Source: a bacterium (GTDB lineage Bacteria > Patescibacteriota > Patescibacteriia > SG8-24). From it: a stretch of DNA of 64,000 bases. Every line of letters starts with the position of its first letter. Positions within the stretch are counted from its first letter, which is position 1. The notes under the pieces are model-generated. The model saw only the letters and a program-made list of their open reading frames with translations, was not told the origin of the DNA and searched no databases. This document shows, one piece after another, positions 1-64,000 of this stretch. The stretch spans positions 571-64,570 of the forward strand of contig JAKAKZ010000003.1 in NCBI GenBank assembly GCA_021824285.1. Reading direction: 5' to 3'. A program made the position numbers and the translations under genes.

Positions 1-95
1 TCGCGCCTGCGGGCGCGAATTTCGTTTTCGGAGCTTTCAGCCAGGAATCGGACCGCTCAACCAGGCCTTTGCGACGGCGGCTAATCGGCACGCTT

Positions 96-110
96 ATTTT
101 TTGCTATAAT
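96..110 (+). promoter_or_regulatory. extended -10 promoter (TGcTATAAT) upstream of pyk
   Basis: tgctataat at ~102-110. The same TGCTATAnT box recurs upstream of other genes in this window. It lies inside the long ORF track call, so the upstream start at 69 is unlikely. Confidence 0.5.
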
Positions 111-215
111 ATATGTAGTGGCTTTCTCAATGGCCTTTTATGCCGCAGGACGGGTATCCAGCCTGTTTTGCGCCGCGAATCATTCTTGAGCCGATTTCCG
201 GGATTTCCGCCCAGT

Positions 216-1670
216 ATGCGCCCCACTAAGCGAACCAAGATCGTCTGCACCATCGGTCCTGCCTCGAACCAGCCCGATATCCTGGGCCAAATGGTCGCGG
301 CCGGCATGAATGTCGCGCGCCTGAACCTGTCGCACGGCACGCACGAGGAGCACGCGGCCATGATCAAAAGCCTTCGCCAAGTCGGCGAAGAGACCGAAGA
401 GCCGCTGGTCGTGCTGATGGACCTGCAGGGTCCGAAGATCCGTACCGGCCTGCTGCCGAAGGAAGGCGTGGAGCTGAAAGAGAAAGGCGAGGTCGTATTC
501 ACGACCGAACCGAACGCCCAGCTGCCGCGCATCACGCTCACCTACGACGGCCTGCACAACGACGTCAAACCCGGCGACCGCCTCCTGCTGGACGACGGAC
601 TTTTCGACGTGCGCGTGACCAAAGTCCAGGGGCGGGACATTTTCTGCGAGGTGGTGCACGGCGGCGTCCTGTTCTCGCACAAGGGCATCAACCTGCCCAC
701 GGCGACGCTTTCCATCCCGGCCATCACGGACAAGGACAAGGCGGACGTCGCTTTCGGCGTGAAGCAGGGCGTGGATTGGGTGGCCCTGTCTTTCGTCCGG
801 AACGCCAAGGAGATCTTCGACTTGCGCTTCCTCATCCAGGAGCACGAGCGCGAGTTGGGGTCGGAACGGGTGCACGAGCCGCCGATTCGCATCATCGCCA
901 AGATCGAGAAGCACGAGGCCGTGCGGCACATCGACGAGATCATCGATGCGGCCGACGGCATCATGGTGGCCCGCGGCGACTTGGGCATCGAAATGCCGGC
1001 CGAGGAGGTACCGCTGATCCAAAAGCGCATCATCGACAAGTGCCTGGCCGCCGCCAAACCGGTCATCGTGGCCACGCAGATGCTGGATTCCATGACCCGT
1101 AATCCGCGGCCGACGCGCGCCGAAGTCTCCGACGTCGCCAACGCGGTCATCGACCACACGGACGCGGTGATGCTTTCCGGCGAGACGGCCAACGGCAAGT
1201 TCCCGGTCGAGACGGTGGAGACCATGGCCCGCATCATCCGCGAGACCGAGAAATCGCGCTACGACAACGTGGAACCGCCGTCGCACCTCGTCTTCGAGAC
1301 CAAGGGCGACACGGAAAAGGCCGTTTCCCAGGTGGCCAACATCCTGGCCCGGGGCACTGGCGCCAAACTTATCCTCGTCGCCTCGCTCTCCGGCGAAACC
1401 GGCCGTGTCGTCAGCCGGCACCGTCCGGAACTGCCGATTCTCGTGGCGACCGACAGCGCGCGCGTCCGCTTCCAGATGAACCTCTCGTGGGGCATCGTGC
1501 CTTTTATCCTGCCGCGTTGCCGGACCGTGGAAGAATTGGTGGAACGGTCCGTCGGCTACGTCAAAACCAGCAAATTGGCCAGGGTCGGCGACCGCATCAT
1601 CGTGGTAGCCGGCGAGCCCGTCGGCGTGACCGGCGGCGTCAACTTGGTGGAAATCAGGGATATAAAATAG
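216..1670 (+). CDS. pyk: pyruvate kinase
   Basis: MRPTKRTKIVCTIGPAS N-terminus and the MDLQGPKIRTG motif are typical of pyruvate kinase. Start taken at the ATG at 216 rather than the ORF-track start at 69, which overlaps the promoter. Confidence 0.9.
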   Translation: MRPTKRTKIVCTIGPASNQPDILGQMVAAGMNVARLNLSHGTHEEHAAMIKSLRQVGEETEEPLVVLMDLQGPKIRTGLLPKEGVELKEKGEVVFTTEPNAQLPRITLTYDGLHNDVKPGDRLLLDDGLFDVRVTKVQGRDIFCEVVHGGVLFSHKGINLPTATLSIPAITDKDKADVAFGVKQGVDWVALSFVRNAKEIFDLRFLIQEHERELGSERVHEPPIRIIAKIEKHEAVRHIDEIIDAADGIMVARGDLGIEMPAEEVPLIQKRIIDKCLAAAKPVIVATQMLDSMTRNPRPTRAEVSDVANAVIDHTDAVMLSGETANGKFPVETVETMARIIRETEKSRYDNVEPPSHLVFETKGDTEKAVSQVANILARGTGAKLILVASLSGETGRVVSRHRPELPILVATDSARVRFQMNLSWGIVPFILPRCRTVEELVERSVGYVKTSKLARVGDRIIVVAGEPVGVTGGVNLVEIRDIK

Positions 1671-1671
1671 T

Positions 1672-1762
1672 GGCTGGTGGTTAGTGGCCAGTGAATGGTG
1701 ACGACGGGGCCGATAACGGCACCAGTCACCGGACACCAGCCACCAACTACCGCTATACACCG
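1672..1762. repeat. REP-like intergenic inverted repeat (TGGCTGGTGG / TTAGTG family)
   Basis: ggctggtggttagtggcc ... gtcaccggacaccagccacc form an imperfect palindrome. Related copies occur at 9694-9810 and 12219-12291. Confidence 0.5.
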
Positions 1763-1772
1763 CACTCGATTT

Positions 1773-4166
1773 ATGTACGTCAAGAAATTCTCCGAGATTG
1801 ACATGAAGGACGTCGGCGAGACCGGCGGCAAGAACGCTTCGCTCGGCGAGATGGTGCGGAACCTGGTGCCGCGCGGCATTCGCGTGCCTGACGGCTTCGC
1901 GGTCACGGCTACCGCCTACTGGCGGTTCCTGGATGCGTCCGGCCTGCGCGAGAAGATCGCGGCGGAGCTGGCCGGCCTGGACGTGAGCGACGTGGATCAG
2001 CTGGCCGACAAGGGCAGCCGCGTGCGCCGACTCATCCTGGGAGCGGAAACCCCTGATGACCTGCGGGAGGCCGTTGCTGCCGCCTACAAGGAACTCTGCG
2101 CCAAGTACGGTCCGGACGCTGACGTCGCCGTGCGCTCTTCGGCCACGGCCGAGGACCTGCCGGGCGCGTCGTTCGCCGGCCAGCAGGACACCTACCTGAA
2201 CATCCGCGGCGAAGCCATGCTGCTCGACGCCGTGCGCCGCTGCATCGCTTCGCTCTTCACGAACCGCGCCATCGCCTACCGCGTGGAGAAGGGGTTCGAC
2301 CACATGAAAGTCGCGCTCTCCGTCGGCGTGCAGAAGATGGTCCGTTCGGACAAGGCCTGCGCCGGCGTCATGTTCACCATCGACACGGAGACGGGTTTCG
2401 AGAACGCCATCCTGATCAATGGGGCCTACGGACTCGGTGAAAGCGTGGTGCAGGGCAAGGTGACGCCGGACCAGTTTTACGTCTTCAAGCCGTTTTTGGA
2501 TGGTGAACTCCGGCCGATTATCGGCCGTAGCATCGGTTCCAAGGAAACGCGCATCGAATACAGTCTTGAGGGCAGCGATACGGTCAAGACCACGGCGGTA
2601 CCGCCGGAGATGCGCAACCGCGCCTGTCTGACCGATGACGAGGTGCTGCAGTTGGCGCGTTGGGGCAAGCAGATTGAGGAGTACTATTCCAAGCTGGCCG
2701 GCCAGAAGCGCCCCATGGACATCGAATGGGCCAAGGACGGCGTGAGCGGCGAACTCTTCATCGTCCAGGCGCGGCCGGAGACCGTGCAGTCCGAGCGCGA
2801 TCGCGCGGTGCTCGAGGAATACGTGCTCAAGGAGAAGTCCGAGGTCCTGGTCAAGGGACTGTCCGTGGGTTACAAGATCGGCAGCGGCAAGGTGCACGTC
2901 ATCAACGACACGCGCGACATGGCCGCGTTCAAGGAGGGCGAGATTCTGGTCACGGAAATGACCGATCCGGATTGGGTGCCGATCATGAAGAAGGCCGCGG
3001 CCATCGTCACAAACAGCGGTGGACGCACCTGCCACGCGGCCATCGTCTCGCGCGAGCTCGGCACGCCGGCGGTCGTCGGCTGCGGCAACGCGACGGCGGT
3101 CCTCAAGACCGGCATGGAGGTGACCGTCTCCTGTGCCGAAGGCGAGGAGGGTTTCGTGCACAAGGGCCTGCTGCCTTTCGAGATCCGCAAGACCAAGATC
3201 GCCGATTTCGCGCGGCCGAAGACCCAGATCCTCATGAACGTCGCGGAGCCGGACATGGCCTTCGACTATTCCTTCATCCCGAACGACGGCGTCGGCCTGG
3301 CGCGCATTGAGTTCGTCTTCTCCAACTTCGTGAAGGCGCACCCGTTGGCGCTCATCAATTTCGACCAGCTGCCGGAAGGGGAGGCGAAGGCGCAGATCGC
3401 CGAGCTGACCGCGAGCTACGGCGACAAGCAGCGGTATTTCATCGAGCGCCTGGCCGAGGGCGTCAGCCGGCTGGCGGCGGCCTTCTGGCCCCGCGAGGTC
3501 ATCGTGCGCACCTCCGACTTCAAGAGCAACGAGTACGCCAACCTGATCGGCGGGCCGCTCTACGAGCCGACCGAATCCAATCCGATGATCGGCTGGCGCG
3601 GTGCCTCGCGCTACTACGATCCGAAGTACAAGGACGCCTTCGTGCTGGAGTGCGCGGCCTTCCGCAAGGTGCGCGACGAGATGGGCTTCAAGAACGTCAC
3701 CATGATGATCCCGTTCTGCCGCACGCCGGAAGAGGGCAAGAAGGTGCTGGCCGTCATGAAGGAGGCCGGACTGGAGCGCGGCAAGAACGGCCTGAAGGTC
3801 TTCGTCATGGTGGAGATTCCCTCGAACATCATCCTGGCGGAGCGCTTCGCCGAAGTCTTCGACGGTTTCAGCATCGGTTCGAACGACCTGACCCAGCTGA
3901 CCCTCGGCGTGGACCGCGATTCCGCGCTCGTGGCGCGCCTCTATGACGAGCAGAACGAGGCGGTACTCGAGTCGATCCGCCGCGTCATCAAGACGGCCAA
4001 GGCCAAGGGCGTGAAGATCGGCATCTGCGGCCAGGCGCCATCCGACTACCCGGAGTTCGCCGAATTCCTGGTGAAGGAGGGCATCGACAGCATCTCACTC
4101 AATCCGGATACGGTCCTGCGCACCTCGCTCGTCATCGCGGAGATGGAGAAGAAACTGGGGCGGTAG
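1773..4166 (+). CDS. ppsA: phosphoenolpyruvate synthase (pyruvate, water dikinase)
   Basis: ~798 aa with the PEP-utilizer mobile domain GGRTCHAAIVSRELGTPAVVGCG and an ATP-grasp N-terminus. Start at the ATG at 1773 (MYVKKFSEIDM). Confidence 0.9.
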   Translation: MYVKKFSEIDMKDVGETGGKNASLGEMVRNLVPRGIRVPDGFAVTATAYWRFLDASGLREKIAAELAGLDVSDVDQLADKGSRVRRLILGAETPDDLREAVAAAYKELCAKYGPDADVAVRSSATAEDLPGASFAGQQDTYLNIRGEAMLLDAVRRCIASLFTNRAIAYRVEKGFDHMKVALSVGVQKMVRSDKACAGVMFTIDTETGFENAILINGAYGLGESVVQGKVTPDQFYVFKPFLDGELRPIIGRSIGSKETRIEYSLEGSDTVKTTAVPPEMRNRACLTDDEVLQLARWGKQIEEYYSKLAGQKRPMDIEWAKDGVSGELFIVQARPETVQSERDRAVLEEYVLKEKSEVLVKGLSVGYKIGSGKVHVINDTRDMAAFKEGEILVTEMTDPDWVPIMKKAAAIVTNSGGRTCHAAIVSRELGTPAVVGCGNATAVLKTGMEVTVSCAEGEEGFVHKGLLPFEIRKTKIADFARPKTQILMNVAEPDMAFDYSFIPNDGVGLARIEFVFSNFVKAHPLALINFDQLPEGEAKAQIAELTASYGDKQRYFIERLAEGVSRLAAAFWPREVIVRTSDFKSNEYANLIGGPLYEPTESNPMIGWRGASRYYDPKYKDAFVLECAAFRKVRDEMGFKNVTMMIPFCRTPEEGKKVLAVMKEAGLERGKNGLKVFVMVEIPSNIILAERFAEVFDGFSIGSNDLTQLTLGVDRDSALVARLYDEQNEAVLESIRRVIKTAKAKGVKIGICGQAPSDYPEFAEFLVKEGIDSISLNPDTVLRTSLVIAEMEKKLGR

Positions 4167-4203
4167 GATTGTGGAGTCTGGAGTTTGAAGTCAGGAGTTA
4201 AAG

Positions 4204-4234
4204 CAAAAAATCGCGCCTCCGCGCGATTTTTTAT
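4204..4234 (+). terminator. rho-independent terminator after ppsA (bidirectional shape)
   Basis: aaaaaatcgcgc-ctcc-gcgcgatttttt: a GC hairpin flanked by an A-tract and a T-tract. Confidence 0.7.
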
Positions 4235-4323
4235 ATTTCATTAAGGCTGCCCGCCCCCACACTTCCCACTTCACACTCCCTTTGGTAGGTTGAAGCGGTC
4301 CTTTACATCCTGGGAGACCGGCG

Positions 4324-5208
4324 ATGAGCTGGCTCGAAATCCTGCGCCTTCGGGCGGTCCGCCGCAAGTTTCTGATGAACGGCGCCATGATCGCCCTGCA
4401 CTTGGCCCTGGCAATCGGCCTGTACCTGCTCGCCTGGCCGACCAAGGGCTTGGGCACGGCCGCCCTGACGGGGTTCGCCGCCTTCTTTTTGCTCATCACC
4501 ATCCTGCAGGTGGTCGTGCCGCCGATGAGCATCATCCGCAAGGTCCAGCGCTGGCCGGTGACCAGGCGCGAGCTGTCGCCCATCTATTGGGACGCGGCGC
4601 AGCGGGCCGCCGAACGGCTCAACATTGATGTGCCCGGCCTCTTCGAGTTCGACATTCCCGGAGCGGCGGCCCTAAGCTGGGATTTCGCCTTGGCTCGGGG
4701 AATCGGCGTCGAACGCGCCCTCACGTCCGGCTCAATCGGCAGCCAACCGGTGCTCGAAGCCATCGTAGCGCACGAGTGCGCGCATCTGAAGACGTCCGAC
4801 ACCTCTTGGTCCTTGATCGCCCAGAACTGCGCCGGGCTGGCGTTTCTCTTCGCCGACTTCCTGGCTGCATTCGGAGCCGTTCGACTCGTCTTTTTCCACG
4901 GCGGGCTGCTGGAGTTCGTCTGGATCGGCTGCGGTTTTGCCGTCTTCCTGTACCGGCGCCTCCTGTATTGGCGCCTGTGGATGCGGATGCTGCACCTGCA
5001 CGAGTTCTCTTGTGATGCTTTGGCCGCAGAAGTGATCGGCAGCCCCTCGCAAGCCGCCGCCGCCCTACTGCTCCTGGAGCTGCGGGCGGAGAACATCCGC
5101 CTCATGCGGCGGATGGCCGGCCTAGAGGCTCCGGAGCCGGAAGGGAGGGTCTTCCGAACCCATCCACCGGTCGAGGAGCGCGTGGCCGCGCTGCTCGCCA
5201 AACGCTGA
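4324..5208 (+). CDS. membrane zinc metalloprotease-like protein (HExxH; M48/M56-like)
   Basis: N-terminal TM helices and a VAHECAHL (HExxH) motif, with further hydrophobic segments. Family assignment is tentative. Confidence 0.5.
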   Translation: MSWLEILRLRAVRRKFLMNGAMIALHLALAIGLYLLAWPTKGLGTAALTGFAAFFLLITILQVVVPPMSIIRKVQRWPVTRRELSPIYWDAAQRAAERLNIDVPGLFEFDIPGAAALSWDFALARGIGVERALTSGSIGSQPVLEAIVAHECAHLKTSDTSWSLIAQNCAGLAFLFADFLAAFGAVRLVFFHGGLLEFVWIGCGFAVFLYRRLLYWRLWMRMLHLHEFSCDALAAEVIGSPSQAAAALLLLELRAENIRLMRRMAGLEAPEPEGRVFRTHPPVEERVAALLAKR

Positions 5209-5236
5209 CCGGTCCGTTCTGGGCCGGTTTTTTGCT
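5208..5236 (+). terminator. terminator of the 4324-5208 gene
   Basis: gaccggtccgttctgggccggtttttt: a hairpin followed by a T6 run. Confidence 0.6.
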
Positions 5237-5244
5237 TTTGGCGG

Positions 5245-5273
5245 CGGACAAAAAAGACCGCGCGTGGCGGTCT
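5245..5273 (-). terminator. terminator of the minus-strand gene 5284-5607
   Basis: On the minus strand this reads agaccgccacgcgcggtcttttttgtc: a 7-bp GC stem followed by a T-run. Confidence 0.6.
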
Positions 5274-5283
5274 AACTAAGTCT

Positions 5284-5607
5284 TCAGCATTCGTCGATCG
5301 GCTTGAGCGCGAGCACCCGCTCGCAGAGGTCGAGGAACATGACCTGCGTCCGGTTGGTACCGAACCCGTCCTTGACCGTGCCGCGGATGTCCGGGTGCTG
5401 GTAGGCCAAGCAGTCGCGGAAGTGGACTTCCAGCACGCCCAAGACCTCCTCGGACTTGCCTTGGTCCGCGGCGTGCATCAGGACGTTGGTGACGTCGTAG
5501 GACAGCTGCGGGCCGTAGTTGCGGAAGACGGTCAGGCCGCGCTCCCAGTGGGCGAGCAGGCGGTTGCAGACCAGCTCCTCAAAAAGCTGTTCGTTGATTT
5601 CGTGCAT
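5284..5607 (-). CDS. hypothetical small protein (107 aa)
   Basis: Clean ORF with a GGAGG RBS upstream and terminators on both sides. No family recognised. Confidence 0.45.
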   Translation of the reverse strand: MHEINEQLFEELVCNRLLAHWERGLTVFRNYGPQLSYDVTNVLMHAADQGKSEEVLGVLEVHFRDCLAYQHPDIRGTVKDGFGTNRTQVMFLDLCERVLALKPIDEC

Positions 5608-5686
5608 GACCCTACCTCCAAGGTACGGTTAGTTGGTCAGTGGCTCCAACTATCTCGCGTCTTATCAGGATGTAGGCCGGCCGTCA

Positions 5687-5730
5687 ATCGGCAAAAGAAA
5701 TCGCCCCACCCCTATGGGGTGAGGCGATTT
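5687..5730 (-). terminator. long hairpin terminator on minus strand
   Basis: aaatcgcc-ccacccctatggggtg-aggcgattt has a ~14-bp stem. On the minus strand it is followed by ttcttttgcc. Confidence 0.5.
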
Positions 5731-5732
5731 CT

Positions 5733-5790
5733 CTGGCGGGTCCCTCCGTTCGCGAACGGAGGGACGTGTCCGAAGGGATTCCTCCTCACC
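5733..5790 (-). other. rearranged tRNA-Asp-derived fragment
   Basis: ctggcgggtcc + palindromic ctccgttcgcgaacggagggacgtgt + ccgaagggattc. The outer parts match the tRNA-Asp 3' acceptor and T-arm. The insert resembles its anticodon arm (ctccgtgacagggagacgtgt). Confidence 0.4.
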
Positions 5791-5903
5791 CGCGCTCGCT
5801 CGGTGCTGTTGCCCGCGCTCGCGCTCCTTCGGAGCCCGCCGCTCCTCGGACGGCCATACTAGGCAGTCCTCGGAGTCGGCTTCGAATCCCTTCGATACCC
5901 GCG

Positions 5904-5947
5904 CGTCAAAACAAAGACGCCCCGCCACAAGGGCGGAGCGTCTTTGT
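5904..5947 (-). terminator. terminator immediately 3' of tRNA-Asp
   Basis: acaaagacgc-cccgccacaagggcgg-agcgtctttgt has a 10-bp stem. On the minus strand it is followed by a ttgttttg run. Confidence 0.55.
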
Positions 5948-5949
5948 TC

Positions 5950-6027
5950 TGGCGGGTCCGAAGGGATTCGAACCCTCGGTCTTCTCCGTGACAGGGAGAC
6001 GTGTTAACCGGGCTACACCACGGACCC
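5950..6027 (-). tRNA. tRNA-Asp (anticodon GTC), CCA encoded
   Basis: Reverse complement GGGTCCGTGGTGTAGCCCGGTTAACACGTCTCCCTGTCACGGAGAAGACCGAGGGTTCGAATCCCTTCGGACCCGCCA. A full cloverleaf can be drawn: 7-bp acceptor, D-stem GTGT/ACAC, anticodon stem TCTCC/GGAGA with loop CTGTCAC, T-stem GAGGG/CCCTT. Confidence 0.9.
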
Positions 6028-6270
6028 ACGCTTTGCTATAAGCCAGTCGATATAACTTTTCCGTTTCTTTTGTTTGATGTCGTATTCTCGTCTTTTTGCC
6101 TCTTGCGACGAGGGGAAGATCTCCGTGTAGACCAGTTCCCATGGACCCCTTCCTCTAGTGGCAAGACTTCTTTCCGAATTGTGCTCAAGCAATCTTCGGG
6201 TGATATTTTCGGTAACCCCGATATAATATCTGCCCTTACTGTTTTTTATTACGTAGAGGGTGGTAATCAT
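6013..6270 (-). CDS. GIY-YIG nuclease family protein (85 aa, stand-alone)
   Basis: YYIGVTENITRRLLEHN is a GIY-YIG motif. The gene body is strongly AT-rich compared with its surroundings. The last 5 codons overlap the 5' end of tRNA-Asp. Confidence 0.7.
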   Translation of the reverse strand: MITTLYVIKNSKGRYYIGVTENITRRLLEHNSERSLATRGRGPWELVYTEIFPSSQEAKRREYDIKQKKRKSYIDWLIAKRGSVV

Positions 6271-6338
6271 AAGTCCCGAACCCTCGGTCTGGCCGCAGTA
6301 CTGCGGCCCGTGTTAACCGGGCTACACCACGGACCCAC
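6271..6338 (-). other. truncated tRNA-like direct repeat (pseudo-tRNA)
   Basis: Repeats 29 nt of the acceptor-5'/D-arm (gtgttaaccgggctacaccacggacccac) and 13 nt of the T-arm region of tRNA-Asp. The anticodon region differs (palindrome ggccgcagtactgcggcc) and there is no 3' acceptor strand. Confidence 0.6.
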
Positions 6339-6461
6339 ACGTAAACTGCGCTTGGCCATTGTAGAGTAAGGTCAGAAAAATATCAAGCCCCCAGCGGGGC
6401 GGGTCTGGTTTCGGCTTGGCCGGTTGGCGATTGCTCTAATTGGTCCTTTTGGCTGGCGTAA

Positions 6462-6501
6462 GACATCAAAAGAAAATCCCCGACACCAAGCGGTGTCGGG
6501 G
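6462..6501 (-). terminator. terminator of gene 6509-7678
   Basis: ccccgacacc-aagc-ggtgtcgggg is a 10-bp stem. On the minus strand it is followed by attttcttttgatgtctta. Confidence 0.7.
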
Positions 6502-6508
6502 AAGAGGT

Positions 6509-7678
6509 TCATTTTTTCGGGAGGCAGCCGAACGTGACCGTGTTGCGGTCCGCAGAGACCCGGACGATCCGGTCGCAGACCAGCTCGCGCTGGACGGCGG
6601 CCGGCGCGGGTGCGGCAATCGAGGGTTGGCTCTGGAAGGCCAGCCGGGCCAGGCCGTACGCCGATTGGCGCATGCCCGCGCTCATGAGCCAGAACAGTCC
6701 GGCGATCATGACCGTGGCCGCCACGACGATGAGCGGCGCCAACCAGCGCGCCGGCCGCATGGACGGCGGCAGCGGTTCGGGCTTCTCGTCCTTGACCGCC
6801 GCGACCGTCTCGGTCGGTTCGTCCTCCTGAAAGAAGGACTCGGACTCGATGGTGTCGTTGTCCGGCACCGGCTGGCTGACGTCCGATTGCGGCAGGGCGT
6901 CCGGCGAAGGTGCCGCGGCGGGCGGCTCGGGCGGTTGGGGCGCGAGCGCCGTGTCGTCGGTCTTCGACATCTCCGTCGGCACCGGCACGGGATCGGTCTC
7001 GGTCACGGGCTCGGGCTGAACGTCCGGGTCCGTCATCGGAGCGGTCTCCGTTCCGGCCGACTCGGCCGTCGGGGCCTCCGGCTGATCCTGCTGGTCCATG
7101 GAGGACCGCATGATCCGGTCCGGAATCGTCGGCACGGGAGGAGGGAACTCCTCCGTGTCCGACAGATGCGCCGCGAGCACCGCGTCGATCTCATCCGGCA
7201 CGGCGGCCGTGATGACCGGCAGGGCAGGCTCGACCGAAGTGATGATTGGCGGCAGGGGCAGGCCATCGGGCTCGCCCGGCACGTCGATGACATCGGCGGG
7301 ATTGGCCATCGGCACGTCATCGTCGACGTCCGGATCGGCCGTGTCCTCGCTCGCGACCGGAATCACCTCGCCGCGGAACTTCGCGGTCAGGTGCCGGCCG
7401 TTCTTGTCCTTCACCGTGCAGGTGATCTCGTACGGTCCAGGCTGGTCGGCCAGGAGCAGGCAGCTCGACTGGGCCGTCGGCTCGTCGGAGTTCAGCCCGT
7501 GGATCGTCGTCTGGTCCTGGCTCACGTCGATGACGACGCTGCCGGAACGGACGTTCCATACCGTCTTGACGCCGTTGGCCACGTTGCCGTCATCGTCGCT
7601 GACCCGCAGCGCGAGCTCCTCGCTGAACTTGCCCGACATGATCTTCTGGCCGTCGCCGGCCATTTTCTTGATTTTCAT
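6509..7678 (-). CDS. hypothetical single-pass membrane protein with proline/acidic-rich linker
   Basis: Start at MKIKKMAGDG, 50 codons downstream of the ORF-track start. A soluble N-domain is followed by a P/E/D-rich low-complexity region and a C-terminal TM helix (WLAPLIVVAATVMIAGLFWLM). The Arg-rich ORF 6440-7762 on the opposite strand is an artefact. Confidence 0.6.
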   Translation of the reverse strand: MKIKKMAGDGQKIMSGKFSEELALRVSDDDGNVANGVKTVWNVRSGSVVIDVSQDQTTIHGLNSDEPTAQSSCLLLADQPGPYEITCTVKDKNGRHLTAKFRGEVIPVASEDTADPDVDDDVPMANPADVIDVPGEPDGLPLPPIITSVEPALPVITAAVPDEIDAVLAAHLSDTEEFPPPVPTIPDRIMRSSMDQQDQPEAPTAESAGTETAPMTDPDVQPEPVTETDPVPVPTEMSKTDDTALAPQPPEPPAAAPSPDALPQSDVSQPVPDNDTIESESFFQEDEPTETVAAVKDEKPEPLPPSMRPARWLAPLIVVAATVMIAGLFWLMSAGMRQSAYGLARLAFQSQPSIAAPAPAAVQRELVCDRIVRVSADRNTVTFGCLPKK

Positions 7679-7752
7679 CTTCAGCTCTCTTTCTGCAGTT
7701 CGTTGAAGGAAGGGCGTTCCCGCGGAATCGTGCGGGAACGCCGGCGGCCGGT

Positions 7753-8181
7753 CTACTTGTAGTCCACGAGCACCTGGCAGTCCCAGGTGACGCTCGTGCC
7801 CTTGACCCGCGCGTTCTTGAGCGTGCACTTCTGGAAGTCCACGCGCTTCGGGGTCGGAATGTTGACCAGCACCAGATCATGGTCGTCGGCTTCGGTGGGG
7901 GAAGAGGCAGCCGTCGGCTTGTCGGCCTTGGCGTGCTTCTTCGTTCCCTTCGCCGCATGGCTGGACTTCTTCTTGTCGACGTTCGGCGGAGCTGGCAGTT
8001 TGGCGTTGGCCGAACCGTCGGTTCCGTCTTCCGGCACGAGAGGCGCAAGCGCCTCAGAATCCGGGATGGCCACCTTGGTCGCGGTCTTGGTTTGGCCGCG
8101 AAAGCCGATGACGAGCACGACCGCGATGACGGCGAGAACGGCGAGGATGACGAGGAAGTACGGCTGCATCTTCTTGTCCAT
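7753..8181 (-). CDS. hypothetical membrane-anchored small protein
   Basis: N-terminal TM helix (YFLVILAVLAVIAVVLVIGF), a Lys/Ala-rich linker and two Cys residues. Likely co-transcribed with the 6509-7678 gene. Confidence 0.5.
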   Translation of the reverse strand: MDKKMQPYFLVILAVLAVIAVVLVIGFRGQTKTATKVAIPDSEALAPLVPEDGTDGSANAKLPAPPNVDKKKSSHAAKGTKKHAKADKPTAASSPTEADDHDLVLVNIPTPKRVDFQKCTLKNARVKGTSVTWDCQVLVDYK

Positions 8182-8310
8182 TTTTTGCCTCCACTTGTGA
8201 ATGTGCGTCTCCCTTGAGAAGGGCGTCCGAACATGGTTCGGAACCGGATAACTTAGCAGGTTTTTGCGGTTTTGTCAATAATGGCGCAAAGCCCAAGCAA
8301 GCCCATTTCA

Positions 8311-8345
8311 GACGAAAACCAAAACCGCCCCGAATGCGGGGCGGT
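8311..8345 (-). terminator. terminator downstream of rplT
   Basis: ccgccccg-aat-gcggggcgg hairpin. On the minus strand it is followed by ttttggttttcg. Confidence 0.7.
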
Positions 8346-8361
8346 TCAGCTGGTTTCTGGC

Positions 8362-8709
8362 TTATTTCTTCGCCATGCCCACGACCGCTTTGAAGGCGGC
8401 GGGGTACTGGTTGGCGAGCAGCGAGAGCACCTTGCGGTCAATCGTCACATTGGCCTTCTTGAGAGCGCCGATGAGCTTGGAGTAGCTCCAGCCGTTCTCG
8501 CGGGCCGCGGCGTTGATGCGCAGCTGCCAGAGGGCGCGCATATCGCGCTTCTTCAGGCGGCGGTCGCGGTAGGCGTTCTTGCCGGCCTTGAGGATGGCGA
8601 TACGCATGAGCTTCATCTTGCTCTTGCGACCCCACATGTAGCCCTTGGTTTGGGCCTTCAGGTTGCGACGGACTTTGGCATGGATTGTTCCGCGTTTGAC
8701 ACGAGGCAT
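8362..8709 (-). CDS. rplT: 50S ribosomal protein L20
   Basis: MPRVKRGTIHAKVRRNLKAQTKGYMWGRK... is canonical L20. Start at the ATG at 8709, not the ORF-track start at 8805. Confidence 0.9.
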   Translation of the reverse strand: MPRVKRGTIHAKVRRNLKAQTKGYMWGRKSKMKLMRIAILKAGKNAYRDRRLKKRDMRALWQLRINAAARENGWSYSKLIGALKKANVTIDRKVLSLLANQYPAAFKAVVGMAKK

Positions 8710-8826
8710 ACTGGTGGGAGTTTGTAGTGTGAAGTGTGGAGTGTGAAGCGGCGGTGGTGGGGAGTTATTGAGCGTGGAGTTTGGGCTCCAAACTTCACGC
8801 TCCACGCTCCACGCTTCCGATAGGCT
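8710..8826 (-). promoter_or_regulatory. structured 117-nt leader between rpmI and rplT (possible L20 autoregulatory site)
   Basis: Unusually long rpmI-rplT spacer containing a hairpin (gcgtggagtttgg/ccaaacttcacgc) and GTGTGAAG/TGTGGAG tandem motifs. Confidence 0.3.
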
Positions 8827-9012
8827 TTACGCCTGGACCAGCTTCTTAATGGTCTTGGTGAAAGTCTCCGACATCTGGCGGTCGCGGCGCTTATTGCGGG
8901 TGACCTTACCGGATTCGCGGGAATTGAAATGGTCCTGGCCGGCGGCGCGCTTGAGCACCTTGCCCGACTTGGTGATCTTGAAACGCTTAGAAATGGCTTT
9001 GTGGGTCTTCAT
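8827..9012 (-). CDS. rpmI: 50S ribosomal protein L35
   Basis: MKTHKAISKRFKITKSGKVLKRAAGQDHFNS... is typical L35, 61 aa. Confidence 0.85.
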   Translation of the reverse strand: MKTHKAISKRFKITKSGKVLKRAAGQDHFNSRESGKVTRNKRRDRQMSETFTKTIKKLVQA

Positions 9013-9049
9013 ACTTGCTATATAGGCCGGGCAACCCGGTTCGGGGATA

Positions 9050-9598
9050 TTATGCCTTTCCGATGATGCTTGTCAACTGTCCGCCCATCCAGGTGATTGG
9101 CTGTTCGACCTTAACCGGCATGGTCTGGTTGACGTTGGCGATGAATTCGTTGATGACCTGGCGGGCGAGGTCGCCGTGCCGCTTTTCGCGGCCGCGCAGG
9201 ATGATCTCCACCTTGACCTTATCGCCGTCATCAAGGAACTTCATCGCCTGGTTTTTGCGCACCTCGATGTCGTGCGGGCCGATGCGGAGCGAGAGGCGGA
9301 CGCCCTTCACCTCCACGGACTTCTGGGAAGCCTTCTGCTTGCGCGCGGCCTTATCCTGCTCGAACTTCCATTTGCCGAACTCCACCATCTTGGCGAGCAT
9401 CGGTTCGGCCTTGGGTTGGATCACGACGAGGTCGAGGTCCTTCTCCATGGCGCGCTGGAGCGCTTCCTGGGTCGGAATCACACCCACATGCTCGCCGTTC
9501 TCGTCAAGCAGACGGACGGTGGCGGCCCGGATGTTTTCGTTCACCAGGTAGATGACGCGTACCGGCTTTGGTTTGAAGCGGCGGCGGGAGATGCGCAA
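9050..9598 (-). CDS. infC: translation initiation factor IF-3
   Basis: IRAATVRLLDENGEHVGVIPTQEAL...EVKGVRLSLRIGPHDIEVRK is a clear IF3 match. The true start is uncertain because IF3 commonly uses a non-ATG start; the region LRISRRRFKPKP is the likely N-terminus. Confidence 0.8.
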   Translation of the reverse strand: MRISRRRFKPKPVRVIYLVNENIRAATVRLLDENGEHVGVIPTQEALQRAMEKDLDLVVIQPKAEPMLAKMVEFGKWKFEQDKAARKQKASQKSVEVKGVRLSLRIGPHDIEVRKNQAMKFLDDGDKVKVEIILRGREKRHGDLARQVINEFIANVNQTMPVKVEQPITWMGGQLTSIIGKA

Positions 9599-9693
9599 GG
9601 CTGTGGAGATTAAATCGGCCGTCGGCCCTGGCGGGGCGGCCAATGATTAAACTGGGGCTATGTTACGCGATATTGCTTGAGTTGTAAAGAGGG

Positions 9694-9810
9694 GGTTGGC
9701 GGCTGGCGGTTAGAATAGTGATTAGCGGCTGGTGGTTAGTGATTTGTGATAAGTGTCTAGTGCTTTGCGTGATTTCCTAATAATAAGTTACCGGCCCCAC
9801 CAGCCACCAA
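9694..9810. repeat. REP-like intergenic repeats (GGCTGGYGGTTAG / CCACCAGCCACC)
   Basis: ggcggctggcggttag, gcggctggtggttagtgatttgtgat and ccccaccagccacc belong to the same family as 1672-1762 and 12219-12291. Confidence 0.5.
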
Positions 9811-9842
9811 TTATCCGACCCGCCCCTCCACTTTTCATCCGC

Positions 9843-9856
9843 TTTTATCTATAATA
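9843..9856 (+). promoter_or_regulatory. -10 box TATAAT only ~8 nt upstream of the ATG (leaderless mRNA candidate)
   Basis: ttttatctataatatcgccgtATG: TATAAT at 9850-9855 and ATG at 9864. Confidence 0.45.
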
Positions 9857-9863
9857 TCGCCGT

Positions 9864-11690
9864 ATGCCCGTGATTTCGCGGGAAAAATTGCGCGAATGGT
9901 GGCTGCCTGGCGCGGCTTTTTTGCTGACTTTTGCGGCTTATGTGGCCACCTTGCCGCGGACCGTTTCCTTTGAGGATAGCGCGGAATTCGTGACTGCGGC
10001 CGCCACGCTCGGGATTCCGCACGCTTCCGGCTATCCCTTATACGTGATTTTGGCGTGGCCCTTCGCGCATCTGCCGTTCGGGACGGTGCCCTGGCGCGTA
10101 GCGCTCTTCTCGGCCGTGGTCGCGGGTCTGACTGCGGCTTTCCTAACGTTTTTCGGACGACGGCTGGCGCGGCGCACCGTCGGCCACTGCACGCCCATGG
10201 CCGAGCTCGCGATTCTGGGAGCGGCCCTGCTGTTCGCCTATTCCGGATTGTGGTGGTCGCAGGCGATCTACGCCAAAGTGTATGTTCTGCATGTTCTGCT
10301 GTCCCTGGCGCTGGTGTACGTCGTTTGGCGATGGCTCGAAGAGCCGGAGCGCGGCCGTTGGACCGTCATCGCCGGACTTGTTCTGGCACTCTCATGGGCG
10401 AACCACCTGTTCCTCACCGCGGCACAGTTGCCGCTATTGGTGTTGGCCGTCGTTTTCGGGGCGGGGGACTGGCGGCGGGCCGTGCGCGGCGGACTGAAGG
10501 TTCTGGCCGTGTCGCTTATCGGTCTCGTGCCCTACGTCCTGCTTTTGGTGCGCGTGCCCACCTCGCCCTACGTTACGATTCCGCCGACTGATCTGCCGGA
10601 ACTTTTCCGTTACATGCTGCGGATGAATTACGCCGATATGGGAAGCGGCGGCGAACATCGGATGTGGCTTTTGACCGGCCTGCTGGGCCGCTGGGCCGCG
10701 GAACTCGGTCCGTTGGGAGTCGCTCTCTATCTCGGCGGTACGGTTGCCGTTTGGCGCGCACCGCAGCGCCAGAGGTTTATCGGAGTGCTGTTCGCCGGCG
10801 CCCTGCTCACGGATGTCCTTCTGGTCTTCGGCCGGAGTTTGGGCTGGAGTCCGACCGCCGAATACCTTTCTCGCGTGTATGGGCTCCAGGCCATCACACT
10901 CGGCTTTTTGTCGTCGGCCGTGGCCGTCGCCTGGCTGATCCGCCGGGCGGCTGGTCGCCGGCATCTGGAACTGGCTACGGTCGCCGGGCTCCTTACGCTC
11001 GCAGCCGCTTCCTGTTTCGGCAATTACTTCACGGTCGCTCCGTTCCGCGACGGTTTTGCCGAAAGATACGCACGCGCGATTATCGCGGACCTGCCGGATC
11101 GGGCCGTGCTGGTCGTGGCCGAGCGCGGCTACACGCACGATACTTTTCTATTCACCTTTTCGTACCTTCAGGCGGTCGAACGGTTACGGACCGACGTGAC
11201 GGTAATCCAGGATTCGGTCGAGCGGCCTCTGACGCGGCCGGCGCTTCCGGACGGCTACAGGCAGCTCTCCAAGGAGATGCGGCGGAAGTATCTGTTGCGG
11301 TCAGTTTTGGCGGATGCGCGTTGGGACGGCCGGCCCGTGTTCGCGACCTTCGTGCCCGAGGTGTACGACGATGGCGTTCCTGCCGCGGACGGCCTGGTCT
11401 ATGCGGTACGTTGCGGCAAAGACTGCGGCTGGAAGCGCGGGAATGCTGTCCCGCCGGAGCCGCCGGCCGATGATGTGGTGTTCGGTCAGCCGGCCTTGTC
11501 CGAGATCGTCTCCCACCTGCTTTATGCCGAAGCGGCAGCCGCCGTCGAGGCCGGAGATGACCGTCGGGCAGCACGCCTGACTGCGGAAGCGATCGCCGTC
11601 GACATCGAACCGATGAGCCTCGACTATCAGTCCCTGGTCCGCTACCGGTTCCTGGTCAGCGGGGCCGCCCGGAAGTCGGGGGAGCGCTAG
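9864..11690 (+). CDS. DUF2723/TMEM260-like GT-C fold membrane glycosyltransferase (putative protein O-mannosyltransferase-like)
   Basis: N-terminal FEDSAEF...GIPHASGYPLY motifs are typical of DUF2723. ~11 TM helices, with a C-terminal soluble region. Confidence 0.6.
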   Translation: MPVISREKLREWWLPGAAFLLTFAAYVATLPRTVSFEDSAEFVTAAATLGIPHASGYPLYVILAWPFAHLPFGTVPWRVALFSAVVAGLTAAFLTFFGRRLARRTVGHCTPMAELAILGAALLFAYSGLWWSQAIYAKVYVLHVLLSLALVYVVWRWLEEPERGRWTVIAGLVLALSWANHLFLTAAQLPLLVLAVVFGAGDWRRAVRGGLKVLAVSLIGLVPYVLLLVRVPTSPYVTIPPTDLPELFRYMLRMNYADMGSGGEHRMWLLTGLLGRWAAELGPLGVALYLGGTVAVWRAPQRQRFIGVLFAGALLTDVLLVFGRSLGWSPTAEYLSRVYGLQAITLGFLSSAVAVAWLIRRAAGRRHLELATVAGLLTLAAASCFGNYFTVAPFRDGFAERYARAIIADLPDRAVLVVAERGYTHDTFLFTFSYLQAVERLRTDVTVIQDSVERPLTRPALPDGYRQLSKEMRRKYLLRSVLADARWDGRPVFATFVPEVYDDGVPAADGLVYAVRCGKDCGWKRGNAVPPEPPADDVVFGQPALSEIVSHLLYAEAAAAVEAGDDRRAARLTAEAIAVDIEPMSLDYQSLVRYRFLVSGAARKSGER

Positions 11691-11710
11691 GCCGTTATCG
11701 TTCCGCAGAC

Positions 11711-11723
11711 ATCTGCTATATTG
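11711..11723 (+). promoter_or_regulatory. extended -10 (TGCTATATT) for smpB-ssrA
   Basis: catctgctatattg. It overlaps the ORF-track TTG start at 11721, which is therefore unlikely. Confidence 0.45.
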
Positions 11724-11771
11724 TTTCTGTCGGCTTTATTCCGTCGATCTTATCAGTTAGTCAGCACGTCC

Positions 11772-12215
11772 GTGCCAGTCCTCACCGTCAACAAGAAAGC
11801 CCGCCACGATTACGATATCCTGGAGACGCTCGAGGTCGGTATTCAGTTGGAAGGGCAGGAGGTCAAATCTGTGCGCGCCGGGCGTATGGGACTTTTGGGC
11901 TCTTACGTGACGATTCGCCAAGGCCAGGCGTGGTTACTGAACGCCCACGTTCCGAAGTATCCGCAGGCCGGTCCGCTGCCGGGCTATGATCCGTACCGCA
12001 CGCGCCGTCTGCTCCTGCACCGTCGCGAGGTGGCCCGGCTCATGGGCCGGCTGGAGACCAAGGGATTGACCCTGGTACCGCTTTCGGTCTATACTAAGCG
12101 GTCTCTGATCAAGCTGGAGATCGGCTTGGGACGGGGCAAGACTCAATACGAAAAACGCGACAGCATCAAGAAGCGCGATCTGGACCGCGAGGTCAGGAGA
12201 GCGCTGAAGTTGTAG
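11772..12215 (+). CDS. smpB: SsrA-binding protein SmpB
   Basis: VNKKARHDYDILETLEVGIQLEGQEVKSVRAG... is SmpB. The probable GTG start at ~11772 lies downstream of the promoter; the exact start is uncertain. Confidence 0.85.
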   Translation: MPVLTVNKKARHDYDILETLEVGIQLEGQEVKSVRAGRMGLLGSYVTIRQGQAWLLNAHVPKYPQAGPLPGYDPYRTRRLLLHRREVARLMGRLETKGLTLVPLSVYTKRSLIKLEIGLGRGKTQYEKRDSIKKRDLDREVRRALKL

Positions 12216-12218
12216 CGG

Positions 12219-12291
12219 GTGATTAGTGGTTAGTGATTGGTGACTGGTGGAAAGATCCACTAGCCACCAGCCACTAATCACCAGTCACTAT
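12219..12291. repeat. REP-like long inverted repeat between smpB and ssrA
   Basis: gtgattagtggttagtgattggtgactggtgg ... ccaccagccactaatcaccagtcactatc. No T-tract follows, so it is not a typical terminator. Confidence 0.55.
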
Positions 12292-12296
12292 CATAC

Positions 12297-12693
12297 GGGG
12301 ATGCCAGGCATCGACGGGGGATCTTTTCACGCCACGCAAGCCGAGCATGTCCGACGTCTCGTTAAACCGCGGACGAATGATCAAGTGCCAACTTGCTCAA
12401 TCGGGTGAAGAACGCGGTGGCCAACGCCTTCGCGCCTTCATTCGCTCCGGCTTTCGCCTAAGCGCGTAAGCCCATCCGTCCGGCCGATGTCCGATAGGTC
12501 GGGTGCGGGTGTCATTTTTCGGACAGAGCCGCGGCGTTTCTCCTGCGCCGGGGCCGACTCATGGCAGGGGATAGGGAAGCCGGATTTCGGCCGATTACCA
12601 CCGGATTCCCGAAATACCTGAACCGGCCTACGCTTGTACACGTGTCGTGAACCGGCCCACCGGACGGGAGTTCGATTCTCCCCATCTCCACCA
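12297..12693 (+). ncRNA. ssrA: tmRNA (ssrA), standard one-piece
   Basis: 5' GGGGATG pairs with 3' CATCTCC before ACCA, including the G3-U pair. The 3' end GGACGGGAGTTCGATTCTCCCCATCTCCACCA is a tRNA-like T-arm. An in-frame tag reading frame ends ...ANAFAPSFAPAFA-TAA. The gene is adjacent to smpB. Confidence 0.85.
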
Positions 12694-12724
12694 AAAAACA
12701 CCCAGCCGCGCTGGGTGTTTTTTG
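12694..12724 (+). terminator. terminator after tmRNA
   Basis: acacccagc-cgc-gctgggtgt followed by tttttt. Confidence 0.75.
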
Positions 12725-12840
12725 CAGCAGTTGAAAGTCATCGTCGGCAACTCTCAACTTTTCCCGCCGTTGGCGGGACCCCGCCCTCTTTGACTAAATA
12801 TGAGTGGCGGGGAAACTCTAAACTTTTAACCGCCCGATTG
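12724..12840. repeat. MITE-like element copy A (62-nt core 12755-12816 with AGTTGA-type inverted flanks)
   Basis: Core caacttttcccgccgttggcgggaccccgccctctttgactaaatatgagtggcggggaaac is near-identical to 47486-47547. Flanks are agttgaaagt...caactctcaac / tctaaacttttaacc. Confidence 0.6.
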
Positions 12841-12879
12841 ACCCCACCCCCGAGGCGCTGATATCATTGAAATAATCAT

Positions 12880-13341
12880 ATGTTCAGCAAAAAAACCGGT
12901 CATTCGGTCTGGGACAAGTTCTTGATTCTGGGTGTTTTTGTCTCTTTTGTCGGTGCGGGCTTTCTCTATATAGGCATATTGCTGTGGCGGTCTTCGCGTT
13001 CCCCGGCGGCCGCGCCGGCCATCGCTGTCACCTCTGGCCCCTCGAGCGATGAGTATCGGGCCGACTGCCGCGATATAGCGGCGCCCTTCCTGCGGCAGGC
13101 ATCGGCCGTCAACCCGGCGCAGATCGGCGTCGTCGGGCCGGAACTCGCCAAACTTGCCGAGGCTACCCGCCAGCGGCTGATGCGCCTGCGCGTGCCGGCA
13201 CCTGACCGCGACGCGCACCTGCGCCTCATCCTGCTGCTCGATGAGTGGAAAAGGGCCGCCGTCGGCTCCGCGGATGAGGCGGCTTCGGCCACGGCCCACA
13301 CCGCTGACCTGCTGGATTCTTTCCACTGGCTGTCGCGCTAG
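12880..13341 (+). CDS. hypothetical membrane-anchored protein
   Basis: N-terminal TM helix (FLILGVFVSFVGAGFLYIGILLW) followed by a soluble domain. Confidence 0.5.
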   Translation: MFSKKTGHSVWDKFLILGVFVSFVGAGFLYIGILLWRSSRSPAAAPAIAVTSGPSSDEYRADCRDIAAPFLRQASAVNPAQIGVVGPELAKLAEATRQRLMRLRVPAPDRDAHLRLILLLDEWKRAAVGSADEAASATAHTADLLDSFHWLSR

Positions 13342-13350
13342 CTGCTCCAT

Positions 13351-14079
13351 ATGACGGTTGTGGAACGCCATGATCAGGCGGAACGGGAGGCAATCCGTGA
13401 TGAGGTCCGCGCCGAGATGGCGCAGGAGAAGCACTCGCGGCAACTGAAAGGGTGCGGTTGCGCGCTCCTGGCTTTCGCCGTCCTCATCGGCGCGCCGATC
13501 GGCCTGACCATCTGGGTCATCGCCAAGAGCGGCTTCATCGAGATTCCGGTATTGTCTGATTTGGTCTACCGCCCGCCCGCCCCGGTCCGCCAAGTGGTGC
13601 CGCTCGTCGGGACGGATGCCGAGACCATCGCCAAGTCGCTGGCCGCCACGGCCAAACCAGGTTCGGCCTCCGGAACTGCGGAAATCACGGTTTCCGAACA
13701 GGAACTCACCACTTTCTTGGCGGCCGCGGTCCAGTCCGGCGATTTGCCTCAATTGCCGTTGGCGGGCAAGATCACGTCGGCGCAGGCGGCTATCGATCCG
13801 GATTTCATCGAGATTTATCTTTCGGCCGCGATGGCCAACGGTCAGCCGCAGCCGATCATCCTACGCGTCCTGCCGACGGTAGTGTCTGGCCAGCTCAATT
13901 TCCGGGTCAAAGAAGCCGTCCTCGGCTCCTTTCCTCTCCCGGCTGCCATTTTCGAACCGCTGCTCAACAAGGCCGCGGCCTCCGCCATGGCGCGCATGTC
14001 CGGTACTGGCGGCGCGGTCCTGACGGCCATCAGGCTGACTTCAGGACACATGACCCTCGTCTTCGCCGCCGCCCGCTGA
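13351..14079 (+). CDS. hypothetical membrane-anchored protein
   Basis: TM helix ALLAFAVLIGAPIGLTIWVIA followed by an extracytoplasmic domain. Tightly spaced with its neighbours. Confidence 0.5.
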   Translation: MTVVERHDQAEREAIRDEVRAEMAQEKHSRQLKGCGCALLAFAVLIGAPIGLTIWVIAKSGFIEIPVLSDLVYRPPAPVRQVVPLVGTDAETIAKSLAATAKPGSASGTAEITVSEQELTTFLAAAVQSGDLPQLPLAGKITSAQAAIDPDFIEIYLSAAMANGQPQPIILRVLPTVVSGQLNFRVKEAVLGSFPLPAAIFEPLLNKAAASAMARMSGTGGAVLTAIRLTSGHMTLVFAAAR

Positions 14080-14085
14080 TTCCTT

Positions 14086-14877
14086 ATGTATTCCATTGCC
14101 CGCTGGTTCGCCAACGCCTCGTCCGTGCTCGTCGCGGCCGCTTTTTTCGTTGCGCCCCAGGTCGCGGTACGGTTTCCTGACGAAAAGGGTCTGGTGCTTT
14201 CTTGCGTCGCCGCCGGCATCGCGCTTCTGGCCCTTTCCGCCGGTCTGGCTTCGGCCTCGCGTCTGCCTTTTGCCGGTGCCCTGCGCCTGGCCACGGCTCC
14301 GGCCCTGTTCGCCGTCGCCGGCTTCGGCTGTTTCCTGATTGTCGGTTCGGAATTGCCGCGCCTCGCCGTAGCGACCGTCGTGGGCGCGATACTGGTGCTG
14401 TACTTTTCTCAGTTGGAGATGGCGATGCCGTGGGTCGCCAAGGTCAGTATGGGGCAGTTCCTGCACCTGCTGCATGCCGTGCACACCATGACCGTCTTTT
14501 TTGCCTTCGCTTTCGCCTACGGCATCATCCAATATTCCGATATCCCGACTTGGGTGATGGCGCTCGCCATGACCGTGCTCACGGGCACGGTAGCCTGGCA
14601 GACTCTGCCGTTCGCCGAAGCCTCCGATGACCGGCTGGTCCGGCCCGTATTGGCAGCGGCTTTCGCGCTGATCGGCGGCCAGCTCTATCTCGCATTCTCT
14701 TTCTTGCCCACGCTTTGGACGGTGAATGCCGCTTCCGCCGCGGTGCTCTGCGCCGTGTCACTGCATATCTGCCGGCAGATCGCCGACGGTGATGCGGTGC
14801 CGGTCCGGAACCGGCGCGATCTGGCCGTGGCCGTAGCTCTCGTCATGCTGGTCCTCGGGACCGCTCGTTGGAATTGA
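14086..14877 (+). CDS. hypothetical polytopic membrane protein
   Basis: Six or more predicted hydrophobic helices. No family recognised. Confidence 0.5.
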   Translation: MYSIARWFANASSVLVAAAFFVAPQVAVRFPDEKGLVLSCVAAGIALLALSAGLASASRLPFAGALRLATAPALFAVAGFGCFLIVGSELPRLAVATVVGAILVLYFSQLEMAMPWVAKVSMGQFLHLLHAVHTMTVFFAFAFAYGIIQYSDIPTWVMALAMTVLTGTVAWQTLPFAEASDDRLVRPVLAAAFALIGGQLYLAFSFLPTLWTVNAASAAVLCAVSLHICRQIADGDAVPVRNRRDLAVAVALVMLVLGTARWN

Positions 14878-14880
14878 TAT

Positions 14881-16023
14881 ATGAGTTTTTTCAGCAAAAA
14901 ACCGCAGTTCGACATCTCGCCAGTAATCCTGTCCGTGCTCTTGGGCCTGTTATCCGGAGTCGTCGGCATGCTTTACGCTTCGGCGTATCTGGTGCCGGAG
15001 AATCCGACGTCCGGCAGTATCGTGCAGCAGGTCCGGATCGCGCGTACGCCGGCGGCCAACGATGACCGTCCGGAATGGGCTGATATACGGCTGGAATCCG
15101 TGACCCGCTCCACGGCCGTCCTTTATCGCAGCCTGCCGCCGGGCGGCGGCGCGCTCGCCGGGGCTTTCGTGCCAGGTGAGGCCATCGGTGCCGCTTCGGT
15201 GCTGACTTCCGACGGTTGGCTGATCACCCACGAGTCGGCGTTGGGCGGCGCGGACCGCGGCGCGAACGTCTTCGTGAGCGTCAACGGACGGGCTTATCCG
15301 GTGCGTGCTTACCTTGTCGATCCTTACAGCGGCGTCGCGTTTCTCCGGGTCAACGCCACCAACCTGCCCGTGACCTCTTTCGGCGATGATGCCCGGGTCC
15401 GCGCCGGCGACATGCTTTTCGCGGTCGATGCCGCCGCCGGCCTGCACCGTCTGGAGATGACCGGAGCCGGTGAACGGCCGGCGACCAAGACCGATGAATA
15501 CGTGGTTTCCTCGGAGAAGATCGGCACGGTATTAAGGACGGCCGATGTCGGCGCGATCCTGCCCGGGTCTCCGGTCGTAGGTTCGGACGGCGGGACAGTC
15601 GGCATCTACGCCGGCAAGTCCGCCCTTGGAGGCTATCTGATACCTCTGTCTTCTTTTTTCAGCCAGATCGCTTCCGTGCTCCGCGACCAGAGAGTCCTGC
15701 GTCCGGCTCTCGGGGTGCATTATGTCGACCTGTCGCGTGTCGCTGACCTTTCAGCCGACGGCAGCGGCCAGCGTCGCGGTGCCCAGCTCCAGGGAACGGC
15801 AGACGGCAAGTATCCGGCCGTGGCCCGCCGCAGCGCGGCCGAGAACGCCGGCCTGCGGGCAGGCGATATCATCACTTCCGTCGGAGACGAGGAAGTCAGC
15901 GCCAAGCGCGCATTGGCCGATATCCTGGTCGAGTATGATTCCGGGGCGGCCGTAACCCTCAAGGTCCTGCGAGGCGGCACAGAGCGGAGCGTCAACGTGA
16001 TTTTGGGCCAGTCCGCGCCTTAG
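14881..16023 (+). CDS. HtrA/DegP-like protein with C-terminal PDZ domain (catalytic motif uncertain)
   Basis: N-terminal TM anchor, trypsin-like core (ITHESA..., ...GSPVVGSDGGTVGIY) and a PDZ-like C-terminus (AGLRAGDIITSVGDEEV...VTLKVLRGG). The canonical GNSGGP Ser motif is not clearly present. Confidence 0.5.
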   Translation: MSFFSKKPQFDISPVILSVLLGLLSGVVGMLYASAYLVPENPTSGSIVQQVRIARTPAANDDRPEWADIRLESVTRSTAVLYRSLPPGGGALAGAFVPGEAIGAASVLTSDGWLITHESALGGADRGANVFVSVNGRAYPVRAYLVDPYSGVAFLRVNATNLPVTSFGDDARVRAGDMLFAVDAAAGLHRLEMTGAGERPATKTDEYVVSSEKIGTVLRTADVGAILPGSPVVGSDGGTVGIYAGKSALGGYLIPLSSFFSQIASVLRDQRVLRPALGVHYVDLSRVADLSADGSGQRRGAQLQGTADGKYPAVARRSAAENAGLRAGDIITSVGDEEVSAKRALADILVEYDSGAAVTLKVLRGGTERSVNVILGQSAP

Positions 16024-16032
16024 CCATCCATC

Positions 16033-16061
16033 TTGACAGAAGTCGTTTTTTCTGCTATAGT
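16033..16061 (+). promoter_or_regulatory. sigma70-type promoter TTGACA-N17-TGcTATAGT
   Basis: tcTTGACAgaagtcgttttttcTGCTATAGTgagc, upstream of the Wzz-like gene. Confidence 0.65.
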
Positions 16062-16082
16062 GAGCCGTTATCTCGCATAAAT

Positions 16083-16721
16083 ATGCATGAGTTACCGTTG
16101 GGAAATATCATTTGGAAAAACGCGGGCCGCATTCTGCTGGTCGGTTTGGTGTCGGCCGTCGCCGGTGCCGGGTTGAGCCTGCTTTTCCCGCTCCGCTACA
16201 GCTCGACGATGCGGCTCCTGATCATCCAGAAGCAGCTTTCTGAAGCCGATCCCTACACGGCGATGAAGGCCTCGGAGCGCATCTCCGACAATCTCGGTCA
16301 GATCATCTACACCACGTCGTTCTTCGGTAAGGTGATGGACGACAAGTACAACATCGACAAGTCCATCTTCAGCACCGACGAAATCAAGCGGCGCCGCCAG
16401 TGGTCGGACATGATCGCCACCTCGGTTATCCGCGGCACCGGCATGCTGCAGGTCACGGTCTACCACAAGGATCCGGCGCAGGCGAAACTGATCTCGCAGG
16501 CCGTGGCTAACGTGCTGATCAGCGAAGGTTGGACCTACGTCGGCGGCGGCGATCTGCAGATCAAGCTGGTGGATGAGCCGCTCCTGTCGCGCTGGCCGGT
16601 GAAGCCCAATATTCCGATCAACGCCTTCATGGGACTGGTGCTCGGAGTGCTGGCTGGAGCCGGCCGGTCCATCGCCGAGGCTCGGCGCAAGAACGTCTTC
16701 AGCCTTCCCACCTCCCTTTGA
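16083..16721 (+). CDS. Wzz/polysaccharide co-polymerase-like chain-length determinant protein
   Basis: N-terminal TM helix, periplasmic domain and C-terminal TM (PINAFMGLVLGVLAGAG) with a basic tail give PCP-like topology. Confidence 0.5.
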   Translation: MHELPLGNIIWKNAGRILLVGLVSAVAGAGLSLLFPLRYSSTMRLLIIQKQLSEADPYTAMKASERISDNLGQIIYTTSFFGKVMDDKYNIDKSIFSTDEIKRRRQWSDMIATSVIRGTGMLQVTVYHKDPAQAKLISQAVANVLISEGWTYVGGGDLQIKLVDEPLLSRWPVKPNIPINAFMGLVLGVLAGAGRSIAEARRKNVFSLPTSL

Positions 16722-16728
16722 TAGAAAG

Positions 16729-16762
16729 GAAAAATGCCCAAACGGGCATTTTTCTTTTGTTT
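16729..16762 (+). terminator. rho-independent terminator
   Basis: aaaaatgcccaaacgggcatttttcttttgtttt. Confidence 0.8.
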
Positions 16763-16784
16763 TATGTGCCCATGCGCGGCTGGA

Positions 16785-16813
16785 TTGACAGATAGCAATT
16801 TTTCTGCTATATT
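16785..16813 (+). promoter_or_regulatory. sigma70-type promoter TTGACA-N17-TGcTATATT
   Basis: gaTTGACAgatagcaatttttcTGCTATATTtagc. The downstream leader resembles that at 16062-16080 (agcYgttMtctcgcaWa). Confidence 0.65.
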
Positions 16814-16878
16814 TAGCTGTTCTCGCAATAGGGCGGGGACTGGCAGACCATTCAAAACTGAGGTCTATGGAGGCCGAA

Positions 16879-17547
16879 ATGCGGACTGGCGCACACTTGC
16901 TTTCCCTGCTGTTCCTGTCGGCCTGCGGCGCATCCGAGGCCATCATCGTGGACGTGTCCGATACGGGCACGCCAGCCGATGCTGGTGCGGCGTCGCCGGC
17001 CCCGTCCCCGTTGCCTGACGCCGGCACGCTGCCGGCCGAGGACGCCGGCCAGGTCGCGCCGCCCGAGTTGCCCGTCTGCCTCTCGGACCCGCTCATCGCC
17101 CTGCCGTCGGGCGGCGTCGGCTTCGCCACCTGGCTCGTCGGCGGTTCCCCGTGCGCTCGCGTGAGCGGGCTGCCGGACACCGGCGACCTGCTGGACGACG
17201 AGCTCTATGATTCCGACCGCGACGGCTACCTCGAGCTGACCCGCGCGATACCTGCCGGCGCGTACGGCATCGATCTGCTGCCGGAGGATTGCCGGACGCA
17301 TCAGGCCGGCGAGGCGAGGCCGTATACGGAACGGACCGTCGAACGGGTGCGCGGCGGGGACCGAGACGTCTTCCGCTGCTGGGCGATACCGCGCATCAAC
17401 TGCGTCGACCATGGCGGCAACATCTACGACTGCTGGGTCGAGCGGATCAACTGGTTCTGCGGCCTGGAAATCGCGGTTGCCGCGGACGGTGCGGTCACGG
17501 GCGGCGGCGGTACTTCTGCCGGACGCATACCGCTCGCATGCCGTTGA
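16879..17547 (+). CDS. Cys-rich secreted lipoprotein, paralog family member 1
   Basis: MRTGAHLLSLLFLSAC lipobox, with a GGAGG RBS 5 nt upstream. The DRDGYLELTRAIPAGAYGIDLLPEDC region is homologous to the lipoproteins at 17869-18480 and 19891-20553. Confidence 0.6.
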   Translation: MRTGAHLLSLLFLSACGASEAIIVDVSDTGTPADAGAASPAPSPLPDAGTLPAEDAGQVAPPELPVCLSDPLIALPSGGVGFATWLVGGSPCARVSGLPDTGDLLDDELYDSDRDGYLELTRAIPAGAYGIDLLPEDCRTHQAGEARPYTERTVERVRGGDRDVFRCWAIPRINCVDHGGNIYDCWVERINWFCGLEIAVAADGAVTGGGGTSAGRIPLACR

Positions 17548-17712
17548 CTCGGCCAGACAACGCTTTAAACCCCTCTTCGGAGGGGTTTTTCTTTTGGGTC
17601 AGACCCCAATTACGATTATTTGCCTAAAATTAGCCAATTCTTTCGCAGTCAGACCCTCTGGGAGCACTAAATTGTTTTTATCCTGGGCCGTCAGCCAGCC
17701 TCCATCGCATTC

Positions 17713-17741
17713 TTGACAATTCGGCCGAAATATGGTGTAAT
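17713..17741 (+). promoter_or_regulatory. sigma70-type promoter TTGACA-N17-TGTAAT
   Basis: tcTTGACAattcggccgaaatatggTGTAATgcc. Confidence 0.55.
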
Positions 17742-17868
17742 GCCATGTCCATTCGAATTCCGAGATCGCTGCGCGGCCGTGGCAAGCCTCCTCCTCATGC
17801 CATGGCCGCCGGCGATCCCGGCATTCGGCCGGAGACTGTCCTTTCACCCATCACTGGAGGTCAACGCA

Positions 17869-18480
17869 ATGCGTCACTTCACGAAGCTGTTCCTGGTCCT
17901 CGCGACCTTCTCGCTCACCGCCTGCGGTCTCGGCGAGGCCGGCCCGCTTCCGTCCGACGACACCCACCCCTCGACTTCGGTCGACGGTGGCACGCCGCCG
18001 AGCGGCAACCCCGGCACGACGACGGGCACCACCACGGCGCCCTTCCGCTCGTCCGCGAAGCTCCTGCTCGAGGTCTCGCCGGCGTTCACCGACGGTTCGG
18101 CCTGCGTGGAGATTGTCGGCAACCTGCCGGGCATCACCTGGCAGACCGGCATCGTCACCTCATCGACCCTGACCGACGGTTTCCTGAGCGCCTCTTGCAG
18201 CATGTCGGCCGGCACGTACGACTTCTCGTATCGTGCGGTCACCTGCACGGGTCACGTTCAGGGGAAGTGGGCCGACTACGGCGACAAGGCGAAGCTGAAC
18301 GGACTCACGTCTGACGCCCGCCGCTGGATCGCCTGCAACTGGTACGACTCGGCGAACCGCCGTTGCGTCTCCGTCAGCAACCCGGGATGCAACCTGCGGG
18401 CCACGGTCGACGGTCAGGGAAACCTGACCCCGGCTGGCAACATGGGATCGTTCGCTTCGAGCGACACCAACTGCCAGTGA
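17869..18480 (+). CDS. Cys-rich secreted lipoprotein, paralog family member 2
   Basis: MRHFTKLFLVLATFSLTAC lipobox, a G/T/P low-complexity linker, then a Cys-rich domain ending NPGCNLRATVDGQGNLTPAGNMGSFAS. Confidence 0.65.
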   Translation: MRHFTKLFLVLATFSLTACGLGEAGPLPSDDTHPSTSVDGGTPPSGNPGTTTGTTTAPFRSSAKLLLEVSPAFTDGSACVEIVGNLPGITWQTGIVTSSTLTDGFLSASCSMSAGTYDFSYRAVTCTGHVQGKWADYGDKAKLNGLTSDARRWIACNWYDSANRRCVSVSNPGCNLRATVDGQGNLTPAGNMGSFASSDTNCQ

Positions 18481-18499
18481 CAGTCCTCCAGTGAAACTT

Positions 18500-18535
18500 C
18501 GCCCTCCGGCTCCGGCCGGAGGGCGTTTCTTTATA
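18500..18535 (+). terminator. rho-independent terminator
   Basis: cgccctccgg-ctccgg-ccggagggcg followed by tttctttat. Confidence 0.7.
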
Positions 18536-18681
18536 TGGCGGCAGAGACACTTTTGTTTTGCGCCGTGGTGCGGTGAAAGGCCGTGTTCAGCTCAAGTAGA
18601 GAGCTGAAACAAGCTCAAATAGCCATATTTAAGGCTAAAAAAATTTGGCTTGATTCAGCGAATAATCAGCCCATCACACCC

Positions 18682-18710
18682 TTGACAATTTCTTCCACCC
18701 GTGCTATAGT
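18682..18710 (+). promoter_or_regulatory. sigma70-type promoter TTGACA-N17-TGcTATAGT with ~165-nt structured leader
   Basis: ccTTGACAatttcttccacccgTGCTATAGTc. The leader contains cgctggaagcgctgg and ccccgaaagggcaagccccattcgggg hairpins before the AAGGAG RBS. Confidence 0.6.
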
Positions 18711-18879
18711 CATTTGTTCATTGAGCATGCGTCCAATCAAGCCTTGAAGACGTCCGAAGCGGAATTCGGCCGACTTCAGCGCTGGAAGCGCTGGATTCGC
18801 AACTTGAAAACTTGGCACGAAACAAGCAGTCCCACCCGCCCCGAAAGGGCAAGCCCCATTCGGGGAAGGAGTCAAAAAG

Positions 18880-19773
18880 ATGAAGACCATCACGCTGATC
18901 GCGGTTTCCCTGTTCGCCACGTCCGCCTTCGCCGGCGGCGGCGGCGACAAGATGCCGCCCGTCACGCTGAACGGCATCAACCTCGACAACCTCCCGCCCG
19001 AGGTCGTCGCCTGCCTCAAGCAGGTCGACATCGGCAAGAAGCGCGTCGAGACCAAGAAGACCGCGGTGGCCAAGCTCCAGAAGAAGGCCGAGACGGCCAA
19101 GGGCCCCGAGAAGACCAAGGCGCAAGCCGAGGTCGTCAAGGAGTCCAAGGAGCTCGAGCGGCTCGAAGGCCAGCTCCGCGACCTCTCGCGGCGTCTGAAC
19201 GACGCCGAGAAGAAGTTCGCCGAGAAGGACGACAGCCGTTATGGGGAGGTCGTCAAGGACCTGCTCAAGCAGCAGGCCAAGACCGAAGAGCTGATCGACG
19301 AGGTGAAGGGTCTCAAGAACGAGATCGCCAGCCTCGATCGCCAGCTGAGCTTCGTGAAGATCGGCCCCCGCATCGGTGCTCTGGCCTGGCGGTCCAACGA
19401 CCGCACGACCTACATCGGCGGCCTGCTTGGAGCGCGGCTCACGCTGCGCGCCGAAAGCGTCGACGTCTTCGTCGAGCCGTTCTCGGCCTTCGGCTCCCAG
19501 AACTGCCCGGTCTCGCTGGGCATCAAGGGCGGCGTCGGCCACGAGTTCGGCAACGGCCTCTCGCTCGAGGGCGGCGTCTTCGGCAGCGCGCATCGCATCA
19601 ACAACATGTTGAAGGCGAAGTCAGCGCTGCTGGCGCTCGACCTGGGCGTGGGCTTCCGGCCCGGCAAGTCCGGTCTGTCCCTGAATCTCTCGCTCCTTCT
19701 CGGAGCCGAGTTCGACCAGGGCACTCCGGCCTTCGCCTTCGGCGGCCAGGCCACGATCGGCTGGGACTTCTAG
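18880..19773 (+). CDS. secreted coiled-coil protein with C-terminal beta-rich (OMP-like) domain
   Basis: Signal peptide MKTITLIAVSLFATSAFA and a K/E-rich coiled-coil in the N-terminal half. A Gly/aromatic-rich C-terminal half ends ...GQATIGWDF with a terminal Phe, as in outer-membrane beta-barrels. The opposite-strand ORF 18718-19593 is an artefact. Confidence 0.6.
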   Translation: MKTITLIAVSLFATSAFAGGGGDKMPPVTLNGINLDNLPPEVVACLKQVDIGKKRVETKKTAVAKLQKKAETAKGPEKTKAQAEVVKESKELERLEGQLRDLSRRLNDAEKKFAEKDDSRYGEVVKDLLKQQAKTEELIDEVKGLKNEIASLDRQLSFVKIGPRIGALAWRSNDRTTYIGGLLGARLTLRAESVDVFVEPFSAFGSQNCPVSLGIKGGVGHEFGNGLSLEGGVFGSAHRINNMLKAKSALLALDLGVGFRPGKSGLSLNLSLLLGAEFDQGTPAFAFGGQATIGWDF

Positions 19774-19890
19774 TCCCGAACCACATAAAGGCGCTCGGGC
19801 CGCGGCTCCATGGTGGAGTCGCGGTCCGGGGCCTGCATCAACTGAAAAAAACTGCAGCTCATGCGGGTTCGCCCGCGAGGAGAAGAGAAG

Positions 19891-20553
19891 ATGAAGAACC
19901 TGATGATGACGTGGTTCGCGGCGATGTTCCTGGCCTTCACCCTCACCGCCTGCGGTCTGCAGGAGCCCACGGACGACAGTCCGGCGGCCAACCTGCAGCC
20001 CGACGGCACCGGCACGGTCCTCGTGACCGACGCCGGCCTGCCCGACGCTGACGCTGGGACTCCCGATGCCGACGCCGGTCAGCCGGTCGCGGACGCGGGC
20101 ACTCCCGCTCCCGCGCTCGACGACGGCCCCTTCCGGTCTCCGGCCGCCTGCGTCTTCGACTTCTCGTCGAAGTACGTGAGCGGCTCGACCTGCGGCGAGG
20201 TTCGCGGCAACGCCACGAACATGAGCTGGACGTCGGGGCCCAAGATCCTCGACGCCGACAGGGACGGGTACATGGGGATGTCCTTCCACATGGACCCCGG
20301 GACGTACGAGCTCTCGTACCTCGGGTTCCAGGACTGTGCGACGTCCACGCCAAACCAGGCGTGGGCCCAGTACGGTGGGGAAGACCAGCTCCGGGCCATG
20401 ACTTCGGCGGGTCGCGCGTTCATCCAGTGCAACTGGTGGGACGCGACGGCCAAGGCGAAGGTCACGGTGGGCAACCCGTCGTGCTCCCTGCGGATCACGG
20501 TGGACGGCAAGTGCAGCGTGACCGCAGCGGGCAACATGGCGAACTTCCAGTAA
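19891..20553 (+). CDS. Cys-rich secreted lipoprotein, paralog family member 3
   Basis: MKNLMMTWFAAMFLAFTLTAC lipobox and a D/A/G/T/P linker. The C-terminal FIQCNWWDATAKAKVTVGNPSCSLRITVDGKCSVTAAGNMANFQ is paralogous to the lipoprotein at 17869-18480. Confidence 0.65.
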   Translation: MKNLMMTWFAAMFLAFTLTACGLQEPTDDSPAANLQPDGTGTVLVTDAGLPDADAGTPDADAGQPVADAGTPAPALDDGPFRSPAACVFDFSSKYVSGSTCGEVRGNATNMSWTSGPKILDADRDGYMGMSFHMDPGTYELSYLGFQDCATSTPNQAWAQYGGEDQLRAMTSAGRAFIQCNWWDATAKAKVTVGNPSCSLRITVDGKCSVTAAGNMANFQ

Positions 20554-20620
20554 GTCCGCCGAGGAGCCCAGTGCCAAGGGACGTCGGTCTCGACCGACGT
20601 CACAAGCAGTTAACCCCTTC

Positions 20621-20656
20621 CGGGCGTCAGCATTCCGCTGACGCCCGCTTTTATTT
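20621..20656 (+). terminator. rho-independent terminator
   Basis: gggcgtcagc-attcc-gctgacgccc followed by gcttttatttc. Confidence 0.7.
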
Positions 20657-20660
20657 CATC

Positions 20661-20705
20661 CAAGGGGACTGTCCCTTTTTGTTCAAAAGGGGACACTCCC
20701 CTGTG
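20661..20705. repeat. REP elements (GGGGACTGTCCC palindromes) of the RAYT-associated family
   Basis: caaggggactgtccctttttgttcaaaaggggacactcccctgtg. The same units flank the transposase at 35809-35880 and 36496-36575. Confidence 0.6.
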
Positions 20706-20755
20706 AATAAACATCAGGGACAGGTTAAGGCGGAAAAGATAGAATAAGGGTAGGT

Positions 20756-22294
20756 ATGAAGCTTCTTGGCGCAATTTGGCGTAGTTTCGGAGTATCCGAG
20801 GCGGAACGGCGGCACTTTCAGCGCGCCCTGTTCGTCATAGCTCTGGTTGTCGGTGCGCTGGTATCGCTCCTATCCCCCTGGCGCGTATTTGCCGCTGTTT
20901 TCGGCGCGGCGGTCATCGGCCTTACCTTTTCGCGTCCGGGGCTCATCCTGATGTTCCTTGCCGCCTACACGCCGTTCGAGCCATTCCTCCTCAAGTTCGT
21001 GGGCGACGACATCTACGTCTACGCGCGCTATTTTTCCGAGGTCCTGATCTACATCCTGCTCGCGTCCGCGATCCTGCGGCATTGGCTGCTGCGGCGCAAA
21101 TGGCACGGCACGCCCATCGACCTGCCTTTGGCCTTCTTCCTGCTCGTGGCCATCGCTTCGCTCGTCATCAACTTCGTACCGCCGACGATCGGCCTTCTGG
21201 GACTGCGGCAGATCATCCGTTTCATCATCCTCTATTATGCCGTGATTCTCCTGGAGCCGGACCGGCCGTACATCCGCCGCTTTACCGTCATGATGTTCGC
21301 CGTGACGCTGTTCGAGGCCGCGCTCGGGGCGTTGCAGGCCCTGACCGGGGGCGCGCTCGACGAGTTCCTGATTCCGAGCGACCGGAGATTCTTCGAGAGC
21401 GTCCAGCTGACCACGGGCACGGACCAGACCTGGTCACCGGGCACGCGCGTCTTCGCCACGCTCGGGCGCTACGACCAGCTCGGCACGTTCTTGAGCTTTT
21501 TCATGACCATGGCGCTCGGTTTCCTCTACGGTCTCAAGGATAAGATCCTGAAGCACCGCCTGTTCTGGTTCATTCTGGCCTGCACGCCGGCACTCGTGCT
21601 CACCCTGTCGCGCGCCTCCTGGTTCGGCTTCCTTTTGGCACTCGCGGCGCTCGGCGGCTGGCTGATGAAGGACCGGCGCGTGCGCTTCGGCTTCGCGGCC
21701 GTAGCCATCGCGGCCGTCAGCTATCTCGGCATCAGCGGACTCGTGGTGCGCTACATGACCGACTATCCGGAGCAGACTTTGGTGGAAAGGTTCTTTGAGG
21801 CTTTCTCCTACGAGCGCTGGCGCGGCGAGTATATCGGGCTCGGCCGGCTCTTCTGGATCGTGCAGACGCCGACGGTCGTGGTGCGCTCTTCGCCGCTTTT
21901 CGGCGTGGGGCCGGGTCAGTACGGCGGGGGAGCGGCGGCAGCGCTCGGCAACACGCGCGTCTACGAGTCCTTGAACCTGCCTTTCGGCGTTTACGGCACC
22001 GAGGGCTACATCGACAACAACTGGTTTTCGCTCTGGGGCGAGACCGGCACGCTGGGTCTGGTGTTCTATTTCTGGATGTTCTTCGCGCTCGGCCAGCTTG
22101 CCATCAATACCTGGCGCCGCTCGCATGATCAGCTGATCCGCGGTCTGGCGCTCGGTTTCTTCGGCTGTCTGCTCGCCGTTTCCTTCCAGGCTTTTCTGGC
22201 CACCTATCTGGAAGTCCGCACGCTAGCGCTGTATTTCTGGTGTTATGCGGCGTTCCTGGCGGTTTTGTCCAGGCAGGAACGGATTTCGACGTGA
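20756..22294 (+). CDS. O-antigen ligase/polymerase family membrane protein (Wzy_C/WaaL-like)
   Basis: ~12 TM helices. TLSRASWFGFLLALAALGG is typical of O-antigen ligase-like proteins. Confidence 0.6.
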   Translation: MKLLGAIWRSFGVSEAERRHFQRALFVIALVVGALVSLLSPWRVFAAVFGAAVIGLTFSRPGLILMFLAAYTPFEPFLLKFVGDDIYVYARYFSEVLIYILLASAILRHWLLRRKWHGTPIDLPLAFFLLVAIASLVINFVPPTIGLLGLRQIIRFIILYYAVILLEPDRPYIRRFTVMMFAVTLFEAALGALQALTGGALDEFLIPSDRRFFESVQLTTGTDQTWSPGTRVFATLGRYDQLGTFLSFFMTMALGFLYGLKDKILKHRLFWFILACTPALVLTLSRASWFGFLLALAALGGWLMKDRRVRFGFAAVAIAAVSYLGISGLVVRYMTDYPEQTLVERFFEAFSYERWRGEYIGLGRLFWIVQTPTVVVRSSPLFGVGPGQYGGGAAAALGNTRVYESLNLPFGVYGTEGYIDNNWFSLWGETGTLGLVFYFWMFFALGQLAINTWRRSHDQLIRGLALGFFGCLLAVSFQAFLATYLEVRTLALYFWCYAAFLAVLSRQERIST

Positions 22295-22384
22295 GTTGCA
22301 GGGCGGATATCAGACATCAGATATCTGATATCAGCACGTCGGTCAACTCGCATCTGATATCCGTTCTCTGATATCTCGATCACC

Positions 22385-23635
22385 ATGCGGATCATCTTCG
22401 CCAACAAATTCTACTACTTGAAGGGCGGCGCGGAGCGCTACATGTTCGATTTGGCGGGCCAGCTGAACCGCTTCGGCCACGAGATCGTGCCGTTCGCCAT
22501 GCGCGATGACCGCAACGTCAAGACCTCCTGGAGCCGCAATTTCGTGAGCGCGGTGCGGACCGAGCGCGTCTCCTTCGGCTGGCAGGGGCTGCGGACCGCC
22601 GGGCGGCTGCTCTACTCCTTCGAGGCACGGCGCCGTTTCCGCCGCTTGCTGCACGAGGCGCGGCCGGATGTCCTGCACGTGCACAACATCTACCACCAGC
22701 TCTCGCCGTCGTTCCTGCCCATCATCCGTGAGCAGGGTCTGCCGACGGTCATGACGGCGCACGACTATTCGCTCATCGCGCCGAACTACTCGCTTTACCA
22801 CGATGGCGCCATCTGCGAGATAACCAAGCCCGACCGCTTCTGGCGCGCCGTCGGCCATCGCTGCGTGAAAGGCTCACGGGCCGCCTCCGCGCTCGAGGCC
22901 CTGGAGTTCTCGCTCCACCGCGCGCTCGGTCTTTACATGAAAAATCTTGATGTCATCATCGCACCCAGCCGGTTCATGCAGGCGACGCTCGTCGAGTACG
23001 GCGTGCCGGAGGATCTCATCGTACATATCCCGCATCCGGTGACGACCGAAGGGCGCATGGTCAGCAGCGGCGGGAAATACGCCCTGTTCGTCGGCCGCCT
23101 GTCGCCGGAGAAGGGCGCGGACGTGCTGCTGCGGGCCGCGGTCAAAGCGCCGAAGGTGCCGGTGAAGATCGTCGGCACCGGGCCGGAGGAAGGGAAGCTT
23201 AAGGCGCTTGCCAAGAAACTGAAGCTCTCTAACGTGGAGTTTCTCGGCTTCCGCCAGGGCGCGGAACTTGAAGCCGCCTATGCCGGTGCTGCCTTCGTCG
23301 TCGTGCCGTCCGTCTGGTACGAGGTCGCTGGGCTGGTGGCTCTTGAGGCATACGCGCACGGCAAACCGGTCATCGCCTCGCAGATCGGCGGCTTGGCCGA
23401 GGCCGTGGAGGACGGGGAGACCGGACTGTGCGTTTCCGCCGGCGATGCCGACGGACTCGCAGAGCGAATGAGGCAATTATGGGCCGAACCGAAAGCAGCA
23501 CAGGAAATGGGCCGCGCCGCCCGCGCCTACGTGGAGCGCGAACACGACCCCGAAACCCACGCCAGCCGCATCCTCTGGGCGTATGAATTGGCTAAGGAGC
23601 GGTCGAAAGCAGTCCGTCAAATCCAGGAACGATAA
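22385..23635 (+). CDS. GT4 family glycosyltransferase
   Basis: MRIIFANKFYYLKGGAERY N-terminus and a C-terminal EX7E region (EAYAHGKPVIASQIGGLAEAVEDGETG). Confidence 0.8.
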   Translation: MRIIFANKFYYLKGGAERYMFDLAGQLNRFGHEIVPFAMRDDRNVKTSWSRNFVSAVRTERVSFGWQGLRTAGRLLYSFEARRRFRRLLHEARPDVLHVHNIYHQLSPSFLPIIREQGLPTVMTAHDYSLIAPNYSLYHDGAICEITKPDRFWRAVGHRCVKGSRAASALEALEFSLHRALGLYMKNLDVIIAPSRFMQATLVEYGVPEDLIVHIPHPVTTEGRMVSSGGKYALFVGRLSPEKGADVLLRAAVKAPKVPVKIVGTGPEEGKLKALAKKLKLSNVEFLGFRQGAELEAAYAGAAFVVVPSVWYEVAGLVALEAYAHGKPVIASQIGGLAEAVEDGETGLCVSAGDADGLAERMRQLWAEPKAAQEMGRAARAYVEREHDPETHASRILWAYELAKERSKAVRQIQER

Positions 23636-23668
23636 CGAAAACCGCGCCTCAAGGGCGCGGTTTTTGCT
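23636..23668. terminator. bidirectional terminator between convergent GT4 genes
   Basis: aaaaccgcgcc-tcaag-ggcgcggttttt. Confidence 0.75.
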
Positions 23669-23671
23669 TGG

Positions 23672-24820
23672 TTAAGCTATTTTTTTGGCCACTCGGACGG
23701 TCGAGAACAATCCGCCATACACCCAATTCACTCCTTTGGCGATCTCGTCCCAGCGGTAGTGGGCGAGGACATGGCGACGGGATTCCGCGCCTTTGGCGCG
23801 GGCCAGCGTCGGCCGGCGCAGGACGAATTCCAGGGAGCGGGCCAGGTCGCGGGCGTTGCCGTTCTTGAACTTCACGCCGCACTCGCCGAGCGCCTCCAGG
23901 TTCTCCGGGATGTCCGAGGCCACCACGCACTTGCCGAAGCTCATGGCTTCGAGCACGGCAATCGGCAAGCCTTCGGATTCGGACGGGTGGGCGATGCAGT
24001 AGGCGTTGGCGAACATCTGGTGCAGGGCCTTGCCCTTCAGGTAGCCGGTGAAGAGGATGTCGGACTGTCCGGCGGCGGCGCGGCGCAGCTCTTTGACGTA
24101 GCCGTCAGTGAAGGCGGAATCGCCCACGATGACCAGCTTCTTGCCGGCCGTGAGGCCGCGGGCCCGCAGGTGCTTCCAGGCCGCGATCAGGTGATGCGCG
24201 CCCTTATGGCGCACGAGACGGGAGACCATGGCTACGTAGCCGCCCTTCTGAAGGTTGAACTTTTTCGTCAGGTCCTGCTTTTGCATCGGCGGCTCTTCCA
24301 CGCCGTTCGGCAGGTAGAGCGCTTCGCTGCCGTAGGTCTCGCGGATATAGCGGCAGAGGGTCTTTGAGACCGCGATGGTGACGTGCGGGAAGCGGCAGGC
24401 GGCGCGCTCGCCGAGCGTGAGCATCAGGCGCGCGAAGCGGCCCCACTTGGCGTGCGTGGCGTCTACGCAATGGAAGGTCACGACCACGCGGCTCTGGGGC
24501 GCGAGGAGGCGCGGGAGCCAGGCGAGGAGCGCCGGGCCGACCCCATGGAAATGGAAGATATCCGTGCCCGCGAAAACCGCGTGCAGGGTGGAGGTGAAGG
24601 TGTGGATGATGGCGTCCAGGTGCTTGGTGCGGATGGTCGGGGTGGCGACAGCCGTAACGCCTGGGGCGTAGCGGCGGTCGGCCGGAGCGTACCAAGTGCG
24701 GGTGTAGACGCGGACATCGTGCCCAGCGCGGCCCAGGCGGACAGCCAAAGCCTCGACGTGCCGTTCAATGCCGCCGAAAGCCGCTGGGATACCCTTTTGT
24801 CCGATCATGGCGATACGCAT
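23672..24820 (-). CDS. GT4 family glycosyltransferase
   Basis: Start at MRIAMIGQKGIPAAFGGIERH (ATG ~24820), downstream of the ORF-track start. C-terminal VLEAMSFGKCVVASDIPENLEALGECG. Confidence 0.8.
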   Translation of the reverse strand: MRIAMIGQKGIPAAFGGIERHVEALAVRLGRAGHDVRVYTRTWYAPADRRYAPGVTAVATPTIRTKHLDAIIHTFTSTLHAVFAGTDIFHFHGVGPALLAWLPRLLAPQSRVVVTFHCVDATHAKWGRFARLMLTLGERAACRFPHVTIAVSKTLCRYIRETYGSEALYLPNGVEEPPMQKQDLTKKFNLQKGGYVAMVSRLVRHKGAHHLIAAWKHLRARGLTAGKKLVIVGDSAFTDGYVKELRRAAAGQSDILFTGYLKGKALHQMFANAYCIAHPSESEGLPIAVLEAMSFGKCVVASDIPENLEALGECGVKFKNGNARDLARSLEFVLRRPTLARAKGAESRRHVLAHYRWDEIAKGVNWVYGGLFSTVRVAKKIA

Positions 24821-24937
24821 ATTTTTTGGCTCAATCAGGCCAATTTGAAGCCTCATTGGACCTAGAAATTTAGCATATTTTGGCGGAAAAGTCAAGGGTC
24901 GGGAGGTTGATGGATAAGTAGAGAAAGAGTGTTCATT

Positions 24938-25042
24938 ATCTGTCATTGCGAGAAGGCCCGCAGGCCGACGAAGCAATCCCGCGCAAATGAGCACGAGATT
25001 GCTTCGTCGCTCCGCCGTGCTTCGCTCCTCGCAATGACAGAT
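24938..25042. other. nested perfect palindromic element (15-bp outer and 12-bp inner stems)
   Basis: atctgtcattgcgag...ctcgcaatgacagat encloses gacgaagcaatc-N18-gattgcttcgtc. It sits between two tandem minus-strand genes. Confidence 0.5.
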
Positions 25043-25068
25043 GGTTATTATGTCGTGGTTAAGACATC

Positions 25069-25099
25069 AAAAAATCGCGCCTTATCAGCGCGATTTTTT
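25069..25099 (-). terminator. terminator of gene 25143-27062 (bidirectional shape)
   Basis: aaaaaatcgcgc-cttatca-gcgcgatttttt. Confidence 0.75.
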
Positions 25100-25142
25100 C
25101 ATTCACTTATAGACCTTTAAACTCTTAAACTTCTATACCCAC

Positions 25143-27062
25143 TCACCTCACCACCCGCTCCTTCCCCTTCGCCCTCTCATCCCGCGTCAGGTCCGTCGTG
25201 ACGGCCGGGGCGTAATTACGGAGCTGCGTACCGGTCGAGATGTCGCGGCCCGTGACCGTGATGCCGCCCAAGAGCTCCGCCGGCTGTCCCGCCATACCGC
25301 TGTCTGGGGTCAGGTTGAGCTCGATGGAGGCGGCCGGACGCAGTTCCAGGTTATCGGTGAAGGCCTGGACCTCGCCCAGGGTCCACCGTAGACGGCGCAC
25401 CGTGGGCAGGTAATCGATGGACGAACCGGCCGTGACGGCGGTCCGTCCGGTCCAAGTGACGCCCGGCGGCAGTTCGGCCTCCACCACCGTATCGCGTACC
25501 TCAGAGGTGGTGTTGCGTACGCTCAGGATCAGGCGGTAGCTCGTGGTCTGGCTGACGCGCGGGGGGAGCGGGCCGATGCCCAGCTGTTCGCCGTCCGGCG
25601 TCCAATAGAAGGCGGCGGCGGACACGCTAAGGTTCGTAGTGACCGGGATGGCTGTTTCGGCGGTATCTGCGCGGACCGGTCGGCTGTCGCCCTCCAGCAG
25701 GTACTCGGCCGTGGCCCGCAGCGGGATTTCCGGATGTCCTGACTCGCCGACCGCGTCGGCCGGCAGGTCTTGGGGCAGGTGGATGACCGCGGTCAGGCTG
25801 CCGGAGCCGCCCGGCTGGACGCTCGCTAGTTCCGGGGAGGTCCGGTTGTCCCAGGAGAGTTCCGCCGGTTCGAGCGTCGCGCCGAGCGCCGGAGTGGGCA
25901 GTAGGGACAGACGCAGGTCGCGGAGCGCGGTCGTGCCGCCGTTCGTGTAGTGCAGGTTTACGACGATATCGCTGCCGGGCAGGGCGGCGTTGCCCTGGGC
26001 CGGCTGGACGATGTCTTGTTCGAGATGGAAACCGGTAGAGCGGATGTCCGCGTTGGCCCGCACCGATTCCAGCACGAGCTCCCGCCCCTGTTCGGACGTC
26101 GTCGCTGTGGCAGTGAAGGCCGGGGCCGCACCGGCGCTCTCGAACAGCCAACCAGTGGCGGAGACGTTGCCCTTGTCACCGGGCTGGAGATCGCCGAGGC
26201 GCCACTCAAGCGGCCGGCTCGACGGGGGAGTCACGTTCAGCAGGCGATAGCCGGTGGGCGGTTCGACGCGAAGCACGACGTTACGCAGGGTCTCTGCGGA
26301 ACCGTTCTCGTAGCCGAAGGTCATGGTCGTCGGGCGGCCATAGACCGCATCGGCCTCGGAAGAGAAGGAGAGCGCCAGCCGGTTGGCGGCGAAAACCGTC
26401 CAGGTGCGGGCTACGGCCACGGATGGGGCGGTCCGACCGCTTTGCCAGTAGCGCAGTTCAGCGGTCACGGTCGCCTGCGTGCCAGAAGCGGCATAGAAAC
26501 GGCCTGGAACGGACATGTGGCCATCGGTATGCGCCGCAATGTCGCCCAAGGGGACCACGACGGAGTTCGCGTCATGCCCTACGGCGAAGGCGGCGGCCAT
26601 GCAGCCACCAGCGTCGCTCTGCGGCAGGCCGGCGTCTGGCACGAATTGCGCCTCCGGCATGACTATAAGCACGGCGCAGCGCGCGGTTCCGTCCGTGTCG
26701 TTCCGGTAGGTCAGCGATAGGGCCGCGTCCGCTCCGCCGGTCAGCTGGTTCGGGAGCGACATCTCCAGGCTGACAATCGCGGGATTCGCGGCTTTGGGCA
26801 GGTAGAGCCAGCCGAAGACTCCGGCAACGGCCAGGCCGGACAAGATGAAGAGCAGGAGCAGGTCCACGAGCAGCACGCCGAAAGCAAAGCGCGGATGCCG
26901 TTTCACGTATTTCTCCTCCCAATGGTGGCGCAGGGCCGGATGATAAAGCAGGTCCAGGATCTTAAGGAGGGCCTGTTTGGGCTTATGCCGGTGCGGGTGG
27001 ACCTTGCCGTGGATCCAACGCCCGATTTTCTTGAAGGCCACTGGTACGGGTTCGTGCAGCAT
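25143..27062 (-). CDS. hypothetical membrane-anchored surface protein with repeated beta-rich domains
   Basis: His/Lys-rich cytoplasmic N-terminus, one TM helix (FAFGVLLVDLLLLFILSGLAVAGVFGWLYL), then ~550 aa of T/S/A-rich extracytoplasmic sequence with repeated segments. No enzyme motif seen. Confidence 0.55.
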   Translation of the reverse strand: MLHEPVPVAFKKIGRWIHGKVHPHRHKPKQALLKILDLLYHPALRHHWEEKYVKRHPRFAFGVLLVDLLLLFILSGLAVAGVFGWLYLPKAANPAIVSLEMSLPNQLTGGADAALSLTYRNDTDGTARCAVLIVMPEAQFVPDAGLPQSDAGGCMAAAFAVGHDANSVVVPLGDIAAHTDGHMSVPGRFYAASGTQATVTAELRYWQSGRTAPSVAVARTWTVFAANRLALSFSSEADAVYGRPTTMTFGYENGSAETLRNVVLRVEPPTGYRLLNVTPPSSRPLEWRLGDLQPGDKGNVSATGWLFESAGAAPAFTATATTSEQGRELVLESVRANADIRSTGFHLEQDIVQPAQGNAALPGSDIVVNLHYTNGGTTALRDLRLSLLPTPALGATLEPAELSWDNRTSPELASVQPGGSGSLTAVIHLPQDLPADAVGESGHPEIPLRATAEYLLEGDSRPVRADTAETAIPVTTNLSVSAAAFYWTPDGEQLGIGPLPPRVSQTTSYRLILSVRNTTSEVRDTVVEAELPPGVTWTGRTAVTAGSSIDYLPTVRRLRWTLGEVQAFTDNLELRPAASIELNLTPDSGMAGQPAELLGGITVTGRDISTGTQLRNYAPAVTTDLTRDERAKGKERVVR

Positions 27063-27169
27063 ATGACTATATTATATAGGAAGGTTTGGAACGGCGCTTG
27101 TCATGTTCGGAGATGCGGAGCTGGTGGTGCGCCGCTGCTGGCTACTTCGCGTCTCCGCATCTCCGCATC

Positions 27170-29215
27170 TTATTTCAAAACTACCTGAAACACGTCGGCC
27201 GTGAGCGTCAGTATTTCCGCTTTGCCGTCCTTGTCGATGTCCGCGGCTGCCACGTAGACGCCGTTGCGCGCTGCCGGGTCGCCGGCGAAGAAGCCCTTGC
27301 CCCAAGCTTTGCCATAACCGGAAAACACGCGGACGTGCGGTCCGCCGCCTGGCGCCGCCCCGGTAATGACTTCTGCCTTGCCGTCGCCATCCAGGTCAGC
27401 CGCGGCCACGCGGACGCCGCCGGTGAAACCGATGCCGTAAGGCTGGAAAGCGGCAATCTGCTGTCCGTCTTTGGAGTAGATGCGGACCATGGAGGTTGTG
27501 CCTTTGCCGCTGCCGGTCACGATGACCGGCCGGTTCGTGCCGTAGACGTCCGCCACCGCGACTTGTACGCCGCCACGCAGGTTCTTGTCGCCAGCGAAAA
27601 AGCCGGGGTTCCAGGCGTGTCCGTCAACGGTCCAAATGCGGACCTGCGGTCCGCCCCCCGCGCCGGCACCGGTCACGATTTCCGGAATGCGGTCGTTATT
27701 CAGGTCGCCGACCGCGATATGCACGCCGGCTGAATAGGTTTCGCCGTAGGGCGCGAAGGAGGCATGCACCGTACCGTCGGCGTTCCAGATCGTGACGCGG
27801 GTCTTGCCGCCGCTCACCTTGCCCAGCCGGCCGCTGCCGTCCAGGTCCGCAAAGACCATGTCAGCCTGGCCGTCGGCCGCCGCGTCATAGGCGAAGAAAC
27901 CGTTGCGCAGCCGGTCGCCGCTCGCATCATAGATCCGGGCGAACATGCCGTTCGGGAACGTGCTGCCGATGATTTTGGAAATTGGCTTGCGCAGCAGGAT
28001 GCCGTCCTGCGCCGAAAGCGTCACGGAATTGACCACCGTGCCATCGTTGACGTCCGGAGCCTGCGCGCCGCGGATCTTTTCCAGGTCTTGGCCGAAGGTA
28101 ACGGTCTGCGACCGGTTCGTGGAGTTGATGAGCACCACGCCGTCCTCGAAGTCGCGGCGCCAGACGCCGGGCGCCAGACTGCGCGAGCGCAGGTTCAGCA
28201 TGTTGATGGGCTGATTGATGGGGCGCCCCAGGTTCACGTCGTATTCGTCGTAACGCCAGAGCTGACCGTGGTCCTGTTCGCCGAAGTCGTAGGAGAAAAA
28301 GCCGTCGCCCAGGAGCGCGGAGGCGAGGCCGTAGCGCACGCGGCGGTAGTTCGTGCTCTGGTCCGTGTTGCCGCCGTTCATGTTGATGATGAAAGTCGCC
28401 GGATAGCCGACCTCGCGGTGCAGGTTGAGGTAATTCGCCATCACGCCCTGCCAGGTGCCGCCGGCCTCCCAGGGGGTAGGGAAGGACTCGAACATTCGGC
28501 CGTTCACGTACGGCTGCAGTTCGGCGGTCGAGTCGCCGTTCGTCACGATGACCGCGTCCTGACCGAGCAGGTCGCGCGTGGTCTTGAGCAGGTTGACCAT
28601 CGACCGTTTCCAGCCCGTATCGGCGAGCGCCGGGTCGTCTTTCACGCCGTCGCCGTTCAGATCCAGGTCGCCGCCGTTGACCCAGGAGATGTTCGACGAG
28701 AATTCGTCATAGAAAATACCGTCCCAGGCGCCGGAAGCCATGACCGTGTCTTTGGTGAAGTGCGCCAACCAATCACCCCAGCCGCGCAGGGGATTGAGCA
28801 TCCGGGTGCCGGACCAGATGGAAATCTGGTTGCCGCGGCCGTCCTTGAGCCACCAGTCGTCCTTGATGCCGGCACGCAGCTTGGCATGCACCGGATCGGT
28901 CCAGTACTGGTCGTTCCAGGATTTGGTCGGGATGTAGGCGAGGATGATGATCCGCGGGTTCAGCCGCCGCAGCTCGGAGAACATGCCGGCGTTGTAGTAC
29001 TGGGCCTCGAGCGGCAGGACGAGCAGGTCGTAGGCCGCGAGTTTCGGATAGTCCTGCGGTCCGATGTCCGAACCGGCGCGCATGTACATGTCGGCCGTGC
29101 GCACGAAGCGGTCGGCCGGGGTCTTCAAGGAAGCCGCCTCGGCCGGGAGCACGAGCGACAGCAGCGTCAAGGCCGCCACGGCAACCGTCAGTATTTTTTT
29201 CCAGTCAGCGCTCAT
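27170..29215 (-). CDS. secreted putative glycoside hydrolase (GH114/TM1410-like) with C-terminal FG-GAP repeats
   Basis: Signal peptide [27 protein letters not shown]. The N-domain (~400 aa) has a TIM-barrel-like pattern; GH114 assignment is tentative. The C-terminus has four or more FG-GAP-like repeats ([52 protein letters not shown]). Confidence 0.55.
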   Translation of the reverse strand: [681 protein letters not shown]

Positions 29216-29275
29216 AATAGTTCCACAACCGTTTCCATACTCCTAAACTCTAAACCCTAAGACATCAAATCTCCA

Positions 29276-29563
29276 CTACCCGCCGTCTTTATTGTCATCA
29301 GGCAGCGCCTTGGGGTTCGGGCTGTACAGCCGGTTCTTGATTTTCCACTGGTTCACGAATTGTCCGATGCCAAAATTCTTCGCCTTGTTCCTGATCTTGG
29401 GGCGCTCTTGGGACCAGCGGACCAGGCTTTCGAAATTGATCTTGTAGCGGCCGCGCACGACGACATATGTCAGAGCGCCGTCCGCCAGGGCACGGCGGAT
29501 GGTTCGGGTATTCACGCCGAAGAGCCGGGCGGCTTCGGAAACGGATACGCGGACGATGTTCAT
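29276..29563 (-). CDS. HTH_17/excisionase-family DNA-binding protein (95 aa)
   Basis: MNIVRVSVSEAARLFGVNTRTIRRALADGAL is a classic HTH. Start at the ATG at ~29563. It is divergent from the ECF sigma gene. Confidence 0.6.
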   Translation of the reverse strand: MNIVRVSVSEAARLFGVNTRTIRRALADGALTYVVVRGRYKINFESLVRWSQERPKIRNKAKNFGIGQFVNQWKIKNRLYSPNPKALPDDNKDGG

Positions 29564-29915
29564 AGCTGTGGGTGAAGATTGTGGGATAAAGATGCGGGCA
29601 GGAGGTGAGGCCATCAGATTAGATGCCCGTTTCTTTGCCGCCATCTCTATTTATCTCTCGATTTCTATTTATCACAATCCACAATATTAGTCAACATTAC
29701 TGTAGACTTATGTCGGCAATTTAGGCTCTTGAACCCTTTTGCTACAGTGCTTCGTATTAATGATTACGCAATCGCCGCCACCCATATATTCAGTCCGCCG
29801 TTGAGCTTCTTTGGGCTTAAAAGGATTGCCAGAAAGCACCCAGCATGCTATATTCGTCCAGTCATTTTAATCGGCAGGGTGGAGCTTATTTTCAATTCAA
29901 AGCTCCTCCCAGGGT

Positions 29916-29943
29916 GTAACGCTTGGCCGCTTCTTACGTCTAA
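29916..29943 (+). promoter_or_regulatory. candidate ECF-type autoregulatory promoter GTAAC-N16-CGTCTAA, 8 nt upstream of ATG
   Basis: gtGTAACgcttggccgcttcttaCGTCTAAttggATG. An AAC -35 and CGTC -10 resemble ECF sigma promoters. The transcript would be leaderless. Confidence 0.4.
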
Positions 29944-29947
29944 TTGG

Positions 29948-30547
29948 ATGTCGAACATTTTGAAAGAAAAATTCCTCCTGTTCCGCATCCGCGCCAAGAA
30001 GGACCCCGATGCCTTCGGCCAGATCTACGACGCCTACGTGCGCAAGATCTACCGTTTCATCTACTTCAAAGTCGCGAGCGCGGAACTGGCCGAGGATCTC
30101 ACTTCCGAGACCTTCCTGAAGGCCTGGCAGTACCTGATGGAGAAGCGTGAGGTCCCGCATCTGCAGGCCCTCCTATATACAGTCGCGCGCAACGTGGTCA
30201 TCGACCACTACCGCGCGGCGGCCCACCTGCAGGCGGACATCCCGCTCGACGAAGCCGTGGCCAACGAACTGACTTCCGCGGGGAGCGAAAAGCTCCTCAA
30301 GGACGTCGAGGCCGGCATCGACATGATGAAGGTGCTCGAGAAGCTCCGCGGACTCAAAGACGAGTACCGCGAAGTCGTGGTCATGAAGTATCTCGACGAG
30401 CTAACCACGAGTGAGATCGCAACGGCCTTGGGGAAGACTCAAGCCAACGTCCGGGTCATCCTGCACAGGGCGACCAAGGCGCTCGGCGATTCTATCCAAG
30501 ACGCCCGTGAACGAACTCCGCAAAATCCTGACCGCAGTGAAGAATGA
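29948..30547 (+). CDS. ECF-type sigma-70 family RNA polymerase sigma factor
   Basis: Region 2 (YRFIYFKV...AEDLTSETFLKAW) and region 4 (VVVMKYLDELTTSEIATALGKTQANVRVILHRATKAL). Start at MSNILKE, ATG 29948. Confidence 0.85.
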   Translation: MSNILKEKFLLFRIRAKKDPDAFGQIYDAYVRKIYRFIYFKVASAELAEDLTSETFLKAWQYLMEKREVPHLQALLYTVARNVVIDHYRAAAHLQADIPLDEAVANELTSAGSEKLLKDVEAGIDMMKVLEKLRGLKDEYREVVVMKYLDELTTSEIATALGKTQANVRVILHRATKALGDSIQDARERTPQNPDRSEE

Positions 30548-30602
30548 ACGGCGAGGTGGCGCCCCGCACGATTCTTGGGTTTCCCGCGAACGCGACATCC
30601 TG

Positions 30603-31568
30603 ATGATGCAGGTCCGCAACACGATGGACCTCAACGCGAAACCCGGACTCGGCGACTCGATGCGCCACCTTTTCGGTATCTTCCTGCCGCTCCAGACCCT
30701 GGCCCTCGCCGGCCGGGCCGTCGCGCTGTTCGCCCTGGTGTTCGCCACCGTCATCGGCGGCGGCGCCGCGACCGCCAACCTCTACCGGGCCGCCATGCCG
30801 GGCTCCGTGGGCTATTCCTTCAAGCTGGCCGTCGAGAAGCTGCAGCTGGCCGTCGCGCCGACCGCAGAATACCGTGCCAACCTGTTCGCCGAGTTCGCCG
30901 ACCGCCGCATGGATGAGGTGGCCAAGCTCGCGGAAGCCGGCAAGAGCCGCACGAGCGACCACCTGCCCTCCGTCCTGGCTTCCTTATCTAAAGACATCAC
31001 CGGTTTGGGCGGTGCGCTCGCCGATCTCGAGAAGTCCCGCGACGCCGCCTCGCTCGAATCCGCCAAGCTGATGGAGCGCAAGATGGCCAGCTACCAGGCC
31101 GCGCTTTCCAGGTCCGCGGCGCTCATCGCGCCGTCTTACCACGGCGACTTCCTGGCGGTGCGCGACCGTGTGGATGACCTCTCGGTCAAGGCCATGGCCG
31201 TCATCGTGGAGAAGCATCTGGAAGGGGACAGCGCGGCGCCGCGCGGCGTGCTCGTGGCCAAGTTCGAGGATCACCTGAACGAGGCCGAAGCGAAAGCCGA
31301 ACAGGCGGCGGCGACGGCATCGCCGGAGAAGACCCAGCAGACCAAGGCCGCCATCGCCGAAGCGAAACAGCTGGTGAAGGAAGAGAAGTACGAAGCGGCG
31401 CTCTCCAAGATGGCGGAAGTCGTCGAACTGACCAAGGATGTGGAGGCGACGAACCAGGATGAAGCCAAGACGAATGACGCCACAACCGACCATGTCGCGG
31501 CCCCGGACAAGAACGCCACGAACGATCTGACCGCCACGACCGACAAGACTGAAACGCCGAAACCATAA
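30603..31568 (+). CDS. DUF5667-like membrane protein (sigma-associated, anti-sigma candidate)
   Basis: Short N-terminus, TM helix (LFGIFLPLQTLALAGRAVALFALVFATVIGG), then PGSVGYSFKLAVEKLQLAV...FAEFADRRMDEVAKLAE matching DUF5667, then a coiled-coil with a K/E/A/T-rich tail. The start may lie earlier (a GTG at ~30537 overlaps the sigma gene stop). Confidence 0.6.
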   Translation: MMQVRNTMDLNAKPGLGDSMRHLFGIFLPLQTLALAGRAVALFALVFATVIGGGAATANLYRAAMPGSVGYSFKLAVEKLQLAVAPTAEYRANLFAEFADRRMDEVAKLAEAGKSRTSDHLPSVLASLSKDITGLGGALADLEKSRDAASLESAKLMERKMASYQAALSRSAALIAPSYHGDFLAVRDRVDDLSVKAMAVIVEKHLEGDSAAPRGVLVAKFEDHLNEAEAKAEQAAATASPEKTQQTKAAIAEAKQLVKEEKYEAALSKMAEVVELTKDVEATNQDEAKTNDATTDHVAAPDKNATNDLTATTDKTETPKP

Positions 31569-31699
31569 AAACGTCACATATATATAGGAGCGGAGCGCAA
31601 GGCCCCTCCGGAAAAACAAAAACACCTAAACAAACACCTTCGCCGTCGCATAACATCGCTCACTACAATCCGACACGGTTCAAGGCTCAATGGCACTGG

Positions 31700-31776
31700 T
31701 TGTTGGGTTGAGAGTTGAAAGTTGACAGTTGAGTTCCGGCCGGGACTTTCAACTTTAAACTCTAAACTTTCAACCG
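31700..31776. repeat. AGTTGA/AACTTT-type inverted repeat
   Basis: gttgagagttgaaagttgacagttgag ... gactttcaactttaaactctaaactttcaacc. Confidence 0.5.
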
Positions 31777-32021
31777 CACGAACAATGCCATTGGGTCTGG
31801 CAACCGAACGCCTGACCGTGCGCCCGATCCGCGCGCCCGCTTCCCTTCGAAAAGGAACGGCCGCTGCAGATCGGCCGCACTGTCCGGTAACCGGTCGTTC
31901 AGACCCGTATATGTCGGAAACACGACGCATCAGCCCACAAGGTCGAGTCCCACAAGGACGCTGGCGCGTACGCCGCCGCAGGATTACCTGCGGGGCTACT
32001 CCAAAAGGATTACTTCAACTT

Positions 32022-35000
32022 ATGAACAACGTGTTACGTATGAGCCGGAAGGCCATGACGGGCGCTGTCGTCGCTACGACGATCGCCTGGTCCATCGGTC
32101 TCTCCGCCCTCGTCGCCCCGCTGGCCGTCAAGGCCGCGCCGGCTGCGGGCACGCTCGTCAAGGCTTCCCTCCCGGCCGTCTACTACGTCGGCTCGGACGG
32201 CAAGCGCTATGTCTTCCCGAACGAGAAGACCTACAAGACCTGGTACGCTGATTTCTCCAGCGTCCAGACCATCACTGATGCGGAACTCGCCGCGCTCCCG
32301 ATTGGTGGCAACGTCACCTACAAGCCGGGCGTCCGCATGATCAAGATCACCTCGCTCCCGAAGGTGTACGCCGTCTCCAAGGGCGGTGCGCTCCACTGGG
32401 TCACCAGCGAGGCGGTCGCCACCGCGCTCTACGGCGCGAACTGGAACAAGATGATCGATGACGTACCGGATTGGGCGTGGGTCAACTACGTCGAGTCCTC
32501 GGACATCAACTCGGCCAGCGATTTCAACGCTTCCTCCGAGTCGTCCATCGCCTCGATCAACCTCGACAAGAACCTCGGCAGCTCCGCTGTCGTTACGGGT
32601 GCCTTGTCCGCCTCTCTCAGCTCGAGCAGCCCGGCTGCCACGACGCTGCCGAAGGGCGCCACTGGCGTCGTTCTCGTCAAGCTTGATGTCCGCAACGGCG
32701 GTTCGTCCGCCGCGGTCGTCGACTCCCTGACGGTGCGCCGCTCCGGTCCGGGCGCGGCCTCGGATTTCTCCGCGGTCTACGTCTACAACGACAACAACCG
32801 CCTGACCACCGGTCGGACGATCAACTCGTCCACCAACGAGGCCTCGTTCAGCGGTCTCGGCCTGTCGCTCGCCGCTGGTGAGAGCAAGTCTCTCTCCATC
32901 GTCGCCGACATCGCCTCGTCCGTTGGCGCCGGCAACGTCAGCGCGTTCTCCGTCGTCTCTCTGAGCGCCGGTACGACCGCCGCTTCCGGCCTGCCGCTCG
33001 CTGGCCCGAACTTCACCATGTCTTCCGCCACGGCCGGTTCCCTGACTGTCACCAAGTCCGGCGCCAGCCCGCTGTCCAACGTCAAGTTGGGCGGTATGGC
33101 CCAGAAGATCGGTGAGTTCCAGCTCGCCGTCGGCTCCGCCGAGGATGTCCGCCTCGCCAAGATTGCCTTGTACGAGGCTGGCGCGGTCAGCAAGTCCTCT
33201 CTCTCCAACTTTGCCCTCAAGCAGGCCGGTCTGACGATCGCCACTGCCGCGGGTATCGACAGCAAGGATCGCGTCACCTTCGTGCTCGCGGCTCCGATGC
33301 TCCTGGAGAAGGGCACTTCCCGCACCTTCGAGGTGTTCGCTGATGTCGCGGCCAACGCCCGCGTCGGCTCCACCGAGACCATCCTCTCCTACGTCGATCA
33401 GGCCTCTGACGTTCTCGCGATCGGTCAGACCTACGGCGTCGGCGTGAGCGTGGATATCGGCTCCTCCGGCAACTACAACGGCACTTCCTGTGCCCTGGGC
33501 GCCGGCAACTGCTCCTCGACTCGCATTGAGGGCGGCCAGCTGACGGTTACCTTCAACGGCCCGGCCGTTAAGGACATCGCCGTCAACGGCAAGGATGTCG
33601 AGCTCTACAACTTCACCATGGCTGCGGCCAGCAACCTCGAAGTGCGCTACCTGCGCATGCAGATCAATGCTGCCAACGTCGCTGGTACCAACGACGGTCT
33701 CATCGACACGTCCGGCACCGCGGTCGCCAACTACTCGGACATCAAGGTCACCGACGTCGCCACTGGCGCCATCGTGGCCGGTCCGCTGTCGTTGAGCACC
33801 TCGGGTTCCGACTCCACCCAGGCTCTGACCTTCACCGAGGTGTTCAACCTCGCTCCGGGCCAGGCCCGCACCTTCAAGGTGACGGCTGATGTCGCGAACA
33901 ACGCCGACGCCACCTTCGCCAACGACACGGTCAGCATCGACCGCCTCGCTTGGAGCTCTGGTGACATCCGCAACCTGGACAACAGCACCAACATTGCCCT
34001 CTCCGACATCGTGCCGAACACGACTGCCGCGGGTAATGCCCACAACATCAAGTCCCCGAGCCTGACGGCCTCCGCCGGTTCCACGCCGGTCGCGCAGACC
34101 TTCATCATGGGTTCGCAGGGCGTCGCGTTCCTCGGTCTCAACCTGAAGGCGGGCGATGCGTCTGACATCAACGTCAGCTCGCTCACCCTCAAGGGCATGA
34201 TCGACGCTACGCAGGACGGCACCTTCGCCCAGGGTCAGGAATCCACTGGCAACACTGTCGCCGCGGTCGTCGCGACGGCTAAGCTGATGAACGGTGCGAC
34301 CCAGCTCGGTCAGACCAAGTCCCCGGCCACGTCTTCGGGCGTCGGCACTGGCGGCGACATGACCTTCGACAACCTGAACCTCACGGTTCCGAAGGGCCAG
34401 TCGCTCGCTCTGACGCTCGTCGTCAACCTGAACGGCGGTCTCGGCTCGATCTCGAGCGACCTCCGCTTCGACGTGACCGCCGGCTCCGCTACGGATGCTG
34501 ACGGCAACAACGTCTCGGTCAGCGGCCTGACGGTCACTGGCACGAAGATGACGGTCAAGTCCGCCGGTACGCTCACGCTGGCTCTCGCTCCGGATGATAC
34601 GGAGTCCGAGGCCGGTCTGGTCGTCGGTGGTTCTTCGAACGCCGTCCTCGGCAAGTTCAAGTTCACCGCCCAGAACGAGGAGCTGAAGCTCACCAAGCTT
34701 AACGCCACGGTCGATACGGCCGCCGGCGTCAGCAGCTTGAGCCTCTTCGACGGTTCCACCCTCGTCGCCGGTCCGATCGGCGTCGACGGCACGGGCCTCG
34801 CCTCCTTCACTGGCGTCAACTTCGTCATCCCGAAGGATGCTTCTAAGGTCCTGACCGTTAAGGGCAACCTGAACGCGGTGGGCGCCTCCGGCGCTACGAC
34901 CGGTTCCTCGGTCCGCCTCGGTCTGTCCACCACCAACTTCGAGGTCCGCGGCACGTCGGCCGGCTCCAGCACTCTGCTGACCGCCCCGTCCTCCGGCGCC

Positions 35001-35561
35001 TTCCCGTTGGCGGCCAACCCGAAGGTCGCCCGCAAGTCCAAGCCGACGGTGTCCGTTGTCGCTCTGCCGACCACGACGCTGTCCGGCGGCGACCAGGTCG
35101 TCCTGCGCTTCACGGTTGCGGCTGACGCTGCCAGCGACATCTCGCTCGGCCAGCTCCACGCCACGATCACGAAGAGCGGTTCCGTCGTCGTTGCCCTCCC
35201 GGCTTCGCCGACCACCAAGACCCTGCGCCGCACTGGTGGTGACTTCATCACCCTCGGCACTGTGACCTTCTCGACCAACGACCTGCTCATGGTCCTCTCC
35301 ACGGAGGAGACCGTCGCGGCTGGCACGTCCAAGACCTTCGAGGTCTACATGAACATGACCAGCGCCGCGAACGGCGACAGCGTTACGTCCACCATCCCGA
35401 CGGATGCGGCTAGCGCCACGGGCACTCTGTCCGGCCTCTCGGCCAACAACTTTGTCTGGTCCGACATGTCCATTGTCGGCCACGGCACGGGTACGGCTGA
35501 CTGGGCTTCTGGCTACAAGGTCAAGAGCCTGCCGACGGACTCCCAGTCGCTGGTCAAGTAA
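32022..35561 (+). CDS. giant secreted surface protein (1179 aa): conserved ~105-aa N-terminal module + long low-complexity beta-rich region
   Basis: Signal peptide MNNVLRMSRKAMTGAVVATTIAWSIGLSALVAPLAVKAAPAAG. The module AVYYVGSDGKRYVFPNEKTYKTWY...VTYKPGVRMIKI...KVYAV...LYGANWNKMIDDVPDWAWVNY is followed by ~1000 aa of A/S/T/G/V-rich repeats. The opposite-strand 1149-aa ORF is an artefact. Confidence 0.75.
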   Translation: MNNVLRMSRKAMTGAVVATTIAWSIGLSALVAPLAVKAAPAAGTLVKASLPAVYYVGSDGKRYVFPNEKTYKTWYADFSSVQTITDAELAALPIGGNVTYKPGVRMIKITSLPKVYAVSKGGALHWVTSEAVATALYGANWNKMIDDVPDWAWVNYVESSDINSASDFNASSESSIASINLDKNLGSSAVVTGALSASLSSSSPAATTLPKGATGVVLVKLDVRNGGSSAAVVDSLTVRRSGPGAASDFSAVYVYNDNNRLTTGRTINSSTNEASFSGLGLSLAAGESKSLSIVADIASSVGAGNVSAFSVVSLSAGTTAASGLPLAGPNFTMSSATAGSLTVTKSGASPLSNVKLGGMAQKIGEFQLAVGSAEDVRLAKIALYEAGAVSKSSLSNFALKQAGLTIATAAGIDSKDRVTFVLAAPMLLEKGTSRTFEVFADVAANARVGSTETILSYVDQASDVLAIGQTYGVGVSVDIGSSGNYNGTSCALGAGNCSSTRIEGGQLTVTFNGPAVKDIAVNGKDVELYNFTMAAASNLEVRYLRMQINAANVAGTNDGLIDTSGTAVANYSDIKVTDVATGAIVAGPLSLSTSGSDSTQALTFTEVFNLAPGQARTFKVTADVANNADATFANDTVSIDRLAWSSGDIRNLDNSTNIALSDIVPNTTAAGNAHNIKSPSLTASAGSTPVAQTFIMGSQGVAFLGLNLKAGDASDINVSSLTLKGMIDATQDGTFAQGQESTGNTVAAVVATAKLMNGATQLGQTKSPATSSGVGTGGDMTFDNLNLTVPKGQSLALTLVVNLNGGLGSISSDLRFDVTAGSATDADGNNVSVSGLTVTGTKMTVKSAGTLTLALAPDDTESEAGLVVGGSSNAVLGKFKFTAQNEELKLTKLNATVDTAAGVSSLSLFDGSTLVAGPIGVDGTGLASFTGVNFVIPKDASKVLTVKGNLNAVGASGATTGSSVRLGLSTTNFEVRGTSAGSSTLLTAPSSGAFPLAANPKVARKSKPTVSVVALPTTTLSGGDQVVLRFTVAADAASDISLGQLHATITKSGSVVVALPASPTTKTLRRTGGDFITLGTVTFSTNDLLMVLSTEETVAAGTSKTFEVYMNMTSAANGDSVTSTIPTDAASATGTLSGLSANNFVWSDMSIVGHGTGTADWASGYKVKSLPTDSQSLVK

Positions 35562-35769
35562 TGACCGCGTAAGGGTTCTCGTGACTCCTTTGGTCTAAAA
35601 GTCACGGTGCGCGGTACGTGAGTCGGGTGCGGTCGGGGAGTCGGACGCCAAAATAGCGTCCGGCCACCCGCCCACCCGCTCGCGCCGCCGCCTCGGGTCT
35701 CGGTCCGCAATAAAAGCGTTCCGACTAGCCCAACTCGCGCTGCCTGCTCATTCAGGCCGCGCGCCGCAA

Positions 35770-35795
35770 GACACCGGCTTCCGCCGGTGTTTTGC
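35770..35795 (+). terminator. rho-independent terminator
   Basis: caccggc-ttcc-gccggtg followed by ttttgc. Confidence 0.55.
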
Positions 35796-35808
35796 TTATC
35801 CACAAGGG

Positions 35809-35880
35809 GACAGTCCCTTTTTCACCCAAAAGGGACAGTCCCTTTTTGGGTCAAAAGGGACTGTCCCCTAAAAGTCCTTC
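35809..35880. repeat. REP cluster (3 units of AAAGGGACWGTCCCTTTT) flanking RAYT
   Basis: aaggggacagtccctttt, aaaagggacagtcccttttt and aaaagggactgtccccta. The last unit overlaps the transposase stop. Confidence 0.7.
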
Positions 35881-36449
35881 CGTTTCTTGATCGGGTTTTG
35901 CTGCCACGCTCTCGTCATTGCCCGATATTCCGCTTGGCGTTCCATTGGATTAACTGCAAGTGAAAGATACAGCGGATTTTGATCTATCAACGAATCAGGT
36001 TGGCCATATGCGTAAGTCACATAACTAGACCAAGGGTAGCCTTCTGGATTTTTCGTAATGCCGGCTCTAACAGGATTCAACTCAATATAGATTCCGCAGA
36101 TTGATTGGTAGGCCTCATCAGTAACGATGCGGCTATGGAAACGGCCTTGCCATAAATGTCCGACAAAACCGTATTTTTTCTTATAATAAAGCGAATAAGT
36201 TTGATTGATTGTCTTCATTATAATTGCCAGATTTTGACCGCCGGACACCAATAATTGCATGTGCAGGTGATTGTTCATGACGCAATAATGATAGAGAAGA
36301 AAGGGTGTTTCTTTTTTGGCCTTCTGCACGATGGCCAACATGGCATAAAAGTCCTCATCATCTAGAAAAATGATGTTTTTGTTGTTGCCGCGGCTGACAA
36401 CGTGATAGATCGCCGTACCTGATTCGATTGGTCTGGCAGTTCTTGGCAT
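35868..36449 (-). CDS. IS200/IS605-family Y1 HUH transposase (REP-associated tyrosine transposase, RAYT-like)
   Basis: IYHVVSRGNNKNIIF...HLHMQLLV (HuH) ...TYSLYYKKKYGFVGHLWQGRFHSRIV matches the Y1 transposase fold. The gene is markedly AT-rich compared with the surrounding genome. Start at MPRTARP (ATG ~36449). Confidence 0.7.
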   Translation of the reverse strand: MPRTARPIESGTAIYHVVSRGNNKNIIFLDDEDFYAMLAIVQKAKKETPFLLYHYCVMNNHLHMQLLVSGGQNLAIIMKTINQTYSLYYKKKYGFVGHLWQGRFHSRIVTDEAYQSICGIYIELNPVRAGITKNPEGYPWSSYVTYAYGQPDSLIDQNPLYLSLAVNPMERQAEYRAMTRAWQQNPIKKRKDF

Positions 36450-36495
36450 AGCGCGCTTTCTTTTACACCGTAGCGGCGTCCTTTCAAGGCAGTTA

Positions 36496-36575
36496 TCCAC
36501 AAGGGGACTGTCCCTTTTTTGGTCAAAAGGGACTGTCCCTTTTTGGCCCAAAAGGGACTGTCCCCTTTGTGCTAT
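36496..36575. repeat. REP cluster (3 units) on the other flank of RAYT
   Basis: ccacaaggggactgtcccttttttggtcaaaagggactgtccctttttggcccaaaagggactgtcccctttgtgc. Confidence 0.7.
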
Positions 36576-36586
36576 ACTTGGCGCAT

Positions 36587-37789
36587 ATGCGCCCACGACT
36601 CCTTTCTCATCTCGCGCTGGCATCATTGCTGGCCGTCTCTCTAATTCCTTCCATGCCCGCCGCTGCCACCGGGCAGACTTACGTTGCGGATACCGAAATC
36701 CAGGTCGGCAGCTCGACGCTCAAGATCATGGCCGGCTCCGAGGCGGACAGTCTGTCAGTCGCCGGCAACAGCCTGACCGTGACCGTGGCGCCGGATGAGG
36801 TCTTTGACCTGCGCTATCCGGGCGGCAATCCGCTGGGTCTCGAGAACGATTCCGGCTTGGCCGCCTGCAACGTCCTGCCGAACCGCGATAACCAGCTGCT
36901 GATCACCGGGCCGCACACCGTGACTGTCTCGGTCAGCACCTTCGCCTGCAGCACGGCCAATTACAGCACCAACAGCACGCCCCTTCTCACCGTCTCCCAG
37001 CCGGCTGGCGGAGCGTCGTTCAAGCCCGGCGATAGCGCGCAGATCTTCTGGCAGCTGACCGGCCATTCCGTGGCCAGCATCCGGATCCGCCTGTCCGTCG
37101 ACGGGGGATTGAGCTATCCGACCACCTTGGTCGACAACCTGCTGAACAGCGGCTTCTATTCCTGGACCGTGCCGGAGATGACCACGACGACGCACGCCCG
37201 GCTGAAGATCGAGGGGCGCACCCAGGGGGCAACGTCCGCCTGGGCCTTGAGCCAGGAATTCTCCATCCAGGGCGCAGCGCCCGCCGCGCCGGCTGAAACG
37301 GCGGCGCCGGCACCTGGCGGTTATTCGCCAGAGGCGGTCACGGCCGAGGCCGATTCCATCGGGCATGATCGGGGCTTTGTCAGTACGCCGGAAGCCGCAT
37401 CCTCCGAGTGCCCGGCCGGATTGCGTATCAAGGGTCGCGGTCTGCCAGCGGTCTATTACTGCGGCCCGGACGGCAAGCGGCATCCTTTCCCGAACCAGAA
37501 GATCCATGATTCGTGGTATGCCGGCGATTTCGCCGGAGTCTACGAGGTCGCCGACTCGACCCTGGCGCGGATTGCGCTCGGCCAGAACGTGACCTACCGG
37601 CCTGGAGTGCGCATGGTCAAGGTGACTACGGACCCCAAGGTCTATGCCGTGGACGCCGACGGCACGCTGCGGTGGATCAAGACCGAAGCGGCGGCGGCGC
37701 GGCTTTACGGCGCGGACTGGAACAAGAAGATCGATGACCTGCCGGACGCCTTCTTCTTCGATTACCATACAGGCGATCCCATCGAATGA
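36587..37789 (+). CDS. secreted protein with C-terminal copy of the conserved ~105-aa module
   Basis: Signal peptide MRPRLLSHLALASLLAVSLIPSMPAAA. The mid-region resembles Ser/Thr-rich surface domains. The C-terminus AVYYCGPDGKRHPFPNQKIHDSWY...VTYRPGVRMVKV...KVYAV...LYGADWNKKIDDLPDAFFFDY is the shared module. Confidence 0.65.
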   Translation: MRPRLLSHLALASLLAVSLIPSMPAAATGQTYVADTEIQVGSSTLKIMAGSEADSLSVAGNSLTVTVAPDEVFDLRYPGGNPLGLENDSGLAACNVLPNRDNQLLITGPHTVTVSVSTFACSTANYSTNSTPLLTVSQPAGGASFKPGDSAQIFWQLTGHSVASIRIRLSVDGGLSYPTTLVDNLLNSGFYSWTVPEMTTTTHARLKIEGRTQGATSAWALSQEFSIQGAAPAAPAETAAPAPGGYSPEAVTAEADSIGHDRGFVSTPEAASSECPAGLRIKGRGLPAVYYCGPDGKRHPFPNQKIHDSWYAGDFAGVYEVADSTLARIALGQNVTYRPGVRMVKVTTDPKVYAVDADGTLRWIKTEAAAARLYGADWNKKIDDLPDAFFFDYHTGDPIE

Positions 37790-37906
37790 ACGCGACGGCG
37801 GACCGCCGGCCCCAGCGGCCGGCGGTTTTGGCTCACGGCCCGGCGGTTGCCAAGCCCCGACTTTTCGGCTAGGGTCAGTGATGTATTACAGCTAATTTTC
37901 AACCGT

Positions 37907-39106
37907 ATGCGCCGCAATATCCAGCATTTCCCGCTCGCCGTCCTGATGTCCCTGGCTCTCGCCCTGCCGCTCCTGCCGGCGCGACCGGCCGCCGCGACCG
38001 TTCTGGGTGTCTTTCCGGGCGACCTCATCAAGCTGCAGGACGACCATAATTCCCAGACGCATGAGGACGAGGCCGTCTATTATTTCGACAAGGATTGGTT
38101 CCGCCATCCCTTCCCGAACCAGCGCGTGTTCATGAGCTGGTACCGGGACTTTTCCGGCGTGAAGTCGCTGTCCACGACGGACATGGCCGATATCCGCATG
38201 GGGGCGCCCGTGACCTACCGGCCCGGCACGCGGCTCGTGAAAATCCCTTCAATCCCGAAAGTCTACGCAGTGGAACCGGGCGGCATTCTGCGCTGGATCA
38301 CGGACGAGTCGGTCGCCAAGGACCTCTATGGCGCCAACTGGTCCAAGCGGGTGGACGACGTGAGCGAGGCCTTCTTCGTCAACTACAAGGAAGGCGAACC
38401 GCTGCGCACGGCAATGTGGCCGACCGGCACGCTGGTCCGCAATCCGGCGGACAAGACGCTTTATGTCATCGACGGCTACTCGCGCCGCCATGTCACCGCG
38501 ACGGAAGCCGCGTCGCTGCGGCTTAACGAGTCCGACGCGCTGGACGGCGGCACGGCTATTGAGGAGCTGCCCATGGGACCGTCGGCCACAGCCGGCGGCG
38601 ACCGCCTGTCCGATACCGCCGAGCTTTCCCGGATCGAGACCTTGCCGGCCCTGCAGATAGATTTCCCGGCGCCGGTCACGGCCGCGGCACGCGGCGCGGA
38701 GCAGGTGCTCCTGTCCATGCGGCTCACTGCCGGCGCGCCGGTAACCTTACGGCGTCTCACGGCCAAGCTCTCCGGACCGGTCCGGCTGAACGGCCAGCCG
38801 CTGCTCACTGATCTGCGGTTTGAGGATTCGGCGGGCGAGAACATCTTCGGCACGGTCCAGCTGCCGGCCGACAGCGGAGACGAACTCGCGACGCTCGTCT
38901 GGAACGGTGCCTTCACTCTGCAGGCCGGCACGGAAGACATGGTGAAACTGCTGGCATCGGTCTCGGCGGACATGCCGGCCGGAGCGCAACTGACCATCGA
39001 GCTGCCGCGGTCCGGATCCTACGTCTCCGATGGCTTCGACGCTGAGGAACGCGCGCAATTCGCGCCGCCCGGCGAACTCCCGGACGCCAAAGTGACCTTC
39101 CGCTAA
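37907..39106 (+). CDS. secreted protein with N-terminal copy of the conserved ~105-aa module
   Basis: Signal peptide MRRNIQHFPLAVLMSLALALPLLPARPAAA. AVYYFDKDWFRHPFPNQRVFMSWY...VTYRPGTRLVKI...KVYAV...LYGANWSKRVDDVSEAFFVNY. Confidence 0.65.
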   Translation: MRRNIQHFPLAVLMSLALALPLLPARPAAATVLGVFPGDLIKLQDDHNSQTHEDEAVYYFDKDWFRHPFPNQRVFMSWYRDFSGVKSLSTTDMADIRMGAPVTYRPGTRLVKIPSIPKVYAVEPGGILRWITDESVAKDLYGANWSKRVDDVSEAFFVNYKEGEPLRTAMWPTGTLVRNPADKTLYVIDGYSRRHVTATEAASLRLNESDALDGGTAIEELPMGPSATAGGDRLSDTAELSRIETLPALQIDFPAPVTAAARGAEQVLLSMRLTAGAPVTLRRLTAKLSGPVRLNGQPLLTDLRFEDSAGENIFGTVQLPADSGDELATLVWNGAFTLQAGTEDMVKLLASVSADMPAGAQLTIELPRSGSYVSDGFDAEERAQFAPPGELPDAKVTFR

Positions 39107-39112
39107 GAGAAG

Positions 39113-39140
39113 GAACGCGCCTCCCCAGGCGCGTTTTTTC
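39113..39140 (+). terminator. rho-independent terminator
   Basis: aacgcgcc-tcccca-ggcgcgtt followed by ttttc. Confidence 0.7.
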
Positions 39141-39162
39141 GCCGCCGAACTCCTGGGCCGAA

Positions 39163-39175
39163 CGGTGGTATAATG
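39163..39175 (+). promoter_or_regulatory. extended -10 TGGTATAAT ~8 nt upstream of ATG (leaderless candidate)
   Basis: cggTGGTATAATggccgcatATGg. Confidence 0.45.
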
Positions 39176-39182
39176 GCCGCAT

Positions 39183-41498
39183 ATGGTTACGGCATCCCGT
39201 ATGGGCAAGATTCTGGCTGCCGCCGCCTGCCTGGCGGCGGTATTGGCGGTCCGTCCGCCGGCGGAAGCCGCTGCTTCGTACCAGGCCGGCGACCTGGTCA
39301 AGGCACCGGACAGCCGAGCCGTGTATTACGTCGGCTCCGACGGCCGGCGCTATGTCTTTCCGAACCAGCTGACCTACCTGACCTGGTACGGAGATTTCGC
39401 GTCGGTCAGGACCATCGCGGACGCGGAATTGGCCGCTCTTTCGATCGGCGGCAACGTCACTTACCGCCCCGGAACCAGGCTCGTGAAGATCGTCTCCGAT
39501 CCGCGGGTCTATGCCGTCGAACCGGGCGGCGTCCTGCGGCCAATTCCGGACGAGAGCGCGGCCGTCGCGCTCTACGGCGCGGACTGGTCGAAGCGGGTGG
39601 ACGATGTCCCTGATGCATTTTTTTTCAGCTACCGGATCGGCGCGCCGCTCGCGGCCGCGGCCTACCCGGAAGGCTCTTGGGTGCGGCGGGTCTCCGACGG
39701 CCGGATCTTCCTGATCCAAGACGGCCAGAAACGTGAGGTCTCCGGCTCATTGCTCACCGCGCTTCGCGTCACCGCGGCGCAGATCATGCCGGAGACGGCC
39801 GACCTGAACGGCTATGCCCTCGGCGCGCCGCTTGAGCAGACCGAGAGCCTGAACGACACCGCCCAGCTGGGCATCGAGCGGACTACCGCCGCTCCCGTGG
39901 CGTCGCTCTACCTGCAGCCGGCGACCGACCCCGGCATGCCAATCTACGTACGTGGAACCAAGGACGCGGCCATCGCTGGCCTGCTCCTCATGGACGGTTC
40001 CGCGGATCCGGTCACGGTCTCGGCCATCACCTTCCAGGGTTACGTGGACAGCGAAGGCACTGCGGGCTTCCTGCCGGCGGTGGATTCCGATGGGGGATCG
40101 GCCAAGCACGTGAATGCGATCCTGCCGGCCGCGTCTCTCTACGACGACACCGGCCGACTGCTGGCCGGTCCGGTGCCGATCGGACTTGACGGCCGGGCGT
40201 TCTTCAGCGGTTTCCGCCTGGCGGTTCCGGCCGGCGGCAGCCGTACGGTCGTGATCAGAGGGGACATCCCGGCGTACCTGGATACCGGTCTCGAGCCGGA
40301 TTATCTAGCGTTCGACGTGGAGGACGCGGTCCGCGACGTCACGGTCACGGATGCGGCCGGCGGCAGCGTCAAAGCGACCGGCAACCGGCCGAATCGCGGG
40401 ACCGAGGCCTTCAACTACGCGAAGATTCTGCGCAGCGGAACGGTCAATTTCACCTGGCGCGGCACGACGACCGTGATGATCGGTGGGCGCGACGCCAAAC
40501 TCGGCACTCTGACGGTGGATACGAAATACGATACCTACGCCTTGCGCACGATTGCCTTCCGGCGGACCAGCCAGACTTCTTATGGCGACGCGCGGCTGGA
40601 ATATCCCGGTGCGGACGGCAAGACCGTTTCGAAGACGGTCCAATGGCGCGGCGGCGCGGCCGTGTTCACCGATTTGGGAGCGTACTTGCCGCGGGACTCG
40701 TCCGTGGGCCTCGCGCTCTACGCGCAGGTCCTGTCCCGCGATACCGGGGGAGTCTACGGCGATGCGCTTGGCGCGCAGCTCGACACCGCCGGACCGCTGC
40801 AGTTCGTATCCCAGGCCGAGGGCGCGACCTATTCGGAGAAGGATTTGGGCAACGGTTCGTTTGGTCTCGTGGCCAATACGGCCGGTCGGGTAACGGTTCG
40901 CTATTCCGGCTTGAGCGTCACGCCGTTGCCGACCGCCGTCGCATTCCGCGACAGCAATACGCCGCTGCTGGCCTTCTCCGCCAAAGCGGAACCCGAGGGT
41001 CCCATCCGGATCAGGAAGATGACGTTTCGCATCAGCCCGGATGACGCGGGACGTTCCGGGGCCGCGAATGATGCGCTCGAACTCTGGGCGGGACGTCCGG
41101 CGACTTCGATTGCAGCCGTGCGCCGCGTCTATTCGACCACGACCGAACTCCTCGGTACTCCCGGCAACGGCCGGCTGCGTTTCCGGGAGTGGCGCGGCAA
41201 CGGCACGGAGATCGACCAGGCGCAGCCGTTCCAGTCGAACATCGGCGACTACGCCACGCTGGAGCTGGACTTCGGCGAGAACGGCGAGTATCTGATACCG
41301 GCTGGCCTGACGGCCGATTTCCGGTTCGAATTGGACACGACCGTTTTCCCGACTGATCGCGATCACCGCTGCGCCGTCGAGCTGCGCGGCGACGCGGATT
41401 TCCTTTGGACCGACATCCCGTATGGCGCCTACACCGCGCTCGGCGGCACGGACGCGGGCGGTGTGCCCTTCTCGGCCACGGTTACGGTGAATAAATAA
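39183..41498 (+). CDS. secreted protein (771 aa) with N-terminal copy of the conserved ~105-aa module
   Basis: Signal peptide MVTASRMGKILAAAACLAAVLAVRPPAEA. AVYYVGSDGRRYVFPNQLTYLTWY...VTYRPGTRLVKI...RVYAV...LYGADWSKRVDDVPDAFFFSY, then ~600 aa without a recognised domain. The start could alternatively be MGKIL at 39201. Confidence 0.65.
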   Translation: MVTASRMGKILAAAACLAAVLAVRPPAEAAASYQAGDLVKAPDSRAVYYVGSDGRRYVFPNQLTYLTWYGDFASVRTIADAELAALSIGGNVTYRPGTRLVKIVSDPRVYAVEPGGVLRPIPDESAAVALYGADWSKRVDDVPDAFFFSYRIGAPLAAAAYPEGSWVRRVSDGRIFLIQDGQKREVSGSLLTALRVTAAQIMPETADLNGYALGAPLEQTESLNDTAQLGIERTTAAPVASLYLQPATDPGMPIYVRGTKDAAIAGLLLMDGSADPVTVSAITFQGYVDSEGTAGFLPAVDSDGGSAKHVNAILPAASLYDDTGRLLAGPVPIGLDGRAFFSGFRLAVPAGGSRTVVIRGDIPAYLDTGLEPDYLAFDVEDAVRDVTVTDAAGGSVKATGNRPNRGTEAFNYAKILRSGTVNFTWRGTTTVMIGGRDAKLGTLTVDTKYDTYALRTIAFRRTSQTSYGDARLEYPGADGKTVSKTVQWRGGAAVFTDLGAYLPRDSSVGLALYAQVLSRDTGGVYGDALGAQLDTAGPLQFVSQAEGATYSEKDLGNGSFGLVANTAGRVTVRYSGLSVTPLPTAVAFRDSNTPLLAFSAKAEPEGPIRIRKMTFRISPDDAGRSGAANDALELWAGRPATSIAAVRRVYSTTTELLGTPGNGRLRFREWRGNGTEIDQAQPFQSNIGDYATLELDFGENGEYLIPAGLTADFRFELDTTVFPTDRDHRCAVELRGDADFLWTDIPYGAYTALGGTDAGGVPFSATVTVNK

Positions 41499-41525
41499 TC
41501 AGTTTACAGAAGTAAGCGCCATCGG

Positions 41526-41560
41526 CCGCAGGCCGCCCGGATTTGCCGGGCGGTTTTTTC
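41526..41560 (+). terminator. rho-independent terminator
   Basis: ccgcccgg-atttg-ccgggcgg followed by tttttt. Confidence 0.75.
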
Positions 41561-41585
41561 GGACGGCCGACCACCCTCCCGGATG

Positions 41586-41597
41586 TGGTATAATTAA
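41586..41597 (+). promoter_or_regulatory. extended -10 TGGTATAAT
   Basis: ggatgTGGTATAATtaatacagg. Drives the small ORF at 41625. Confidence 0.45.
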
Positions 41598-41624
41598 TAC
41601 AGGTAAAATCAACACCAAACGATC

Positions 41625-41852
41625 ATGTTCCCTCCATTCGGCAAATCAGATGACCCGCCGGACTCCGGCATAGAAGGACCCTTCGGTCCGCCTGGCGGCG
41701 GTCCGCCCCCTTCGGACGGCCGCTTCGCCGATTTCGCGGGCGAAGACATGGACGGTTTCCTTGAACCCGTGGATTTCAGCCGGCGACAGCGCCGGATCGA
41801 CGACTGCCTGCAGGTCGGTCTGCACTTCTTCGGGGCCCTGCGTCGGTCATGA
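41625..41852 (+). CDS. small acidic Pro/Gly-rich protein (75 aa), hypothetical
   Basis: Has its own promoter-like -10 and a downstream hairpin with a T-tract (41868-41892). It is compositionally unusual, so coding status is uncertain; it could be a leader peptide or sRNA. Confidence 0.3.
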   Translation: MFPPFGKSDDPPDSGIEGPFGPPGGGPPPSDGRFADFAGEDMDGFLEPVDFSRRQRRIDDCLQVGLHFFGALRRS

Positions 41853-41867
41853 ACAAAATAACTGTAC

Positions 41868-41892
41868 AACCCCGCCTAGCGCGGGTTTTTCC
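41868..41892 (+). terminator. terminator after small ORF
   Basis: aaccccgc-ctagc-gcgggtttttcc. Confidence 0.55.
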
Positions 41893-42030
41893 GTTTCCGT
41901 GCCTTGCGTTGTCGCTACGGCCACGCTCTGTTACAATTCGCGCATTATGCGGTTGTCTGTATCGCCTGTCCATGAGCGCCGTTGCGGCGGAATCGACCGT
42001 ACAGCTAAGCGGTTAAGGACCGTCGGCGCC

Positions 42031-44037
42031 ATGCTGCTGCTCATGGCCATTTTGCCGTCCGCGGCATGGGCGCAGGAGCGTCAGCCGAACGATCCGCTTT
42101 ACGGCGAGCAATGGTATCTGCACAAGATCGCCGCGGCGCAGGCTTGGGGCAGCACACTCGGTTTCGAAGGCGTGACGGTGGCGGTCATCGATTCCGGCGT
42201 CGACATCGACCATCCGGACCTTAAGGAGAATATCTGGACGAACCGCAACGAGATTCCCGGCAACGGCATCGATGATGACCTGAACGGCTACGTGGATGAC
42301 GTCCACGGCTGGGATTTCGTGGATAACGACAACGATCCGCGGCCGTCGCTCGTGAAGCCCTACAGCGTCATCGGCGCGAGTCACGGCACCGTTACGGCGA
42401 GCCTCATCGCGGCGCGCGGCGACAACGGCCGGGGACTCACGGGCGTGACTTGGCAGACTACGGTCATGCCGCTGCGGGTGCTGGATTCGAGCGGCGAGGG
42501 CAACTCGATGAGCGTGGTCCGCGCCGTCGAGTATGCGGTGAAGAACGGCGCCAAAGTGATTAACCTGGGCTTCGTCGGCGACGTCGGCGGCGATCTGCTG
42601 CGGATTGCCCTGCGCCGCGCCTATGACGCCGGCGTGACGGTCGTGGCCGCGGCCGGCAATGCCCCGGAGGGCGGGGTGGCCACCGACCTGGATGCGACAC
42701 CGCTTTATCCGGTCTGCTTCGACGCCAACGCAACCGACGATTTCGTGATCGGCGTCGCCGCCACGGACGAGTTCGACACCCTGACCGATTTCTCCAACTA
42801 CGGCGCCAAATGCGTGGACGTCTCCGCGCCCGGCAGCCGCATCTTGGCCGCCAAGCCCTACCGGCCGGAGAATCCGGACTTCAACAAGCTGTACGGCGGC
42901 TACTACAGCGGCACATCGGTGGCAACGCCCCTGGTTTCCGGCGCGGCCGCGTTGCTCCTCTCCATGAATCCGCGCCTGACCCCCGCGCAGATCCTGGCGC
43001 TCTTGGGTTCGACGGCGGCCAAGGTCACGGCCCCACGGACCGGCGCGGCCGGACGGGGACGCCTGGATGTCGGGGCGGCCGTGAGAGCACTCGAGGAACA
43101 GTTGGCCTCCAGGGCCCCGATGCAGTCCGCCGCTCCGGCAGCTGTACCCGGAGGCAAGATGATCGCGGTGGCGGCCGGTCCAGGCCGCGCGCCGGACATT
43201 CGGCTGTTTACCGCTGAAGGCCTGTTCATCCGCGAGTTCGCCGCTTTCCCGAAAGAGTTCCGGGGTGGCATTTCCCTGTCGGCCGGTGACTTGGACGGCA
43301 GCGGTTCTTATCAGTTGGCTGCCGGCGCCGGACCGGGCGGCCTGCCGCAAGTGCGGATTTTCGACCGAAACGGCAGCGAGTCCGGCACCTTTTTGGCCTT
43401 CGATTCCGGTTTCCGCGGCGGCGTCTCCGTGGCGGTGGGCGACGTCCAGGGCAAGGGACGTGCGGCAATCGTGGCCGCGGCCGGGCCGGGCGGCGGACCG
43501 CACGTGCGTATTTTCGACGCGCGCGGCGTGCCAATCGGCGGAGGATTCTTCGCCTTCGACAAGGGGTTCCGCGGCGGCCTGTCAGTGGGTGTGGGCGATC
43601 TGAACGGCGACGGCAAGGCGGAGATAGCCGCCGTCTCCGGAGCCGGTATGCCGGTCACGGTCCGGACTTTCGACCTGCGCGGCAATCTGCTCGGTTCGTT
43701 CCAGCCTTTCGGCAGCCGTGAACGGCGCGGCGCCAGGATTTCGGTTCAGGATATAGACGGCGACGGGACCGCCGAACTGCTCGTGACGCTCGGCGTCAAG
43801 AACGCCAAGCCGGTCGCATTCACGTCCGCCGGCCGCCGCCTCGGGGAATTCGACGGCGCCAAAGCGCTGTTTGCGGACAGCCGAAAATGGTCCTCCGGCA
43901 CGCCTGACGCCCTGACTTGGACCGCGGCCGGCAGCCCGCCAGCCGTGACCGTCTTTTCCTCGTCCGCGGCGCCGCTTCAGTTCCAGGCTTTCGAGAAGAA
44001 GTTCGCCGGCGGCGTGACGGCCGCGGTGCTGAAATGA
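42031..44037 (+). CDS. secreted subtilisin-like S8 serine peptidase with C-terminal FG-GAP repeats
   Basis: Signal peptide [16 protein letters not shown]. Catalytic triad motifs [13 protein letters not shown] (Asp), [12 protein letters not shown] (His) and [16 protein letters not shown] (Ser). The C-terminus has 5-6 repeats such as [27 protein letters not shown]. An alternative ATG lies at ~41947. Confidence 0.8.
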   Translation: [668 protein letters not shown]

Positions 44038-44044
44038 ATTCCAT

Positions 44045-44500
44045 ATGGGAGCCTGGTTTGGGCGACGGCGGAGCGACGGCACGCGGCTGTTCGGCCGCAG
44101 CGGTCGTCAGTTTCTGAAATTTTCCATAGTCGGAGCGGGCAATACGGTGCTGGATTTCGGCATCTACGTCGGCCTGACGCGCCTGACCGGCTTCTGGCGC
44201 GGGCATTACGTCTTGGCGGCCTGCGTCTCCTTCGCCTGCGCGGTGCTGTCGAGCTACCTCGTCAATACCTATTGGACGTTCCGTCAGCAGGGGACGGACC
44301 TGCGCCGCGCCGCCAAATTCTTCGCGGTCGCCACGGCCGGCCTCGGCTGGAACGCACTGATTATCTGGGGGGCCGTCCGGCTCGGGGCGTATGACCTCGC
44401 GGCCAAGGTCCTGGCGACGGGCGCGGTCCTGATCTGGAATTTTCTCCTGCAGAAACATTGGACGTTCCGGCCCGCCGCGCAGCCGGCGGAAATGGTATAA
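44045..44500 (+). CDS. GtrA-family membrane protein (polyprenyl-P-sugar translocase-like)
   Basis: FLKFSIVGAGNTVLDFGIYVGL...LIWNFLLQKHWTF. Four TM helices, typical GtrA-like. Confidence 0.7.
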   Translation: MGAWFGRRRSDGTRLFGRSGRQFLKFSIVGAGNTVLDFGIYVGLTRLTGFWRGHYVLAACVSFACAVLSSYLVNTYWTFRQQGTDLRRAAKFFAVATAGLGWNALIIWGAVRLGAYDLAAKVLATGAVLIWNFLLQKHWTFRPAAQPAEMV

Positions 44501-44502
44501 TA
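44493..44502 (+). promoter_or_regulatory. extended -10 TGGTATAAT
   Basis: aaaTGGTATAATatatagg, 29 nt upstream of the ATG at 44531. Confidence 0.4.
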
Positions 44503-44530
44503 TATAGGTAGACGAGAGCTTCTTATCCCT

Positions 44531-45565
44531 ATGGCCGCAGATCCCATTTTCGAGAAGAAAAACGTGCTGGTGACCGGCGGGGCCGGCTTCATCGGCTCAT
44601 TCCTGTGCGAGCGGCTGCTCAAGGACGCCCGCGTCATTTGCGTGGACAATTTCTCGACCTCCGCCCCGGCCAACATCGAGCTGCTGCTCAAGAACCCGGA
44701 TTTCGAGCTGCTGAAGATGGACATCGCCCAGCCGTTGGACCTCGAGAATTACGCCGAGCTGGAACGCTTCAAGATCAAGTTCCAGGGCATTCAGGAGATC
44801 TATCATCTCGCCTGTCCGACCTCGGCCAAGGATTTCGACAAGTTCCGCTATGCGACGCTCCTGGCCAATTCCGTCGGCCTGCGTAACGTGCTCGACCTGA
44901 CGGTCAAGTACAAGGCGCGGTTCTTCCATGCCTCCACATCGGTCATCTACGGACCGCGTCCGACCGACGGCCACCTGTTCAAGGAGGCGGAGTTCGGCGT
45001 CATGGACCACCTCTCGCCGCGCGCCTGCTACGACGAGGGCAAGCGCTGGGCCGAGACCATGGTCCAGACGTTCAAGAACATCTTCGGCATCGATGCCCGC
45101 ATCGCCCGCATTTTCCGAACTTTCGGGCCGCGCATGCCGCTCAATGACGGTCAGATGATTCCGGATTTCATCCTGGACGCGCTCGACGGCAAGGACCTGA
45201 CGATTTTCGGCGGTCAGGAATTCCGCACCTCGCTGGTCTATGTCACGGACGTGGTGGACGGCATCCTGCGGCTCATGGCGCTCGGCCGTGATCCCGGACC
45301 GGTGAATATCGGCAGCGACTATGATGTCCGACTTTCCGACGTGGCCAAACGCATCATTGAACTGACGGGATCGAAATCGCAGATCAAGTACGAGCAGCCC
45401 CTCCTGTTCATGAGTCAGCTCGGGTTGCCGGACCTGACCAAGGCCAAGGATGAGCTGGGCTGGTTCCCGCTGGTCTCGCTGGAGCAGGGACTCAAGAAGT
45501 CAATCGAGTACACGGTGGCGCATCGCGGTCTGCTGCAGCCGAGCTTTCGGCCGAACGGGTCCTGA
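44531..45565 (+). CDS. UDP-glucuronate decarboxylase (UDP-xylose synthase)-like SDR
   Basis: GGAGFIGSFLCERLL Rossmann motif, STSVIYG and an intact YDEGKRWAETM (YxxxK). Strong overall similarity to the UXS family. Confidence 0.75.
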   Translation: MAADPIFEKKNVLVTGGAGFIGSFLCERLLKDARVICVDNFSTSAPANIELLLKNPDFELLKMDIAQPLDLENYAELERFKIKFQGIQEIYHLACPTSAKDFDKFRYATLLANSVGLRNVLDLTVKYKARFFHASTSVIYGPRPTDGHLFKEAEFGVMDHLSPRACYDEGKRWAETMVQTFKNIFGIDARIARIFRTFGPRMPLNDGQMIPDFILDALDGKDLTIFGGQEFRTSLVYVTDVVDGILRLMALGRDPGPVNIGSDYDVRLSDVAKRIIELTGSKSQIKYEQPLLFMSQLGLPDLTKAKDELGWFPLVSLEQGLKKSIEYTVAHRGLLQPSFRPNGS

Positions 45566-45603
45566 CGGCCATTGGCCAGTTCATTTTATACTGACGTTAA
45601 GGA

Positions 45604-45631
45604 GAAAACCGCGCCGTCAGGCGCGGTTTTA
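45604..45631 (+). terminator. terminator between UXS paralogs
   Basis: aaccgcgcc-gtcag-gcgcggtt followed by tttt. Confidence 0.55.
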
Positions 45632-45749
45632 GCGTCCGCAGTCCGGTCCGCGAGCGCGTTCTTCGCTTAAGCTTGAAGTTAAGCGCTGTCCAGCCTATAA
45701 TAAGCGAAGGTTTACCGACGCGAATCAACGCGTATTTTCCGCATGTCTT

Positions 45750-46775
45750 ATGGCTGACCGGCCGCAAATCGGCAAGAAAAACATCATCGTCACCGGCGGG
45801 GCCGGATTCATCGGCTCCTTCCTCTGTGAGAAGCTGCTCAAGGAGGCGCGCGTCATCTGCATCGACGACTTCAGCACCTCGTCCGTGGCCAATATCGAGC
45901 ATCTGCTCAAGAACCCTGATTTCGAGCTGCTGCGGCACGATCTCGCCGAACCGCTGGACCTGCTGGCCCAGCCCGAGCTGGAGCGGTTCAAGATCGCCGC
46001 CTTGGGCGTCCAGGAAATCTACCATCTGGCCTGCCCGATGGTGGTGAAAAGCTTCATGGAAGAGCGCGAGCGCATCCTCGACGCCAATTCGGTGGTGATG
46101 CGCAACGTGCTCAAGCTGGCCGCCAAGTACCGCGCCAAATTCCTGCTGTCCTCCTCGTCCGTGGTCTATGGCGCGCGCCCTTCCGACCGCCACCAGTGCC
46201 GGGAAGAGGACGCGCACGCGGTCAGCCATCTGACTTCGCGCGCCTGCTATGACGAGGGCCGGCGCTGGTCCGAGACCATGGCCTTCACCTATAAGGAACT
46301 GCACGGCCTCGACATCCGCATCGCCCGCGTCTTCCGCACCTTCGGGCCGCGCATGCCGCTCGATGACGGGCACATGATTCCGGATTTCGTCAGAGCCGCG
46401 CTCGACGGCCGCGACGTGGTGGTGCATGGGGACGCAAAATTCCGTTCCTCCTTCTGTTACGTCACCGACGTGGTGGACGGGCTCGTCCGGCTGATGGGCC
46501 TGAACGCGGACCCCGGGCCGGTCAACCTCGGCAGCGACGAGGATTTCACGGTCAGCGACGTGGCCAAGCACATCGTCCGCCTGCTGGGCTCGGAATCGAA
46601 GATCGTCAGCGGTCCGCCGCTCGTCTTCCTGAGCGAGCTGGGCATTCCGGACCTGACCAGGGCGAAAGAGGCCCTGGGCTGGTTTCCGATCGTGCCGTTT
46701 TTGCAGGGGCTCAAGAAGACCATCGAATACTCATTGAGCGCGCGCGGGGAGGTGCGGCCGCTCAACGATGTCTGA
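45750..46775 (+). CDS. UXS-like SDR paralog with YxxxK Lys replaced by Arg (YDEGRRWSETM)
   Basis: ~55% identical to the 44531 gene. GGAGFIGSFLCEKLL and SSSVVYG are conserved, but the catalytic-dyad Lys position is Arg. It may be a variant or inactive enzyme. Confidence 0.65.
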   Translation: MADRPQIGKKNIIVTGGAGFIGSFLCEKLLKEARVICIDDFSTSSVANIEHLLKNPDFELLRHDLAEPLDLLAQPELERFKIAALGVQEIYHLACPMVVKSFMEERERILDANSVVMRNVLKLAAKYRAKFLLSSSSVVYGARPSDRHQCREEDAHAVSHLTSRACYDEGRRWSETMAFTYKELHGLDIRIARVFRTFGPRMPLDDGHMIPDFVRAALDGRDVVVHGDAKFRSSFCYVTDVVDGLVRLMGLNADPGPVNLGSDEDFTVSDVAKHIVRLLGSESKIVSGPPLVFLSELGIPDLTRAKEALGWFPIVPFLQGLKKTIEYSLSARGEVRPLNDV

Positions 46776-47445
46776 TATGAAGACGACGGTCGTCGTACCG
46801 GCGTTCAACGAGGCCCGGACAGTCGGCGGCGTGGTCCGCGGGCTGCGGCCGGTCTGCGGTCAGGTCATCGTCGTGGATGACGGGTCTTCAGACGGGACGG
46901 CTGCCGCGGCCGCTGCGGCGGGCGCGACGGTCCTGCGCCACGGGCTGAATCGCGGCCTGGGCGCGGCGCTCGGCACTGGCATTACGGCCGCGGTCCGGAG
47001 CGGTGCCGATATCGTGGTGACCTTCGACGCCGACGGCCAGCATAAGCCGGAAGACGTGTCCCGCATGGTGGAGCCCATTGCCGCCGGACGCGCCGACGCG
47101 GTGATCGGCAGCCGCCTGCTCGACCGGCGCAAGATGCCGCTGACGCGGCGGCTCGCCAACTGGATCGGCAACGCCCTGACTTGGTCGCTGTTCGGCCTGT
47201 GGGTCTCGGACAGTCAGTCCGGACTGCGCGCCTTCTCCCGCCAAGCCGCGACGGAGCTGGAGATCCGCACTGACCGCATGGAGGTCTCGTCAGAGATCGT
47301 CAAGGAAGTGCGGCGGCACGGCTGGCGGCTGGCGGAAACGCCCATCGAGCCGGTCTACACCGAGTATTCGCTGTCCAAGGGCCAGGGTTTTCTCGTCGGC
47401 CTGAAGACCGCCGGCAGGCTGGTCCTGCGGCGGCTCATGGGCTAG
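46768..47445 (+). CDS. GT2 family polyprenyl-phosphate glycosyltransferase (ArnC/GtrB/DPM1-like)
   Basis: TTVVVPAFNEARTV...VIVVDDGSSDGT...FDADGQHKP are DxD-type GT2 motifs, ~225 aa. Overlaps the upstream stop by 8 nt. Confidence 0.75.
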   Translation: MSDMKTTVVVPAFNEARTVGGVVRGLRPVCGQVIVVDDGSSDGTAAAAAAAGATVLRHGLNRGLGAALGTGITAAVRSGADIVVTFDADGQHKPEDVSRMVEPIAAGRADAVIGSRLLDRRKMPLTRRLANWIGNALTWSLFGLWVSDSQSGLRAFSRQAATELEIRTDRMEVSSEIVKEVRRHGWRLAETPIEPVYTEYSLSKGQGFLVGLKTAGRLVLRRLMG

Positions 47446-47451
47446 CGGACC

Positions 47452-47568
47452 GAGTTGAGAGTTAAAAGTTATTGTCCAAAACTTTCAACTTTTCCCGCCG
47501 TTGGCGGGACCCCGCCCCCTTTGACTAAAAATGAGTGGCGGGGAAACTTTCAACTTTCAACCATCGGA
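47452..47568. repeat. MITE-like element copy B (62-nt core 47486-47547 with inverted AGTTGA-type flanks)
   Basis: The core differs from copy A (12755-12816) at 2-3 positions. Flanks are gagttgagagttaaaagtt...aaactttcaac / tttcaactttcaacc. Confidence 0.6.
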
Positions 47569-47573
47569 TAGAT

Positions 47574-47918
47574 ATGACGGTTATCCAACTCCTAATCATC
47601 GCCTTCGCCCTGTTCGCGATCTCACGGACCGTCTTGCGGCTGCGCGACGGTTCCGTGGCCCTGGGCTGGGGAGTCTTTTGGCTGGTATTTTGGGGGGCGG
47701 TCACGGTGGTGACGGTCCTGCCGCAGACGGCTTCGGCCTTCGCCGCGCTTCTGGGCGTCGGCCGCGGCGCGGACGCGGTCATGTACCTGGCGCTTGTCGT
47801 CCTATACTATGTGGTGTTCCGCATCTTCGTGCGGTTGGAGAAGATCGAGCACGACATCACGCGTCTGGTACGCGACCGCGCCCTCAGCGACCTGCCGGAA
47901 AAGGAGGACCACCGCTGA
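47574..47918 (+). CDS. DUF2304-family small membrane protein
   Basis: MTVIQLLIIAFALFAISRTVLRLRDG, three TM helices. This family is often encoded next to GT2 genes. Confidence 0.55.
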   Translation: MTVIQLLIIAFALFAISRTVLRLRDGSVALGWGVFWLVFWGAVTVVTVLPQTASAFAALLGVGRGADAVMYLALVVLYYVVFRIFVRLEKIEHDITRLVRDRALSDLPEKEDHR

Positions 47919-47919
47919 T

Positions 47920-48231
47920 ATGTCCGCCATTCCGGAAAAGCCCACGCTGGCCGATTGGCAGCGTGTGATCAAGGAGACGGTCGCGGAAAAGCATTGGGCG
48001 GTCGATCCGAACGAGGTGTTCGTGCTGTTCGCCGAGGAGGTGGGGGAGCTGGCCAAGGAGCTGCGCAAAAAATGGAAGTTCGGCACGGCCGGAACGCAGG
48101 AGTCGGCGGCCGGCGAGCTTGCCGACGTCTTCATGTACCTGGCCGATCTGGCCAACCACTTTGAGGTCGACCTGGAGTCCGCGATCAGGCGGAAGATGGA
48201 GAAGAACGAGGGACGGACATGGGAGTTCTAA
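47920..48231 (+). CDS. MazG-like nucleotide pyrophosphohydrolase
   Basis: VFVLFAEEVGELAKELRK...ELADVFMYLADLANHF is the MazG EExxE/ExxD helical fold. The start overlaps the upstream stop (tgATATG). Confidence 0.6.
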   Translation: MSAIPEKPTLADWQRVIKETVAEKHWAVDPNEVFVLFAEEVGELAKELRKKWKFGTAGTQESAAGELADVFMYLADLANHFEVDLESAIRRKMEKNEGRTWEF

Positions 48232-48270
48232 TGGCGGCATGCGGCTAAGCGCACAGTTCAGATTTTCAGC

Positions 48271-49416
48271 ATGAACAAAAGAATCGCCATCGTCACACCG
48301 ACTTTCCCGCCCTATCGCGGCGGTATCGGTCGGGTTGCGGAAATGGACGCGGTCCAGCTCGCGGAGCTCGGCTATGTTGTTAACGTCTACGCGCCGAACC
48401 GCTCCGCTGTCGCGGCTCCTGGCGCACCCTTCGTGCTGCGCCGCCTGCCGGCCTGGTTCCGCATCGGCAATGCCGCCTTCACGCCGGCGGTCGGTCGGCT
48501 GCTCCACGAGAATGACGCGGTCATCCTGCATTACCCTTTCTACGGCGGCGCCGAGTTCTGCCTGCGCCGCGGCGCGGGACAGGGGAAGCTGCTTGTCACA
48601 TATCACATGGACACGGTCGGACGGGGGCTCAAGAGCGCCTTCTTCCGTTTCCATCGCGCCCTGGTGCTGCCGCGGCTCATCGCGGCGGCCGATAAGGTCA
48701 TCGTCACCTCCACGGACTATGCGCGCACCGGTTACCTCAAGCCGTTCATCGACAAGGTGCCGGAAAAATTCACGGAATTGCCGCCGTCCGTGGATATTCG
48801 GCGGTTCCGTCCCGGACCAAAGTCGGCTGGCCTGCTGACGCATCACGGTATCGCCAACGGCCGGCGCGTGATTGTGTTCTTAGGTGGCCTCGATAAGGCC
48901 CACTACTTCAAAGGCGTGAGCCGGCTGATCCTCGCCATGACCTCGCGCGCTTTGAGCGATGCCTGCCTGGTCATCGTCGGCGAAGGTTCGGAGCGCCGCG
49001 AGTTCCGCGCTTACGCCGACCGGCTGGGTCTCGGCAGCCGGGTCATCTTTGCTGGCGGCGTGGGCGACGAGGAGCTGCCAGCCTACCTGCGCTTGGGTGA
49101 TGTCTTCGCCTTCCCGTCGATTGACCGGTCCGAAGCTTTCGGCATCGCGGCTCTGGAGGCGCTCGCGAGCGGCATACCAGTCGTGGCGTCTGACCTGCCA
49201 GGCGTGCGCACCATCGTGCGCGACGAGGTGACCGGCTACCTGTCCGTGCCCGGCAGCGCCGCCTCCGTGTCCATGAGATTGGCCGCCCTGCTCGGCGATG
49301 AGGCGATACGGCGGCGCATGGGACAGGCCGGCCGCGAGCTGGCGACGAAAGGCTATTCCGACGAGGCGCGCCGCGAACGCTGGCGCGCCATCATGGGGGA
49401 AACCATCGGCACATGA
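48271..49416 (+). CDS. GT4 family glycosyltransferase
   Basis: MNKRIAIVTPTFPPYRGGIGRV... and C-terminal EAFGIAALEALASGIPVVASDLPGVRTIVRDEVTG. Confidence 0.8.
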   Translation: MNKRIAIVTPTFPPYRGGIGRVAEMDAVQLAELGYVVNVYAPNRSAVAAPGAPFVLRRLPAWFRIGNAAFTPAVGRLLHENDAVILHYPFYGGAEFCLRRGAGQGKLLVTYHMDTVGRGLKSAFFRFHRALVLPRLIAAADKVIVTSTDYARTGYLKPFIDKVPEKFTELPPSVDIRRFRPGPKSAGLLTHHGIANGRRVIVFLGGLDKAHYFKGVSRLILAMTSRALSDACLVIVGEGSERREFRAYADRLGLGSRVIFAGGVGDEELPAYLRLGDVFAFPSIDRSEAFGIAALEALASGIPVVASDLPGVRTIVRDEVTGYLSVPGSAASVSMRLAALLGDEAIRRRMGQAGRELATKGYSDEARRERWRAIMGETIGT

Positions 49417-50630
49417 GAATCTGCCTGATCAACAACCTGTACGGCGCGGCTGCGCGCGGCGGAGCCGAAAGGATCGTCGAGCTGGAAGCCGAGGCACTGG
49501 CTGCCCGCGGTCACGCCGTTTCGGTCGTGAGCGCCGTGCGTCCGGTCGACCTGCCGGGGGCAGTCTGCTCGCCGGACGGCTGCGGCCCGGCGGCGACCGA
49601 CCCGCGGGCCGGACGCGTGACGCACCGGCCTTTCGTGGCGCCCAACCTCTTCCCGTACTCGGAGCTCGGGCGGCACGGTCTGATGGCGCGTTTTATCTGG
49701 CATCTGCGGGACATGTTCAATTTTGCCGCAGCCCGACGGCTCGGCCGCCTGCTCGACGAGCTGCGGCCGGACGTCGTGCACACCCATAACCTGATGGGCG
49801 TCGGTTTCCTGACGCCGGCGCTGCTGCGACGCCGCAAGATCCGGCATGTGCATACGGTCCATGACGTGCAGCTGCTGCACCCATCGGGCCTCATGAGTCC
49901 GGCGGCGGCCGCGCATCCTTCGCCGGCAGCCCGCATCTATGAGCGGCTCATGGCCGCGCTCATGGGTTCGCCGGCGGTCGTGTTCTATCCCTCCGACTTC
50001 CTTTGTTCTCTGCATCAGACGGCGTGTTTTTTTCCGGATTCGCGGAAAACGGTCTTGCGCAATCCGGCTGCCCCGGCCAGCGATATTTCGCGACCGGTCC
50101 CTGCGGCCCGGAAATTGCTTTTTGTCGGCCAGTTGGAGCCGCACAAGGGGATTGGAACGGTCCTTGCGGCCTGGCGTCAAGCCGCACCGCCGGATGCCTT
50201 TTTGTCGGTCATTGGAAACGGTTCGCTTGCTGCGACGCTGCGGGCCGCGGCCGCCGATCTGCCGGCCGTCCGGTTCCTCGGACGATTGTCGTCGGCTGAA
50301 GTAGCACGGGAAATGGCCGATGCCTATGGCCTGCTGTTCGCGTCCGAAATCGTGGAAAATTCCCCGACCGTGATCCTGGAGGCCTTCAGTTCCGGATTGC
50401 CGACCATCGCCACGGCCGTCGGCGGCGTGCCAGAATTGGTGCGGGACGGACGGAACGGGTTATTGTTCCCGCCAGGAGATGCCGTCGTTTTGGCCATGAA
50501 AATAAGAGAACTGACGGACTTGCCGGCCAGCGCCTGGGAAGGGATGTCTGCGGCTGCCCGGGAGTCGTCGCGGCTCCATGACCCTGCTCGCCACATCGAG
50601 GTTTTGGAGGAGGCCTACCGCAGCGCCTGA
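49413..50630 (+). CDS. GT4 family glycosyltransferase
   Basis: MRICLINNLYGAAARGGAERIV... and C-terminal ENSPTVILEAFSSGLPTIATAVGGVPELVRDGRNG. A 4-nt start/stop overlap with the upstream gene. Confidence 0.8.
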   Translation: MRICLINNLYGAAARGGAERIVELEAEALAARGHAVSVVSAVRPVDLPGAVCSPDGCGPAATDPRAGRVTHRPFVAPNLFPYSELGRHGLMARFIWHLRDMFNFAAARRLGRLLDELRPDVVHTHNLMGVGFLTPALLRRRKIRHVHTVHDVQLLHPSGLMSPAAAAHPSPAARIYERLMAALMGSPAVVFYPSDFLCSLHQTACFFPDSRKTVLRNPAAPASDISRPVPAARKLLFVGQLEPHKGIGTVLAAWRQAAPPDAFLSVIGNGSLAATLRAAAADLPAVRFLGRLSSAEVAREMADAYGLLFASEIVENSPTVILEAFSSGLPTIATAVGGVPELVRDGRNGLLFPPGDAVVLAMKIRELTDLPASAWEGMSAAARESSRLHDPARHIEVLEEAYRSA

Positions 50631-50637
50631 AGTAAAG

Positions 50638-50672
50638 GGAAAAGACCGCCTTCAGGAGGCGGTCTTCTGTAT
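50638..50672. terminator. bidirectional terminator; the stop of convergent gene 50652-51335 lies in the loop
   Basis: aaagaccgcc-ttcaggag-gcggtctt, flanked by A-rich sequence on the left and T-rich on the right. Confidence 0.7.
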
Positions 50673-51335
50673 TTCTGTTGGCGCTTCGCCCAGTTGGGCG
50701 ACGATCCAGGTGCCGCGGTCAGCGGTCAGACGGGCGATGGGCACGGCGCTCGTCAGCAGTCCGACCAGCGGTTCCAGTTCGGCCACAGCGGCCAGATCCC
50801 CGATGCCGGCGTAAGCGATGCACCAGTAGAGCGCGCTGCACACCGATTCGCCGGCCGGGTTCGTCGGAATGCAGCTGAAGCCGTCATGGAACCTGAAACC
50901 GCAGGGTTCGCCGATGGCGCGACGCAGGAACAGGCCGATCGAGTCCGCGTACGGACCGCGGCCGAACCAGCCGTACCGTTCTTCGGTCTGGCGGCCCAGC
51001 CGTTGCCGATGCGCCAGCCAGAGCCTGACGGCCAGACTGTCATTAAAATTCAACTCTGGACCGTAGACGAACGGAGCATCCGGCTCGGTGAAATCCGCAA
51101 AGGGCTTAGGTGCCAGCTGGAGCCGCACTGCCTTGACCGTGCAGCCGGTCGCCGCGGCGATGGCGGCGGCGATGGCCTGCGTGTCGGGCGGCGGCGTGGC
51201 GTCCGCCGCGTTGAGCGATCCCGTCGCGGCCCGCTGCAGGACGGGCTCGACCAGGCGCAGGAGGCGCTCGATCAGATCACCAGGCACATCGTGGCGGCGG
51301 AGCGTTTCCGCGAGCTCATACCCAGATCTCGTCAT
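50652..51335 (-). CDS. hypothetical protein (227 aa)
   Basis: Clean ORF convergent with the GT4 gene. No recognisable motif. Confidence 0.45.
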   Translation of the reverse strand: MTRSGYELAETLRRHDVPGDLIERLLRLVEPVLQRAATGSLNAADATPPPDTQAIAAAIAAATGCTVKAVRLQLAPKPFADFTEPDAPFVYGPELNFNDSLAVRLWLAHRQRLGRQTEERYGWFGRGPYADSIGLFLRRAIGEPCGFRFHDGFSCIPTNPAGESVCSALYWCIAYAGIGDLAAVAELEPLVGLLTSAVPIARLTADRGTWIVAQLGEAPTEIQKTAS

Positions 51336-51471
51336 CCGTTTTCTCCAGGAAAAGGTCTAATTTGGCTAAGCCTGGCAGTTTTTGACGTATCAGTCAAGGG
51401 ATGGGTGATGATGGGCAAAACGAAAGGCGCGTCCGGATGACGCGCCGTTTTATGGATTATTCCGCCGCCGT

Positions 51472-53661
51472 TCATTTTCGCAGATATTTGAACACGTAGT
51501 CGCGGCCATCGGAGGTGACCCATTTGGCGTCTGCTTCCCGGCCGGCGCCGATGATGATTTTCTGGGCCTGGGACCAGTAGTGGTTCACGACGAAATAGAC
51601 CACGTCCGTGCCGAGGAAATCCATGGCCGCGAGCGCGCTGGCGCGGGAACCGTAAGAGGCGTTCATTTTTTCGAAGGCAGCATAGAGCGGACCGCCGGTC
51701 GGAACCGGATAATAGAAGACCGCTCCCGGACGTTCGGGATCGCGCGACATGAAGTAATGCCGGAAACCGAATTCGCGGATGGCGGCGGCGGACACGGCCT
51801 GGTCGGCCAGTACGGCATAAGTCCGTCCGCCGGCATCTGCGGTGATGCTCTGGACTGCCTCGACGTCTGCGGCGCTCGTGGACCAGCCGCGGCTGCTTTC
51901 GTACTTGTCGCGGCGCGGATAGGCGAGATAGCAGGAAGCGGTGATGACGGCGGCGCAGAGGAAAACCAGACCGGTCCGGAGGATGGCCGCCCGCCGTTCA
52001 AGGCGTTCCGCAAGCAGACCGGCGACATAGGCCACGGTCGGCGCCACGGACAGGAGAGCGAGATCGCGCATGCGGTCCGCGTAGAAAGCGCGTTCGTTGT
52101 CGACCAGGAAGTCGAACCGGACCACGGTCCGCAGCAGGACGAAATCAAGCGCGAAGACGAATAGGGCGACGGCATAGGCGACCGCATCCCGCGAGCGGCG
52201 GCGCAGGAGGAAGATGCCGAGCAGACCGACAGCGGTAAGGGCGGTGCCGCGCACCGCCTGCCAGGCGTAGGTGAAATCCAGGAGCGGCAGGAATCGGCGC
52301 GTGATGACGGCTTGGCTGCGGAGCGCGTCAAACAGCGTTCCGGCATCGCTGAGCGCGTTGCGGTCGAGCGTGACCGCGGCATCGGCCGAGAGCCGCGAAT
52401 TAATGATGAAGAGCGCCGGCACGGCCAGGGCGCCGGAAAGCGCCAGCAGGAACATGGCCAGACGGCGCGGTGTCGGGCTCCAATCGCGTACGGTCCGCGA
52501 GAGCAGGAGGGCGGCGGCGAAGAAGGCCAGGGGCACGCCGGCCAGCGGATGAACGGCGGCCGCGGCCGCGGTCAGGAGGAGGGCCGGCAACGGGGAAGCG
52601 CCGTCTTGGCCGACGGCAACCGGCAGGGCCAGGAAAAAACCGGCCAGCGCGAAGACGTCGGCCAGCCCCTGCGGCGTCGTCACGATGAACGGGGCCAGGG
52701 GAAAAACCAGCAGCGTCGAAACGGCGAAGGCGGCGCGACGCGGCGGCCAGCGGAAGCTCTGGCGCAGGGAACGGAAAGCGAGCGGCAAGACCGCGCCGAA
52801 GGCTACGGGCACGAGATAGCGGTCGATTTCCAGGACATGCCCGCCCAAGAGTTTGGCAATCGCCGTGACCACGGCATATTGGCCGATATAATAGACGGTT
52901 TTCGGCGTCATGACGCCAACGGCGAAAATCGCGCGCTCGGCGGATTGGTGGATGAACTGGTCGAACCCGAAGCCGACCGCGTAGACGGCTGCGGCAGCCA
53001 AGGTGATGACCGAACCGACGGCGACAAGCGGCACGATGGCGAATTCGCCCGCGTAGCCGGATACCGCCAGCCCGACGGCGAGCGCCGCAGCCATGAAGAC
53101 CACGGCGAAGAAGGCGCCCGGCACGGCATCCCATGGCGTGCGGATGGTGTCCGCGGTCGCGGCGCCGGAAAGCAGGGCGGCCGCGTAGACGCAGAGCGCG
53201 ACGGCGACGGCCGCGAGCGCCAGTCCGGTGAGGAAATGCCGCCGCCCGAGCCGCGATGGCTTGGTCTGATTGTCGCGGAAGAGCCCGACCGGGCGCGGCG
53301 GTGGCGGCAGCAATTCCGCGAACGGCAGCAGAGCCAGCAGGATGGCGACGCGGGCCGTATCCAGCCGGTCCGCCCAATAGATGAGAGCGCCAAGCACCGC
53401 GACGCCGGCAAAAGCCATCCAGGTGCCGAAGTAGGTCTGCCAAGCCACGGAAAGGTCGGGGAAGAGGCGGCGGCCCAAGATGGCACCCAGACCGAAAAGA
53501 TAAGCCAGGGCAAGAAGCGCGCGGACCGGAAGCGGTAACGGCAAAAGTACGGTCAGCGGACCGAGGATTGTTAAAATAAGCCCAAAACGGCTATAATTTC
53601 GGAGTAATCTGATGCTTCCCATGGGCCAAATTGTAGCACAAAAACGCGCCCTTTCGGCCAT
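51472..53661 (-). CDS. large polytopic membrane protein with C-terminal soluble domain (putative GT-C-type glycosyltransferase/polymerase)
   Basis: ~14 hydrophobic helices and a C-terminal ~150-aa soluble domain (…VFYYPVPTGGPLYAAFEK…). The start may be MGSIRLL at ~53622. Functional call is by architecture only. Confidence 0.45.
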   Translation of the reverse strand: MAERARFCATIWPMGSIRLLRNYSRFGLILTILGPLTVLLPLPLPVRALLALAYLFGLGAILGRRLFPDLSVAWQTYFGTWMAFAGVAVLGALIYWADRLDTARVAILLALLPFAELLPPPPRPVGLFRDNQTKPSRLGRRHFLTGLALAAVAVALCVYAAALLSGAATADTIRTPWDAVPGAFFAVVFMAAALAVGLAVSGYAGEFAIVPLVAVGSVITLAAAAVYAVGFGFDQFIHQSAERAIFAVGVMTPKTVYYIGQYAVVTAIAKLLGGHVLEIDRYLVPVAFGAVLPLAFRSLRQSFRWPPRRAAFAVSTLLVFPLAPFIVTTPQGLADVFALAGFFLALPVAVGQDGASPLPALLLTAAAAAVHPLAGVPLAFFAAALLLSRTVRDWSPTPRRLAMFLLALSGALAVPALFIINSRLSADAAVTLDRNALSDAGTLFDALRSQAVITRRFLPLLDFTYAWQAVRGTALTAVGLLGIFLLRRRSRDAVAYAVALFVFALDFVLLRTVVRFDFLVDNERAFYADRMRDLALLSVAPTVAYVAGLLAERLERRAAILRTGLVFLCAAVITASCYLAYPRRDKYESSRGWSTSAADVEAVQSITADAGGRTYAVLADQAVSAAAIREFGFRHYFMSRDPERPGAVFYYPVPTGGPLYAAFEKMNASYGSRASALAAMDFLGTDVVYFVVNHYWSQAQKIIIGAGREADAKWVTSDGRDYVFKYLRK

Positions 53662-54247
53662 TCCGGAGCCGATCTGGAATGATCACATCCGCGTGACTCG
53701 CGTGGACCGGTTTTTTGCGGCCACTTTCGGGCGCCTGATTCCGGCTTCCGTCAAGCCTAATCACCTGACGGTCCTCCGCATTTTCCTCGTACCGTTCGTG
53801 ATTCTGGCCCTGGCTCTCGAGTCCTACCGTTGGGCCGTGCCCCTGTTCTTCTTCGCGGCGCTGACGGATTGGTTCGACGGCGCTCTGGCCAGGACGCGCC
53901 GCTCCGTGACCGAATGGGGCATCGTCTATGATCCGGTCGCCGATAAGCTGCTCATCGGCGCGACTCTTTTCGTAATCGTGCTGCAGCACATGAACTACGC
54001 GCTTGGCCTGCTGCTTTTGGCGGTGGAAGCAGTGATTATCGCGGTCGGTTGGTGGCGCGTGCGCCGCGGTAAGGTGGAGCCGGCAAATCTCTGGGGCAAA
54101 TTCAAGATGGTGAGCGAAGTCGTCGGCATCACCGTGCTGCTCCTCGCCCTCTGGTTAGGCGTGGATATGCTGGTGCGCGTTTCGGCCGGCACGTTGGCCT
54201 TGGCCGTGGTGTTCGCGATCGTCAGCGTCCTTACGCGAATCAAATGA
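53612..54247 (+). CDS. CDP-alcohol phosphatidyltransferase family protein
   Basis: ALTDWFDGALARTRRSVTEWGIVYDPVADK matches D-x2-DG-x2-AR...G-x3-D-x3-D. Six TM helices. Confidence 0.75.
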   Translation: MLPMGQIVAQKRALSAIPEPIWNDHIRVTRVDRFFAATFGRLIPASVKPNHLTVLRIFLVPFVILALALESYRWAVPLFFFAALTDWFDGALARTRRSVTEWGIVYDPVADKLLIGATLFVIVLQHMNYALGLLLLAVEAVIIAVGWWRVRRGKVEPANLWGKFKMVSEVVGITVLLLALWLGVDMLVRVSAGTLALAVVFAIVSVLTRIK

Positions 54248-55917
54248 CCTCCGGTGTCCGCAAAATATGGTTGGGCGCGGCGGCGGTCGTGGTACTGGCC
54301 GCCGGTTATTCTTTTTTGGCCTGGGCCGCGCCGGCGCGGCCCATTTCGCCTGACGAGTCGGCGAACATGTTTTTCGCGCGTGAGGTCGCGGAGCGTTCGC
54401 GTCTGGCGGTACCGGAACCGCTGAACGCGCTGGTCGGCGGCATCATCCATCCGCGGAGCGTCCGTGCCGTCGGCGACCGGCTGCTGCCCGGCGGTTTCAT
54501 CGGCTGGCCCGTGGCTCTGGGAGCGCTGGGCAAGGCCATCGGCCTGGACGCCGTGCCGTATGCCGCAGCTCTCCTGGCGGCGCTCGCGGTCTTGGCTTGG
54601 GGGGCGCTCGTGAGCCGGTTTTTCGGCCGTGCCGTGGGTTTTGCCGCGGCCGCGCTCCTGGCGATCCAGCCGGTCTGGTGGTATTGGGCCTCCCGTCCTT
54701 ACATGCCGAATGCCGGCTTTCTCGTATTGCTGATCGGCAGTCTCTGGTTTGCCGTCGCCGCGGCCTTCCCGCGTCCGGGACGGTGGGCGCGCGTGCCTTT
54801 CTGGGCGGAAGCCGCCGTCGGCGGACTGCTTTTTGCCGTCACGTTCGCGGTCCGGCCGGCGGAGGCGCATTGGCTGGCCCTCGGCGGATTGCTGACAGTC
54901 GTCCTGTTCCGGCGCGCCTTGGATTGGCGGCGCCTTGCGGCTTTCCTCGCGGCGGCGGCTCTTGGCGCCTTGCCGTGGCTGGCGGAAAATTTCCATCTTT
55001 ACGGCAGTCTTCTCGCCACGGGCTACGGCCAAGACGCGCTCGGGATTCCGGTGGATGAGGCTCCGCAAGGCGGGGGAGCGCGTCTGCTCGGCGCCCTGCG
55101 GCCTTATCTTTTTCCGCTTGGCTTCGCGCCGCGTACGGCGTTGCAGCGTTTTTGGGAATATGCCGTTGCCGGCCAGCCGCTCTGGGCCGGGTTGGTGTTT
55201 GCCGCCTTCTTATTAGCATTTTGGCGCCTGCTTAATGCGGACCGCCGGTCGTCGCCTGATAGGAGAAATGCGTTGGGCGCAGAGCCCTATCGGGTAGCCG
55301 CCATCCTCGCCGCCGTTTCGTTCTGGCTGGTCCTATATTATGGCAGCTATGCGGTCCAGGATTTGCCGGCGGACGGCAGCGTGACGTTGGGGGTTTCGTA
55401 TTATCGGTACTGGTTGCCGATTTTCGTCGTCGGCACCGTTCCGGCGGCTTGGGCCGCGACCGTGCTGGGCGAACGGCTGGGCCGTTGGCGTCCGGCGGTC
55501 ATGTCCGTCTGTTACGGTCTGCTGGCCTTCGCTTCGTTCTGGCAGGTGTTCCATCAGCCGGGGAGCGGGCTCTTGGCCCTGCGCGCGACGCTTTCGCGCC
55601 AGGACGGCGAAGTGCAGGCCGTGCTGGCCGCTACGGAACCGGATGCGGTCATCGTCTGCGATCAGGCCGACAAGCTGCTCTTCCCGGAACGTCGCGTCAT
55701 CACGCCGCTGCGCAGCGAAGCGACCTACGAAGCGCTTGGCCGTCTGGCCGGTCGCGTGCCGCTCTATTACTACGGCATCAGCCTTCCGCCCCAGGACATC
55801 AGTTTTCTGCGTGATGTCCGCCTGGAACCGTTCGGCCTTGGAGTTGAGACGGTGCGGCCATTCCGGTTGGAGACGCTTTATCGCCTGCCGGTCGTAGGCC
55901 GGCCTGACGCTCTATGA
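54244..55917 (+). CDS. GT-C fold membrane glycosyltransferase-like protein (ArnT/PMT_2-like)
   Basis: N-terminal TM helix, a first-loop PDESANMFFAREVAER (DE motif) and ~11 TM helices with a C-terminal periplasmic domain. Confidence 0.5.
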   Translation: MTSGVRKIWLGAAAVVVLAAGYSFLAWAAPARPISPDESANMFFAREVAERSRLAVPEPLNALVGGIIHPRSVRAVGDRLLPGGFIGWPVALGALGKAIGLDAVPYAAALLAALAVLAWGALVSRFFGRAVGFAAAALLAIQPVWWYWASRPYMPNAGFLVLLIGSLWFAVAAAFPRPGRWARVPFWAEAAVGGLLFAVTFAVRPAEAHWLALGGLLTVVLFRRALDWRRLAAFLAAAALGALPWLAENFHLYGSLLATGYGQDALGIPVDEAPQGGGARLLGALRPYLFPLGFAPRTALQRFWEYAVAGQPLWAGLVFAAFLLAFWRLLNADRRSSPDRRNALGAEPYRVAAILAAVSFWLVLYYGSYAVQDLPADGSVTLGVSYYRYWLPIFVVGTVPAAWAATVLGERLGRWRPAVMSVCYGLLAFASFWQVFHQPGSGLLALRATLSRQDGEVQAVLAATEPDAVIVCDQADKLLFPERRVITPLRSEATYEALGRLAGRVPLYYYGISLPPQDISFLRDVRLEPFGLGVETVRPFRLETLYRLPVVGRPDAL

Positions 55918-57476
55918 ACGCCGATCTGCGCCTTTTTCGCCTTGTCGTCCGTTCGCTCGCCGCGCTCTCTGCCGCCGTGGTGCTCATCTGGCTGGCCGTC
56001 AAGGCGCTTGCGCCAGGCGGCGTCCTGTCGGTGACCGCCGACTTCATTCAACCGACGCCGTTTGTCAGCGAACCGATGCCTTCCGCCCGTCTTCTCTTTC
56101 CGGGCAATGGCGCGGCCGGCAACCGCGCGGAGATCATCGGCGAGCCGGTCTACGTAGACTTCACTCCGCCCCCCGGGTTCGATTCCGTGGACGTGGCCTT
56201 CCGCTATCGTGACGGCATTCAGCCTGACATCCGTATCGGTGCGCTCGTTTCCGGTCTCGACCAGTCCTTCGACGTGCGGCCGGCCGGCAATGCTCTTCTG
56301 GACGGCCTGCCTTGGAGCCGGATCGCGAGCGGCCGTTACTCGCTCTGGTCCAAGAATCGGAAATACGCGTCGTTCGATGCTTACCTGAATGACCCGCCGC
56401 CCCGCTCCCAGACTGCGGCGGTCGGTCGCGTGCCGCTGCCGCCCTTCCGGCTCCCCGGCTACGCGCCCTCCGCCGTCGCCCGGACCGTCACCCGATCGCT
56501 GCGCGGGCCGCAGCGGTTCTTGGCCTATATCAAGGGCGAGAAGTTGAATTTTTCATTCAGTATCCAGGATATGAACCGCGAGAGCGGCGCCGATCCGGTC
56601 GTCGTGGCGGTGTATCCGGCGGATGCTGCCGCGGTATCGGGACCGGTGCCGCCGCTGGCGAGCGCCGTCTTGCCGGACGATGGCGACGTCGCCGACGACC
56701 AAAAGCAGTCCGGACTGCGGACCGTGACAGTCAGCGCGTCGGGCTTGGCGGAAGGCGTCTACGCCGTAGAGTTCGGAGCGGACCAGGATATTTTCATCCG
56801 ATCATTCACTACGACCCAGCGCAAGGCGGTACTGGAAGGGCGGGCCTATTTGGGCGACCATGTCGGCTACAGCGACCAGTCGGCCGGGACGACCGTTTGG
56901 GTCGGCGGCCGGCGGATCACGGTCCGCACTGACCATCCGGAAGGGCTGCAGAACCTGACTGTCGCCGGTGCGCCGCTTGTCATTACGGAACTTCATCTCA
57001 AGGCAGCGGTTTCCCTGCCGAGTGCCGCTCCCGCCGCGGTCCGGACGCCGGCCGGCGATGTCCTGCTGGAGACCGACGGCGTCATCGCCCTGACCAAGGA
57101 CGATTATTTCGACCCGCTGCCCTTCGTGCCGGATTGGACCACCACCGCGGACGATTTGGAGCGGCGCGGCATCGTCGCCGCGGTCGCGGACTACGAGGCG
57201 CCGGAGACTGCAGGCGACGACCGTATCGCTCGGACTTCTTTCGACCTGCATTCGTTGGCGCGGACCGAGGACGGCGCCTATCGTTTTGTCCTGTCCGCCC
57301 CCGGTATCGACCTGTCTGGCCGCAGTCTTCCCGTAACCTCCGTGAGCTTCACCCTGCGCCGGCGTCCCGTCTCCTGGAGCAAGGCCTGGAGTCGCCTTCT
57401 TTCCGGCGGCAACGTCGGACCGGCGGCCGGCACAAGGGCGCCGGGCGCGGTTTCTTTCGGCGAGAACCCCAGATGA
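55914..57476 (+). CDS. hypothetical membrane-anchored extracytoplasmic protein (520 aa)
   Basis: N-terminal TM helix (LAALSAAVVLIWLAV). Translationally coupled to the upstream GT-C-like gene. Confidence 0.5.
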   Translation: MNADLRLFRLVVRSLAALSAAVVLIWLAVKALAPGGVLSVTADFIQPTPFVSEPMPSARLLFPGNGAAGNRAEIIGEPVYVDFTPPPGFDSVDVAFRYRDGIQPDIRIGALVSGLDQSFDVRPAGNALLDGLPWSRIASGRYSLWSKNRKYASFDAYLNDPPPRSQTAAVGRVPLPPFRLPGYAPSAVARTVTRSLRGPQRFLAYIKGEKLNFSFSIQDMNRESGADPVVVAVYPADAAAVSGPVPPLASAVLPDDGDVADDQKQSGLRTVTVSASGLAEGVYAVEFGADQDIFIRSFTTTQRKAVLEGRAYLGDHVGYSDQSAGTTVWVGGRRITVRTDHPEGLQNLTVAGAPLVITELHLKAAVSLPSAAPAAVRTPAGDVLLETDGVIALTKDDYFDPLPFVPDWTTTADDLERRGIVAAVADYEAPETAGDDRIARTSFDLHSLARTEDGAYRFVLSAPGIDLSGRSLPVTSVSFTLRRRPVSWSKAWSRLLSGGNVGPAAGTRAPGAVSFGENPR

Positions 57477-57477
57477 T

Positions 57478-57951
57478 ATGATGTCCGACCAGGAATATTT
57501 TGAACTGTTCAGGCGCGCTGTCCGCGCATCGCAGCGCCGGGCGACCGAATTCCGACGGCGGGCCGCGGCCGCGGCGCCGCGTCTTGCCGAGAGAGCGCGG
57601 CTGGCCGCCCCCTATGTGGCGGAGACCGGCCTGGCCGTTTTCGGGGCCGCGGCGTTCCTGATTGCGGTCTTGGCGCTGCTGGAATTCGATTTTCCTGGTC
57701 TGGTCGCGCCCTACATCGCGCCGCAGGTCATCGTCTCGGTACTGGTTCTGGGAGGCTTGGCGGCGCTCGTCGGACCGGCACGCGAAGAGCGGGGACGACT
57801 CGTACGGCTGCTGCCGTTCGCCTACGGGATCCCGCTCGCGGTGGCCGCCGGTGCCGCGGCATGGTATTATTTTTCACCGATGCCGGCCGCGCCATGGCTC
57901 GCTTTCGCGGCCGCGCTTGCCGCCGGCGTACCCTGCTGGATATTACTGTGA
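57478..57951 (+). CDS. hypothetical small membrane protein
   Basis: Three or four hydrophobic helices. Adjacent to the gene at 55914-57476. Confidence 0.45.
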   Translation: MMSDQEYFELFRRAVRASQRRATEFRRRAAAAAPRLAERARLAAPYVAETGLAVFGAAAFLIAVLALLEFDFPGLVAPYIAPQVIVSVLVLGGLAALVGPAREERGRLVRLLPFAYGIPLAVAAGAAAWYYFSPMPAAPWLAFAAALAAGVPCWILL

Positions 57952-57971
57952 AACTTTAAGGACGGATCCAT

Positions 57972-58385
57972 ATGACTGACTGCGTCTTCTGCAAGATCAT
58001 CGCCGGAGAAATACCATCGGACAAGGTCTATGAGGACGATTTCGCCGTAGCCTTCATGGATATCGCGCCGGCCAATCCCGGCCACACGCTCATCGTGCCG
58101 CGCGAGCATTCCGACGACTTTTCCGTGATGCCCGACGGCCAGTCCATGGAGCGGCTCTTCTCCGCGACGCGCCGCGTGGCGCTGGCCGCGCTCAAGGCGA
58201 CCGGCGCCGGCGGCTTCAATACCATCATCAATACCGGCAAGGACGCCAACCAGATCGTCATGCATACGCATGTGCACGTCATCCCGCGCTTTCCCGAGGA
58301 CGGGCTGAAGCCGTGGACCAAGAAGGACATCCCGAAGGAGGAGATCGCCCGCATCGCCGCGGAAATGAAGAAGCATCTGGGGTAG
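57972..58385 (+). CDS. HIT family (histidine triad) protein
   Basis: CVFCKI...GHTLIVPREH...HTHVHVIPR is the HIT motif. Confidence 0.8.
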   Translation: MTDCVFCKIIAGEIPSDKVYEDDFAVAFMDIAPANPGHTLIVPREHSDDFSVMPDGQSMERLFSATRRVALAALKATGAGGFNTIINTGKDANQIVMHTHVHVIPRFPEDGLKPWTKKDIPKEEIARIAAEMKKHLG

Positions 58386-58509
58386 CGCGCCAAGAACGGC
58401 AAGTCGGTCGTCATGGCGGATGCCGGGCCGCGCTCAAGCGGTACGTTTTTCGTCGGGGCTTTTTCCGGCATCTTGCCTCAAGCCCAGCCAGAAGATAGAT
58501 TTACCTCAT

Positions 58510-59526
58510 ATGAAAAGGATTCTCGTTACGGGCGGCGCCGGATTCATCGGTTCAGCCTTCGTCCGGTACATGCTCAACACCTACCCGGAGCTCGAGGTCG
58601 TCAATTACGACTGCCTGACCTATGCCGGGAACCTCGATAACCTGGCTGCGGTGGAAAACGATCCGCGCTACTCCTTCGTGAAAGGGGACATTGGCGATGC
58701 GGAGGCGGTTTCGGCCGCGCTCGCCGGCGTGGACACGGTCGTGAACTTCGCGGCGGAGACGCATAACGACCGGAGCGTGTCCGATCCCGGCGTTTTTGTG
58801 CGCACCAACGTCCTCGGAACGCATGTCCTGCTTGAGGCCGCGCGGCACGCGGGCGTTAGCCGGTTCCATCACATCTCCACGGACGAGGTTTATGGTGACC
58901 TGGCGCTCGACGAACAGCGCGCCTTCAAGGAGGAGGACGTCTACCGGCCGCGTTCGCCCTACAGCGCTTCGAAGGCCGCGTCCGACCACCTCGTTCGCGC
59001 ATACCACCACACTTTCGGCTTGCCTGTGACTTTGAGCCACTGCTGCAACAACTACGGGCCGCACCAGTTTCCGGAGAAGCTCGTGCCGCTTTTTGCGGTG
59101 AACGCCCTGCAGGACAAGCCGCTGCCGCTCTTCAAGAGCAGCCGTAACACGCGCGAGTTCATCCACGCGGACGATCACAGCGCGGCCGTGGATGCCATCC
59201 TGCGGCGCGGTCGCATCGGCGAGGCCTATAATATCGGCACGGGCACGGAGAAATCCGTGGAGGAAATCACAGACGCCATCCTGACGGCGCTCGGCAAGCC
59301 GGAGACGCTCAAGACCTACGTGCCGGACCGCCCCGGCCTCGACCGCCGTTACCTCATCGACAGCACGAAGATCCGCACCGAGCTCGGCTGGGCCCCCAAG
59401 GTCAATTTCGAGCAGGGGATGAGGGAAACCATCCTCTGGTACCGCGACAATCCGACTTGGTGGAAGCGGGTGCAGAGCGGCGCCTACCGCGAGGGCCGGA
59501 CGGAGAAGGCCCGCGTTCGGGCCTGA
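58510..59526 (+). CDS. rmlB: dTDP-glucose 4,6-dehydratase
   Basis: MKRILVTGGAGFIGSAFVRY...YSASKAASDHLVRAYHHTFGLPVTLSHCCNNYGPHQFPEKL is canonical RmlB. Start at the ATG at ~58510. Confidence 0.85.
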   Translation: MKRILVTGGAGFIGSAFVRYMLNTYPELEVVNYDCLTYAGNLDNLAAVENDPRYSFVKGDIGDAEAVSAALAGVDTVVNFAAETHNDRSVSDPGVFVRTNVLGTHVLLEAARHAGVSRFHHISTDEVYGDLALDEQRAFKEEDVYRPRSPYSASKAASDHLVRAYHHTFGLPVTLSHCCNNYGPHQFPEKLVPLFAVNALQDKPLPLFKSSRNTREFIHADDHSAAVDAILRRGRIGEAYNIGTGTEKSVEEITDAILTALGKPETLKTYVPDRPGLDRRYLIDSTKIRTELGWAPKVNFEQGMRETILWYRDNPTWWKRVQSGAYREGRTEKARVRA

Positions 59527-59535
59527 AGAATCCGC

Positions 59536-59566
59536 TTGAAAACCGCGCCAGACGCGCGGTTTTTTC
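59536..59566 (+). terminator. rho-independent terminator
   Basis: aaaaccgcgc-cagac-gcgcggtttttt. Confidence 0.8.
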
Positions 59567-59602
59567 GCATCGCGCCGCGGCATCGGTCGCGGCCGTCGGG
59601 GC

Positions 59603-59631
59603 TTGAAAAATTCCTTAAAATATGCTATAAA
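59603..59631 (+). promoter_or_regulatory. sigma70-type promoter TTGAAA-N17-TGcTATAAA
   Basis: gcTTGAAAaattccttaaaatatgCTATAAAag. It is followed by an AAGGAG RBS before the ATG at 59668. Confidence 0.55.
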
Positions 59632-59667
59632 AGCAGCGGTTCTTTTCCTGTTCCGTAAGACAAGGAG

Positions 59668-61176
59668 ATGCAGATGCAAACCGATAAGGCCCTGGATGCC
59701 CTTCGTACGGCTCTCAAGGAGATCGCCTACTGCAATGCCGCCAAGGCGGCGCTCGAGTGGGACATGGAGACCGGCATGCCGGTCGCCGGTTCAGAGGCAC
59801 GAGCCGAGACGGTCGCGTTCCTGGCCGGGTTGGCCCACGAGAAGTCCGTGGCGCCGGATTACGGCGAGGCCCTCACGTTCCTGCGGGAACAGGCCGAGGC
59901 CGGCAAGCTGTCGGCCGACGATTCGGCCCTGGTGGCGCTGGCCTGGCGGCAGTACGACCGCGAACGGCGCCTTTCCGGCGAATTCGTCCGCGAGCTGTCG
60001 AACCTCACTGCCGCTTCGCACCACGTGTGGGCCGAGGCGCGGCGGCAGTCCGCTTTCGGGCTGTTCCGTCCGAACCTCGAGCGCATCGTGGCGCTGAAGC
60101 GCGAACAGGCGCAGGCGCTCGGCGGCGGTTCGGCTCCGTATGACGCTCTGCTCGACGAGTTCGAGCCCGGAGCCCGCACGGATGCGCTCTCGGAGGTCTT
60201 CGGCCGGCTGCGCCGCGACCTGTCGGCCCTAGTCCGGAAGATCCAGACGGGAGACCAGCCACCGGTCCTTCCGGGGATTTCGCTGCCGCTCGACCGTCAG
60301 GTCCAGTGGAACCGCGATTTTGCCGCCCTGCTGGGCTTCGACTTCCAGGCTGGCCGTCTCGATGTCAGCGCCCATCCGTTCACCATGAGGCTGCATGTCG
60401 GCGACGTGCGCATCACCACGCGCTACGATTCCGCCGACCTGCTCTACTCGCTCATGAGCACGGCGCACGAGACCGGTCACGCCCTCTACGAGCAGGGACT
60501 GCCGGCCGCGAGCTACGGCACGCCGGTCGGCGAGGCGGCCTCGCTCGGCCTGCATGAGTCGCAGTCGCGGCTCTGGGAGAACCTCGTGGCGCGCAGCCGG
60601 CCTTTCTGCGACGCGCTGCTCGAGCGCCTGCAGGGTGACGGCCACCTGTCCGGCCTGGACGCGGCGGAGTTCTACCGCTCGTTCAACCGCGTGACGCCGT
60701 CGCTCATCAGGACGGAGGCCGACGAGGTGACCTACAACCTCCACATCTGCCTGCGCTTCGAGATCGAGCGCGACCTCATCGAAGGACGGCTCGCGGTCGC
60801 GGACCTGCCCGAGGTCTGGAACGCCAAGATGAACGAGTATCTCGGCGTCGCCGTGCCGTCCGACGCGGATGGCGTGCTGCAGGACGTGCACTGGTCGTCT
60901 GGCCTCTTCGGCTACTTCCCGACCTACGCGCTCGGCAACATCTACTCGGCCCAGCTGTTCGAGGCCGCGCGCCGCGATCTGCCGGACCTGGACGGTCTCG
61001 TCCGCCGCGGCGACTTCGCCGGGCTGCGGCGCTGGCTCCACGACAAGATCCATCGGCACGGCAGCCGGTATGGCGTGGAGGAGATGATGCGCCAAGCCGT
61101 GGGCGATGGGTTTCAGGATCCAGCCGCTCTGCTCGACTACCTCGAGCGCAAGTACGGCGAGATCTATCGATTCTGA
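59668..61176 (+). CDS. M32 family carboxypeptidase (carboxypeptidase Taq-like)
   Basis: HETGHALYEQG (HExxH) and overall M32 organisation, ~500 aa. Confidence 0.8.
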   Translation: MQMQTDKALDALRTALKEIAYCNAAKAALEWDMETGMPVAGSEARAETVAFLAGLAHEKSVAPDYGEALTFLREQAEAGKLSADDSALVALAWRQYDRERRLSGEFVRELSNLTAASHHVWAEARRQSAFGLFRPNLERIVALKREQAQALGGGSAPYDALLDEFEPGARTDALSEVFGRLRRDLSALVRKIQTGDQPPVLPGISLPLDRQVQWNRDFAALLGFDFQAGRLDVSAHPFTMRLHVGDVRITTRYDSADLLYSLMSTAHETGHALYEQGLPAASYGTPVGEAASLGLHESQSRLWENLVARSRPFCDALLERLQGDGHLSGLDAAEFYRSFNRVTPSLIRTEADEVTYNLHICLRFEIERDLIEGRLAVADLPEVWNAKMNEYLGVAVPSDADGVLQDVHWSSGLFGYFPTYALGNIYSAQLFEAARRDLPDLDGLVRRGDFAGLRRWLHDKIHRHGSRYGVEEMMRQAVGDGFQDPAALLDYLERKYGEIYRF

Positions 61177-61179
61177 CTT

Positions 61180-61206
61180 TTAAGGGGCTTCGGCCCCTTT
61201 TTTCAT
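61180..61206 (+). terminator. rho-independent terminator
   Basis: aaggggc-ttcg-gcccctt followed by ttttttc. Confidence 0.8.
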
Positions 61207-61298
61207 TTTCGGCCGTTGTCTTGCCTTTTCGGGCCTTCATTGACTAAGGCCGTTTTTGTTGCTAGGTTCAGACCTGGTCCATTTCACTCGGAGAACCT

Positions 61299-61895
61299 AT
61301 GAACGTCACGGAAACGCCGCTCTCCGGCCTCAAGATCGTGGAGCCGACCGTGTTCGAAGACGAGCGCGGCTGGTTCATGGAGGCCCACAACGCCGCCAAG
61401 TTCGCGGCGCTGGGCATCGAGCCCGGCATCGTGCAGATCAACCACAGCCACTCCAAGCAGGGCGTCCTGCGGGGGCTGCATTTTCAGGCTCCGCCGGCGG
61501 ACCAGACCAAGCTCGTGCGCTGCGTCGCCGGCCGCCTGTTCGACGTCGCCGTGGACATCCGCCGCGGCTCGCCGACCTACGGCCAGTGGTATGGGGTCGA
61601 GCTCTCGGCGCAGAACCGTCGCATGCTCTACGTCCCGAGCGGGTTCGCGCACGGCTTCTACGCCATCACGGACTGCGACCTGCTCTACCTCTGCGGCCGG
61701 AACGGCTACAGCAAGGCGGCTGAAGGCGGCCTGAAGTACGACTGTCCGCAGCTGGATATCGTCTGGCCGTACGCCGTGGAGGCCTGGCTGCCGTCGAACC
61801 CGATCGTCATCGCCCGCGATGCGGCCTTCCCCGGTCTCGACGAGTTCGAGTCGCCGTTCGTCTATGCGGCCGCAATGCCGCCGGAGGCGCCATGA
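61299..61895 (+). CDS. rmlC: dTDP-4-dehydrorhamnose 3,5-epimerase
   Basis: GLKIVEPTVFEDERGWFME...LRGLHFQ...MLYVPSGFAHGF is canonical RmlC. A GGAGA RBS lies upstream. Confidence 0.85.
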   Translation: MNVTETPLSGLKIVEPTVFEDERGWFMEAHNAAKFAALGIEPGIVQINHSHSKQGVLRGLHFQAPPADQTKLVRCVAGRLFDVAVDIRRGSPTYGQWYGVELSAQNRRMLYVPSGFAHGFYAITDCDLLYLCGRNGYSKAAEGGLKYDCPQLDIVWPYAVEAWLPSNPIVIARDAAFPGLDEFESPFVYAAAMPPEAP

Positions 61896-62761
61896 AAGTC
61901 ATCGTGCTCGGCTCGCTGGGCAACCTCGGGCAGGAACTGACGCGCGTGCTGCGGGAGCGGCGACACGAGGTCATTGCGCTTGACCGCGCTGATCTCGACG
62001 TCACCGATGCCGCGGCGCTCACGAACCGCCTGCTCGCGGAAGCGCCGCAGCTGATCGTGAACGCCTCGGCCTGGAACGACGTGGACGGGGCGGAGGACCC
62101 GGCCAAACGCCCTTTCGCCTTCCGGCTGAACGCGGACGCGCCGACCACGATGGCCCTCGCGGCCAAGGAGATCGGCGCCGGCTTCGTCCATTTTTCCACG
62201 GACTACGTCTTCGACGGTTCGTCCGCCGCGGGCTACGCGGAAAATGACGAGCCGAAGCCGCTGTCGGCCTACGGGCAGAGCAAGTACCTGGGTGAGCGCT
62301 CCATTGCCGGAGTCGGCGGCCGGTACTTCATCTGCCGGACTTCGAAGCTTTTCGGGCCGCCAGGACAGTCGCCCGCGTCGAAGCCCAGCTTCCTCGCGAC
62401 GATGCTGCGGCTCGCCAAGACGAAGCCGGAGCTCGCCATCGTGGACGAGGAGGTCGGCTGTCCGACCTACACCGCCGATCTGGCGGAAGCCGTGGTCGCG
62501 CTGGCGGAGGATTCCGCGAGCGCACCGGGCATCTACCATCTGGTGAACGACGGTCCGGGTGTGACCTGGTACGGCTTTGCCGAGGAGATCTTCGGCCTGC
62601 TGGGGATCAAAACGCCGCGCCGTCCGGTGTCGGCCGCCGCGTTCCCGCGCGCCGCCCAGGTGCCGAAATCAGCGGTTCTCCGGAACACCAAGACGCTGCC
62701 GCTCCGGCCGCGGCCCGAGGCCCTGCGCTCGTTCTTCGCAGAGCATCCGGAATTGCTTTAG
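61892..62761 (+). CDS. rmlD: dTDP-4-dehydrorhamnose reductase
   Basis: MKVIVLGSLGNLGQEL..., STDYVFDG and YGQSKYLGE (YxxxK) are canonical RmlD. A 4-nt overlap with rmlC. Confidence 0.85.
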   Translation: MKVIVLGSLGNLGQELTRVLRERRHEVIALDRADLDVTDAAALTNRLLAEAPQLIVNASAWNDVDGAEDPAKRPFAFRLNADAPTTMALAAKEIGAGFVHFSTDYVFDGSSAAGYAENDEPKPLSAYGQSKYLGERSIAGVGGRYFICRTSKLFGPPGQSPASKPSFLATMLRLAKTKPELAIVDEEVGCPTYTADLAEAVVALAEDSASAPGIYHLVNDGPGVTWYGFAEEIFGLLGIKTPRRPVSAAAFPRAAQVPKSAVLRNTKTLPLRPRPEALRSFFAEHPELL

Positions 62762-62837
62762 ACCGTCCCTCTATGGGGGGCGGTTTTTTGTCCGCGCGCA
62801 TCTGGACGTCTGATCCCGATTGTGTAATATTGACACC

Positions 62838-63506
62838 ATGCATCATCCCTCGGAGCAGAACATCAAGGTTTCCGCGGACGTGGCCGTCTTCGCCATCAAG
62901 GACGGGGCGCTTTGCGTCCTGCTCATTCAGATGAAGAAGAAGCCGTACGAAGCGCAATGGGCCATGCCCGGCGGTCTCATCGGGGACGCAGAAACTGCGG
63001 CCGATGCCGCGGCGCGGATCCTGAAGGACCAGACCGGATTGGACGGCATCTATTTGGAGCAGCTGCAGACTTTCGACGCGCCGGAGCGCGACGCGCTGGG
63101 GCGCGTGGTGAGCGTGGCCTATATGGCTCTTCTGCCGCGGGCGGCGGAGGATCTGCGCACCACGGATAAGTACGCGGACGTGCGCTGGTGGCCGGTGGCG
63201 AAACTTCCGGCGCTCGCCTACGACCATGCGCATATGGCCGCGACCGCGCTCGCCCGCCTGCGGGCCAAGCTCGGTTACACGAACATTATCGCCAACCTCC
63301 TGCCGGCCAGCTTCACTCTCGGCCAACTGCAGGACGCCTACGAGCGCGTCCTGGGGCAGGAATTGGACAAACGGAATTTCCGCAAAAAGATCCTCGCCCT
63401 GGGTCTCATCGAGGAGACCGGACGGACGACCGCCGGCGCGGCGCATCGGCCTGCGGCGCTGTATCGTTTTCGGAAACGCGGACTGACTTATATCGAGATA
63501 TTGTAA
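62838..63506 (+). CDS. NUDIX-domain protein with C-terminal winged-helix (NrtR-like regulator candidate)
   Basis: NUDIX fold (AVFAIKDGALCVLLIQMKKKPYEAQWAMPGGLIGDAETAADAAARILKDQTG) with a degenerate Nudix box. The C-terminus resembles the NrtR wHTH. Start at the ATG at 62838, preceded ~9 nt upstream by a TGTGTAAT -10. Confidence 0.55.
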   Translation: MHHPSEQNIKVSADVAVFAIKDGALCVLLIQMKKKPYEAQWAMPGGLIGDAETAADAAARILKDQTGLDGIYLEQLQTFDAPERDALGRVVSVAYMALLPRAAEDLRTTDKYADVRWWPVAKLPALAYDHAHMAATALARLRAKLGYTNIIANLLPASFTLGQLQDAYERVLGQELDKRNFRKKILALGLIEETGRTTAGAAHRPAALYRFRKRGLTYIEIL

Positions 63507-63587
63507 GAGGCTGAAGATCAGCTGCCATGCGGAATCAGTCTAGAACGCAAAACGCCGCGGTCGACCGCGGCGTTTCGGTTCTGCCGA

Positions 63588-64000
63588 TCAATTAAGTATT
63601 TTTTCCTTCTGTCTGGCGACCGCCGGGTTTTCGCTGAAAAGCCGGTCAATCAGCGCGGTCGCCTCGGCAATCCGCTTCTCGTGCGGGCCGCGGAGGACGG
63701 CATGGGGTACGCCGGCGGACCGCAGCTCTTCCTCGAAACGCCCATGCATCCAATGGCGCAAGTGCTCGCCGTCACGCAGCGGATCGGTCTCGAACGGAAT
63801 TTCGTCGCCCGTGAGCAAGTAGAGATGCGGCCGGTGCGCGGCGGCGAGCGCTTGGACCGTCGGTGATGGAGTCCCCAGATAGCGCTCGTGCCAAATTGCC
63901 GTGGCGAATGGGTCGGTATCGGTGAACAGCACGCGGCTGGCCACACGGGCCAGGCTGTCCATGAGCCGCAACTGCTGCTCGGCGATATGCGTGAACTCGT
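63588..64000 (-). CDS. partial gene (5' end beyond window); NadR/nucleoside-kinase-like ATPase C-terminal region (tentative)
   Basis: The ORF is open to the window edge. The C-terminal sequence ...YLLTGDEIPFETDPLRDGEH...LRGPHEKRIAEATALIDRLF resembles NadR-type C-termini. It is adjacent to the NrtR-like gene. Confidence 0.35.
   Translation of the reverse strand, partial: EFTHIAEQQLRLMDSLARVASRVLFTDTDPFATAIWHERYLGTPSPTVQALAAAHRPHLYLLTGDEIPFETDPLRDGEHLRHWMHGRFEEELRSAGVPHAVLRGPHEKRIAEATALIDRLFSENPAVARQKEKILN

Follow-up and report, generated by a model that had tools for sequence, protein, structure and literature searches.

The window analysed here is a stretch of 64,000 nt from an uncultivated, very small bacterium of Candidatus Uhrbacteria. 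On its minus strand lies an HTH_17 gene, and diverging from it on the plus strand are the genes for an extracytoplasmic function (ECF) sigma factor, a DUF5667 membrane protein and a giant secreted protein, followed by three more genes for secreted proteins, named par2, par3 and par4 (Table 1). A sequence-only reading of this region had proposed that the sigma factor controls the whole set of surface proteins. The HTH gene (HTH_17 and excisionase-type matches), the sigma gene (Sigma70_r2 and r4_2, without r3) and the 1179-aa ORF called in that reading were all borne out.

Table 1. Features of the locus, in coordinates of the 64,000-nt window.
Feature	Position	Strand	Description
HTH_17 / excisionase-type DNA-binding protein	29276-29563	-	95 aa; Pfam HTH_17 5e-07, TIGR01764 3.4e-08
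Palindrome	29690-29707		GTCAACA-TTAC-TGTAGAC; probable HTH-protein operator
Housekeeping-type promoter	29826-29854	+	TTGCCA-17-TATATT with upstream TG; consensus scan
ECF-type promoter	29915-29943	+	TGTAAC-N16-CGTCTAA; putatively autoregulatory
ECF sigma factor	29948-30547	+	199 aa; Pfam Sigma70_r2, r4_2, r4; no r3
DUF5667 single-pass membrane protein	30507-31568	+	353 aa; PF18915 40.8 bits (cut-off 27); candidate anti-sigma/sensor
Second ECF-type promoter candidate	31550-31578	+	TGAAACGCCGAAACCATAAAAACGTCACA (TGAAAC-N16-CGTC); overlaps DUF5667 3' end
Structured 5' leader of giant gene	31584-32021	+	About 440 nt; conserved, covarying
Leader, 5' strand	31793-31806	+	GGGUCUGGCAACCG
Leader, 3' strand	31892-31906	+	CGGUCG..AGACCC
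Leader, GUAUAU	31907-31912	+	
Leader, conserved segment	31939-31947	+	AAGGUCGAG
Leader, hairpin	31948-31958	+	Followed by a further hairpin
Leader, AAAGGA		+	About 12 nt 5' of the giant-gene AUG
Giant secreted protein	32022-35561	+	1179 aa; conserved signal peptide, N-terminal module, long region without Pfam match
Shared module of giant protein	32118-32489	+	aa 33-156
Terminator-like hairpin	35761-35786	+	ACACCGGC-TTCC-GCCGGTGT, then TTTTG; 3' of giant gene; read from sequence, not in consensus-scan list
RAYT / IS200-like tyrosine transposase	35868-36449	-	Y1_Tnp 1.8e-10; element 35807-36568
Two triple REP arrays	35807-35871, 36504-36568		GGGAC[AT]GTCCC; flank the RAYT gene
par2 with promoter	36570-37789	+	ORF 36587-37789, 400 aa; module C-terminal, 37388-37765
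par2 extended -10 promoter	36570-36578	+	TGcTATACT; 8 nt before ATG
par2 terminator-like hairpin	~37803-37829		
par3 with terminator	37907-39139	+	ORF 37907-39106, 399 aa; module 38072-38413; terminator 39114-39139
par4 with promoter	39166-41498	+	ORF 39183-41498, 771 aa; module 39258-39632
par4 extended -10 promoter	39166-39174	+	TGgTATAAT; 8 nt before ATG

Conservation of the cassette and its neighbours

The layout is real and its order is kept well beyond this genome. Within Uhrbacteria we found the cassette at 11 loci from genomes and 22 from metagenomes, and again, with the sigma gene adjoining, in all seven loci sampled from distant DUF5667 representatives. Identities in the distant loci were 38-46% for sigma, 22-29% for the DUF5667 protein and 23-30% for the giant protein, whose orthologues align over their full length. 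The HTH gene was present wherever its position was covered, in every such Uhrbacteria locus and in six distant ones, two of which, compared using BLAST, showed 55-57% identity. The sigma, DUF5667 and giant-protein trio and the divergent HTH gene stay linked across very distant relatives.

The genes par2, par3 and par4 stand apart from this unit. Their ORFs agree with the sequence-only reading, but their description as paralogs of the giant protein holds only for one module of approximately 115-130 aa (48-62% identity), located at the N-terminus in three of the four secreted proteins and at the C-terminus in par2. The module belongs to no Pfam family, being neither SLH nor CWB2, and is predicted to adopt a PlyCB/EccB-like wall-binding fold. 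A PWM scan detected no ECF motif upstream of par2, par3 or par4 in any locus. Housekeeping-type promoters of their own before par2 and par4, and terminators after the giant gene, par2 and par3, also speak against a shared regulon. Judged from these signals, the three genes are separate housekeeping-promoter units that no visible signal places in the sigma regulon. The giant gene, by contrast, is faced by an ECF-type promoter candidate in this window.

Between the giant gene and par2 also lies a RAYT gene with its REP arrays, omitted from the earlier reading; loci L004, L007 and L008 have a RAYT gene in the corresponding place. It resembles REP-associated tyrosine transposases in combining a Y1 transposase gene with clustered palindromic repeats on both sides, but scores below the NCBIfam equivalog cut-off (NF047646 REP_Tyr_transpos, 66.3 vs 80). 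The RAYT gene merely happens to reside here and lies outside the regulatory cassette.

The sigma factor and its upstream region

The best solved relative of the sigma factor is BldN (6dxo_A, 1.6e-19), followed by SigW; its score with the TIGR02952 'BldN family' model was 112.7, under the cut-off of 206. A candidate autoregulatory motif (GTAAC-N16-CGTC, 29916-29940) had been placed 8 nt before the sigma ATG. The motif stood but the spacing did not, as CGTCTAA ends 4 nt and CGTC 7 nt before the ATG. Counted on its own, this motif is no more frequent in the window than chance predicts (1 found vs 1.42 expected). All 21 non-redundant Uhrbacteria loci carry it, 5-7 nt 5' of the start codon, and so do four of five distant loci (L039, L042, L043, L045), the exception being L041, where it was not found. 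All sigma promoters reached PWM scores of at least 23, and only 11 other matches of at least 12 occurred among 585,730 positions. This conservation suggests that sigma is autoregulated from the TGTAAC-N16-CGTC promoter. Since the promoter abuts the start codon, the sigma mRNA is probably leaderless.

Two other signals lie further upstream. The palindrome, kept as TTGTCTACAnTAnTGTAGACAA in Uhrbacteria loci and as TTTGTCTAGACATGTCTAGACAAA in distant locus L039, is a probable operator for the HTH protein. The -10 element TATACT upstream of the sigma gene is conserved across loci, and L039 carries a perfect TTGACA-17-TATAAT housekeeping-type promoter at this place.

From the DUF5667 gene to the giant gene

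No convincing second copy of the ECF motif had been recognized upstream of the giant gene in the sequence-only reading, but a better site than the one it offered is present at 31550-31578. This site is the second-best PWM match in the whole window (score 16.0), which holds just two matches of at least 12, located 1.6 kb apart on the same strand. The coding tail around it is rich in Glu, Thr and Ser, a composition that readily produces GAAAC and CGTCT; even so, dinucleotide shuffles of the interval argue against a chance origin, as none of 200 reached its score. Across loci, sites scoring at least 15 recur at this position in 5 of 23, compared with a pooled shuffle rate of 0.00065. Equivalents were found in L004, L006, L014, L020 and L022, with weaker ones in L011 and L012, for approximately eight of the 23 Uhrbacteria loci in all. 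The weak GTAAC-N16-TATATG candidate at 31887-31913 was rejected as a promoter: its GTAAC is not conserved, large insertions split its halves in other loci, and it coincides with the 3' strand of an RNA helix that is itself conserved.

This helix is part of a long structured leader that the earlier reading missed. The leader is conserved in every locus covering it, and its core (AAAGGUCGR and a hairpin) is also found in distant loci. Its fold has a z-score of -6.1, compensatory changes affect 10 of the 11 pairs of helix P0, and 89.5% of cells are paired vs 81.4% after shuffling, a level reached in 0 of 500 shuffles. No Rfam family matches it; this folded leader of the giant-protein mRNA is previously undescribed.

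The second ECF-type site was not found in 14 of 23 Uhrbacteria loci, and none precedes the giant gene in L039-L043 or L045, six distant loci. Because it is usually missing, ECF control of the giant gene would usually need read-through from the DUF5667 gene. Read-through is likely where the site is missing, since the leader there adjoins the DUF5667 stop codon or runs across it. A consensus scan detected no plus-strand terminator-like site between the two genes. A possible, if doubtful, alternative is that the giant gene is constitutive and S-layer-like, with its own promoter in or upstream of the leader, and that sigma and DUF5667 regulate themselves and targets elsewhere, conserved adjacency then reflecting shared envelope function or co-inheritance rather than transcriptional dependence. 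The loci without the site would fit this alternative, as would the long gaps between the DUF5667 and giant genes (170-570 nt) and the leader itself, since highly expressed S-layer genes are known for long structured leaders. However, the region upstream of the leader showed no conserved -35/-10 pair of housekeeping type, and the conserved GTATAT is unlike the TGnTATAnT promoters of par2 and par4. The first helix of the leader falls, in many loci, within the last part of the DUF5667 ORF or across its stop codon. Same-strand order retained at 22-46% identity, and ECF-type sites recurring at their position far above chance, also count against constitutive expression.

The DUF5667 protein and a proposed regulatory circuit

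The domain and the end of the DUF5667 gene (31568) were as previously called; its start was not. We place it at GTG 30507 rather than ATG 30603 because no other part of the protein is as well conserved as the N-terminal extension gained in this way (KNERRGGAPH..WV...R.IL.MQVRNT). With this start, the first 41 nt of the gene in the window are shared with the sigma gene, in another reading frame. The overlap measures 47 nt in all but one of the 19 other loci and 44 nt in the exception, L010, and the two genes are probably translationally coupled. The DUF5667 profile matched 8,320 representative clusters (E ≤ 1e-3), of which the best 150 mostly align from residue 1. In the AF2 model, two short cytoplasmic helices (pLDDT only 50-70) precede a transmembrane helix and an all-alpha ectodomain (pLDDT ~90), and the predicted topology fits an anti-sigma factor. 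Moreover, conservation of the 40 cytoplasmic residues, while the ectodomain diverges to 22-29% identity, is the pattern expected for a sigma-binding segment. It is plausible from these features that the DUF5667 protein is the anti-sigma factor of the adjoining sigma.

An unlikely alternative is that the membrane-anchored protein serves the giant protein as a partner in structure or assembly, such as a wall-spanning spacer or scaffold, with sigma controlled only at transcription, by the HTH protein and autoregulation. Among PDB chains, no solved anti-sigma factor resembles the protein in sequence, and its domain-model matches include no known anti-sigma domain such as zf-HC2 or class I. Its ectodomain is a generic helical-repeat bundle with non-specific fold matches only, its low-complexity tail is predicted to be disordered, and the HTH gene is equally conserved in the cassette, all of which would suit such a partner. 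The conserved out-of-frame overlap, the N-in single-pass topology and the greater conservation of the cytoplasmic segment favor an anti-sigma factor instead. Finally, it is very improbable that the intergenic element is selfish DNA of REP origin or encodes a small RNA of its own: it is large, folds on its own and carries the REP palindrome GGGAC[AT]GUCC in its variable P2 hairpin in many loci, but it occurs once per locus, always in the DUF5667-giant gap and on the same strand, while REPs occur elsewhere; its conserved parts (P0, P1, AAAGGUCGR and hairpin) are not REP and persist in low-GC distant genomes, and no terminator separates it from the giant gene.

A close parallel is BldN–RsbN of Streptomyces (ECF121), where an ECF sigma and a single-pass anti-sigma control the secreted chaplin/rodlin surface sheath. 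RsbN, reported from Streptomyces only, has a 117-aa N-terminal cytoplasmic segment, one transmembrane helix and an extracytoplasmic domain of ~270 aa without known homology (PMC6101532). Both systems have the partner gene immediately downstream of sigma, the same partner layout and a cell-surface protein layer as output, a proposed one here. They differ in the sigma factor, which falls under the TIGR02952 cut-off and lacks an N-terminal pro-sequence here, in the length of the cytoplasmic segment (~60 aa in DUF5667) and in their unrelated target proteins; a search of PDB chains, that of RsbN included, gave no sequence match for the DUF5667 protein. The envelope-stress systems SigW/RsiW and SigX/RsiX of Bacillus subtilis share the autoregulated operon and an AAC-N16-CGT-type promoter. 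SigW promoters read TGAAAC-N16-CGTA and those of SigX TGTAAC-N17-CGAC. Unlike these systems, the cassette has no zf-HC2 or class I anti-sigma domain and a probably leaderless sigma mRNA, and is linked with a single giant surface-protein gene and with an HTH_17 gene. As with SLH in Bacillus anthracis (Sap, EA1, BSLs) and CWB2 in Clostridioides difficile (SlpA, Cwp), one putatively wall-anchoring module is common to the largest and several otherwise unrelated secreted proteins, and a long structured leader precedes the main coding sequence. The module here is a different one, with its predicted PlyCB/EccB-like fold, and any likeness to an S-layer in lattice formation or high abundance would be hypothetical.

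In the regulation that we propose, a basal level of sigma would be transcribed from the housekeeping-type promoter, possibly modulated by the HTH_17 protein on its palindrome, and sigma would then amplify its own synthesis. The cytoplasmic N-terminus of DUF5667 would most likely hold sigma inactive, with the helical ectodomain facing the cell wall as a putative sensor. Release of sigma would increase transcription through the operon and, in this genome, also from the second ECF-type promoter, both routes leading into the leader and the giant-protein gene. The leader may act after transcription, on stability, processing or the binding of a factor, and the giant protein would be anchored by its N-terminal module. 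We lean towards the view that these genes form a conserved cassette by which Patescibacteria (CPR bacteria) regulate their envelope in this manner. The cassette offers a testable handle on surface control in Candidatus Uhrbacteria.

Conservation of the four-gene cassette

The window has a G+C content of 63%, and the relatives of its proteins were named Candidatus Uhrbacteria, Parcubacteria or Patescibacteria, which identifies the source as a CPR bacterium. Its genes were tabulated from an ORF listing and family scans. Upstream, on the opposite strand, are genes for a GHL15/FG-GAP protein, a large membrane protein, glycosyltransferases and a Wzy-like protein. Downstream are an S8 protease with FG-GAP repeats, then GtrA and an epimerase. 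The entire region is an envelope island. The S8 protease (41761-44037) found its best match, below the cut-off, in a type VII secretion mycosin model, and it ends in FG-GAP repeats resembling those of the upstream GHL15 protein (27170-29215).

Genes of the sigma factor cassette and of the secreted proteins that follow it
Feature	Position	Strand	Basis
HTH_17/excisionase-type protein	29276-29563	-	ORF and family scan
ECF sigma factor	29948-30547	+	ORF and family scan
DUF5667 protein	30507-31568	+	ORF, family scan, corrected start
1179-aa secreted protein (giant protein)	32022-35561	+	ORF listing
RAYT/IS200-like gene, REP arrays on either side	35868-36449	-	ORF and family scan
Secreted protein par2	36587-37789	+	ORF listing
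Secreted protein par3	37907-39106	+	ORF listing
Secreted protein par4	39183-41498	+	ORF listing

The layout of sigma factor, DUF5667 and giant genes described in the sequence-only reading proved real, with corrections. The Uhrbacteria order GT–GT–membrane protein–GHL15–HTH, divergent from sigma–DUF5667–giant–(RAYT)–par2 and onward, was found in every locus that was long enough. When 1.84 billion representative proteins were searched with a profile, 8,320 clusters of the DUF5667 family passed E≤1e-3 and 143 passed E≤1e-30, and the majority of the best 150 of these 8,320 clusters aligned from residue 1. We then looked up seven distant DUF5667 representatives. An ECF sigma gene was directly upstream in all seven, a large protein of 770 to >1,270 aa was downstream in six of the six loci extending that far, and a divergent HTH gene was present in six of the six extending upstream, one of them unannotated and read from the DNA. 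In the first four distant loci, BLAST identities were 38-46% for the sigma factor, 22-29% for the DUF5667 protein and 23-30% over the full length for the giant protein, which carries the same N-terminal module, while the HTH protein, at 55-57%, was better conserved than the sigma factor. Judging by these alignments, the cassette genes are orthologues, which makes the four-gene core an old, conserved functional unit. The flanks of this core vary.

A conserved palindrome adjoins the HTH gene. It reads GTCAACA-TTAC-TGTAGAC at 29690-29707 in the window, TTGTCTACAnTAnTGTAGACAA in other Uhrbacteria and TTTGTCTAGACATGTCTAGACAAA in the distant low-GC relative L039 (about 3190-3215). The HTH protein would bind this palindrome, probably as its operator. 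We also considered whether the HTH protein is related to Streptomyces BldC and dropped the idea, as the search gave just a weak match to a phage excisionase (E 0.36).

The sigma factor and its DUF5667 neighbour

Matches to PF04542 (1.7e-11), PF08281 (1.8e-12) and TIGR02937 (84.5 against a cut-off of 42.9) placed the sigma factor in the ECF group (group IV); no r3 match was obtained in the family scans. Its nearest solved structures were BldN and SigW. It falls outside the BldN family and ECF121, with a TIGR02952 score of 112.7 bits for a cut-off of 206.45, and it lacks an N-terminal pro-sequence, beginning approximately 20 aa ahead of region 2 with no extension.

The putative autoregulatory promoter, TGTAAC-N16-CGTC at 29915-29940, has the AAC in -35 and the CGT in -10 that are characteristic of ECF promoters. 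Although GTAAC-N16-CGTC occurs as a single copy in the window and this count alone is no more than chance, the sequence-only proposal of autoregulation was strengthened by the position of the motif: TGTAAC[GA]C...CGTC[TA] immediately preceded the sigma start, 5-7 nt from the start codon, in all 21 non-redundant Uhrbacteria loci. A weight matrix built from these sites scored them at 23 or higher, and just 11 other positions of 585,730 reached 12. The motif, with the same spacing, was also present before the sigma gene in four of five distant loci (low-GC L039, L042, L043 and L045) and absent from the fifth (L041). The distance between promoter and start leaves no space for a Shine-Dalgarno sequence, so the sigma mRNA is probably leaderless. 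Upstream of the ECF site by 60-100 nt is a housekeeping-type promoter, which in L039 is a perfect TTGACA-17-TATAAT. As a side observation, the -10 element of the sigma, par2 and par4 genes (29940-29950, 36570-36589 and 39166-39185) is 7-8 nt from the start codon with no Shine-Dalgarno sequence; given this short spacing, leaderless mRNAs seem common in this organism.

The DUF5667 gene had been thought to start at 30603. Both the public gene call and an alignment of 27 orthologues moved the start to a GTG at 30507, and the 32 residues gained and the 10 that follow are the most strongly conserved segment of the protein (KNERRGGAPHxxWVxxxRxILxMQVRNT). Of 19 other loci, 18 have the start at an ATG 15 codons ahead of ERRGG and an overlap of 47 nt with the sigma gene; the overlap is 44 nt in L010. 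The equivalent codon in the window is ACG, and the GTG two codons on leaves an overlap of 41 nt. The two genes are adjacent in all loci and overlapping in the Uhrbacteria loci, and they are presumably co-transcribed. In the metagenome contig L038 (1188-2166), two ORFs of 191 and 136 aa with no Pfam match stand in place of an intact DUF5667 gene, either through an assembly error or as a pseudogene.

Residues 64-121 of the 321-aa form matched DUF5667 (PF18915) with 40.8 bits, above the Pfam gathering score of 27, and precomputed PF18915 matches were recorded for the orthologues. The structural model (pLDDT 77) contains a single transmembrane helix preceded by only two short helices (2-14 and 22-39, low-to-moderate confidence), then an all-alpha ectodomain (pLDDT ~90) and a disordered tail. 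Judging by its K/R-rich N-terminus, the modelled protein would be oriented N-in. Its fold matches were non-specific, neither the single sequence nor a profile found a PDB sequence match at E≤10, and no class I anti-sigma domain (zf-HC2, RskA or related) was matched in Pfam or NCBIfam. These scans thus gave no sign of the N-terminal four-helix domain that marks class I anti-sigma factors of the RseA/RsiW/ChrR type. It does have the general attributes of an anti-sigma factor, namely a gene next to that of the sigma factor, a single membrane pass and a predicted cytoplasmic N-terminus. On contextual evidence (the gene overlap, the topology and the N-terminal conservation), DUF5667 is a plausible anti-sigma factor or sensor. 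Our literature search found no paper that mentions DUF5667, and the ECF reclassification paper does not name it in its main text. The system would work like an envelope circuit of the BldN/RsbN or SigW/RsiW type, yet it belongs to neither family.

Control of the giant gene and its structured leader

No ECF motif was universally conserved upstream of the giant gene. In the window, the second-best matrix match (TGAAAC-N16-CGTCA, 31550-31578) spans the stop codon of DUF5667 and points towards the giant gene, with a score that 200 dinucleotide shuffles of this interval never reached. Equivalent sites were found in the same interval of L004 (score 17.3), L006 (16.1), L020 and L022 (15.1), L014 (14.0), L011 (10.9) and L012 (9.2). 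The DUF5667–giant interval held seven of the 11 non-sigma matches scoring at least 12, and scores of at least 15 occurred there in 5 of 23 loci against a pooled shuffle rate of 0.00065 per interval. In the remaining 14 loci of Uhrbacteria, as in the distant loci that were examined, this interval held nothing above background. No terminator-like site was present on the + strand between the DUF5667 and giant genes of the window, and the leader of the giant transcript starts inside the DUF5667 ORF in many of the loci that lack the site, so read-through from the sigma operon is the simplest source of the giant transcript where a second promoter is not visible. Sigma would drive the giant gene through the second promoter in the window and through read-through elsewhere. 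The weak GTAAC-N16-TATATG candidate at 31887-31913 was rejected as a promoter after comparison across loci.

Between the DUF5667 and giant genes, every locus contained one copy of a conserved element that was found nowhere else. It comprises, in order, a hairpin (P0); a long helix (P1) in which GGGUCUGGC.ACCG pairs with CGGU.GC..AGACCU; a variable hairpin (P2); an optional inserted hairpin; GUAUAU; AAAGGUCGRG with an immediate hairpin; another hairpin; and AAAGG approximately 12 nt ahead of the AUG. In many loci, P2 contains the REP-like palindrome GGGAC[AU]GUCC. Standard pairs filled 89.5% of pair cells in the core alignment versus 81.4% in column shuffles (0/500 as high), and only 28-48% when the partners were slid by one to three columns. 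Compensatory changes were observed at 10 of the 11 pairs of P0; P1 varied by G-C to G-U changes only, a pattern consistent with pairing in + strand RNA. The window leader had a fold z-score of -6.1; the 3' GACC could instead pair with the downstream GGUC. The AAAGGUCGR-plus-hairpin unit was recognisable in all six distant loci examined, from genomes of 36-48% G+C. This leader might affect stability or processing, or it might bind a protein or a ligand.

Searching 29500-32100 against Rfam 15 at E≤10 yielded just sub-threshold microRNA-hairpin matches, and in the whole window only a tmRNA and one tRNA reached the gathering score, leaving the leader without a matching family. The tmRNA gene (12297-12693, +; 126.7 bits) was missed by ARAGORN, which found the tRNA-Asp gene (5950-6027, -). 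We rejected AAAGGTCGR and GTATAT as promoter elements since no partner element occurred at a fixed spacing, and a small upstream ORF after AAAGG was not general, its ATG being present in only two distant loci.

In many loci, the conserved leader begins within the last codons of the DUF5667 ORF, and the peptide 'DDAAGSGSR' conserved at the C-terminus of many orthologues (alignment A1 columns 400-421; L005 4640-4670 and similar) is the translation of the leader 5' strand (GCTGCTGGGTCTGGCAGCCGTTAG for 'DAAGSGSR'). What is conserved is the nucleotide sequence. In genomes with this peptide, ribosomes terminating at the DUF5667 stop codon would unwind P0 and P1. Just upstream of the conserved helix in the window, a long imperfect inverted repeat (31686-31795, GGTTGAGAGTTGAAAGTTGACAGTTGAG...CTTTCAACTTTAAACTCTAAACTTTCAACC) replaces the short P0 hairpin of other loci and appears specific to this genome.

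Secreted proteins and significance of the cassette

The proteins par2, par3 and par4 had been taken as secreted paralogs of the giant protein. The four proteins have just one module of approximately 115-130 aa in common (48-62% identity), C-terminal in par2 and N-terminal in the other three, whereas BLAST showed the remainder of each to be unrelated to the others. No internal repeats were detected in the giant protein by BLAST at 1e-3. The shared module is a candidate for a wall-binding domain with the beta-beta-beta-alpha-beta repeat fold of PlyCB, EccB1 or endolysins, and it may bind the cell wall. In the SLH and CWB2 systems of Gram-positive S-layers, an anchor module is likewise shared by the largest secreted protein and unrelated smaller ones. 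The family scan gave no SLH or CWB2 match, only a sub-threshold fn3_5, so no anchoring domain known from S-layer proteins was recognised. The best fold match of the module was EccB1, also a type VII secretion component, and the tie to the mycosin-like S8 protease may be a coincidence. The signal peptide of the giant protein (32022-32110, and the L039-L045 starts) was unusually conserved (..SRKAFT..VVAATIAWSIGLSAL), its core TIxWSxGL being kept at 23-30% overall identity; it may be a dedicated sorting or processing signal. Signal peptides of par2 to par4 were ordinary.

Extended -10 promoters precede par2 (TGcTATACT) and par4 (TGgTATAAT), each 8 nt from the ATG and of the same type as one ahead of the sigma gene, and hairpins followed by T-runs lie 3' of the giant, par2 and par3 genes. 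No ECF motif was found ahead of par2, par3 or par4 in any locus, nor ahead of the S8 protease gene or the divergent genes. The par2, par3 and par4 genes are therefore separate units. Of the sigma control proposed for the whole surface set, the part concerning the giant gene was kept as plausible, an ECF-type site facing it here, and the extension to the further secreted proteins was not supported. The gene between the giant gene and par2 encodes a RAYT (IS200-like transposase), as indicated by PF01797 (1.8e-10) and flanking palindromic repeats (REPs), with an NF047646 score of 66.3, below the cut-off of 80. Triple GGGAC[AT]GTCCC arrays (35807-35871 and 36504-36568) with TTTTT-N6-AAAA spacing border it on both sides. 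A lone copy of the repeat lies at 20665-20675, and a RAYT gene likewise follows the giant gene in L004, L007 and L008.

The layout, the sigma promoter, the gene overlap, the deep conservation of the cassette, the structured leader and the independent par2 and par4 promoters are all established by sequence and its comparison. A more ambitious reading, which we consider rather unlikely, is that the DUF5667 proteins form a new class of ECF anti-sigma factors, very large (>8,000 representative clusters) and spread throughout Patescibacteria, whose helical ectodomain monitors the state of the wall-anchored giant protein or of the host contact that it mediates. The AAAGGUCGR-hairpin leader would then be a new cis-regulatory RNA, binding a protein or ligand and closing a feedback between surface-layer assembly and synthesis, and together with HTH_17 these elements would form the core CPR surface-control circuit.

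CPR/Patescibacteria are a large, mostly uncultivated share of bacterial diversity. They presumably live attached to other cells, which puts surface proteins at the centre of their biology; CPR cells reportedly carry S-layers, and to our knowledge almost nothing is known on how their surface proteins are regulated. This locus provides a four-gene cassette that very divergent members have kept, a sharply delimited promoter motif suited to genome-wide searches, a candidate anti-sigma factor that would be of a new type and comes from a very large uncharacterised family, a widespread, unannotated module predicted to anchor proteins to the wall, and a structured RNA leader missing from Rfam. Each of these is testable in a heterologous host without cultivating the organism.

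Follow-up and report, generated by a model that had tools for sequence, protein, structure and literature searches.

A probable TIRtron-type locus in a Patescibacteria surface-protein cluster: a RAYT-like Y1 nuclease gene bracketed by palindromic repeat modules

The window analysed here, a stretch of 64,000 nucleotides from a member of the Patescibacteria (CPR), probably carries a TIRtron-type locus, that is, a single-copy, vertically inherited TIRYT/RAYT-like Y1 gene bracketed by repeats that most likely serve as recognition sites for the enzyme. In bacteria, few "transposase" annotations are as common as RAYT/TIRYT genes. To our knowledge only one of these enzymes, that of E. coli, has been characterised, and for subclass 2.1 (TIRYT) we know of no DNA target beyond the loose motif GGGGWSAS and of no role for the DnaA-like domains. 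The locus offers a compact testable case, with a 193-aa enzyme, a palindromic unit that co-varies with lineage, a 9-nt tag, natural empty sites and dispersed modules in relatives.

The Y1 protein and its repeat modules

The gene for the Y1 (HUH/Tyr) nuclease occupies positions 35868-36449 on the minus strand and encodes a TIRYT/RAYT-like protein of 193 aa beginning with MPRTARP; a tblastn search of the 64 kb found no second copy. The protein passes the Pfam cut-off for Y1_Tnp (PF01797; 42.4 bits, cut-off 23), and its best NCBIfam model is REP_Tyr_transpos (NF047646), yet the score of 67.3 bits falls below the equivalog cut-off of 80. The HuH motif reads N-H61-L-H63, and a single catalytic tyrosine, Y121, is present on the C-terminal helix (YIxxNPV) within the sequence GIYIELNPV. 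The earlier note had proposed to check these residues, and they are intact: H61, H63 and Y121 are invariant in an alignment of 36 homologs. When aligned to 4ER8, H61 and H63 fall on the HMH motif and Y121 pairs with the Tyr of the E. coli DYIYINPV motif. Foldseek, run with an AF2 model of the protein (pLDDT 90.4), gave as best PDB match 4ER8, the E. coli TnpA-REP with a REP hairpin (E 4e-9), with the TnpA proteins of IS608, ISDra2 and IS200 ranking behind (E ~1e-5); the best 30 matches were all Y1 transposases. The product is a RAYT-like Y1 enzyme with HuH and Tyr intact, and by analogy with its characterised relatives it would bind and cleave DNA.

TIRYT/TIRtron, as named by Di Nocera et al. 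(2013), probably corresponds to the TnpA-Y1 subclass 2.1 of Quentin et al. (2018), and a C-terminal HTH (Bac_DnaA_C, HTH_23 or HTH_28) was reported for 20/20 TIRYTs assigned to that subclass (PMC6006769). None of these three domains was found in the 193-aa protein, for which Pfam gives Y1_Tnp only, and in the AF2 model the core is followed by a single long helix. Homologs found with it do carry C-terminal domains, namely Bac_DnaA_C in L204 and HTH_23 in L179. Since the 193-aa protein is 36-41% identical to these HTH-bearing relatives, we infer that it is akin to subclass 2.1.

Two repeat modules, to which no strand was assigned, flank the gene. The upstream one (36493-36566) lies between the divergent genes for Y1 and for a ~400-aa protein (p400) and consists of the tag TTATCCACA (36493-36501) followed by three palindromic units, GGGACTGTCCC, at 36504, 36529 and 36554. 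The downstream one (35796-35869) has the same tag at 35796-35804 and units at 35807, 35832 and 35857, the last of which overlaps the Y1 stop codon (35868-35870). A dispersed copy, likewise without assigned strand, is found at 20661-20710, with units at 20665 and 20690, the second being degenerate, and the tag TGTGAATAA at 20702-20710, which reads TTATTCACA on the minus strand. It is situated 3' of the terminator of a gene that ends at 20553 and encodes a lipoprotein-type signal (..AFTLTAC..); a gap of 46 nt separates the copy from the ATG of the Wzy_C O-antigen-ligase-like gene that follows. The earlier note was right in placing three repeat units on each side of the transposase gene and a further doublet near 20661 downstream of the lipoprotein gene. 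It had also described a unit as overlapping the putative start and signal-peptide region of the gene downstream, an overlap that does not exist; the orthologs begin at ATG 36587 (MRPRLL / MRLKTL).

With up to one mismatch allowed, GGGACWGTCCC occurs nine times in the window against 1.36 expected, a number reached in 0 of 100 shuffles; three sites lie on each side of Y1, two at 20665 and 20690, and one, weak and intragenic, at 2855. Beyond the three clusters, an nhmmer search of the 64 kb with the unit profile found no more copies, and with one dispersed cluster in 63 kb of non-flanking window sequence the repeat family may be very small. The flanking modules, each with three such palindromes in 74 nt at a period of 25 bp, form a direct repeat with 89% identity; the inverted register reaches 83%, both registers scoring because the units are self-complementary, and we count the modules as direct because the tag is one-sided. 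As single-stranded DNA each module is predicted to fold into a hairpin of ~31 bp, the upstream one with a dG of -27 to -28 kcal/mol (z -5.6 to -6.5) and the downstream one with about -30 kcal/mol (z -8.1). Hairpins are present at both ends on the same strand, which is not discriminating, the units being palindromes. Neither foot of the units AAAAGGGACWGTCCCTTTT bears the 5' tetranucleotide GT[AG]G (GTAG/GTGG). A comparison with Rfam found no known RNA family in or near the element, and the 17-mer AAAGGGACWGTCCCTTT is, among the matches listed in a scan of a genome collection, a generic terminator-like palindrome of Collinsella and other Coriobacteriia.

The half-site GGGGACAG is present at 35806, with its reverse complement at 35861 and 36558, and it matches GGGGWSAS, the published TIRYT/TIRtron motif (Di Nocera et al. 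2013, PMC3733652; PMC6006769). Among 71 loci outside the close clade, GGG[AT]C[AG]G was found in forward orientation within 200 nt upstream of the gene in 48/66, and in 47/64 the reverse complement was present at the stop codon or beyond it; the opposite orientations were found in 10/66 upstream and 7/64 downstream, with ~5% expected by chance. Annotated plasmid copies from Legionella, Sporomusa, Skermanella and R. rubrum show the same arrangement.

Age of the locus and co-variation of the repeats

The lower GC of the transposase gene, already seen in the earlier note, was borne out: it is 0.39-0.47 across Y1 versus 0.62-0.70 around it, and GC3 is 0.47 versus 0.79-0.88 in eight neighbouring genes. 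The order ECF sigma, DUF5667, ~1200-aa protein, Y1 and ~400-aa protein is kept in at least five other Patescibacteria lineages, and Y1 lies between orthologs of the two larger proteins in L122, L212, L123, L125 and L217. In these the Y1 protein is respectively 61%, 62%, 50%, 47% and 40% identical to that of the window, and p400 is 72%, 48%, 53%, 57% and 56% identical; for the 1279-aa protein of the window (p1279) the values are 83% in L122, 42% in L123, 51% in L125 and 50% in L217, with no value for L212. Across the six lineages, window included, the divergence of the neighbours broadly parallels that of Y1, and the Y1 gene is low in GC in all syntenic lineages. Because it is found in the same place and with low GC in lineages whose neighbouring genes are at 42-83% identity, the gene is not a recent insertion. 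The earlier note had described it as inserted inside the paralog array, which would point to a recent event, and low GC by itself invites the idea of horizontal transfer; recent horizontal insertion is ruled out by the conserved position and by the low GC of every ortholog.

Judged from sequence comparison, then, the Y1 gene is an old, vertically inherited resident of the surface-protein gene cluster, and the persistent low GC of so anciently resident a gene falls outside the TIRtron explanation. The case is a caution that low GC together with flanking repeats is not evidence of recent insertion, and it shows that reduced CPR genomes retain such systems through vertical descent.

The earlier note had suggested comparing related loci, and these occur both with and without the Y1 gene. 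In two related genomes (L213/L214 and L215/L216) the gene order is the same, with Y1 and the modules absent, and tblastn at E<=10 found no Y1 remnants at these empty sites. Neighbour-joining trees of p400 and of the ~1200-aa protein disagree as to whether Y1 was gained or lost in the Y1-less relatives.

Where Y1 is present in the syntenic lineages, it is always flanked by lineage-specific palindromes. Within each genome both flanks share one unit, and between genomes the units differ while palindromy is kept, as in GGGGAC.GTCCCC, GGTGAC.GTCACC (L207), GGTGTC.GACACC (L125) and GGTGTCAGGTACC (L217). The modules are direct in the window, L122, L125 and L208, inverted in L217 and symmetric in L123. 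The 62-nt module particular to L217 occurs four times in 13 kb, and the two copies that lie away from the Y1 gene are intergenic, each just 3' of a terminator; this spread is a REP-like dispersal.

In the TIRtron explanation, the modules, which are short arrays of perfect palindromes with the half-site GGGGACAG, each preceded by the invariant 9-nt tag, would fold into hairpins when the DNA becomes single-stranded, on the lagging-strand template or in an extruded cruciform. The Y1 protein would bind these hairpins, and the asymmetric tag would set orientation, the role that GTAG has in REPs. On the model of E. coli TnpA-REP and IS608 TnpA, the enzyme may nick and rejoin the DNA by means of an HuH-bound metal and Tyr121, which would keep both flanking modules alike and might occasionally seed new modules in terminator-proximal intergenic DNA, as at 20661-20710 and at the two extra sites of L217. 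As the upstream module lies against the promoters of Y1 and of the divergent ~400-aa gene, binding or hairpin extrusion there probably alters transcription. Binding and cleavage are proposed by analogy only, and module copying and any regulatory effect are likewise inferences.

The DnaA-box-like tag and the neighbouring promoters

The tag TTATCCACA is an exact match to the 9-mer DnaA-box consensus at both flanking modules. These are the only two exact boxes in the window, 697 bp apart, where by our estimate ~0.14 copies are expected from base composition. The relaxed consensus TT[AT]TNCACA is matched in the dispersed copy and in L122, L212, L123, L125, L217 and L208, and between lineages the palindromes co-vary but the tag does not change. 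Free-standing boxes occur just 3' of p400 in L122, L125 and L217, and also in the Y1-less L213.

The tag may be a real DnaA-box, so that short TIRYTs that lack a C-terminal domain would rely on DnaA, or on a protein like DnaA domain IV, bound beside the palindromes, whereas longer relatives would carry DnaA_C/HTH in cis; we regard this as a tentative and rather unlikely extension of the TIRtron explanation. In that case DnaA, by binding or by unwinding, would provide the hairpin substrate in single-stranded form or bring it into position. In flanks outside the close clade, enrichment of the relaxed consensus is only ~3.5-fold, on five matches. No DnaA boxes were found near relatives with fused DnaA_C/HTH domains (L204, L179 and the plasmid copies from Legionella and Sporomusa), and the Rosetta-stone argument is weak for this reason. 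A DnaA box in TIRs was stated as not seen by Quentin et al. 2018 (PMC6006769). If the proposal were true, the activity of an enigmatic Y1 subclass would be tied to DnaA status or replication, the persistently AT-rich and easily melted gene between two boxes could be accounted for, and the tag would provide the DnaA-like domains that Quentin et al. 2018 noted, so far unexplained, with a first cis-element.

A putative Y1 promoter was recognised by eye on the minus strand at 36460-36487, with a -35 TTGAAA (36482-36487), a 16-nt spacer and a -10 TAAAAG (36460-36465) that ends 10 nt from the ATG; the tag is just upstream of the -35. The pattern TTGnnn-16/18-TA(A/T)nAn, ~10 nt before the Y1 ATG, is kept in L122, L212, L123, L125, L207, L208 and L210. 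On the plus strand a putative extended -10 box, TGCTATACT (36570-36578, within a feature spanning 36570-36589), also recognised by eye, lies 8 nt before ATG 36587 of the ~400-aa gene, and the series GCTATACT, 6-8 nt and CATATG is kept in L122, L212, L125 and L217. The last palindromic unit abuts this box and covers about -33 to -23. Such spacing suggests that the mRNA of the ~400-aa surface protein gene is leaderless or near-leaderless, with a putative start. A consensus promoter scan called neither promoter, and their support is cross-lineage conservation only. TGTGGATAA was rejected as a -10, -35 or ECF-type promoter, as its distance to a second element is not constant from lineage to lineage; downstream of it a distinct TTGnnn-16/18-TAnnAn promoter is kept.

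At the other end, an intrinsic-terminator-like hairpin on the plus strand (35771-35794; ACACCGGC-TTCC-GCCGGTGT-TTT) closes the convergent 1279-aa gene and adjoins the downstream module, and equivalent hairpins stand beside the downstream module in L122, L123, L125 and L217. The place of the Y1 gene is fixed, within a fast-evolving cluster of surface-protein genes that begins with an ECF sigma/anti-sigma pair, and the modules there lie on promoters.

Alternative explanations and relation to known systems

The earlier note had taken the locus for a classical REPtron, in which a RAYT (TnpA-REP) accompanies canonical REPs that are abundant genome-wide, mainly at gene 3' ends. Part of this stands: a RAYT-like Y1 gene has on both sides clustered hairpin repeats with a REPIN-like fold, the extra module copies come after terminators, the closest solved structure by fold and sequence is E. 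coli TnpA-REP, and REP_Tyr_transpos is the best NCBIfam model. What does not stand is the identity of the repeats as REPs. Canonical REPs are defined by the 5' GT[AG]G tetranucleotide at the hairpin foot (PMC6006769), and this foot is absent from the units, whose core is instead the TIRYT motif GGGGWSAS; the NCBIfam score, at 67, is below the cut-off of 80, and there are only three clusters in 64 kb, versus the tens to hundreds of copies of flanking 16-mers in RAYT groups 2 and 3 (PMC5581495). We consider a classical REPtron unlikely. A recently acquired, still mobile IS200/IS605-type element, that is, an AT-rich foreign gene with subterminal direct hairpins that landed in the surface-protein array, would agree with the unit of ~770 bp, near IS200 size, with hairpin-bearing ends in direct orientation as in IS608, with a GC far below that of the host and with the empty site in related genomes. 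It is largely refuted by synteny, as the gene occupies one and the same position, and is low in GC, in no fewer than six lineages with neighbours at 42-83% identity; besides, it is single-copy in the 64-kb window, its fold is nearer to TnpA-REP than to IS200/IS608 TnpA, and the flanking units change in step with the lineage and do not travel as a single IS sequence. Its probability is very low.

Alternatively, the arrays of palindromes, together with the TTATCCACA box, could be primarily host regulatory DNA, either operators of a dimeric regulator or sites for DnaA as a transcription factor on envelope and surface genes, or both, with Y1 as a mere neighbour or turned regulator. The upstream module does abut the -35/-10 regions of two divergent genes, the copy at 20.66 kb precedes a Wzy-like gene by 46 nt, perfect dyads with co-varying half-sites fit a dimeric protein, and the free-standing boxes 3' of p400 include that of a Y1-less locus. 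However, GGGGWSAS accompanies Y1 genes in unrelated contexts across phyla, in each pair one module is placed beyond the Y1 stop, by a terminator, a site where no obvious target for an operator exists, and the Y1-less L213 and L215 have no palindromes in the same intergenic region; in L122 the free box is followed after 6 nt by the half unit GGGACAG and looks like a decayed module. Host regulation seems to us about as improbable as a classical REPtron. Least probable of all is a replication-origin-like or DnaA-driven unwinding region, to which two exact boxes around the lowest-GC segment of the window, an AT-rich stretch of 600 bp, could point. An oriC combines several clustered DnaA boxes with an AT-rich unwinding element and usually lies beside dnaA/dnaN. 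Here the boxes number two only, dnaA/dnaN are not among the genes of the window and the AT-rich stretch is taken up by a protein-coding gene that is intact and conserved, which rules out oriC; moreover, no clear skew switch was found at the site, and the box also travels with dispersed modules.

The TIRtron-type reading remains the one we prefer. The locus can be set beside four known systems. With IS200/IS605 elements (IS608 and ISDra2 TnpA) it shares the catalytic fold, same-strand hairpins at both ends and an IS200-like size, but its gene, a single copy at the same locus across deep lineages, bears no signs of mobility, TnpA-REP is a better structural match than they are, no tnpB is present, and its ends are multi-unit arrays. 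The exact 9-mer consensus at both window modules recalls DnaA boxes, which here are part of a dispersed repeat module outside an origin context and are putative sites of DnaA binding. To the REPtrons (TnpA-REP, RayT/YafM, 4ER8; REP/BIME/REPIN) it is linked by the HuH, WQxRF and YIxxNPV motifs, by the best solved-structure match and by a gene, single-copy in the window, bracketed by clustered hairpin repeats with extragenic copies elsewhere; vertical inheritance with conserved synteny, a feature also of the window Y1, has been described for them (PMC5581495). It differs from them in units without the GT[AG]G foot, in an NCBIfam score below the equivalog cut-off, in a protein only 20% identical to 4ER8 over the structural alignment and in a far lower visible copy number of repeats in the window. 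The likeness to TIRtrons (PMC3733652) lies in a RAYT-related Y1 HUH protein and in flanking repeats with GGGGWSAS, here GGGGACAG, and some published TIRs are self-complementary, clustered and in moderately abundant families (PMC3733652; PMC6006769). Against the TIRtrons described so far, the window protein is short and without the C-terminal HTH of subclass 2.1; its repeats are perfect palindromes in arrays of 25-bp period with REPIN-like hairpins, its modules stand in direct rather than inverted register owing to the one-sided tag, this tag equals the DnaA-box consensus, and the host is a Patescibacteria member with the Y1 gene fixed in a surface-protein cluster.

The Y1 gene and its conserved locus

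The Y1 (HUH/Tyr nuclease) gene occurs once in the window, at 35868-36449 on the minus strand, and encodes 193 amino acids beginning MPRTARP; a longer 252-aa ORF reaching 36626 is an artefact that reads through the repeats. GC content is 0.39-0.47 across the gene and 0.62-0.70 outside it, and GC3 is 0.47 as opposed to 0.79-0.88 in eight neighbouring genes. An earlier note, made from the sequence alone, had described an AT-rich Y1 gene between palindrome triplets, and ORF, GC and units were all seen. The protein scores above the Pfam cut-off for Y1_Tnp, and its sole NCBIfam match, the REP-associated tyrosine transposase model, falls below the cut-off (67 against 80). Across 36 aligned homologs, little or no variation is seen at H61 and H63 of the HuH motif, at Y121 (YIELNPV) or in the GHLWQGRF block; therefore the enzyme has not lost the catalytic residues, whose absence the earlier note had set against its own reading. 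E. coli TnpA-REP (4ER8) is the only solved structure matched by the sequence, with the motifs aligned, and also the top match to the AlphaFold model (pLDDT 90; E 4e-9, TM 0.72 on target), with the IS608, ISDra2 and IS200 transposases ranking after it (E about 1e-5).

Compared across loci of other genomes, the Y1 gene is present in L122, L212, L123, L125 and L217 and absent from L213/L214 and L215/L216. Identity to the window protein is 61% in L122, 62% in L212, 50% in L123 and 47% in L125, and in these four the gene is convergent with that of a ~1200-aa protein (orthologous to the 1279-aa protein of the window) and divergent from that of a ~400-aa surface protein (p400). A search with p400 returned orthologs named Uhrbacteria, Parcubacteria or Patescibacteria, which places the host in the CPR, and three further orthologous loci. 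One of them, L217, has the order ECF sigma, DUF5667, ~1200-aa protein, Y1, p400; its Y1 is more divergent (40% identity), and its nearest relatives are still inside the clade. The other two, L213/L214 (1.5-Mb contig) and L215/L216, keep the gene order without Y1. The empty site is a plain 100-nt spacer bearing a terminator in L213 and a 585-nt spacer in L215, where no Y1 remnant was found; the p400 and p1200 trees conflict over whether such sites reflect loss of Y1 or the ancestral state.

Neighbour identities to the window broadly parallel those of Y1: 72% (L122), 48% (L212), 53% (L123), 57% (L125) and 56% (L217) for p400, and 83% (L122), 42% (L123), 51% (L125) and 50% (L217) for the 1279-aa protein. 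A recent insertion was rejected, as the closest homologs occupy a matching neighbourhood and GC is low in every ortholog. The earlier note's wording, an insertion inside the paralog array, suggests a recent event, which the orthologs at the matching position contradict. GC of the clade orthologs is 0.43-0.56 vs 0.59-0.67, and their GC3 is 0.47-0.68 vs ~0.8 for the host (window, L122, L212, L123, L125, L207, L208, L210, L217); genes of the family in other high-GC hosts do not show this depression. The gene stays AT-rich while neighbouring proteins have diverged to 42-83% identity. Being shared by every ortholog, the low GC is a stable property of the clade's Y1 gene and no mark of recent transfer.

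The surrounding cluster at 29729-44037 (ECF sigma, DUF5667, ~1200-aa protein, optional Y1, ~400-aa protein, further paralogs, S8 peptidase with FG-GAP repeats) is conserved, its order recurring in several Patescibacteria loci (L213, L215, L217) with or without Y1. A ~115-aa domain (YYVGSDGKRYVFPN...W) is common to the 1279-, 400-, 419- and 771-aa proteins (32150-32490, 37480-37789, 38070-38420, 39290-39650), and other Patescibacteria have it fused to domains of the M23 peptidase, peptidoglycan-binding and Ig-like kinds. Two NAD-dependent epimerase/dehydratase paralogs lie side by side (44531-45565 and 45750-46775) among many glycosyltransferase and sugar-nucleotide genes, and their Pfam profiles are almost identical. 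Elsewhere in the window, a tmRNA gene (12297-12693, plus strand) and a tRNA gene (5953-6027, minus strand) match Rfam at gathering threshold.

Palindromic modules and their tag

GGGACWGTCCC (up to one mismatch) occurs nine times in the window vs 1.36 expected, a count reached by no shuffle. A profile search gave exactly eight units in three clusters, three on each side of Y1 and two at 20665 and 20690. The flanking modules (35796-35869 and 36493-36566) are 74-nt direct repeats, 89% identical, each beginning with the 9-nt tag TTATCCACA, a DnaA-box consensus present exactly twice in the window, once per flanking module. Each triplet, when single-stranded, folds to a single ~31-bp hairpin with the middle unit at its centre (-27 to -30 kcal/mol, z -5.6 to -8.1), which is REPIN-like. 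The third cluster (20661-20710) follows a terminator, and 46 nt separate it from the ATG of a Wzy_C gene. A lipoprotein signal is encoded by the gene that ends at 20553, in keeping with the repeat doublet that the earlier note placed downstream of a lipoprotein gene. A consensus scan flags the unit arrays as terminator-like on both strands. Among the matches listed in a genome-contig scan (L003-L082), AAAGGGACWGTCCCTTT is often found as a single-copy palindrome in genomes of Collinsella and other Coriobacteriia, where it is probably a bidirectional terminator without relation to the Y1 family.

Both Y1 flanks within each genome bear one common unit, which differs between genomes yet is always palindromic: GGGGAC.GTCCCC in the window, L122, L212, L123, L208 and L210, GGTGAC.GTCACC in L207, GGTGTC.GACACC in L125 and GGTGTCAGGTACC in L217. 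The 62-nt module of L217 (TTATCC(A/C)CA, unit, spacer, unit, TGGGGATAA) has four copies in 13 kb; two flank Y1, mutually inverted, and the remaining two are placed between other genes of the paralog array, each directly past a terminator, a layout like that of the window cluster at 20661-20710. In L122 one copy has decayed to the tag, 6 nt and GGGACAG. The number of copies visible in the window and L217 loci is low. Such co-variation and dispersal match what REP or TIR families with a cognate Y1 enzyme would be expected to show.

Free-standing DnaA-box-consensus 9-mers (L122 1593; L125 1635; L217 7551 and 11120; L213 7309, in a Y1-less genome) sit directly downstream of the p400 ortholog and upstream of the next paralog gene. 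They may be decayed modules, the L122 copy being followed by a half palindrome. Likewise, a decayed unit may account for a hairpin (GGGACTGA-N17-TCAGTCCC) at 5893-5930 of the Y1-less L215, ~70 nt ahead of the p400 ATG. Strong structure (RNA z -5.2) marks the stretch 35562-35795, which lies 3' of the 1279-aa gene; there the block GCTCATTC(G/A)GG is found in the window and in all of the orthologs L122, L123, L125 and L217. A second conserved block, GGTGCTAAAGACCTG(TCCC) in L123, L125 and L217, is the reverse complement of a TIR-like GGGACAGGTCTTTAGCACC and resembles the L217 module spacer.

The tag adjoins units in L122, L212, L123, L125 and L217, and in relaxed form in L208. Upstream of Y1 it is TTATCCACA (TGTGGAAAA in one L123 box), downstream it is TTATCCCCA in four lineages, and the dispersed copy at 20661-20710 carries TTATTCACA, a match to the relaxed consensus TT[AT]TNCACA. 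The tag is constant while the units change, much as REP stems vary around an unchanging GTAG; read most economically, it is a tag that guides or orients the Y1 enzyme. A replication origin, which two DnaA-like boxes around an AT-rich stretch might suggest, is very improbable: the boxes number just two, the AT-rich stretch is itself a conserved gene, and the window contains neither dnaA nor dnaN. DnaA-box binding might also be a shared requirement, met in trans here and by fusion elsewhere; this has low probability because no DnaA boxes were found near domain-bearing Y1 relatives.

Transcription signals

Promoter signals were read by eye, with conservation across lineages as their sole support, and a consensus promoter scan called neither of the following two. 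The putative Y1 promoter (TTGAAA-16-TAAAAG) ends 10 nt before the ATG, with the tag directly upstream of the -35. For the divergent p400 gene, a putative extended -10 box, TGCTATACT, stands 8 nt ahead of the ATG (36587), and the last palindromic unit spans about -33 to -23 of this promoter. As the upstream module adjoins both signals, its occupancy or hairpin extrusion could influence both genes. The claim that a repeat overlaps a GTG start of the downstream gene (36569) fails, as the N-termini of the orthologs do not support that GTG.

The -10-like boxes of p400, Y1 and the Wzy-like gene end 8-10 nt before the ATG (36570-36589, 36447-36465 and 20738-20758), a layout kept in relatives, which suggests that these mRNAs may be leaderless or near-leaderless. 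The DUF5667 gene and the probable real start of the 1279-aa protein (ATG near 32023, MNNVLRMSRK...) are separated by a leader of ~450 nt that seems to be non-coding and contains a long hairpin at 31706-31775 (RNA dG -34.8, z -3.65); the TTG start listed at 31722 is probably spurious.

Relation to TIRtrons

Flanks were compared in 80 metagenomic loci with Y1 relatives at 30-45% identity, the motif counts leaving out the window and its close relatives. GGG[AT]C[AG]G occurs forward within 200 nt upstream of Y1 in 48/66 loci, and its reverse complement at or just past the stop codon in 47/64; the opposite orientations were seen in 10/66 and 7/64, respectively, and chance expectation is about 5% (background 0.27 per kb). 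The motif is placed alike around annotated copies on plasmids of Legionella, Sporomusa, Skermanella and Rhodospirillum. This arrangement is already published as a TIRYT/TIRtron feature: RAYT-like genes with flanking GGGGWSAS inverted repeats were named TIRYT genes in TIRtrons, with the remark that certain of the repeats occur in clusters, are self-complementary and reach moderate abundance (Di Nocera et al., PMC3733652). The earlier RAYT/REP description holds for the enzyme, for which 4ER8 is the best match, and not for canonical REPs, given the TIRYT motif and the subthreshold NCBIfam score.

By the E. coli TnpA-REP and IS608 paradigms, the Y1 protein would bind the single-stranded hairpins of the modules, carry out tyrosine-mediated nicking and rejoining, and occasionally seed new modules. 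The locus is best described as TIRtron-like: a RAYT-like Y1 nuclease gene of the TIRYT class, single-copy and inherited vertically, which has cognate palindromic modules with a tag and resides in a surface-protein cluster conserved in Patescibacteria. Its distinguishing features are a short protein, REPIN-like palindromic arrays, a one-sided DnaA-box-like tag, a fixed locus and persistently low GC. The window palindrome GGGGACAGTCCCC is the GGGGWSAS motif joined to its own reverse complement. TIRYT corresponds to TnpA-Y1 subclass 2.1, whose members have C-terminal HTH or Bac_DnaA_C domains and lack canonical REPs (Quentin et al., PMC6006769). Relatives retrieved with the window protein include such forms (Bac_DnaA_C in L204, HTH_23 in L179), whereas the window protein has neither domain. 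Moreover, TIR consensus sequences are unlike DnaA boxes despite the DnaA-like domains of subclass 2.1 proteins (Quentin et al., PMC6006769), whereas the short, domain-less window member has a DnaA-like box in cis.

Follow-up and report, generated by a model that had tools for sequence, protein, structure and literature searches.

The window analyzed here, a 64-kb stretch of DNA from a Patescibacteria MAG, harbors a gene block that is best explained, with a probability of around 60%, as the core of an envelope-glycan locus conserved across the Patescibacteria (Uhrbacteria/Parcubacteria-type lineages). On the cytoplasmic side, one or both of two SDRs derived from UDP-xylose synthase (UXS) would turn a UDP-sugar, probably UDP-GlcA or a derivative, into the donor sugar, which a short GT2, aided by a DUF2304 protein in the manner of GacI/GacJ and PpgS/Rv3632, would load onto polyprenyl phosphate. 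A GtrA protein would then flip the sugar-loaded lipid across the membrane, and on the outer side one or both of two GT-C proteins, an ArnT-like protein of 557 aa and an AftA-like protein of about 716 aa, would pass the sugar to an acceptor. Rather than a protein, this is probably a glycolipid or lipoglycan that a PgsA-like enzyme and two GT4 enzymes would prime. The gene identities, the predicted GT-C folds, the synteny, and the noncanonical active site of the SDRs are what we observe; all catalytic steps and the nature of both sugar and acceptor are what we infer. The general mechanism is already well known, and the precedents of GacI/GacJ/GacK/GacL and PpgS/Rv3632/Rv3779 make it one of a known kind.

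Organization and conservation of the locus

Every gene listed in a preliminary description of this DNA is present in the place assigned to it. The features of the block, together with one distant gene that bears on its interpretation, are as follows.

41761..44037, + strand: S8 subtilase, secreted, with FG-GAP repeats (PF00082, 159 bits; FG-GAP)
44045..44500, + strand: GtrA-family small membrane protein, putative polyprenyl-P-sugar flippase (PF04138, 93.1 bits)
44531..45565, + strand: SDR-A, UXS-derived extended SDR (best PDB match human UXS1, 222 bits)
45750..46775, + strand: SDR-B, extended SDR, paralogue of SDR-A (61% identical)
46768..47445, + strand: GT2, short soluble type, 225 aa, putative polyprenyl-phosphate glycosyltransferase (PF00535, 84 bits)
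47574..47918, + strand: DUF2304 small membrane protein, putative GacJ/Rv3632-type GT2 activator (PF10066, 74.8 bits)
47920..48231, + strand: MazG-like NTP pyrophosphohydrolase domain protein (PF03819, 29 bits)
48271..49416, + strand: GT4a, putatively cytoplasmic and nucleotide-sugar dependent (PF00534, 124 bits; position conserved)
49413..50630, + strand: GT4b (PF13692/PF00534; 4-nt overlap with GT4a)
50652..51335, − strand: 227-aa protein, weakly conserved in position (no significant family match)
51472..53661, − strand: AftA-like membrane glycosyltransferase of predicted GT-C fold (AlphaFold model matches AftA)
53612..54247, + strand: CDP-alcohol phosphatidyltransferase, PgsA-like (PF01066, 103.6 bits)
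54244..55917, + strand: ArnT-like membrane glycosyltransferase of predicted GT-C fold, 557 aa (AF2 model and Foldseek)
55914..57476, + strand: 520-aa protein, N-terminal TM helix plus a large extracytoplasmic region (no family match)
9864-11690: TMEM260-like/DUF2723 protein (93 bits)

The order S8 peptidase, GtrA, SDR, GT2, DUF2304, GT4, GT4, GT-C, CDP-alcohol phosphatidyltransferase, GT-C, and 520-aa protein is seen again in some 27 related loci, with protein identities of 30-73%. Neither this order nor the GT2 and DUF2304 pair occurs in any of 137 control loci, which were anchored on other SDR/UXS genes. The GT2 gene adjoins the SDR gene in 26 of the 27 related loci and a DUF2304 gene lies downstream of GT2 in 21, in both cases within 10 kb of this SDR type. 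The arrangement is thus far beyond chance. Among multi-gene blocks of the sampled lineage, this one ranks with the better conserved, and many genomes share its SDR at 65-75% identity.

The individual members are retained to different degrees. The S8 gene, for which the source assembly annotates a start at window position 42031, lies directly 5' of GtrA or the SDR in 19 of the 27 loci. In 12 loci GtrA separates S8 from the SDR, and it is absent from several more distant ones (L016, L017, L021, and L022). The phosphatidyltransferase gene sits between the two GT-C genes in 10. The 520-aa protein is kept downstream of the ArnT-like protein in L004, L005, L007, L008, and L011, and the 227-aa protein has a counterpart in L002 that is 30% identical. 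The MazG-like gene, also noted in the preliminary description, is indeed present but falls outside the conserved set; it is peculiar to this genome, and relatives carry at the same position a 353-aa GT2, for which a tblastn search of the window gave no match. Overlapping stop and start codons join the PgsA-like, ArnT-like, and 520-aa protein genes, as they do GT4a and GT4b, and the overlap of the 520-aa gene start with the GT-C gene stop suggests translational coupling.

A bidirectional terminator-like hairpin lies 3' of GT4b (50640-50668), and such hairpins together with a strand switch separate both GT-C genes from GT2. The genes could therefore be neighbors by virtue of a shared envelope role rather than members of one pathway, with the GT-C proteins acting, perhaps as polymerases or ligases, on different lipid-linked donors and the product of GT2/DUF2304 going to another transferase elsewhere. 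The distant relatives L017, L022, L025, and L026, which keep the SDR and GT2 with no GT-C within 10 kb, are consistent with this, as is the presence in the window of another GT-C, the TMEM260-like protein, and of a Wzy_C protein. However, the complete order including both GT-C genes is kept in at least 10 loci at 40-45% protein identity, and the characterized GT2 and DUF2304 systems all feed a GT-C. We therefore regard a mere neighborhood as very unlikely.

A sister clade of UDP-xylose synthase

The SDRs are where the locus departs most clearly from its earlier interpretation as containing two UXS genes. There are two paralogous SDRs, and among solved structures both come closest to UXS (EC 4.1.1.35; human UXS1, PDB 2B69/4GLL). 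Human UXS1 leads the PDB matches by a wide margin (222 bits, E 7e-65, with the next PDB family at 106 bits), the identity is about 40%, and the nucleotide-sugar scaffold of UXS is kept overall. The residues that define UXS, however, are missing. At hUXS1 positions 79/84/118/119/120/144/147/151/176/277, most canonical UXS cluster representatives have the complete signature AYTSERYKNR, whereas SDR-A has T-F-T-S-V-R-Y-K-R-G and SDR-B has M-F-S-S-V-R-Y-R-R-G.

Both proteins retain the NAD motif, Ser119, Arg144, and Tyr147. The catalytic triad of Thr118, Tyr147, and Lys151 is intact in SDR-A and reads Ser, Tyr, and Arg in SDR-B, in which YxxxR replaces YxxxK. The YxxxR type is the only SDR copy in L004 and L005, from which SDR-B is probably functional; a promoter-like site (45673-45701) precedes its gene. 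The position of Glu120 is occupied by Val in both SDRs and by Glu in none of 119 family members (Val in 108, Ile in 6, Thr in 4, Leu in 1). Similarly, Arg277 is replaced by Gly in both and is present in none of the 119, the flanking PD[IL]xKAK anchor being aligned without gaps. Asn176 is changed to Arg and Tyr84 to Phe in all 119 homologues, Ala79 to Thr in SDR-A and to Met in SDR-B, and a 14-aa insertion specific to the family is found in every member checked. Homologues 65-87% identical to SDR-A are widespread in Patescibacteria. Judged by these alignments, the SDRs form a sharply delimited sister clade of UXS from which the decarboxylase residues have been lost.

Work on hUXS1 bears directly on these substitutions. 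Glu120 and Arg277 are invariant in UXS, and Arg277 closes the active site; the E120A variant still forms UDP-xylose, with a rate about 1% that of wild type, whereas R277Q yields almost none (PMC3438964). Asn176 and Tyr84 are also listed among the signature residues of UXS (PMC12820599, Table 3). The preliminary description took the SDRs as true UDP-xylose synthases, with GT2 making polyprenyl-P-xylose and a GT-C, possibly the TMEM260-like protein, O-glycosylating Ser/Thr-rich surface proteins. The closeness to UXS1, the residual activity of E120A, the UGDH or UGDH-like genes found in five related loci, and the label "UDP-glucuronate decarboxylase" given by JGI pipelines to the SDR homologues all speak for such an activity. 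Against it stand the joint loss of Glu120 and Arg277 throughout the family, the near-inactivity of R277Q, and the contrast with canonical UXS representatives. Locus L021 is also informative, as it holds this SDR in one cluster with a canonical UXS, a full-length UGDH, and a GalE-like SDR; the SDR is therefore neither simply a UXS nor redundant. A true UXS in a protein-glycosylating pathway is accordingly distinctly unlikely, and the pipeline labels are probably wrong for a clade that lacks the decarboxylase residues.

Possible identity and supply of the donor sugar

The pattern of what is kept and what is lost would also suit an enzyme that retains the carboxylate or alters stereochemistry only. 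Within the same module, the SDR might act as a 4-epimerase or 4-reductase on UDP-GlcA, UDP-Xyl, or a UDP-4-keto-pentose, giving a donor such as polyprenyl-P-GalA, polyprenyl-P-L-Ara, or similar. The analogues would be the Rhizobium enzymes RgtE/RgtA-D or else ArnC/ArnT. Retained are the catalytic Tyr, Lys, and Thr/Ser as well as Ser119 and Arg144, which contact the carboxylate; missing are Glu120 and Arg277, the two residues specific to decarboxylation. In L021 the SDR accompanies a canonical UXS, a UGDH, and a GalE-like SDR. UDP-GlcA 4-epimerases lack exactly Glu120 and Arg277, but Ser and Thr are reported in their place (PMC3438964), rather than the Val and Gly found here. Furthermore, no characterized enzyme with this signature was found, and in most related loci neither a UXS nor a full-length UGDH is close by. 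An epimerase or reductase of this kind is thus an unlikely candidate.

No UGDH, UGDH-like gene, or other UDP-GlcA source lies within the 64-kb window. UGDH or UGDH-like genes do accompany the locus in five relatives (L003, L006, L011, L014, and L021), which makes a uronate- or pentose-derived sugar plausible. The UGDH-like proteins (267-275 aa) keep the catalytic Cys motif GGSCFPKD but have no UDP-binding domain, PF03720, and this form is kept in four loci. Such proteins may work on a non-nucleotide substrate, and the SDR may likewise act after GT2, on the polyprenyl-P-linked sugar. There is precedent in an SDR that epimerizes a lipid-linked pentose, as C. youngae ORF13 (undP-Ribf to undP-Xylf) and DprE2 have been proposed to act on lipid-linked sugar, and the remodeled active site and 14-aa insertion would be compatible with a changed substrate. 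Set against this, the SDR has no membrane segment and retains the UXS nucleotide-sugar scaffold, and no UGDH-like gene occurs in the window. Such a role after GT2 is pure speculation and highly improbable.

The earlier argument that adjacent UXS genes point to a pentose is unsupported as it was put, given the loss of Glu120 and Arg277 and the separate canonical UXS of L021; the SDRs would give only a weak indication of a pentose. Nor does the related statement hold that a pentose is uncommon in such bacterial modules, since L-Ara4N, D-Araf, and Ribf/Xylf are known examples.

Proposed loading and flipping of the lipid-linked sugar

The GT2 lacks C-terminal TM helices, as in the PpgS/GacI type. 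Its top NCBIfam matches are PpgS (190.7 bits), AglJ (115.7 bits), and a Dol-P-hexose transferase, and its best PDB matches are ArnC and DPMS, in agreement with the polyprenyl-phosphate glycosyltransferase function first assigned to it. The PpgS score lies well under the equivalog cutoff of 370 bits, so the GT2 is not an equivalog of PpgS, whose substrate is UDP-GalNAc. The DUF2304 gene, correctly placed at 47574 from the outset, begins 129 nt 3' of GT2, and its product matches positions 1-103 of the 106 in PF10066 (cutoff 25.5 bits). The longest ORF in 47574-47918 is in the wrong frame for DUF2304.

The GtrA at 44045, likewise recognized from the start, matches the full PF04138 profile (positions 1-117 of 117, cutoff 26.1 bits), but the NCBIfam subfamily gtrA_1 at only 20 bits (cutoff 50). 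From family and context, it is a putative polyprenyl-P-sugar flippase.

Proposed transfer to the acceptor

Neither the 557-aa nor the 716-aa protein has a Pfam, NCBIfam, or PDB sequence match, and only homologues give faint ones (STT3/PMT_2, precomputed, on P0123; DUF6541 at 20 bits on L004). Both large membrane proteins are nevertheless predicted by structural modeling to have the GT-C fold, which bears out, at the level of predicted fold, the GT-C-like character originally ascribed to them. The AF2 model of the ArnT-like protein (pLDDT 79, pTM 0.82) is matched best in Foldseek by ArnT (5f15, E 1.2e-8), followed by ALG9/12, STT3, AglB, and AftB. This protein has an invariant S-P-D-E (35-38), including D37-E38, right after TM1, whereas the AftA-like protein has an invariant Asp, D234 in GFGFDxFxH, later in its sequence. 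Alignment with homologues of the latter starts at Met14 (53622) and implies a length of about 716 aa, compared with the 668 aa annotated in the assembly from a start at 53478. With these models, the family matches, and the synteny within Patescibacteria, the proposed architecture of GT2, GtrA, and GT-C is well supported.

The phosphatidyltransferase resembles PgsA rather than PI synthase (98.9 vs 24 bits), the former score, to TIGR00560 pgsA, being under the cutoff of 109.1. Because the GT-C genes are embedded with this enzyme and two GT4 genes, a lipid-anchored glycan fits better as acceptor than a protein, a reading that we draw from gene adjacency. The protein acceptor suggested earlier could appeal to the secreted proteins in the window, one with 22% Ser+Thr, and to the TMEM260-like gene. 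This DUF2723 gene is present at 9864 as described, but it lies 34 kb away and outside the conserved block, and the GT-C genes flank the phosphatidyltransferase; a protein acceptor finds no support here.

Comparison with known systems

By analogy, GacI/GacJ/GacK/GacL and PpgS/Rv3632/Rv3779 appear closer to the locus than the GtrABC and ArnC/ArnT systems to which it was first likened. Together, group A carbohydrate (GAC) synthesis and mycobacterial GalN addition provide experimental precedent for the combination of GT2, DUF2304, flippase, and GT-C. In the GAC system of S. pyogenes, which adds the GlcNAc side chain, a short GT2 likewise makes a polyprenyl-P-sugar and is bound and activated by GacJ, a DUF2304 protein encoded next to it, and a flippase and a GT-C finish the extracytoplasmic transfer. 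However, its flippase is Wzx-like rather than GtrA, its GlcNAc comes straight from UDP-GlcNAc with no dedicated SDR, its acceptor is polyrhamnose, and it is without the two GT-C genes and PgsA-like gene seen here. In M. tuberculosis, PpgS (Rv3631)/Rv3632/Rv3634c/Rv3779 place GalN on arabinogalactan. PpgS is the best NCBIfam match of our GT2, and the system likewise includes a small partner protein in the membrane, preparation of the UDP-sugar by an SDR, and a GT-C with the polyprenyl-P-sugar as its donor. Its SDR is a GalE-type 4-epimerase rather than UXS-derived, and no flippase has been identified for it, in contrast to the GtrA found here.

The GtrA/GtrB/GtrC and ArnC/ArnT systems work on the same principle: a GT2 charges polyprenyl-P, a small protein flips the product, and a GT-C acts outside. 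Structurally, the GT2 here most resembles ArnC and one of the GT-Cs most resembles ArnT, and the locus also encodes a GtrA-family protein. However, GtrB and ArnC have their own C-terminal TM helices, whereas the GT2 here is short and paired with DUF2304. The Gtr/Arn acceptors are O antigen and lipid A; Patescibacteria are generally regarded as being without LPS.

With mycobacterial PIM/LM/LAM synthesis (PgsA1, PimA/PimB', Ppm1, and the PimE/Mpt/Emb/Aft GT-Cs) the resemblance is architectural only. Common to both are a CDP-alcohol phosphatidyltransferase, two GT4 enzymes, a polyprenyl-P-sugar synthase, and several GT-Cs, and one GT-C of the locus is most like AftA, a mycobacterial GT-C. Finally, in the pentofuranose systems (PPPRS, MATE flippase, and GT136 GT-C; Kelly et al. 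2024) a pentose is also added extracytoplasmically from a polyprenyl-P donor and an auxiliary SDR sets the sugar identity. There, a UbiA-type PPPRS produces the donor from PRPP and a MATE protein flips it, whereas the locus has a UDP-sugar-type GT2 and GtrA; family searches of genes in 41.7-61.2 kb revealed neither a PPPRS nor a MATE flippase.

Biological significance

One concrete outcome is a sister clade of UXS that lacks the decarboxylase residues and is probably mislabeled by annotation pipelines. A further, doubtful proposal is that this clade (xF[ST]SVRYKRG) has been neofunctionalized for an unusual donor, such as a 4-keto-pentose, L-arabinose, or a uronate epimer, or acts on a lipid-linked sugar. 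The donor would pass through GT2/DUF2304, GtrA, and the two GT-Cs to a phosphatidyl-anchored lipoglycan, a near-universal but undescribed envelope polymer of Parcubacteria/Uhrbacteria-type Patescibacteria. If true, this lipoglycan would be comparable in function to LM/LAM or lipoteichoic acid. Patescibacteria are abundant, ultra-small, host-dependent, and mostly uncultured bacteria whose cell-surface chemistry is almost undescribed. The locus defines about a dozen genes as a set whose joint expression could be used to identify the polymer, and it probably makes a core envelope glycoconjugate relevant to the attachment of these bacteria to their hosts.

Gene content and organization of the block

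An ORF listing and family searches confirm that every gene named in the preliminary description is present in the window, which has a G+C content of around 63%.

Genes of the block, and the TMEM260-like gene
44045-44500: GtrA (PF04138, 93 bits)
44531-45565: SDR-A, an extended SDR
45750-46775: SDR-B, an extended SDR (61% identical to SDR-A)
46768-47445: GT2, 225 aa (family search)
47574-47918: DUF2304 (74.8 bits; frame 47535/47574, not that of the longest ORF there)
47920-48231: MazG-like protein (family search)
48271-49416 and 49413-50630: GT4 pair, downstream of the core genes, with a 4-nt overlap
after the GT4 pair, minus strand: 227-aa protein, then the AftA-like GT-C (51472-53661)
53612-54247, plus strand: CDP-alcohol phosphatidyltransferase, PgsA-like (PF01066, 103.6 bits; pgsA model 98.9 against a cutoff of 109.1)
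54244-55917, plus strand: ArnT-like GT-C, 557 aa
55914-57476, plus strand: p520, a single-pass protein of 520 aa
9864-11690: TMEM260-like/DUF2723 protein (family search)

The stops and starts of the phosphatidyltransferase, ArnT-like and p520 genes overlap on the plus strand, and p520 is followed by genes for a small membrane protein, a HIT protein, a true RmlB (444 bits) and an M32 carboxypeptidase. Terminator-like hairpins are found at 50640-50668, 51426-51446 and 61182, and promoter-like sites at 45673-45701 and 53568-53597; an Rfam search of the locus returned no riboswitch or other RNA. The AftA-like and PgsA-like genes are divergent, and whether their 5' ends overlap or merely adjoin depends on the starts chosen (53661, 53622 or 53478 versus 53612 or 53621). 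The promoter-like site of the PgsA-like gene falls within the long version of the AftA-like ORF.

Conservation of the block

Contig DAIERG010000037.1 (assembly GCA_027346945.1) encodes a protein identical to SDR-A, whose close homologues are labelled Candidatus Uhrbacteria, Parcubacteria or "Patescibacteria group". The window accordingly belongs to a Patescibacteria (CPR) metagenome-assembled genome. Apart from the locus of the window, look-ups of three homologues and a scan covering a single genome of each GTDB species yielded 27 related loci. When these are searched by tblastn with the window proteins, at identities of 30 to 73%, a recurring order emerges: a UGDH-like gene (where present), S8/FG-GAP peptidase, GtrA, one or two SDR copies, GT2, DUF2304, a 353-aa GT2 (where present), GT4a, GT4b, the AftA-like GT-C on the minus strand, the PgsA-like gene, the ArnT-like GT-C and p520. 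Many of the loci are cut by contig ends or by the 10-kb flank. GT2 is found in 26 of the 27, DUF2304 in 21, the S8 peptidase in 19, GtrA and the AftA-like GT-C in 12 each, and the PgsA-like gene and the ArnT-like GT-C in 10 each. Among 137 control loci anchored on other SDR/UXS genes, a GT2 of the same type occurs in 14 and GtrA in one, and the pair of GT2 plus DUF2304 in none. This recurrence in related loci, set against its absence from the controls, identifies the block as a specific, selected unit; that its genes are co-located but serve separate pathways is improbable. In a metagenome scan with the SDR alignment, the generic GGAGFIG pattern prevailed and nearly all hits were canonical UXS; the scan served solely as a negative control.

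The MazG gene is found only in the genome of the window, where it sits in the slot that in most relatives holds the 353-aa GT2, a membrane-type transferase (Glyco_tranf_2_3). A tblastn search of the window found no counterpart of the latter, which appears to have been lost from the locus in this genome.

The polyprenyl-phosphate-sugar machinery

The top NCBIfam match of the GT2 is PpgS, the mycobacterial polyprenyl-P-GalNAc synthase, at 190.7 bits and thus under the 370-bit equivalog cutoff, followed by AglJ and the Dol-P-hexose transferases. The solved proteins closest to it are ArnC and Dol-P-Man synthase; at 322-374 aa, these are far longer than the GT2 with its 225 aa. Short GT2s of the PpgS/GacI type are known to have DUF2304 proteins as partners; PpgS is stimulated by Rv3632, and its sugar is moved onto arabinan by the GT-C Rv3779. 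On the strength of these matches and precedents, the scheme first proposed, in which GT2 makes a polyprenyl-P-sugar, GtrA flips it and a GT-C enzyme transfers it, proves right in kind. The mechanism of the module is therefore of an already known kind, with GacIJKL and PpgS/Rv3632/Rv3779 as the closest systems; here, by analogy, GtrA is the putative occupant of the flippase role.

Neither of the two proposed GT-C proteins had a match in Pfam, NCBIfam or the PDB sequences, not even when profiles of the proteins served as queries, and both were modelled from alignments of their own homologues and submitted to a fold search. The model of the 557-aa protein (pLDDT 79) has ArnT (5f15) as its best Foldseek match, with an E-value of 1.2e-8 and a TM score of 0.55, ahead of ALG9/ALG12, STT3, AglB and AftB. 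The fold matches of the models identify both large membrane proteins as predicted GT-C-fold enzymes, so that their initial description as GT-C-like holds at the level of modelled fold but not of sequence family. The acidic motif of GT-C enzymes usually lies right after the first transmembrane helix, and the 557-aa protein carries an invariant Ser-Pro-Asp-Glu (35-38) at exactly this place. In the AftA-like protein R174, W177 and GFGFDxFxH are invariant; its length is probably about 716 aa, because Met14 of the long ORF is where the alignment with homologues begins. An ArnT-type modification of LPS was rejected, since organisms of this kind are generally regarded as lacking LPS.

A UXS-derived SDR clade

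The two SDRs were initially taken to be UDP-xylose synthases, and human UXS1 (hUXS1) is indeed by far their nearest solved relative, at 222 bits versus 106 for the next. Ser119, Glu120 and Arg277 set UXS apart; the last two never vary in UXS and are missing from the 4-epimerases that avoid decarboxylation. In hUXS1, the E120A exchange cuts kcat by a factor of about 100, and the R277Q enzyme yields almost no UDP-xylose (PMC3438964). The signature of ten hUXS1 positions (79, 84, 118, 119, 120, 144, 147, 151, 176 and 277) was checked by aligning 119 close SDR homologues to the human enzyme.

hUXS1 positions and their state in the SDR family
Glu120: Val, Ile, Thr or Leu; Glu in 0/119
Arg277: Gly, Ala or Asn; Arg in 0/119
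Asn176: Arg in 119/119
Tyr84: Phe in 119/119
Ala79: Thr or Met
Thr118, Ser119, Arg144, Tyr147: retained
Lys151: mostly retained
after residue 68: 14-aa insertion in all members

The kinship with UXS thus stands, but the residues that define the enzyme do not, and it is unlikely that these proteins are true UXS enzymes serving protein xylosylation. SDR-B and about 10 others have Arg in place of Lys151, the catalytic lysine of the YxxxK motif of SDRs; this subgroup amounts to 10 of the 119. Since some genomes have this variant as their sole SDR copy (P0086, in loci L004/L005), a dead paralogue is an unlikely explanation for it.

An exhaustive search over 1.84 billion cluster representatives revealed a sharp split by signature: most representatives at or below 45% identity carry the full AYTSERYKNR, and those at or above 47% carry variants of [TM]F[ST]SVRYKRG. 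In a more distant Patescibacteria locus (L021:4465-11991), a non-canonical SDR shares a cluster with MetK, a GalE-like SDR, a canonical UXS (AYTSERYKNR), a GT4 and a full-length UGDH, so the two SDR types are not redundant. From their sequences, the family is best described as a UXS-derived sister clade with a predicted remodelled active site, whose reaction is not readable from homology. An epimerase or reductase giving a GalA, L-Ara or keto-pentose donor is a possibility that we consider unlikely. Action on a lipid-linked sugar has precedents in C. youngae ORF13 and DprE2, and is very improbable here.

Donor and acceptor

Directly upstream of the S8 peptidase gene, four related loci encode a conserved UGDH-like protein of 267-275 aa (L003:6587-7390, L006:~440-1258, L011:~5480-6303 and L014:~5430-6235). 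Its NAD-binding domain, central domain and catalytic-Cys motif (GGSCFPKD) are present, and the UDP-binding domain at the C-terminus (PF03720) is missing. Together with the complete UGDH in L021, this protein makes a UDP-GlcA-derived donor sugar plausible. Xylose in particular is not supported. In the 64-kb window, tblastn with the short UGDH-like protein and with full-length UGDH found no counterpart. A PRPP-based pentofuranose system was rejected, as no PPPRS or MATE protein was present among the locus genes examined.

The acceptor had been thought to be possibly a protein. None of the present evidence suggests that the block glycosylates proteins, and the TMEM260-like gene lies 34 kb away, beyond the limits of the conserved unit. 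The GT-C genes flank the PgsA-like phosphatidyltransferase gene, to which one of them is probably translationally coupled, and the two cytoplasmic GT4 genes are always ahead of these genes. The combination resembles that for Gram-positive glycolipid-anchored polymers, and it is like the PI/PIM/LM/LAM route in architecture only, with a phosphatidyltransferase, GT4 enzymes, a polyprenyl-P-sugar synthase and GT-C enzymes. From this gene context and these likenesses, a lipid-anchored glycan is the favoured acceptor.

Other features of the window

A second glycan-related group occupies 20756-24994, with a GHL15 and FG-GAP protein (27170-29215, minus strand) and a DUF11-like surface protein nearby.

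Further features
12297-12693, plus strand: tmRNA gene (Rfam RF00023, 126.7 bits, full-length; not reported by ARAGORN)
20756-22294: Wzy_C/O-antigen-ligase-like membrane protein
22385-23635, plus strand, and 23672-24994, minus strand: two further GT4 genes
~35868-36341, minus strand: Y1 (IS200/IS605-type) transposase gene, surrounded by genes for large secreted proteins and annotated with PF01797 in the source contig (L001:1338-1811)

Relation to published work

We found no paper joining Patescibacteria or CPR with UDP-xylose or UDP-glucuronate decarboxylase, none on GT-C enzymes and the cell envelope that mentions Patescibacteria, and none on the Patescibacteria form or conservation of the block, the non-canonical UXS-like clade or the truncated UGDH-like partner. 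What is new here is the form of the module and its conservation in Patescibacteria, together with that clade and that partner.
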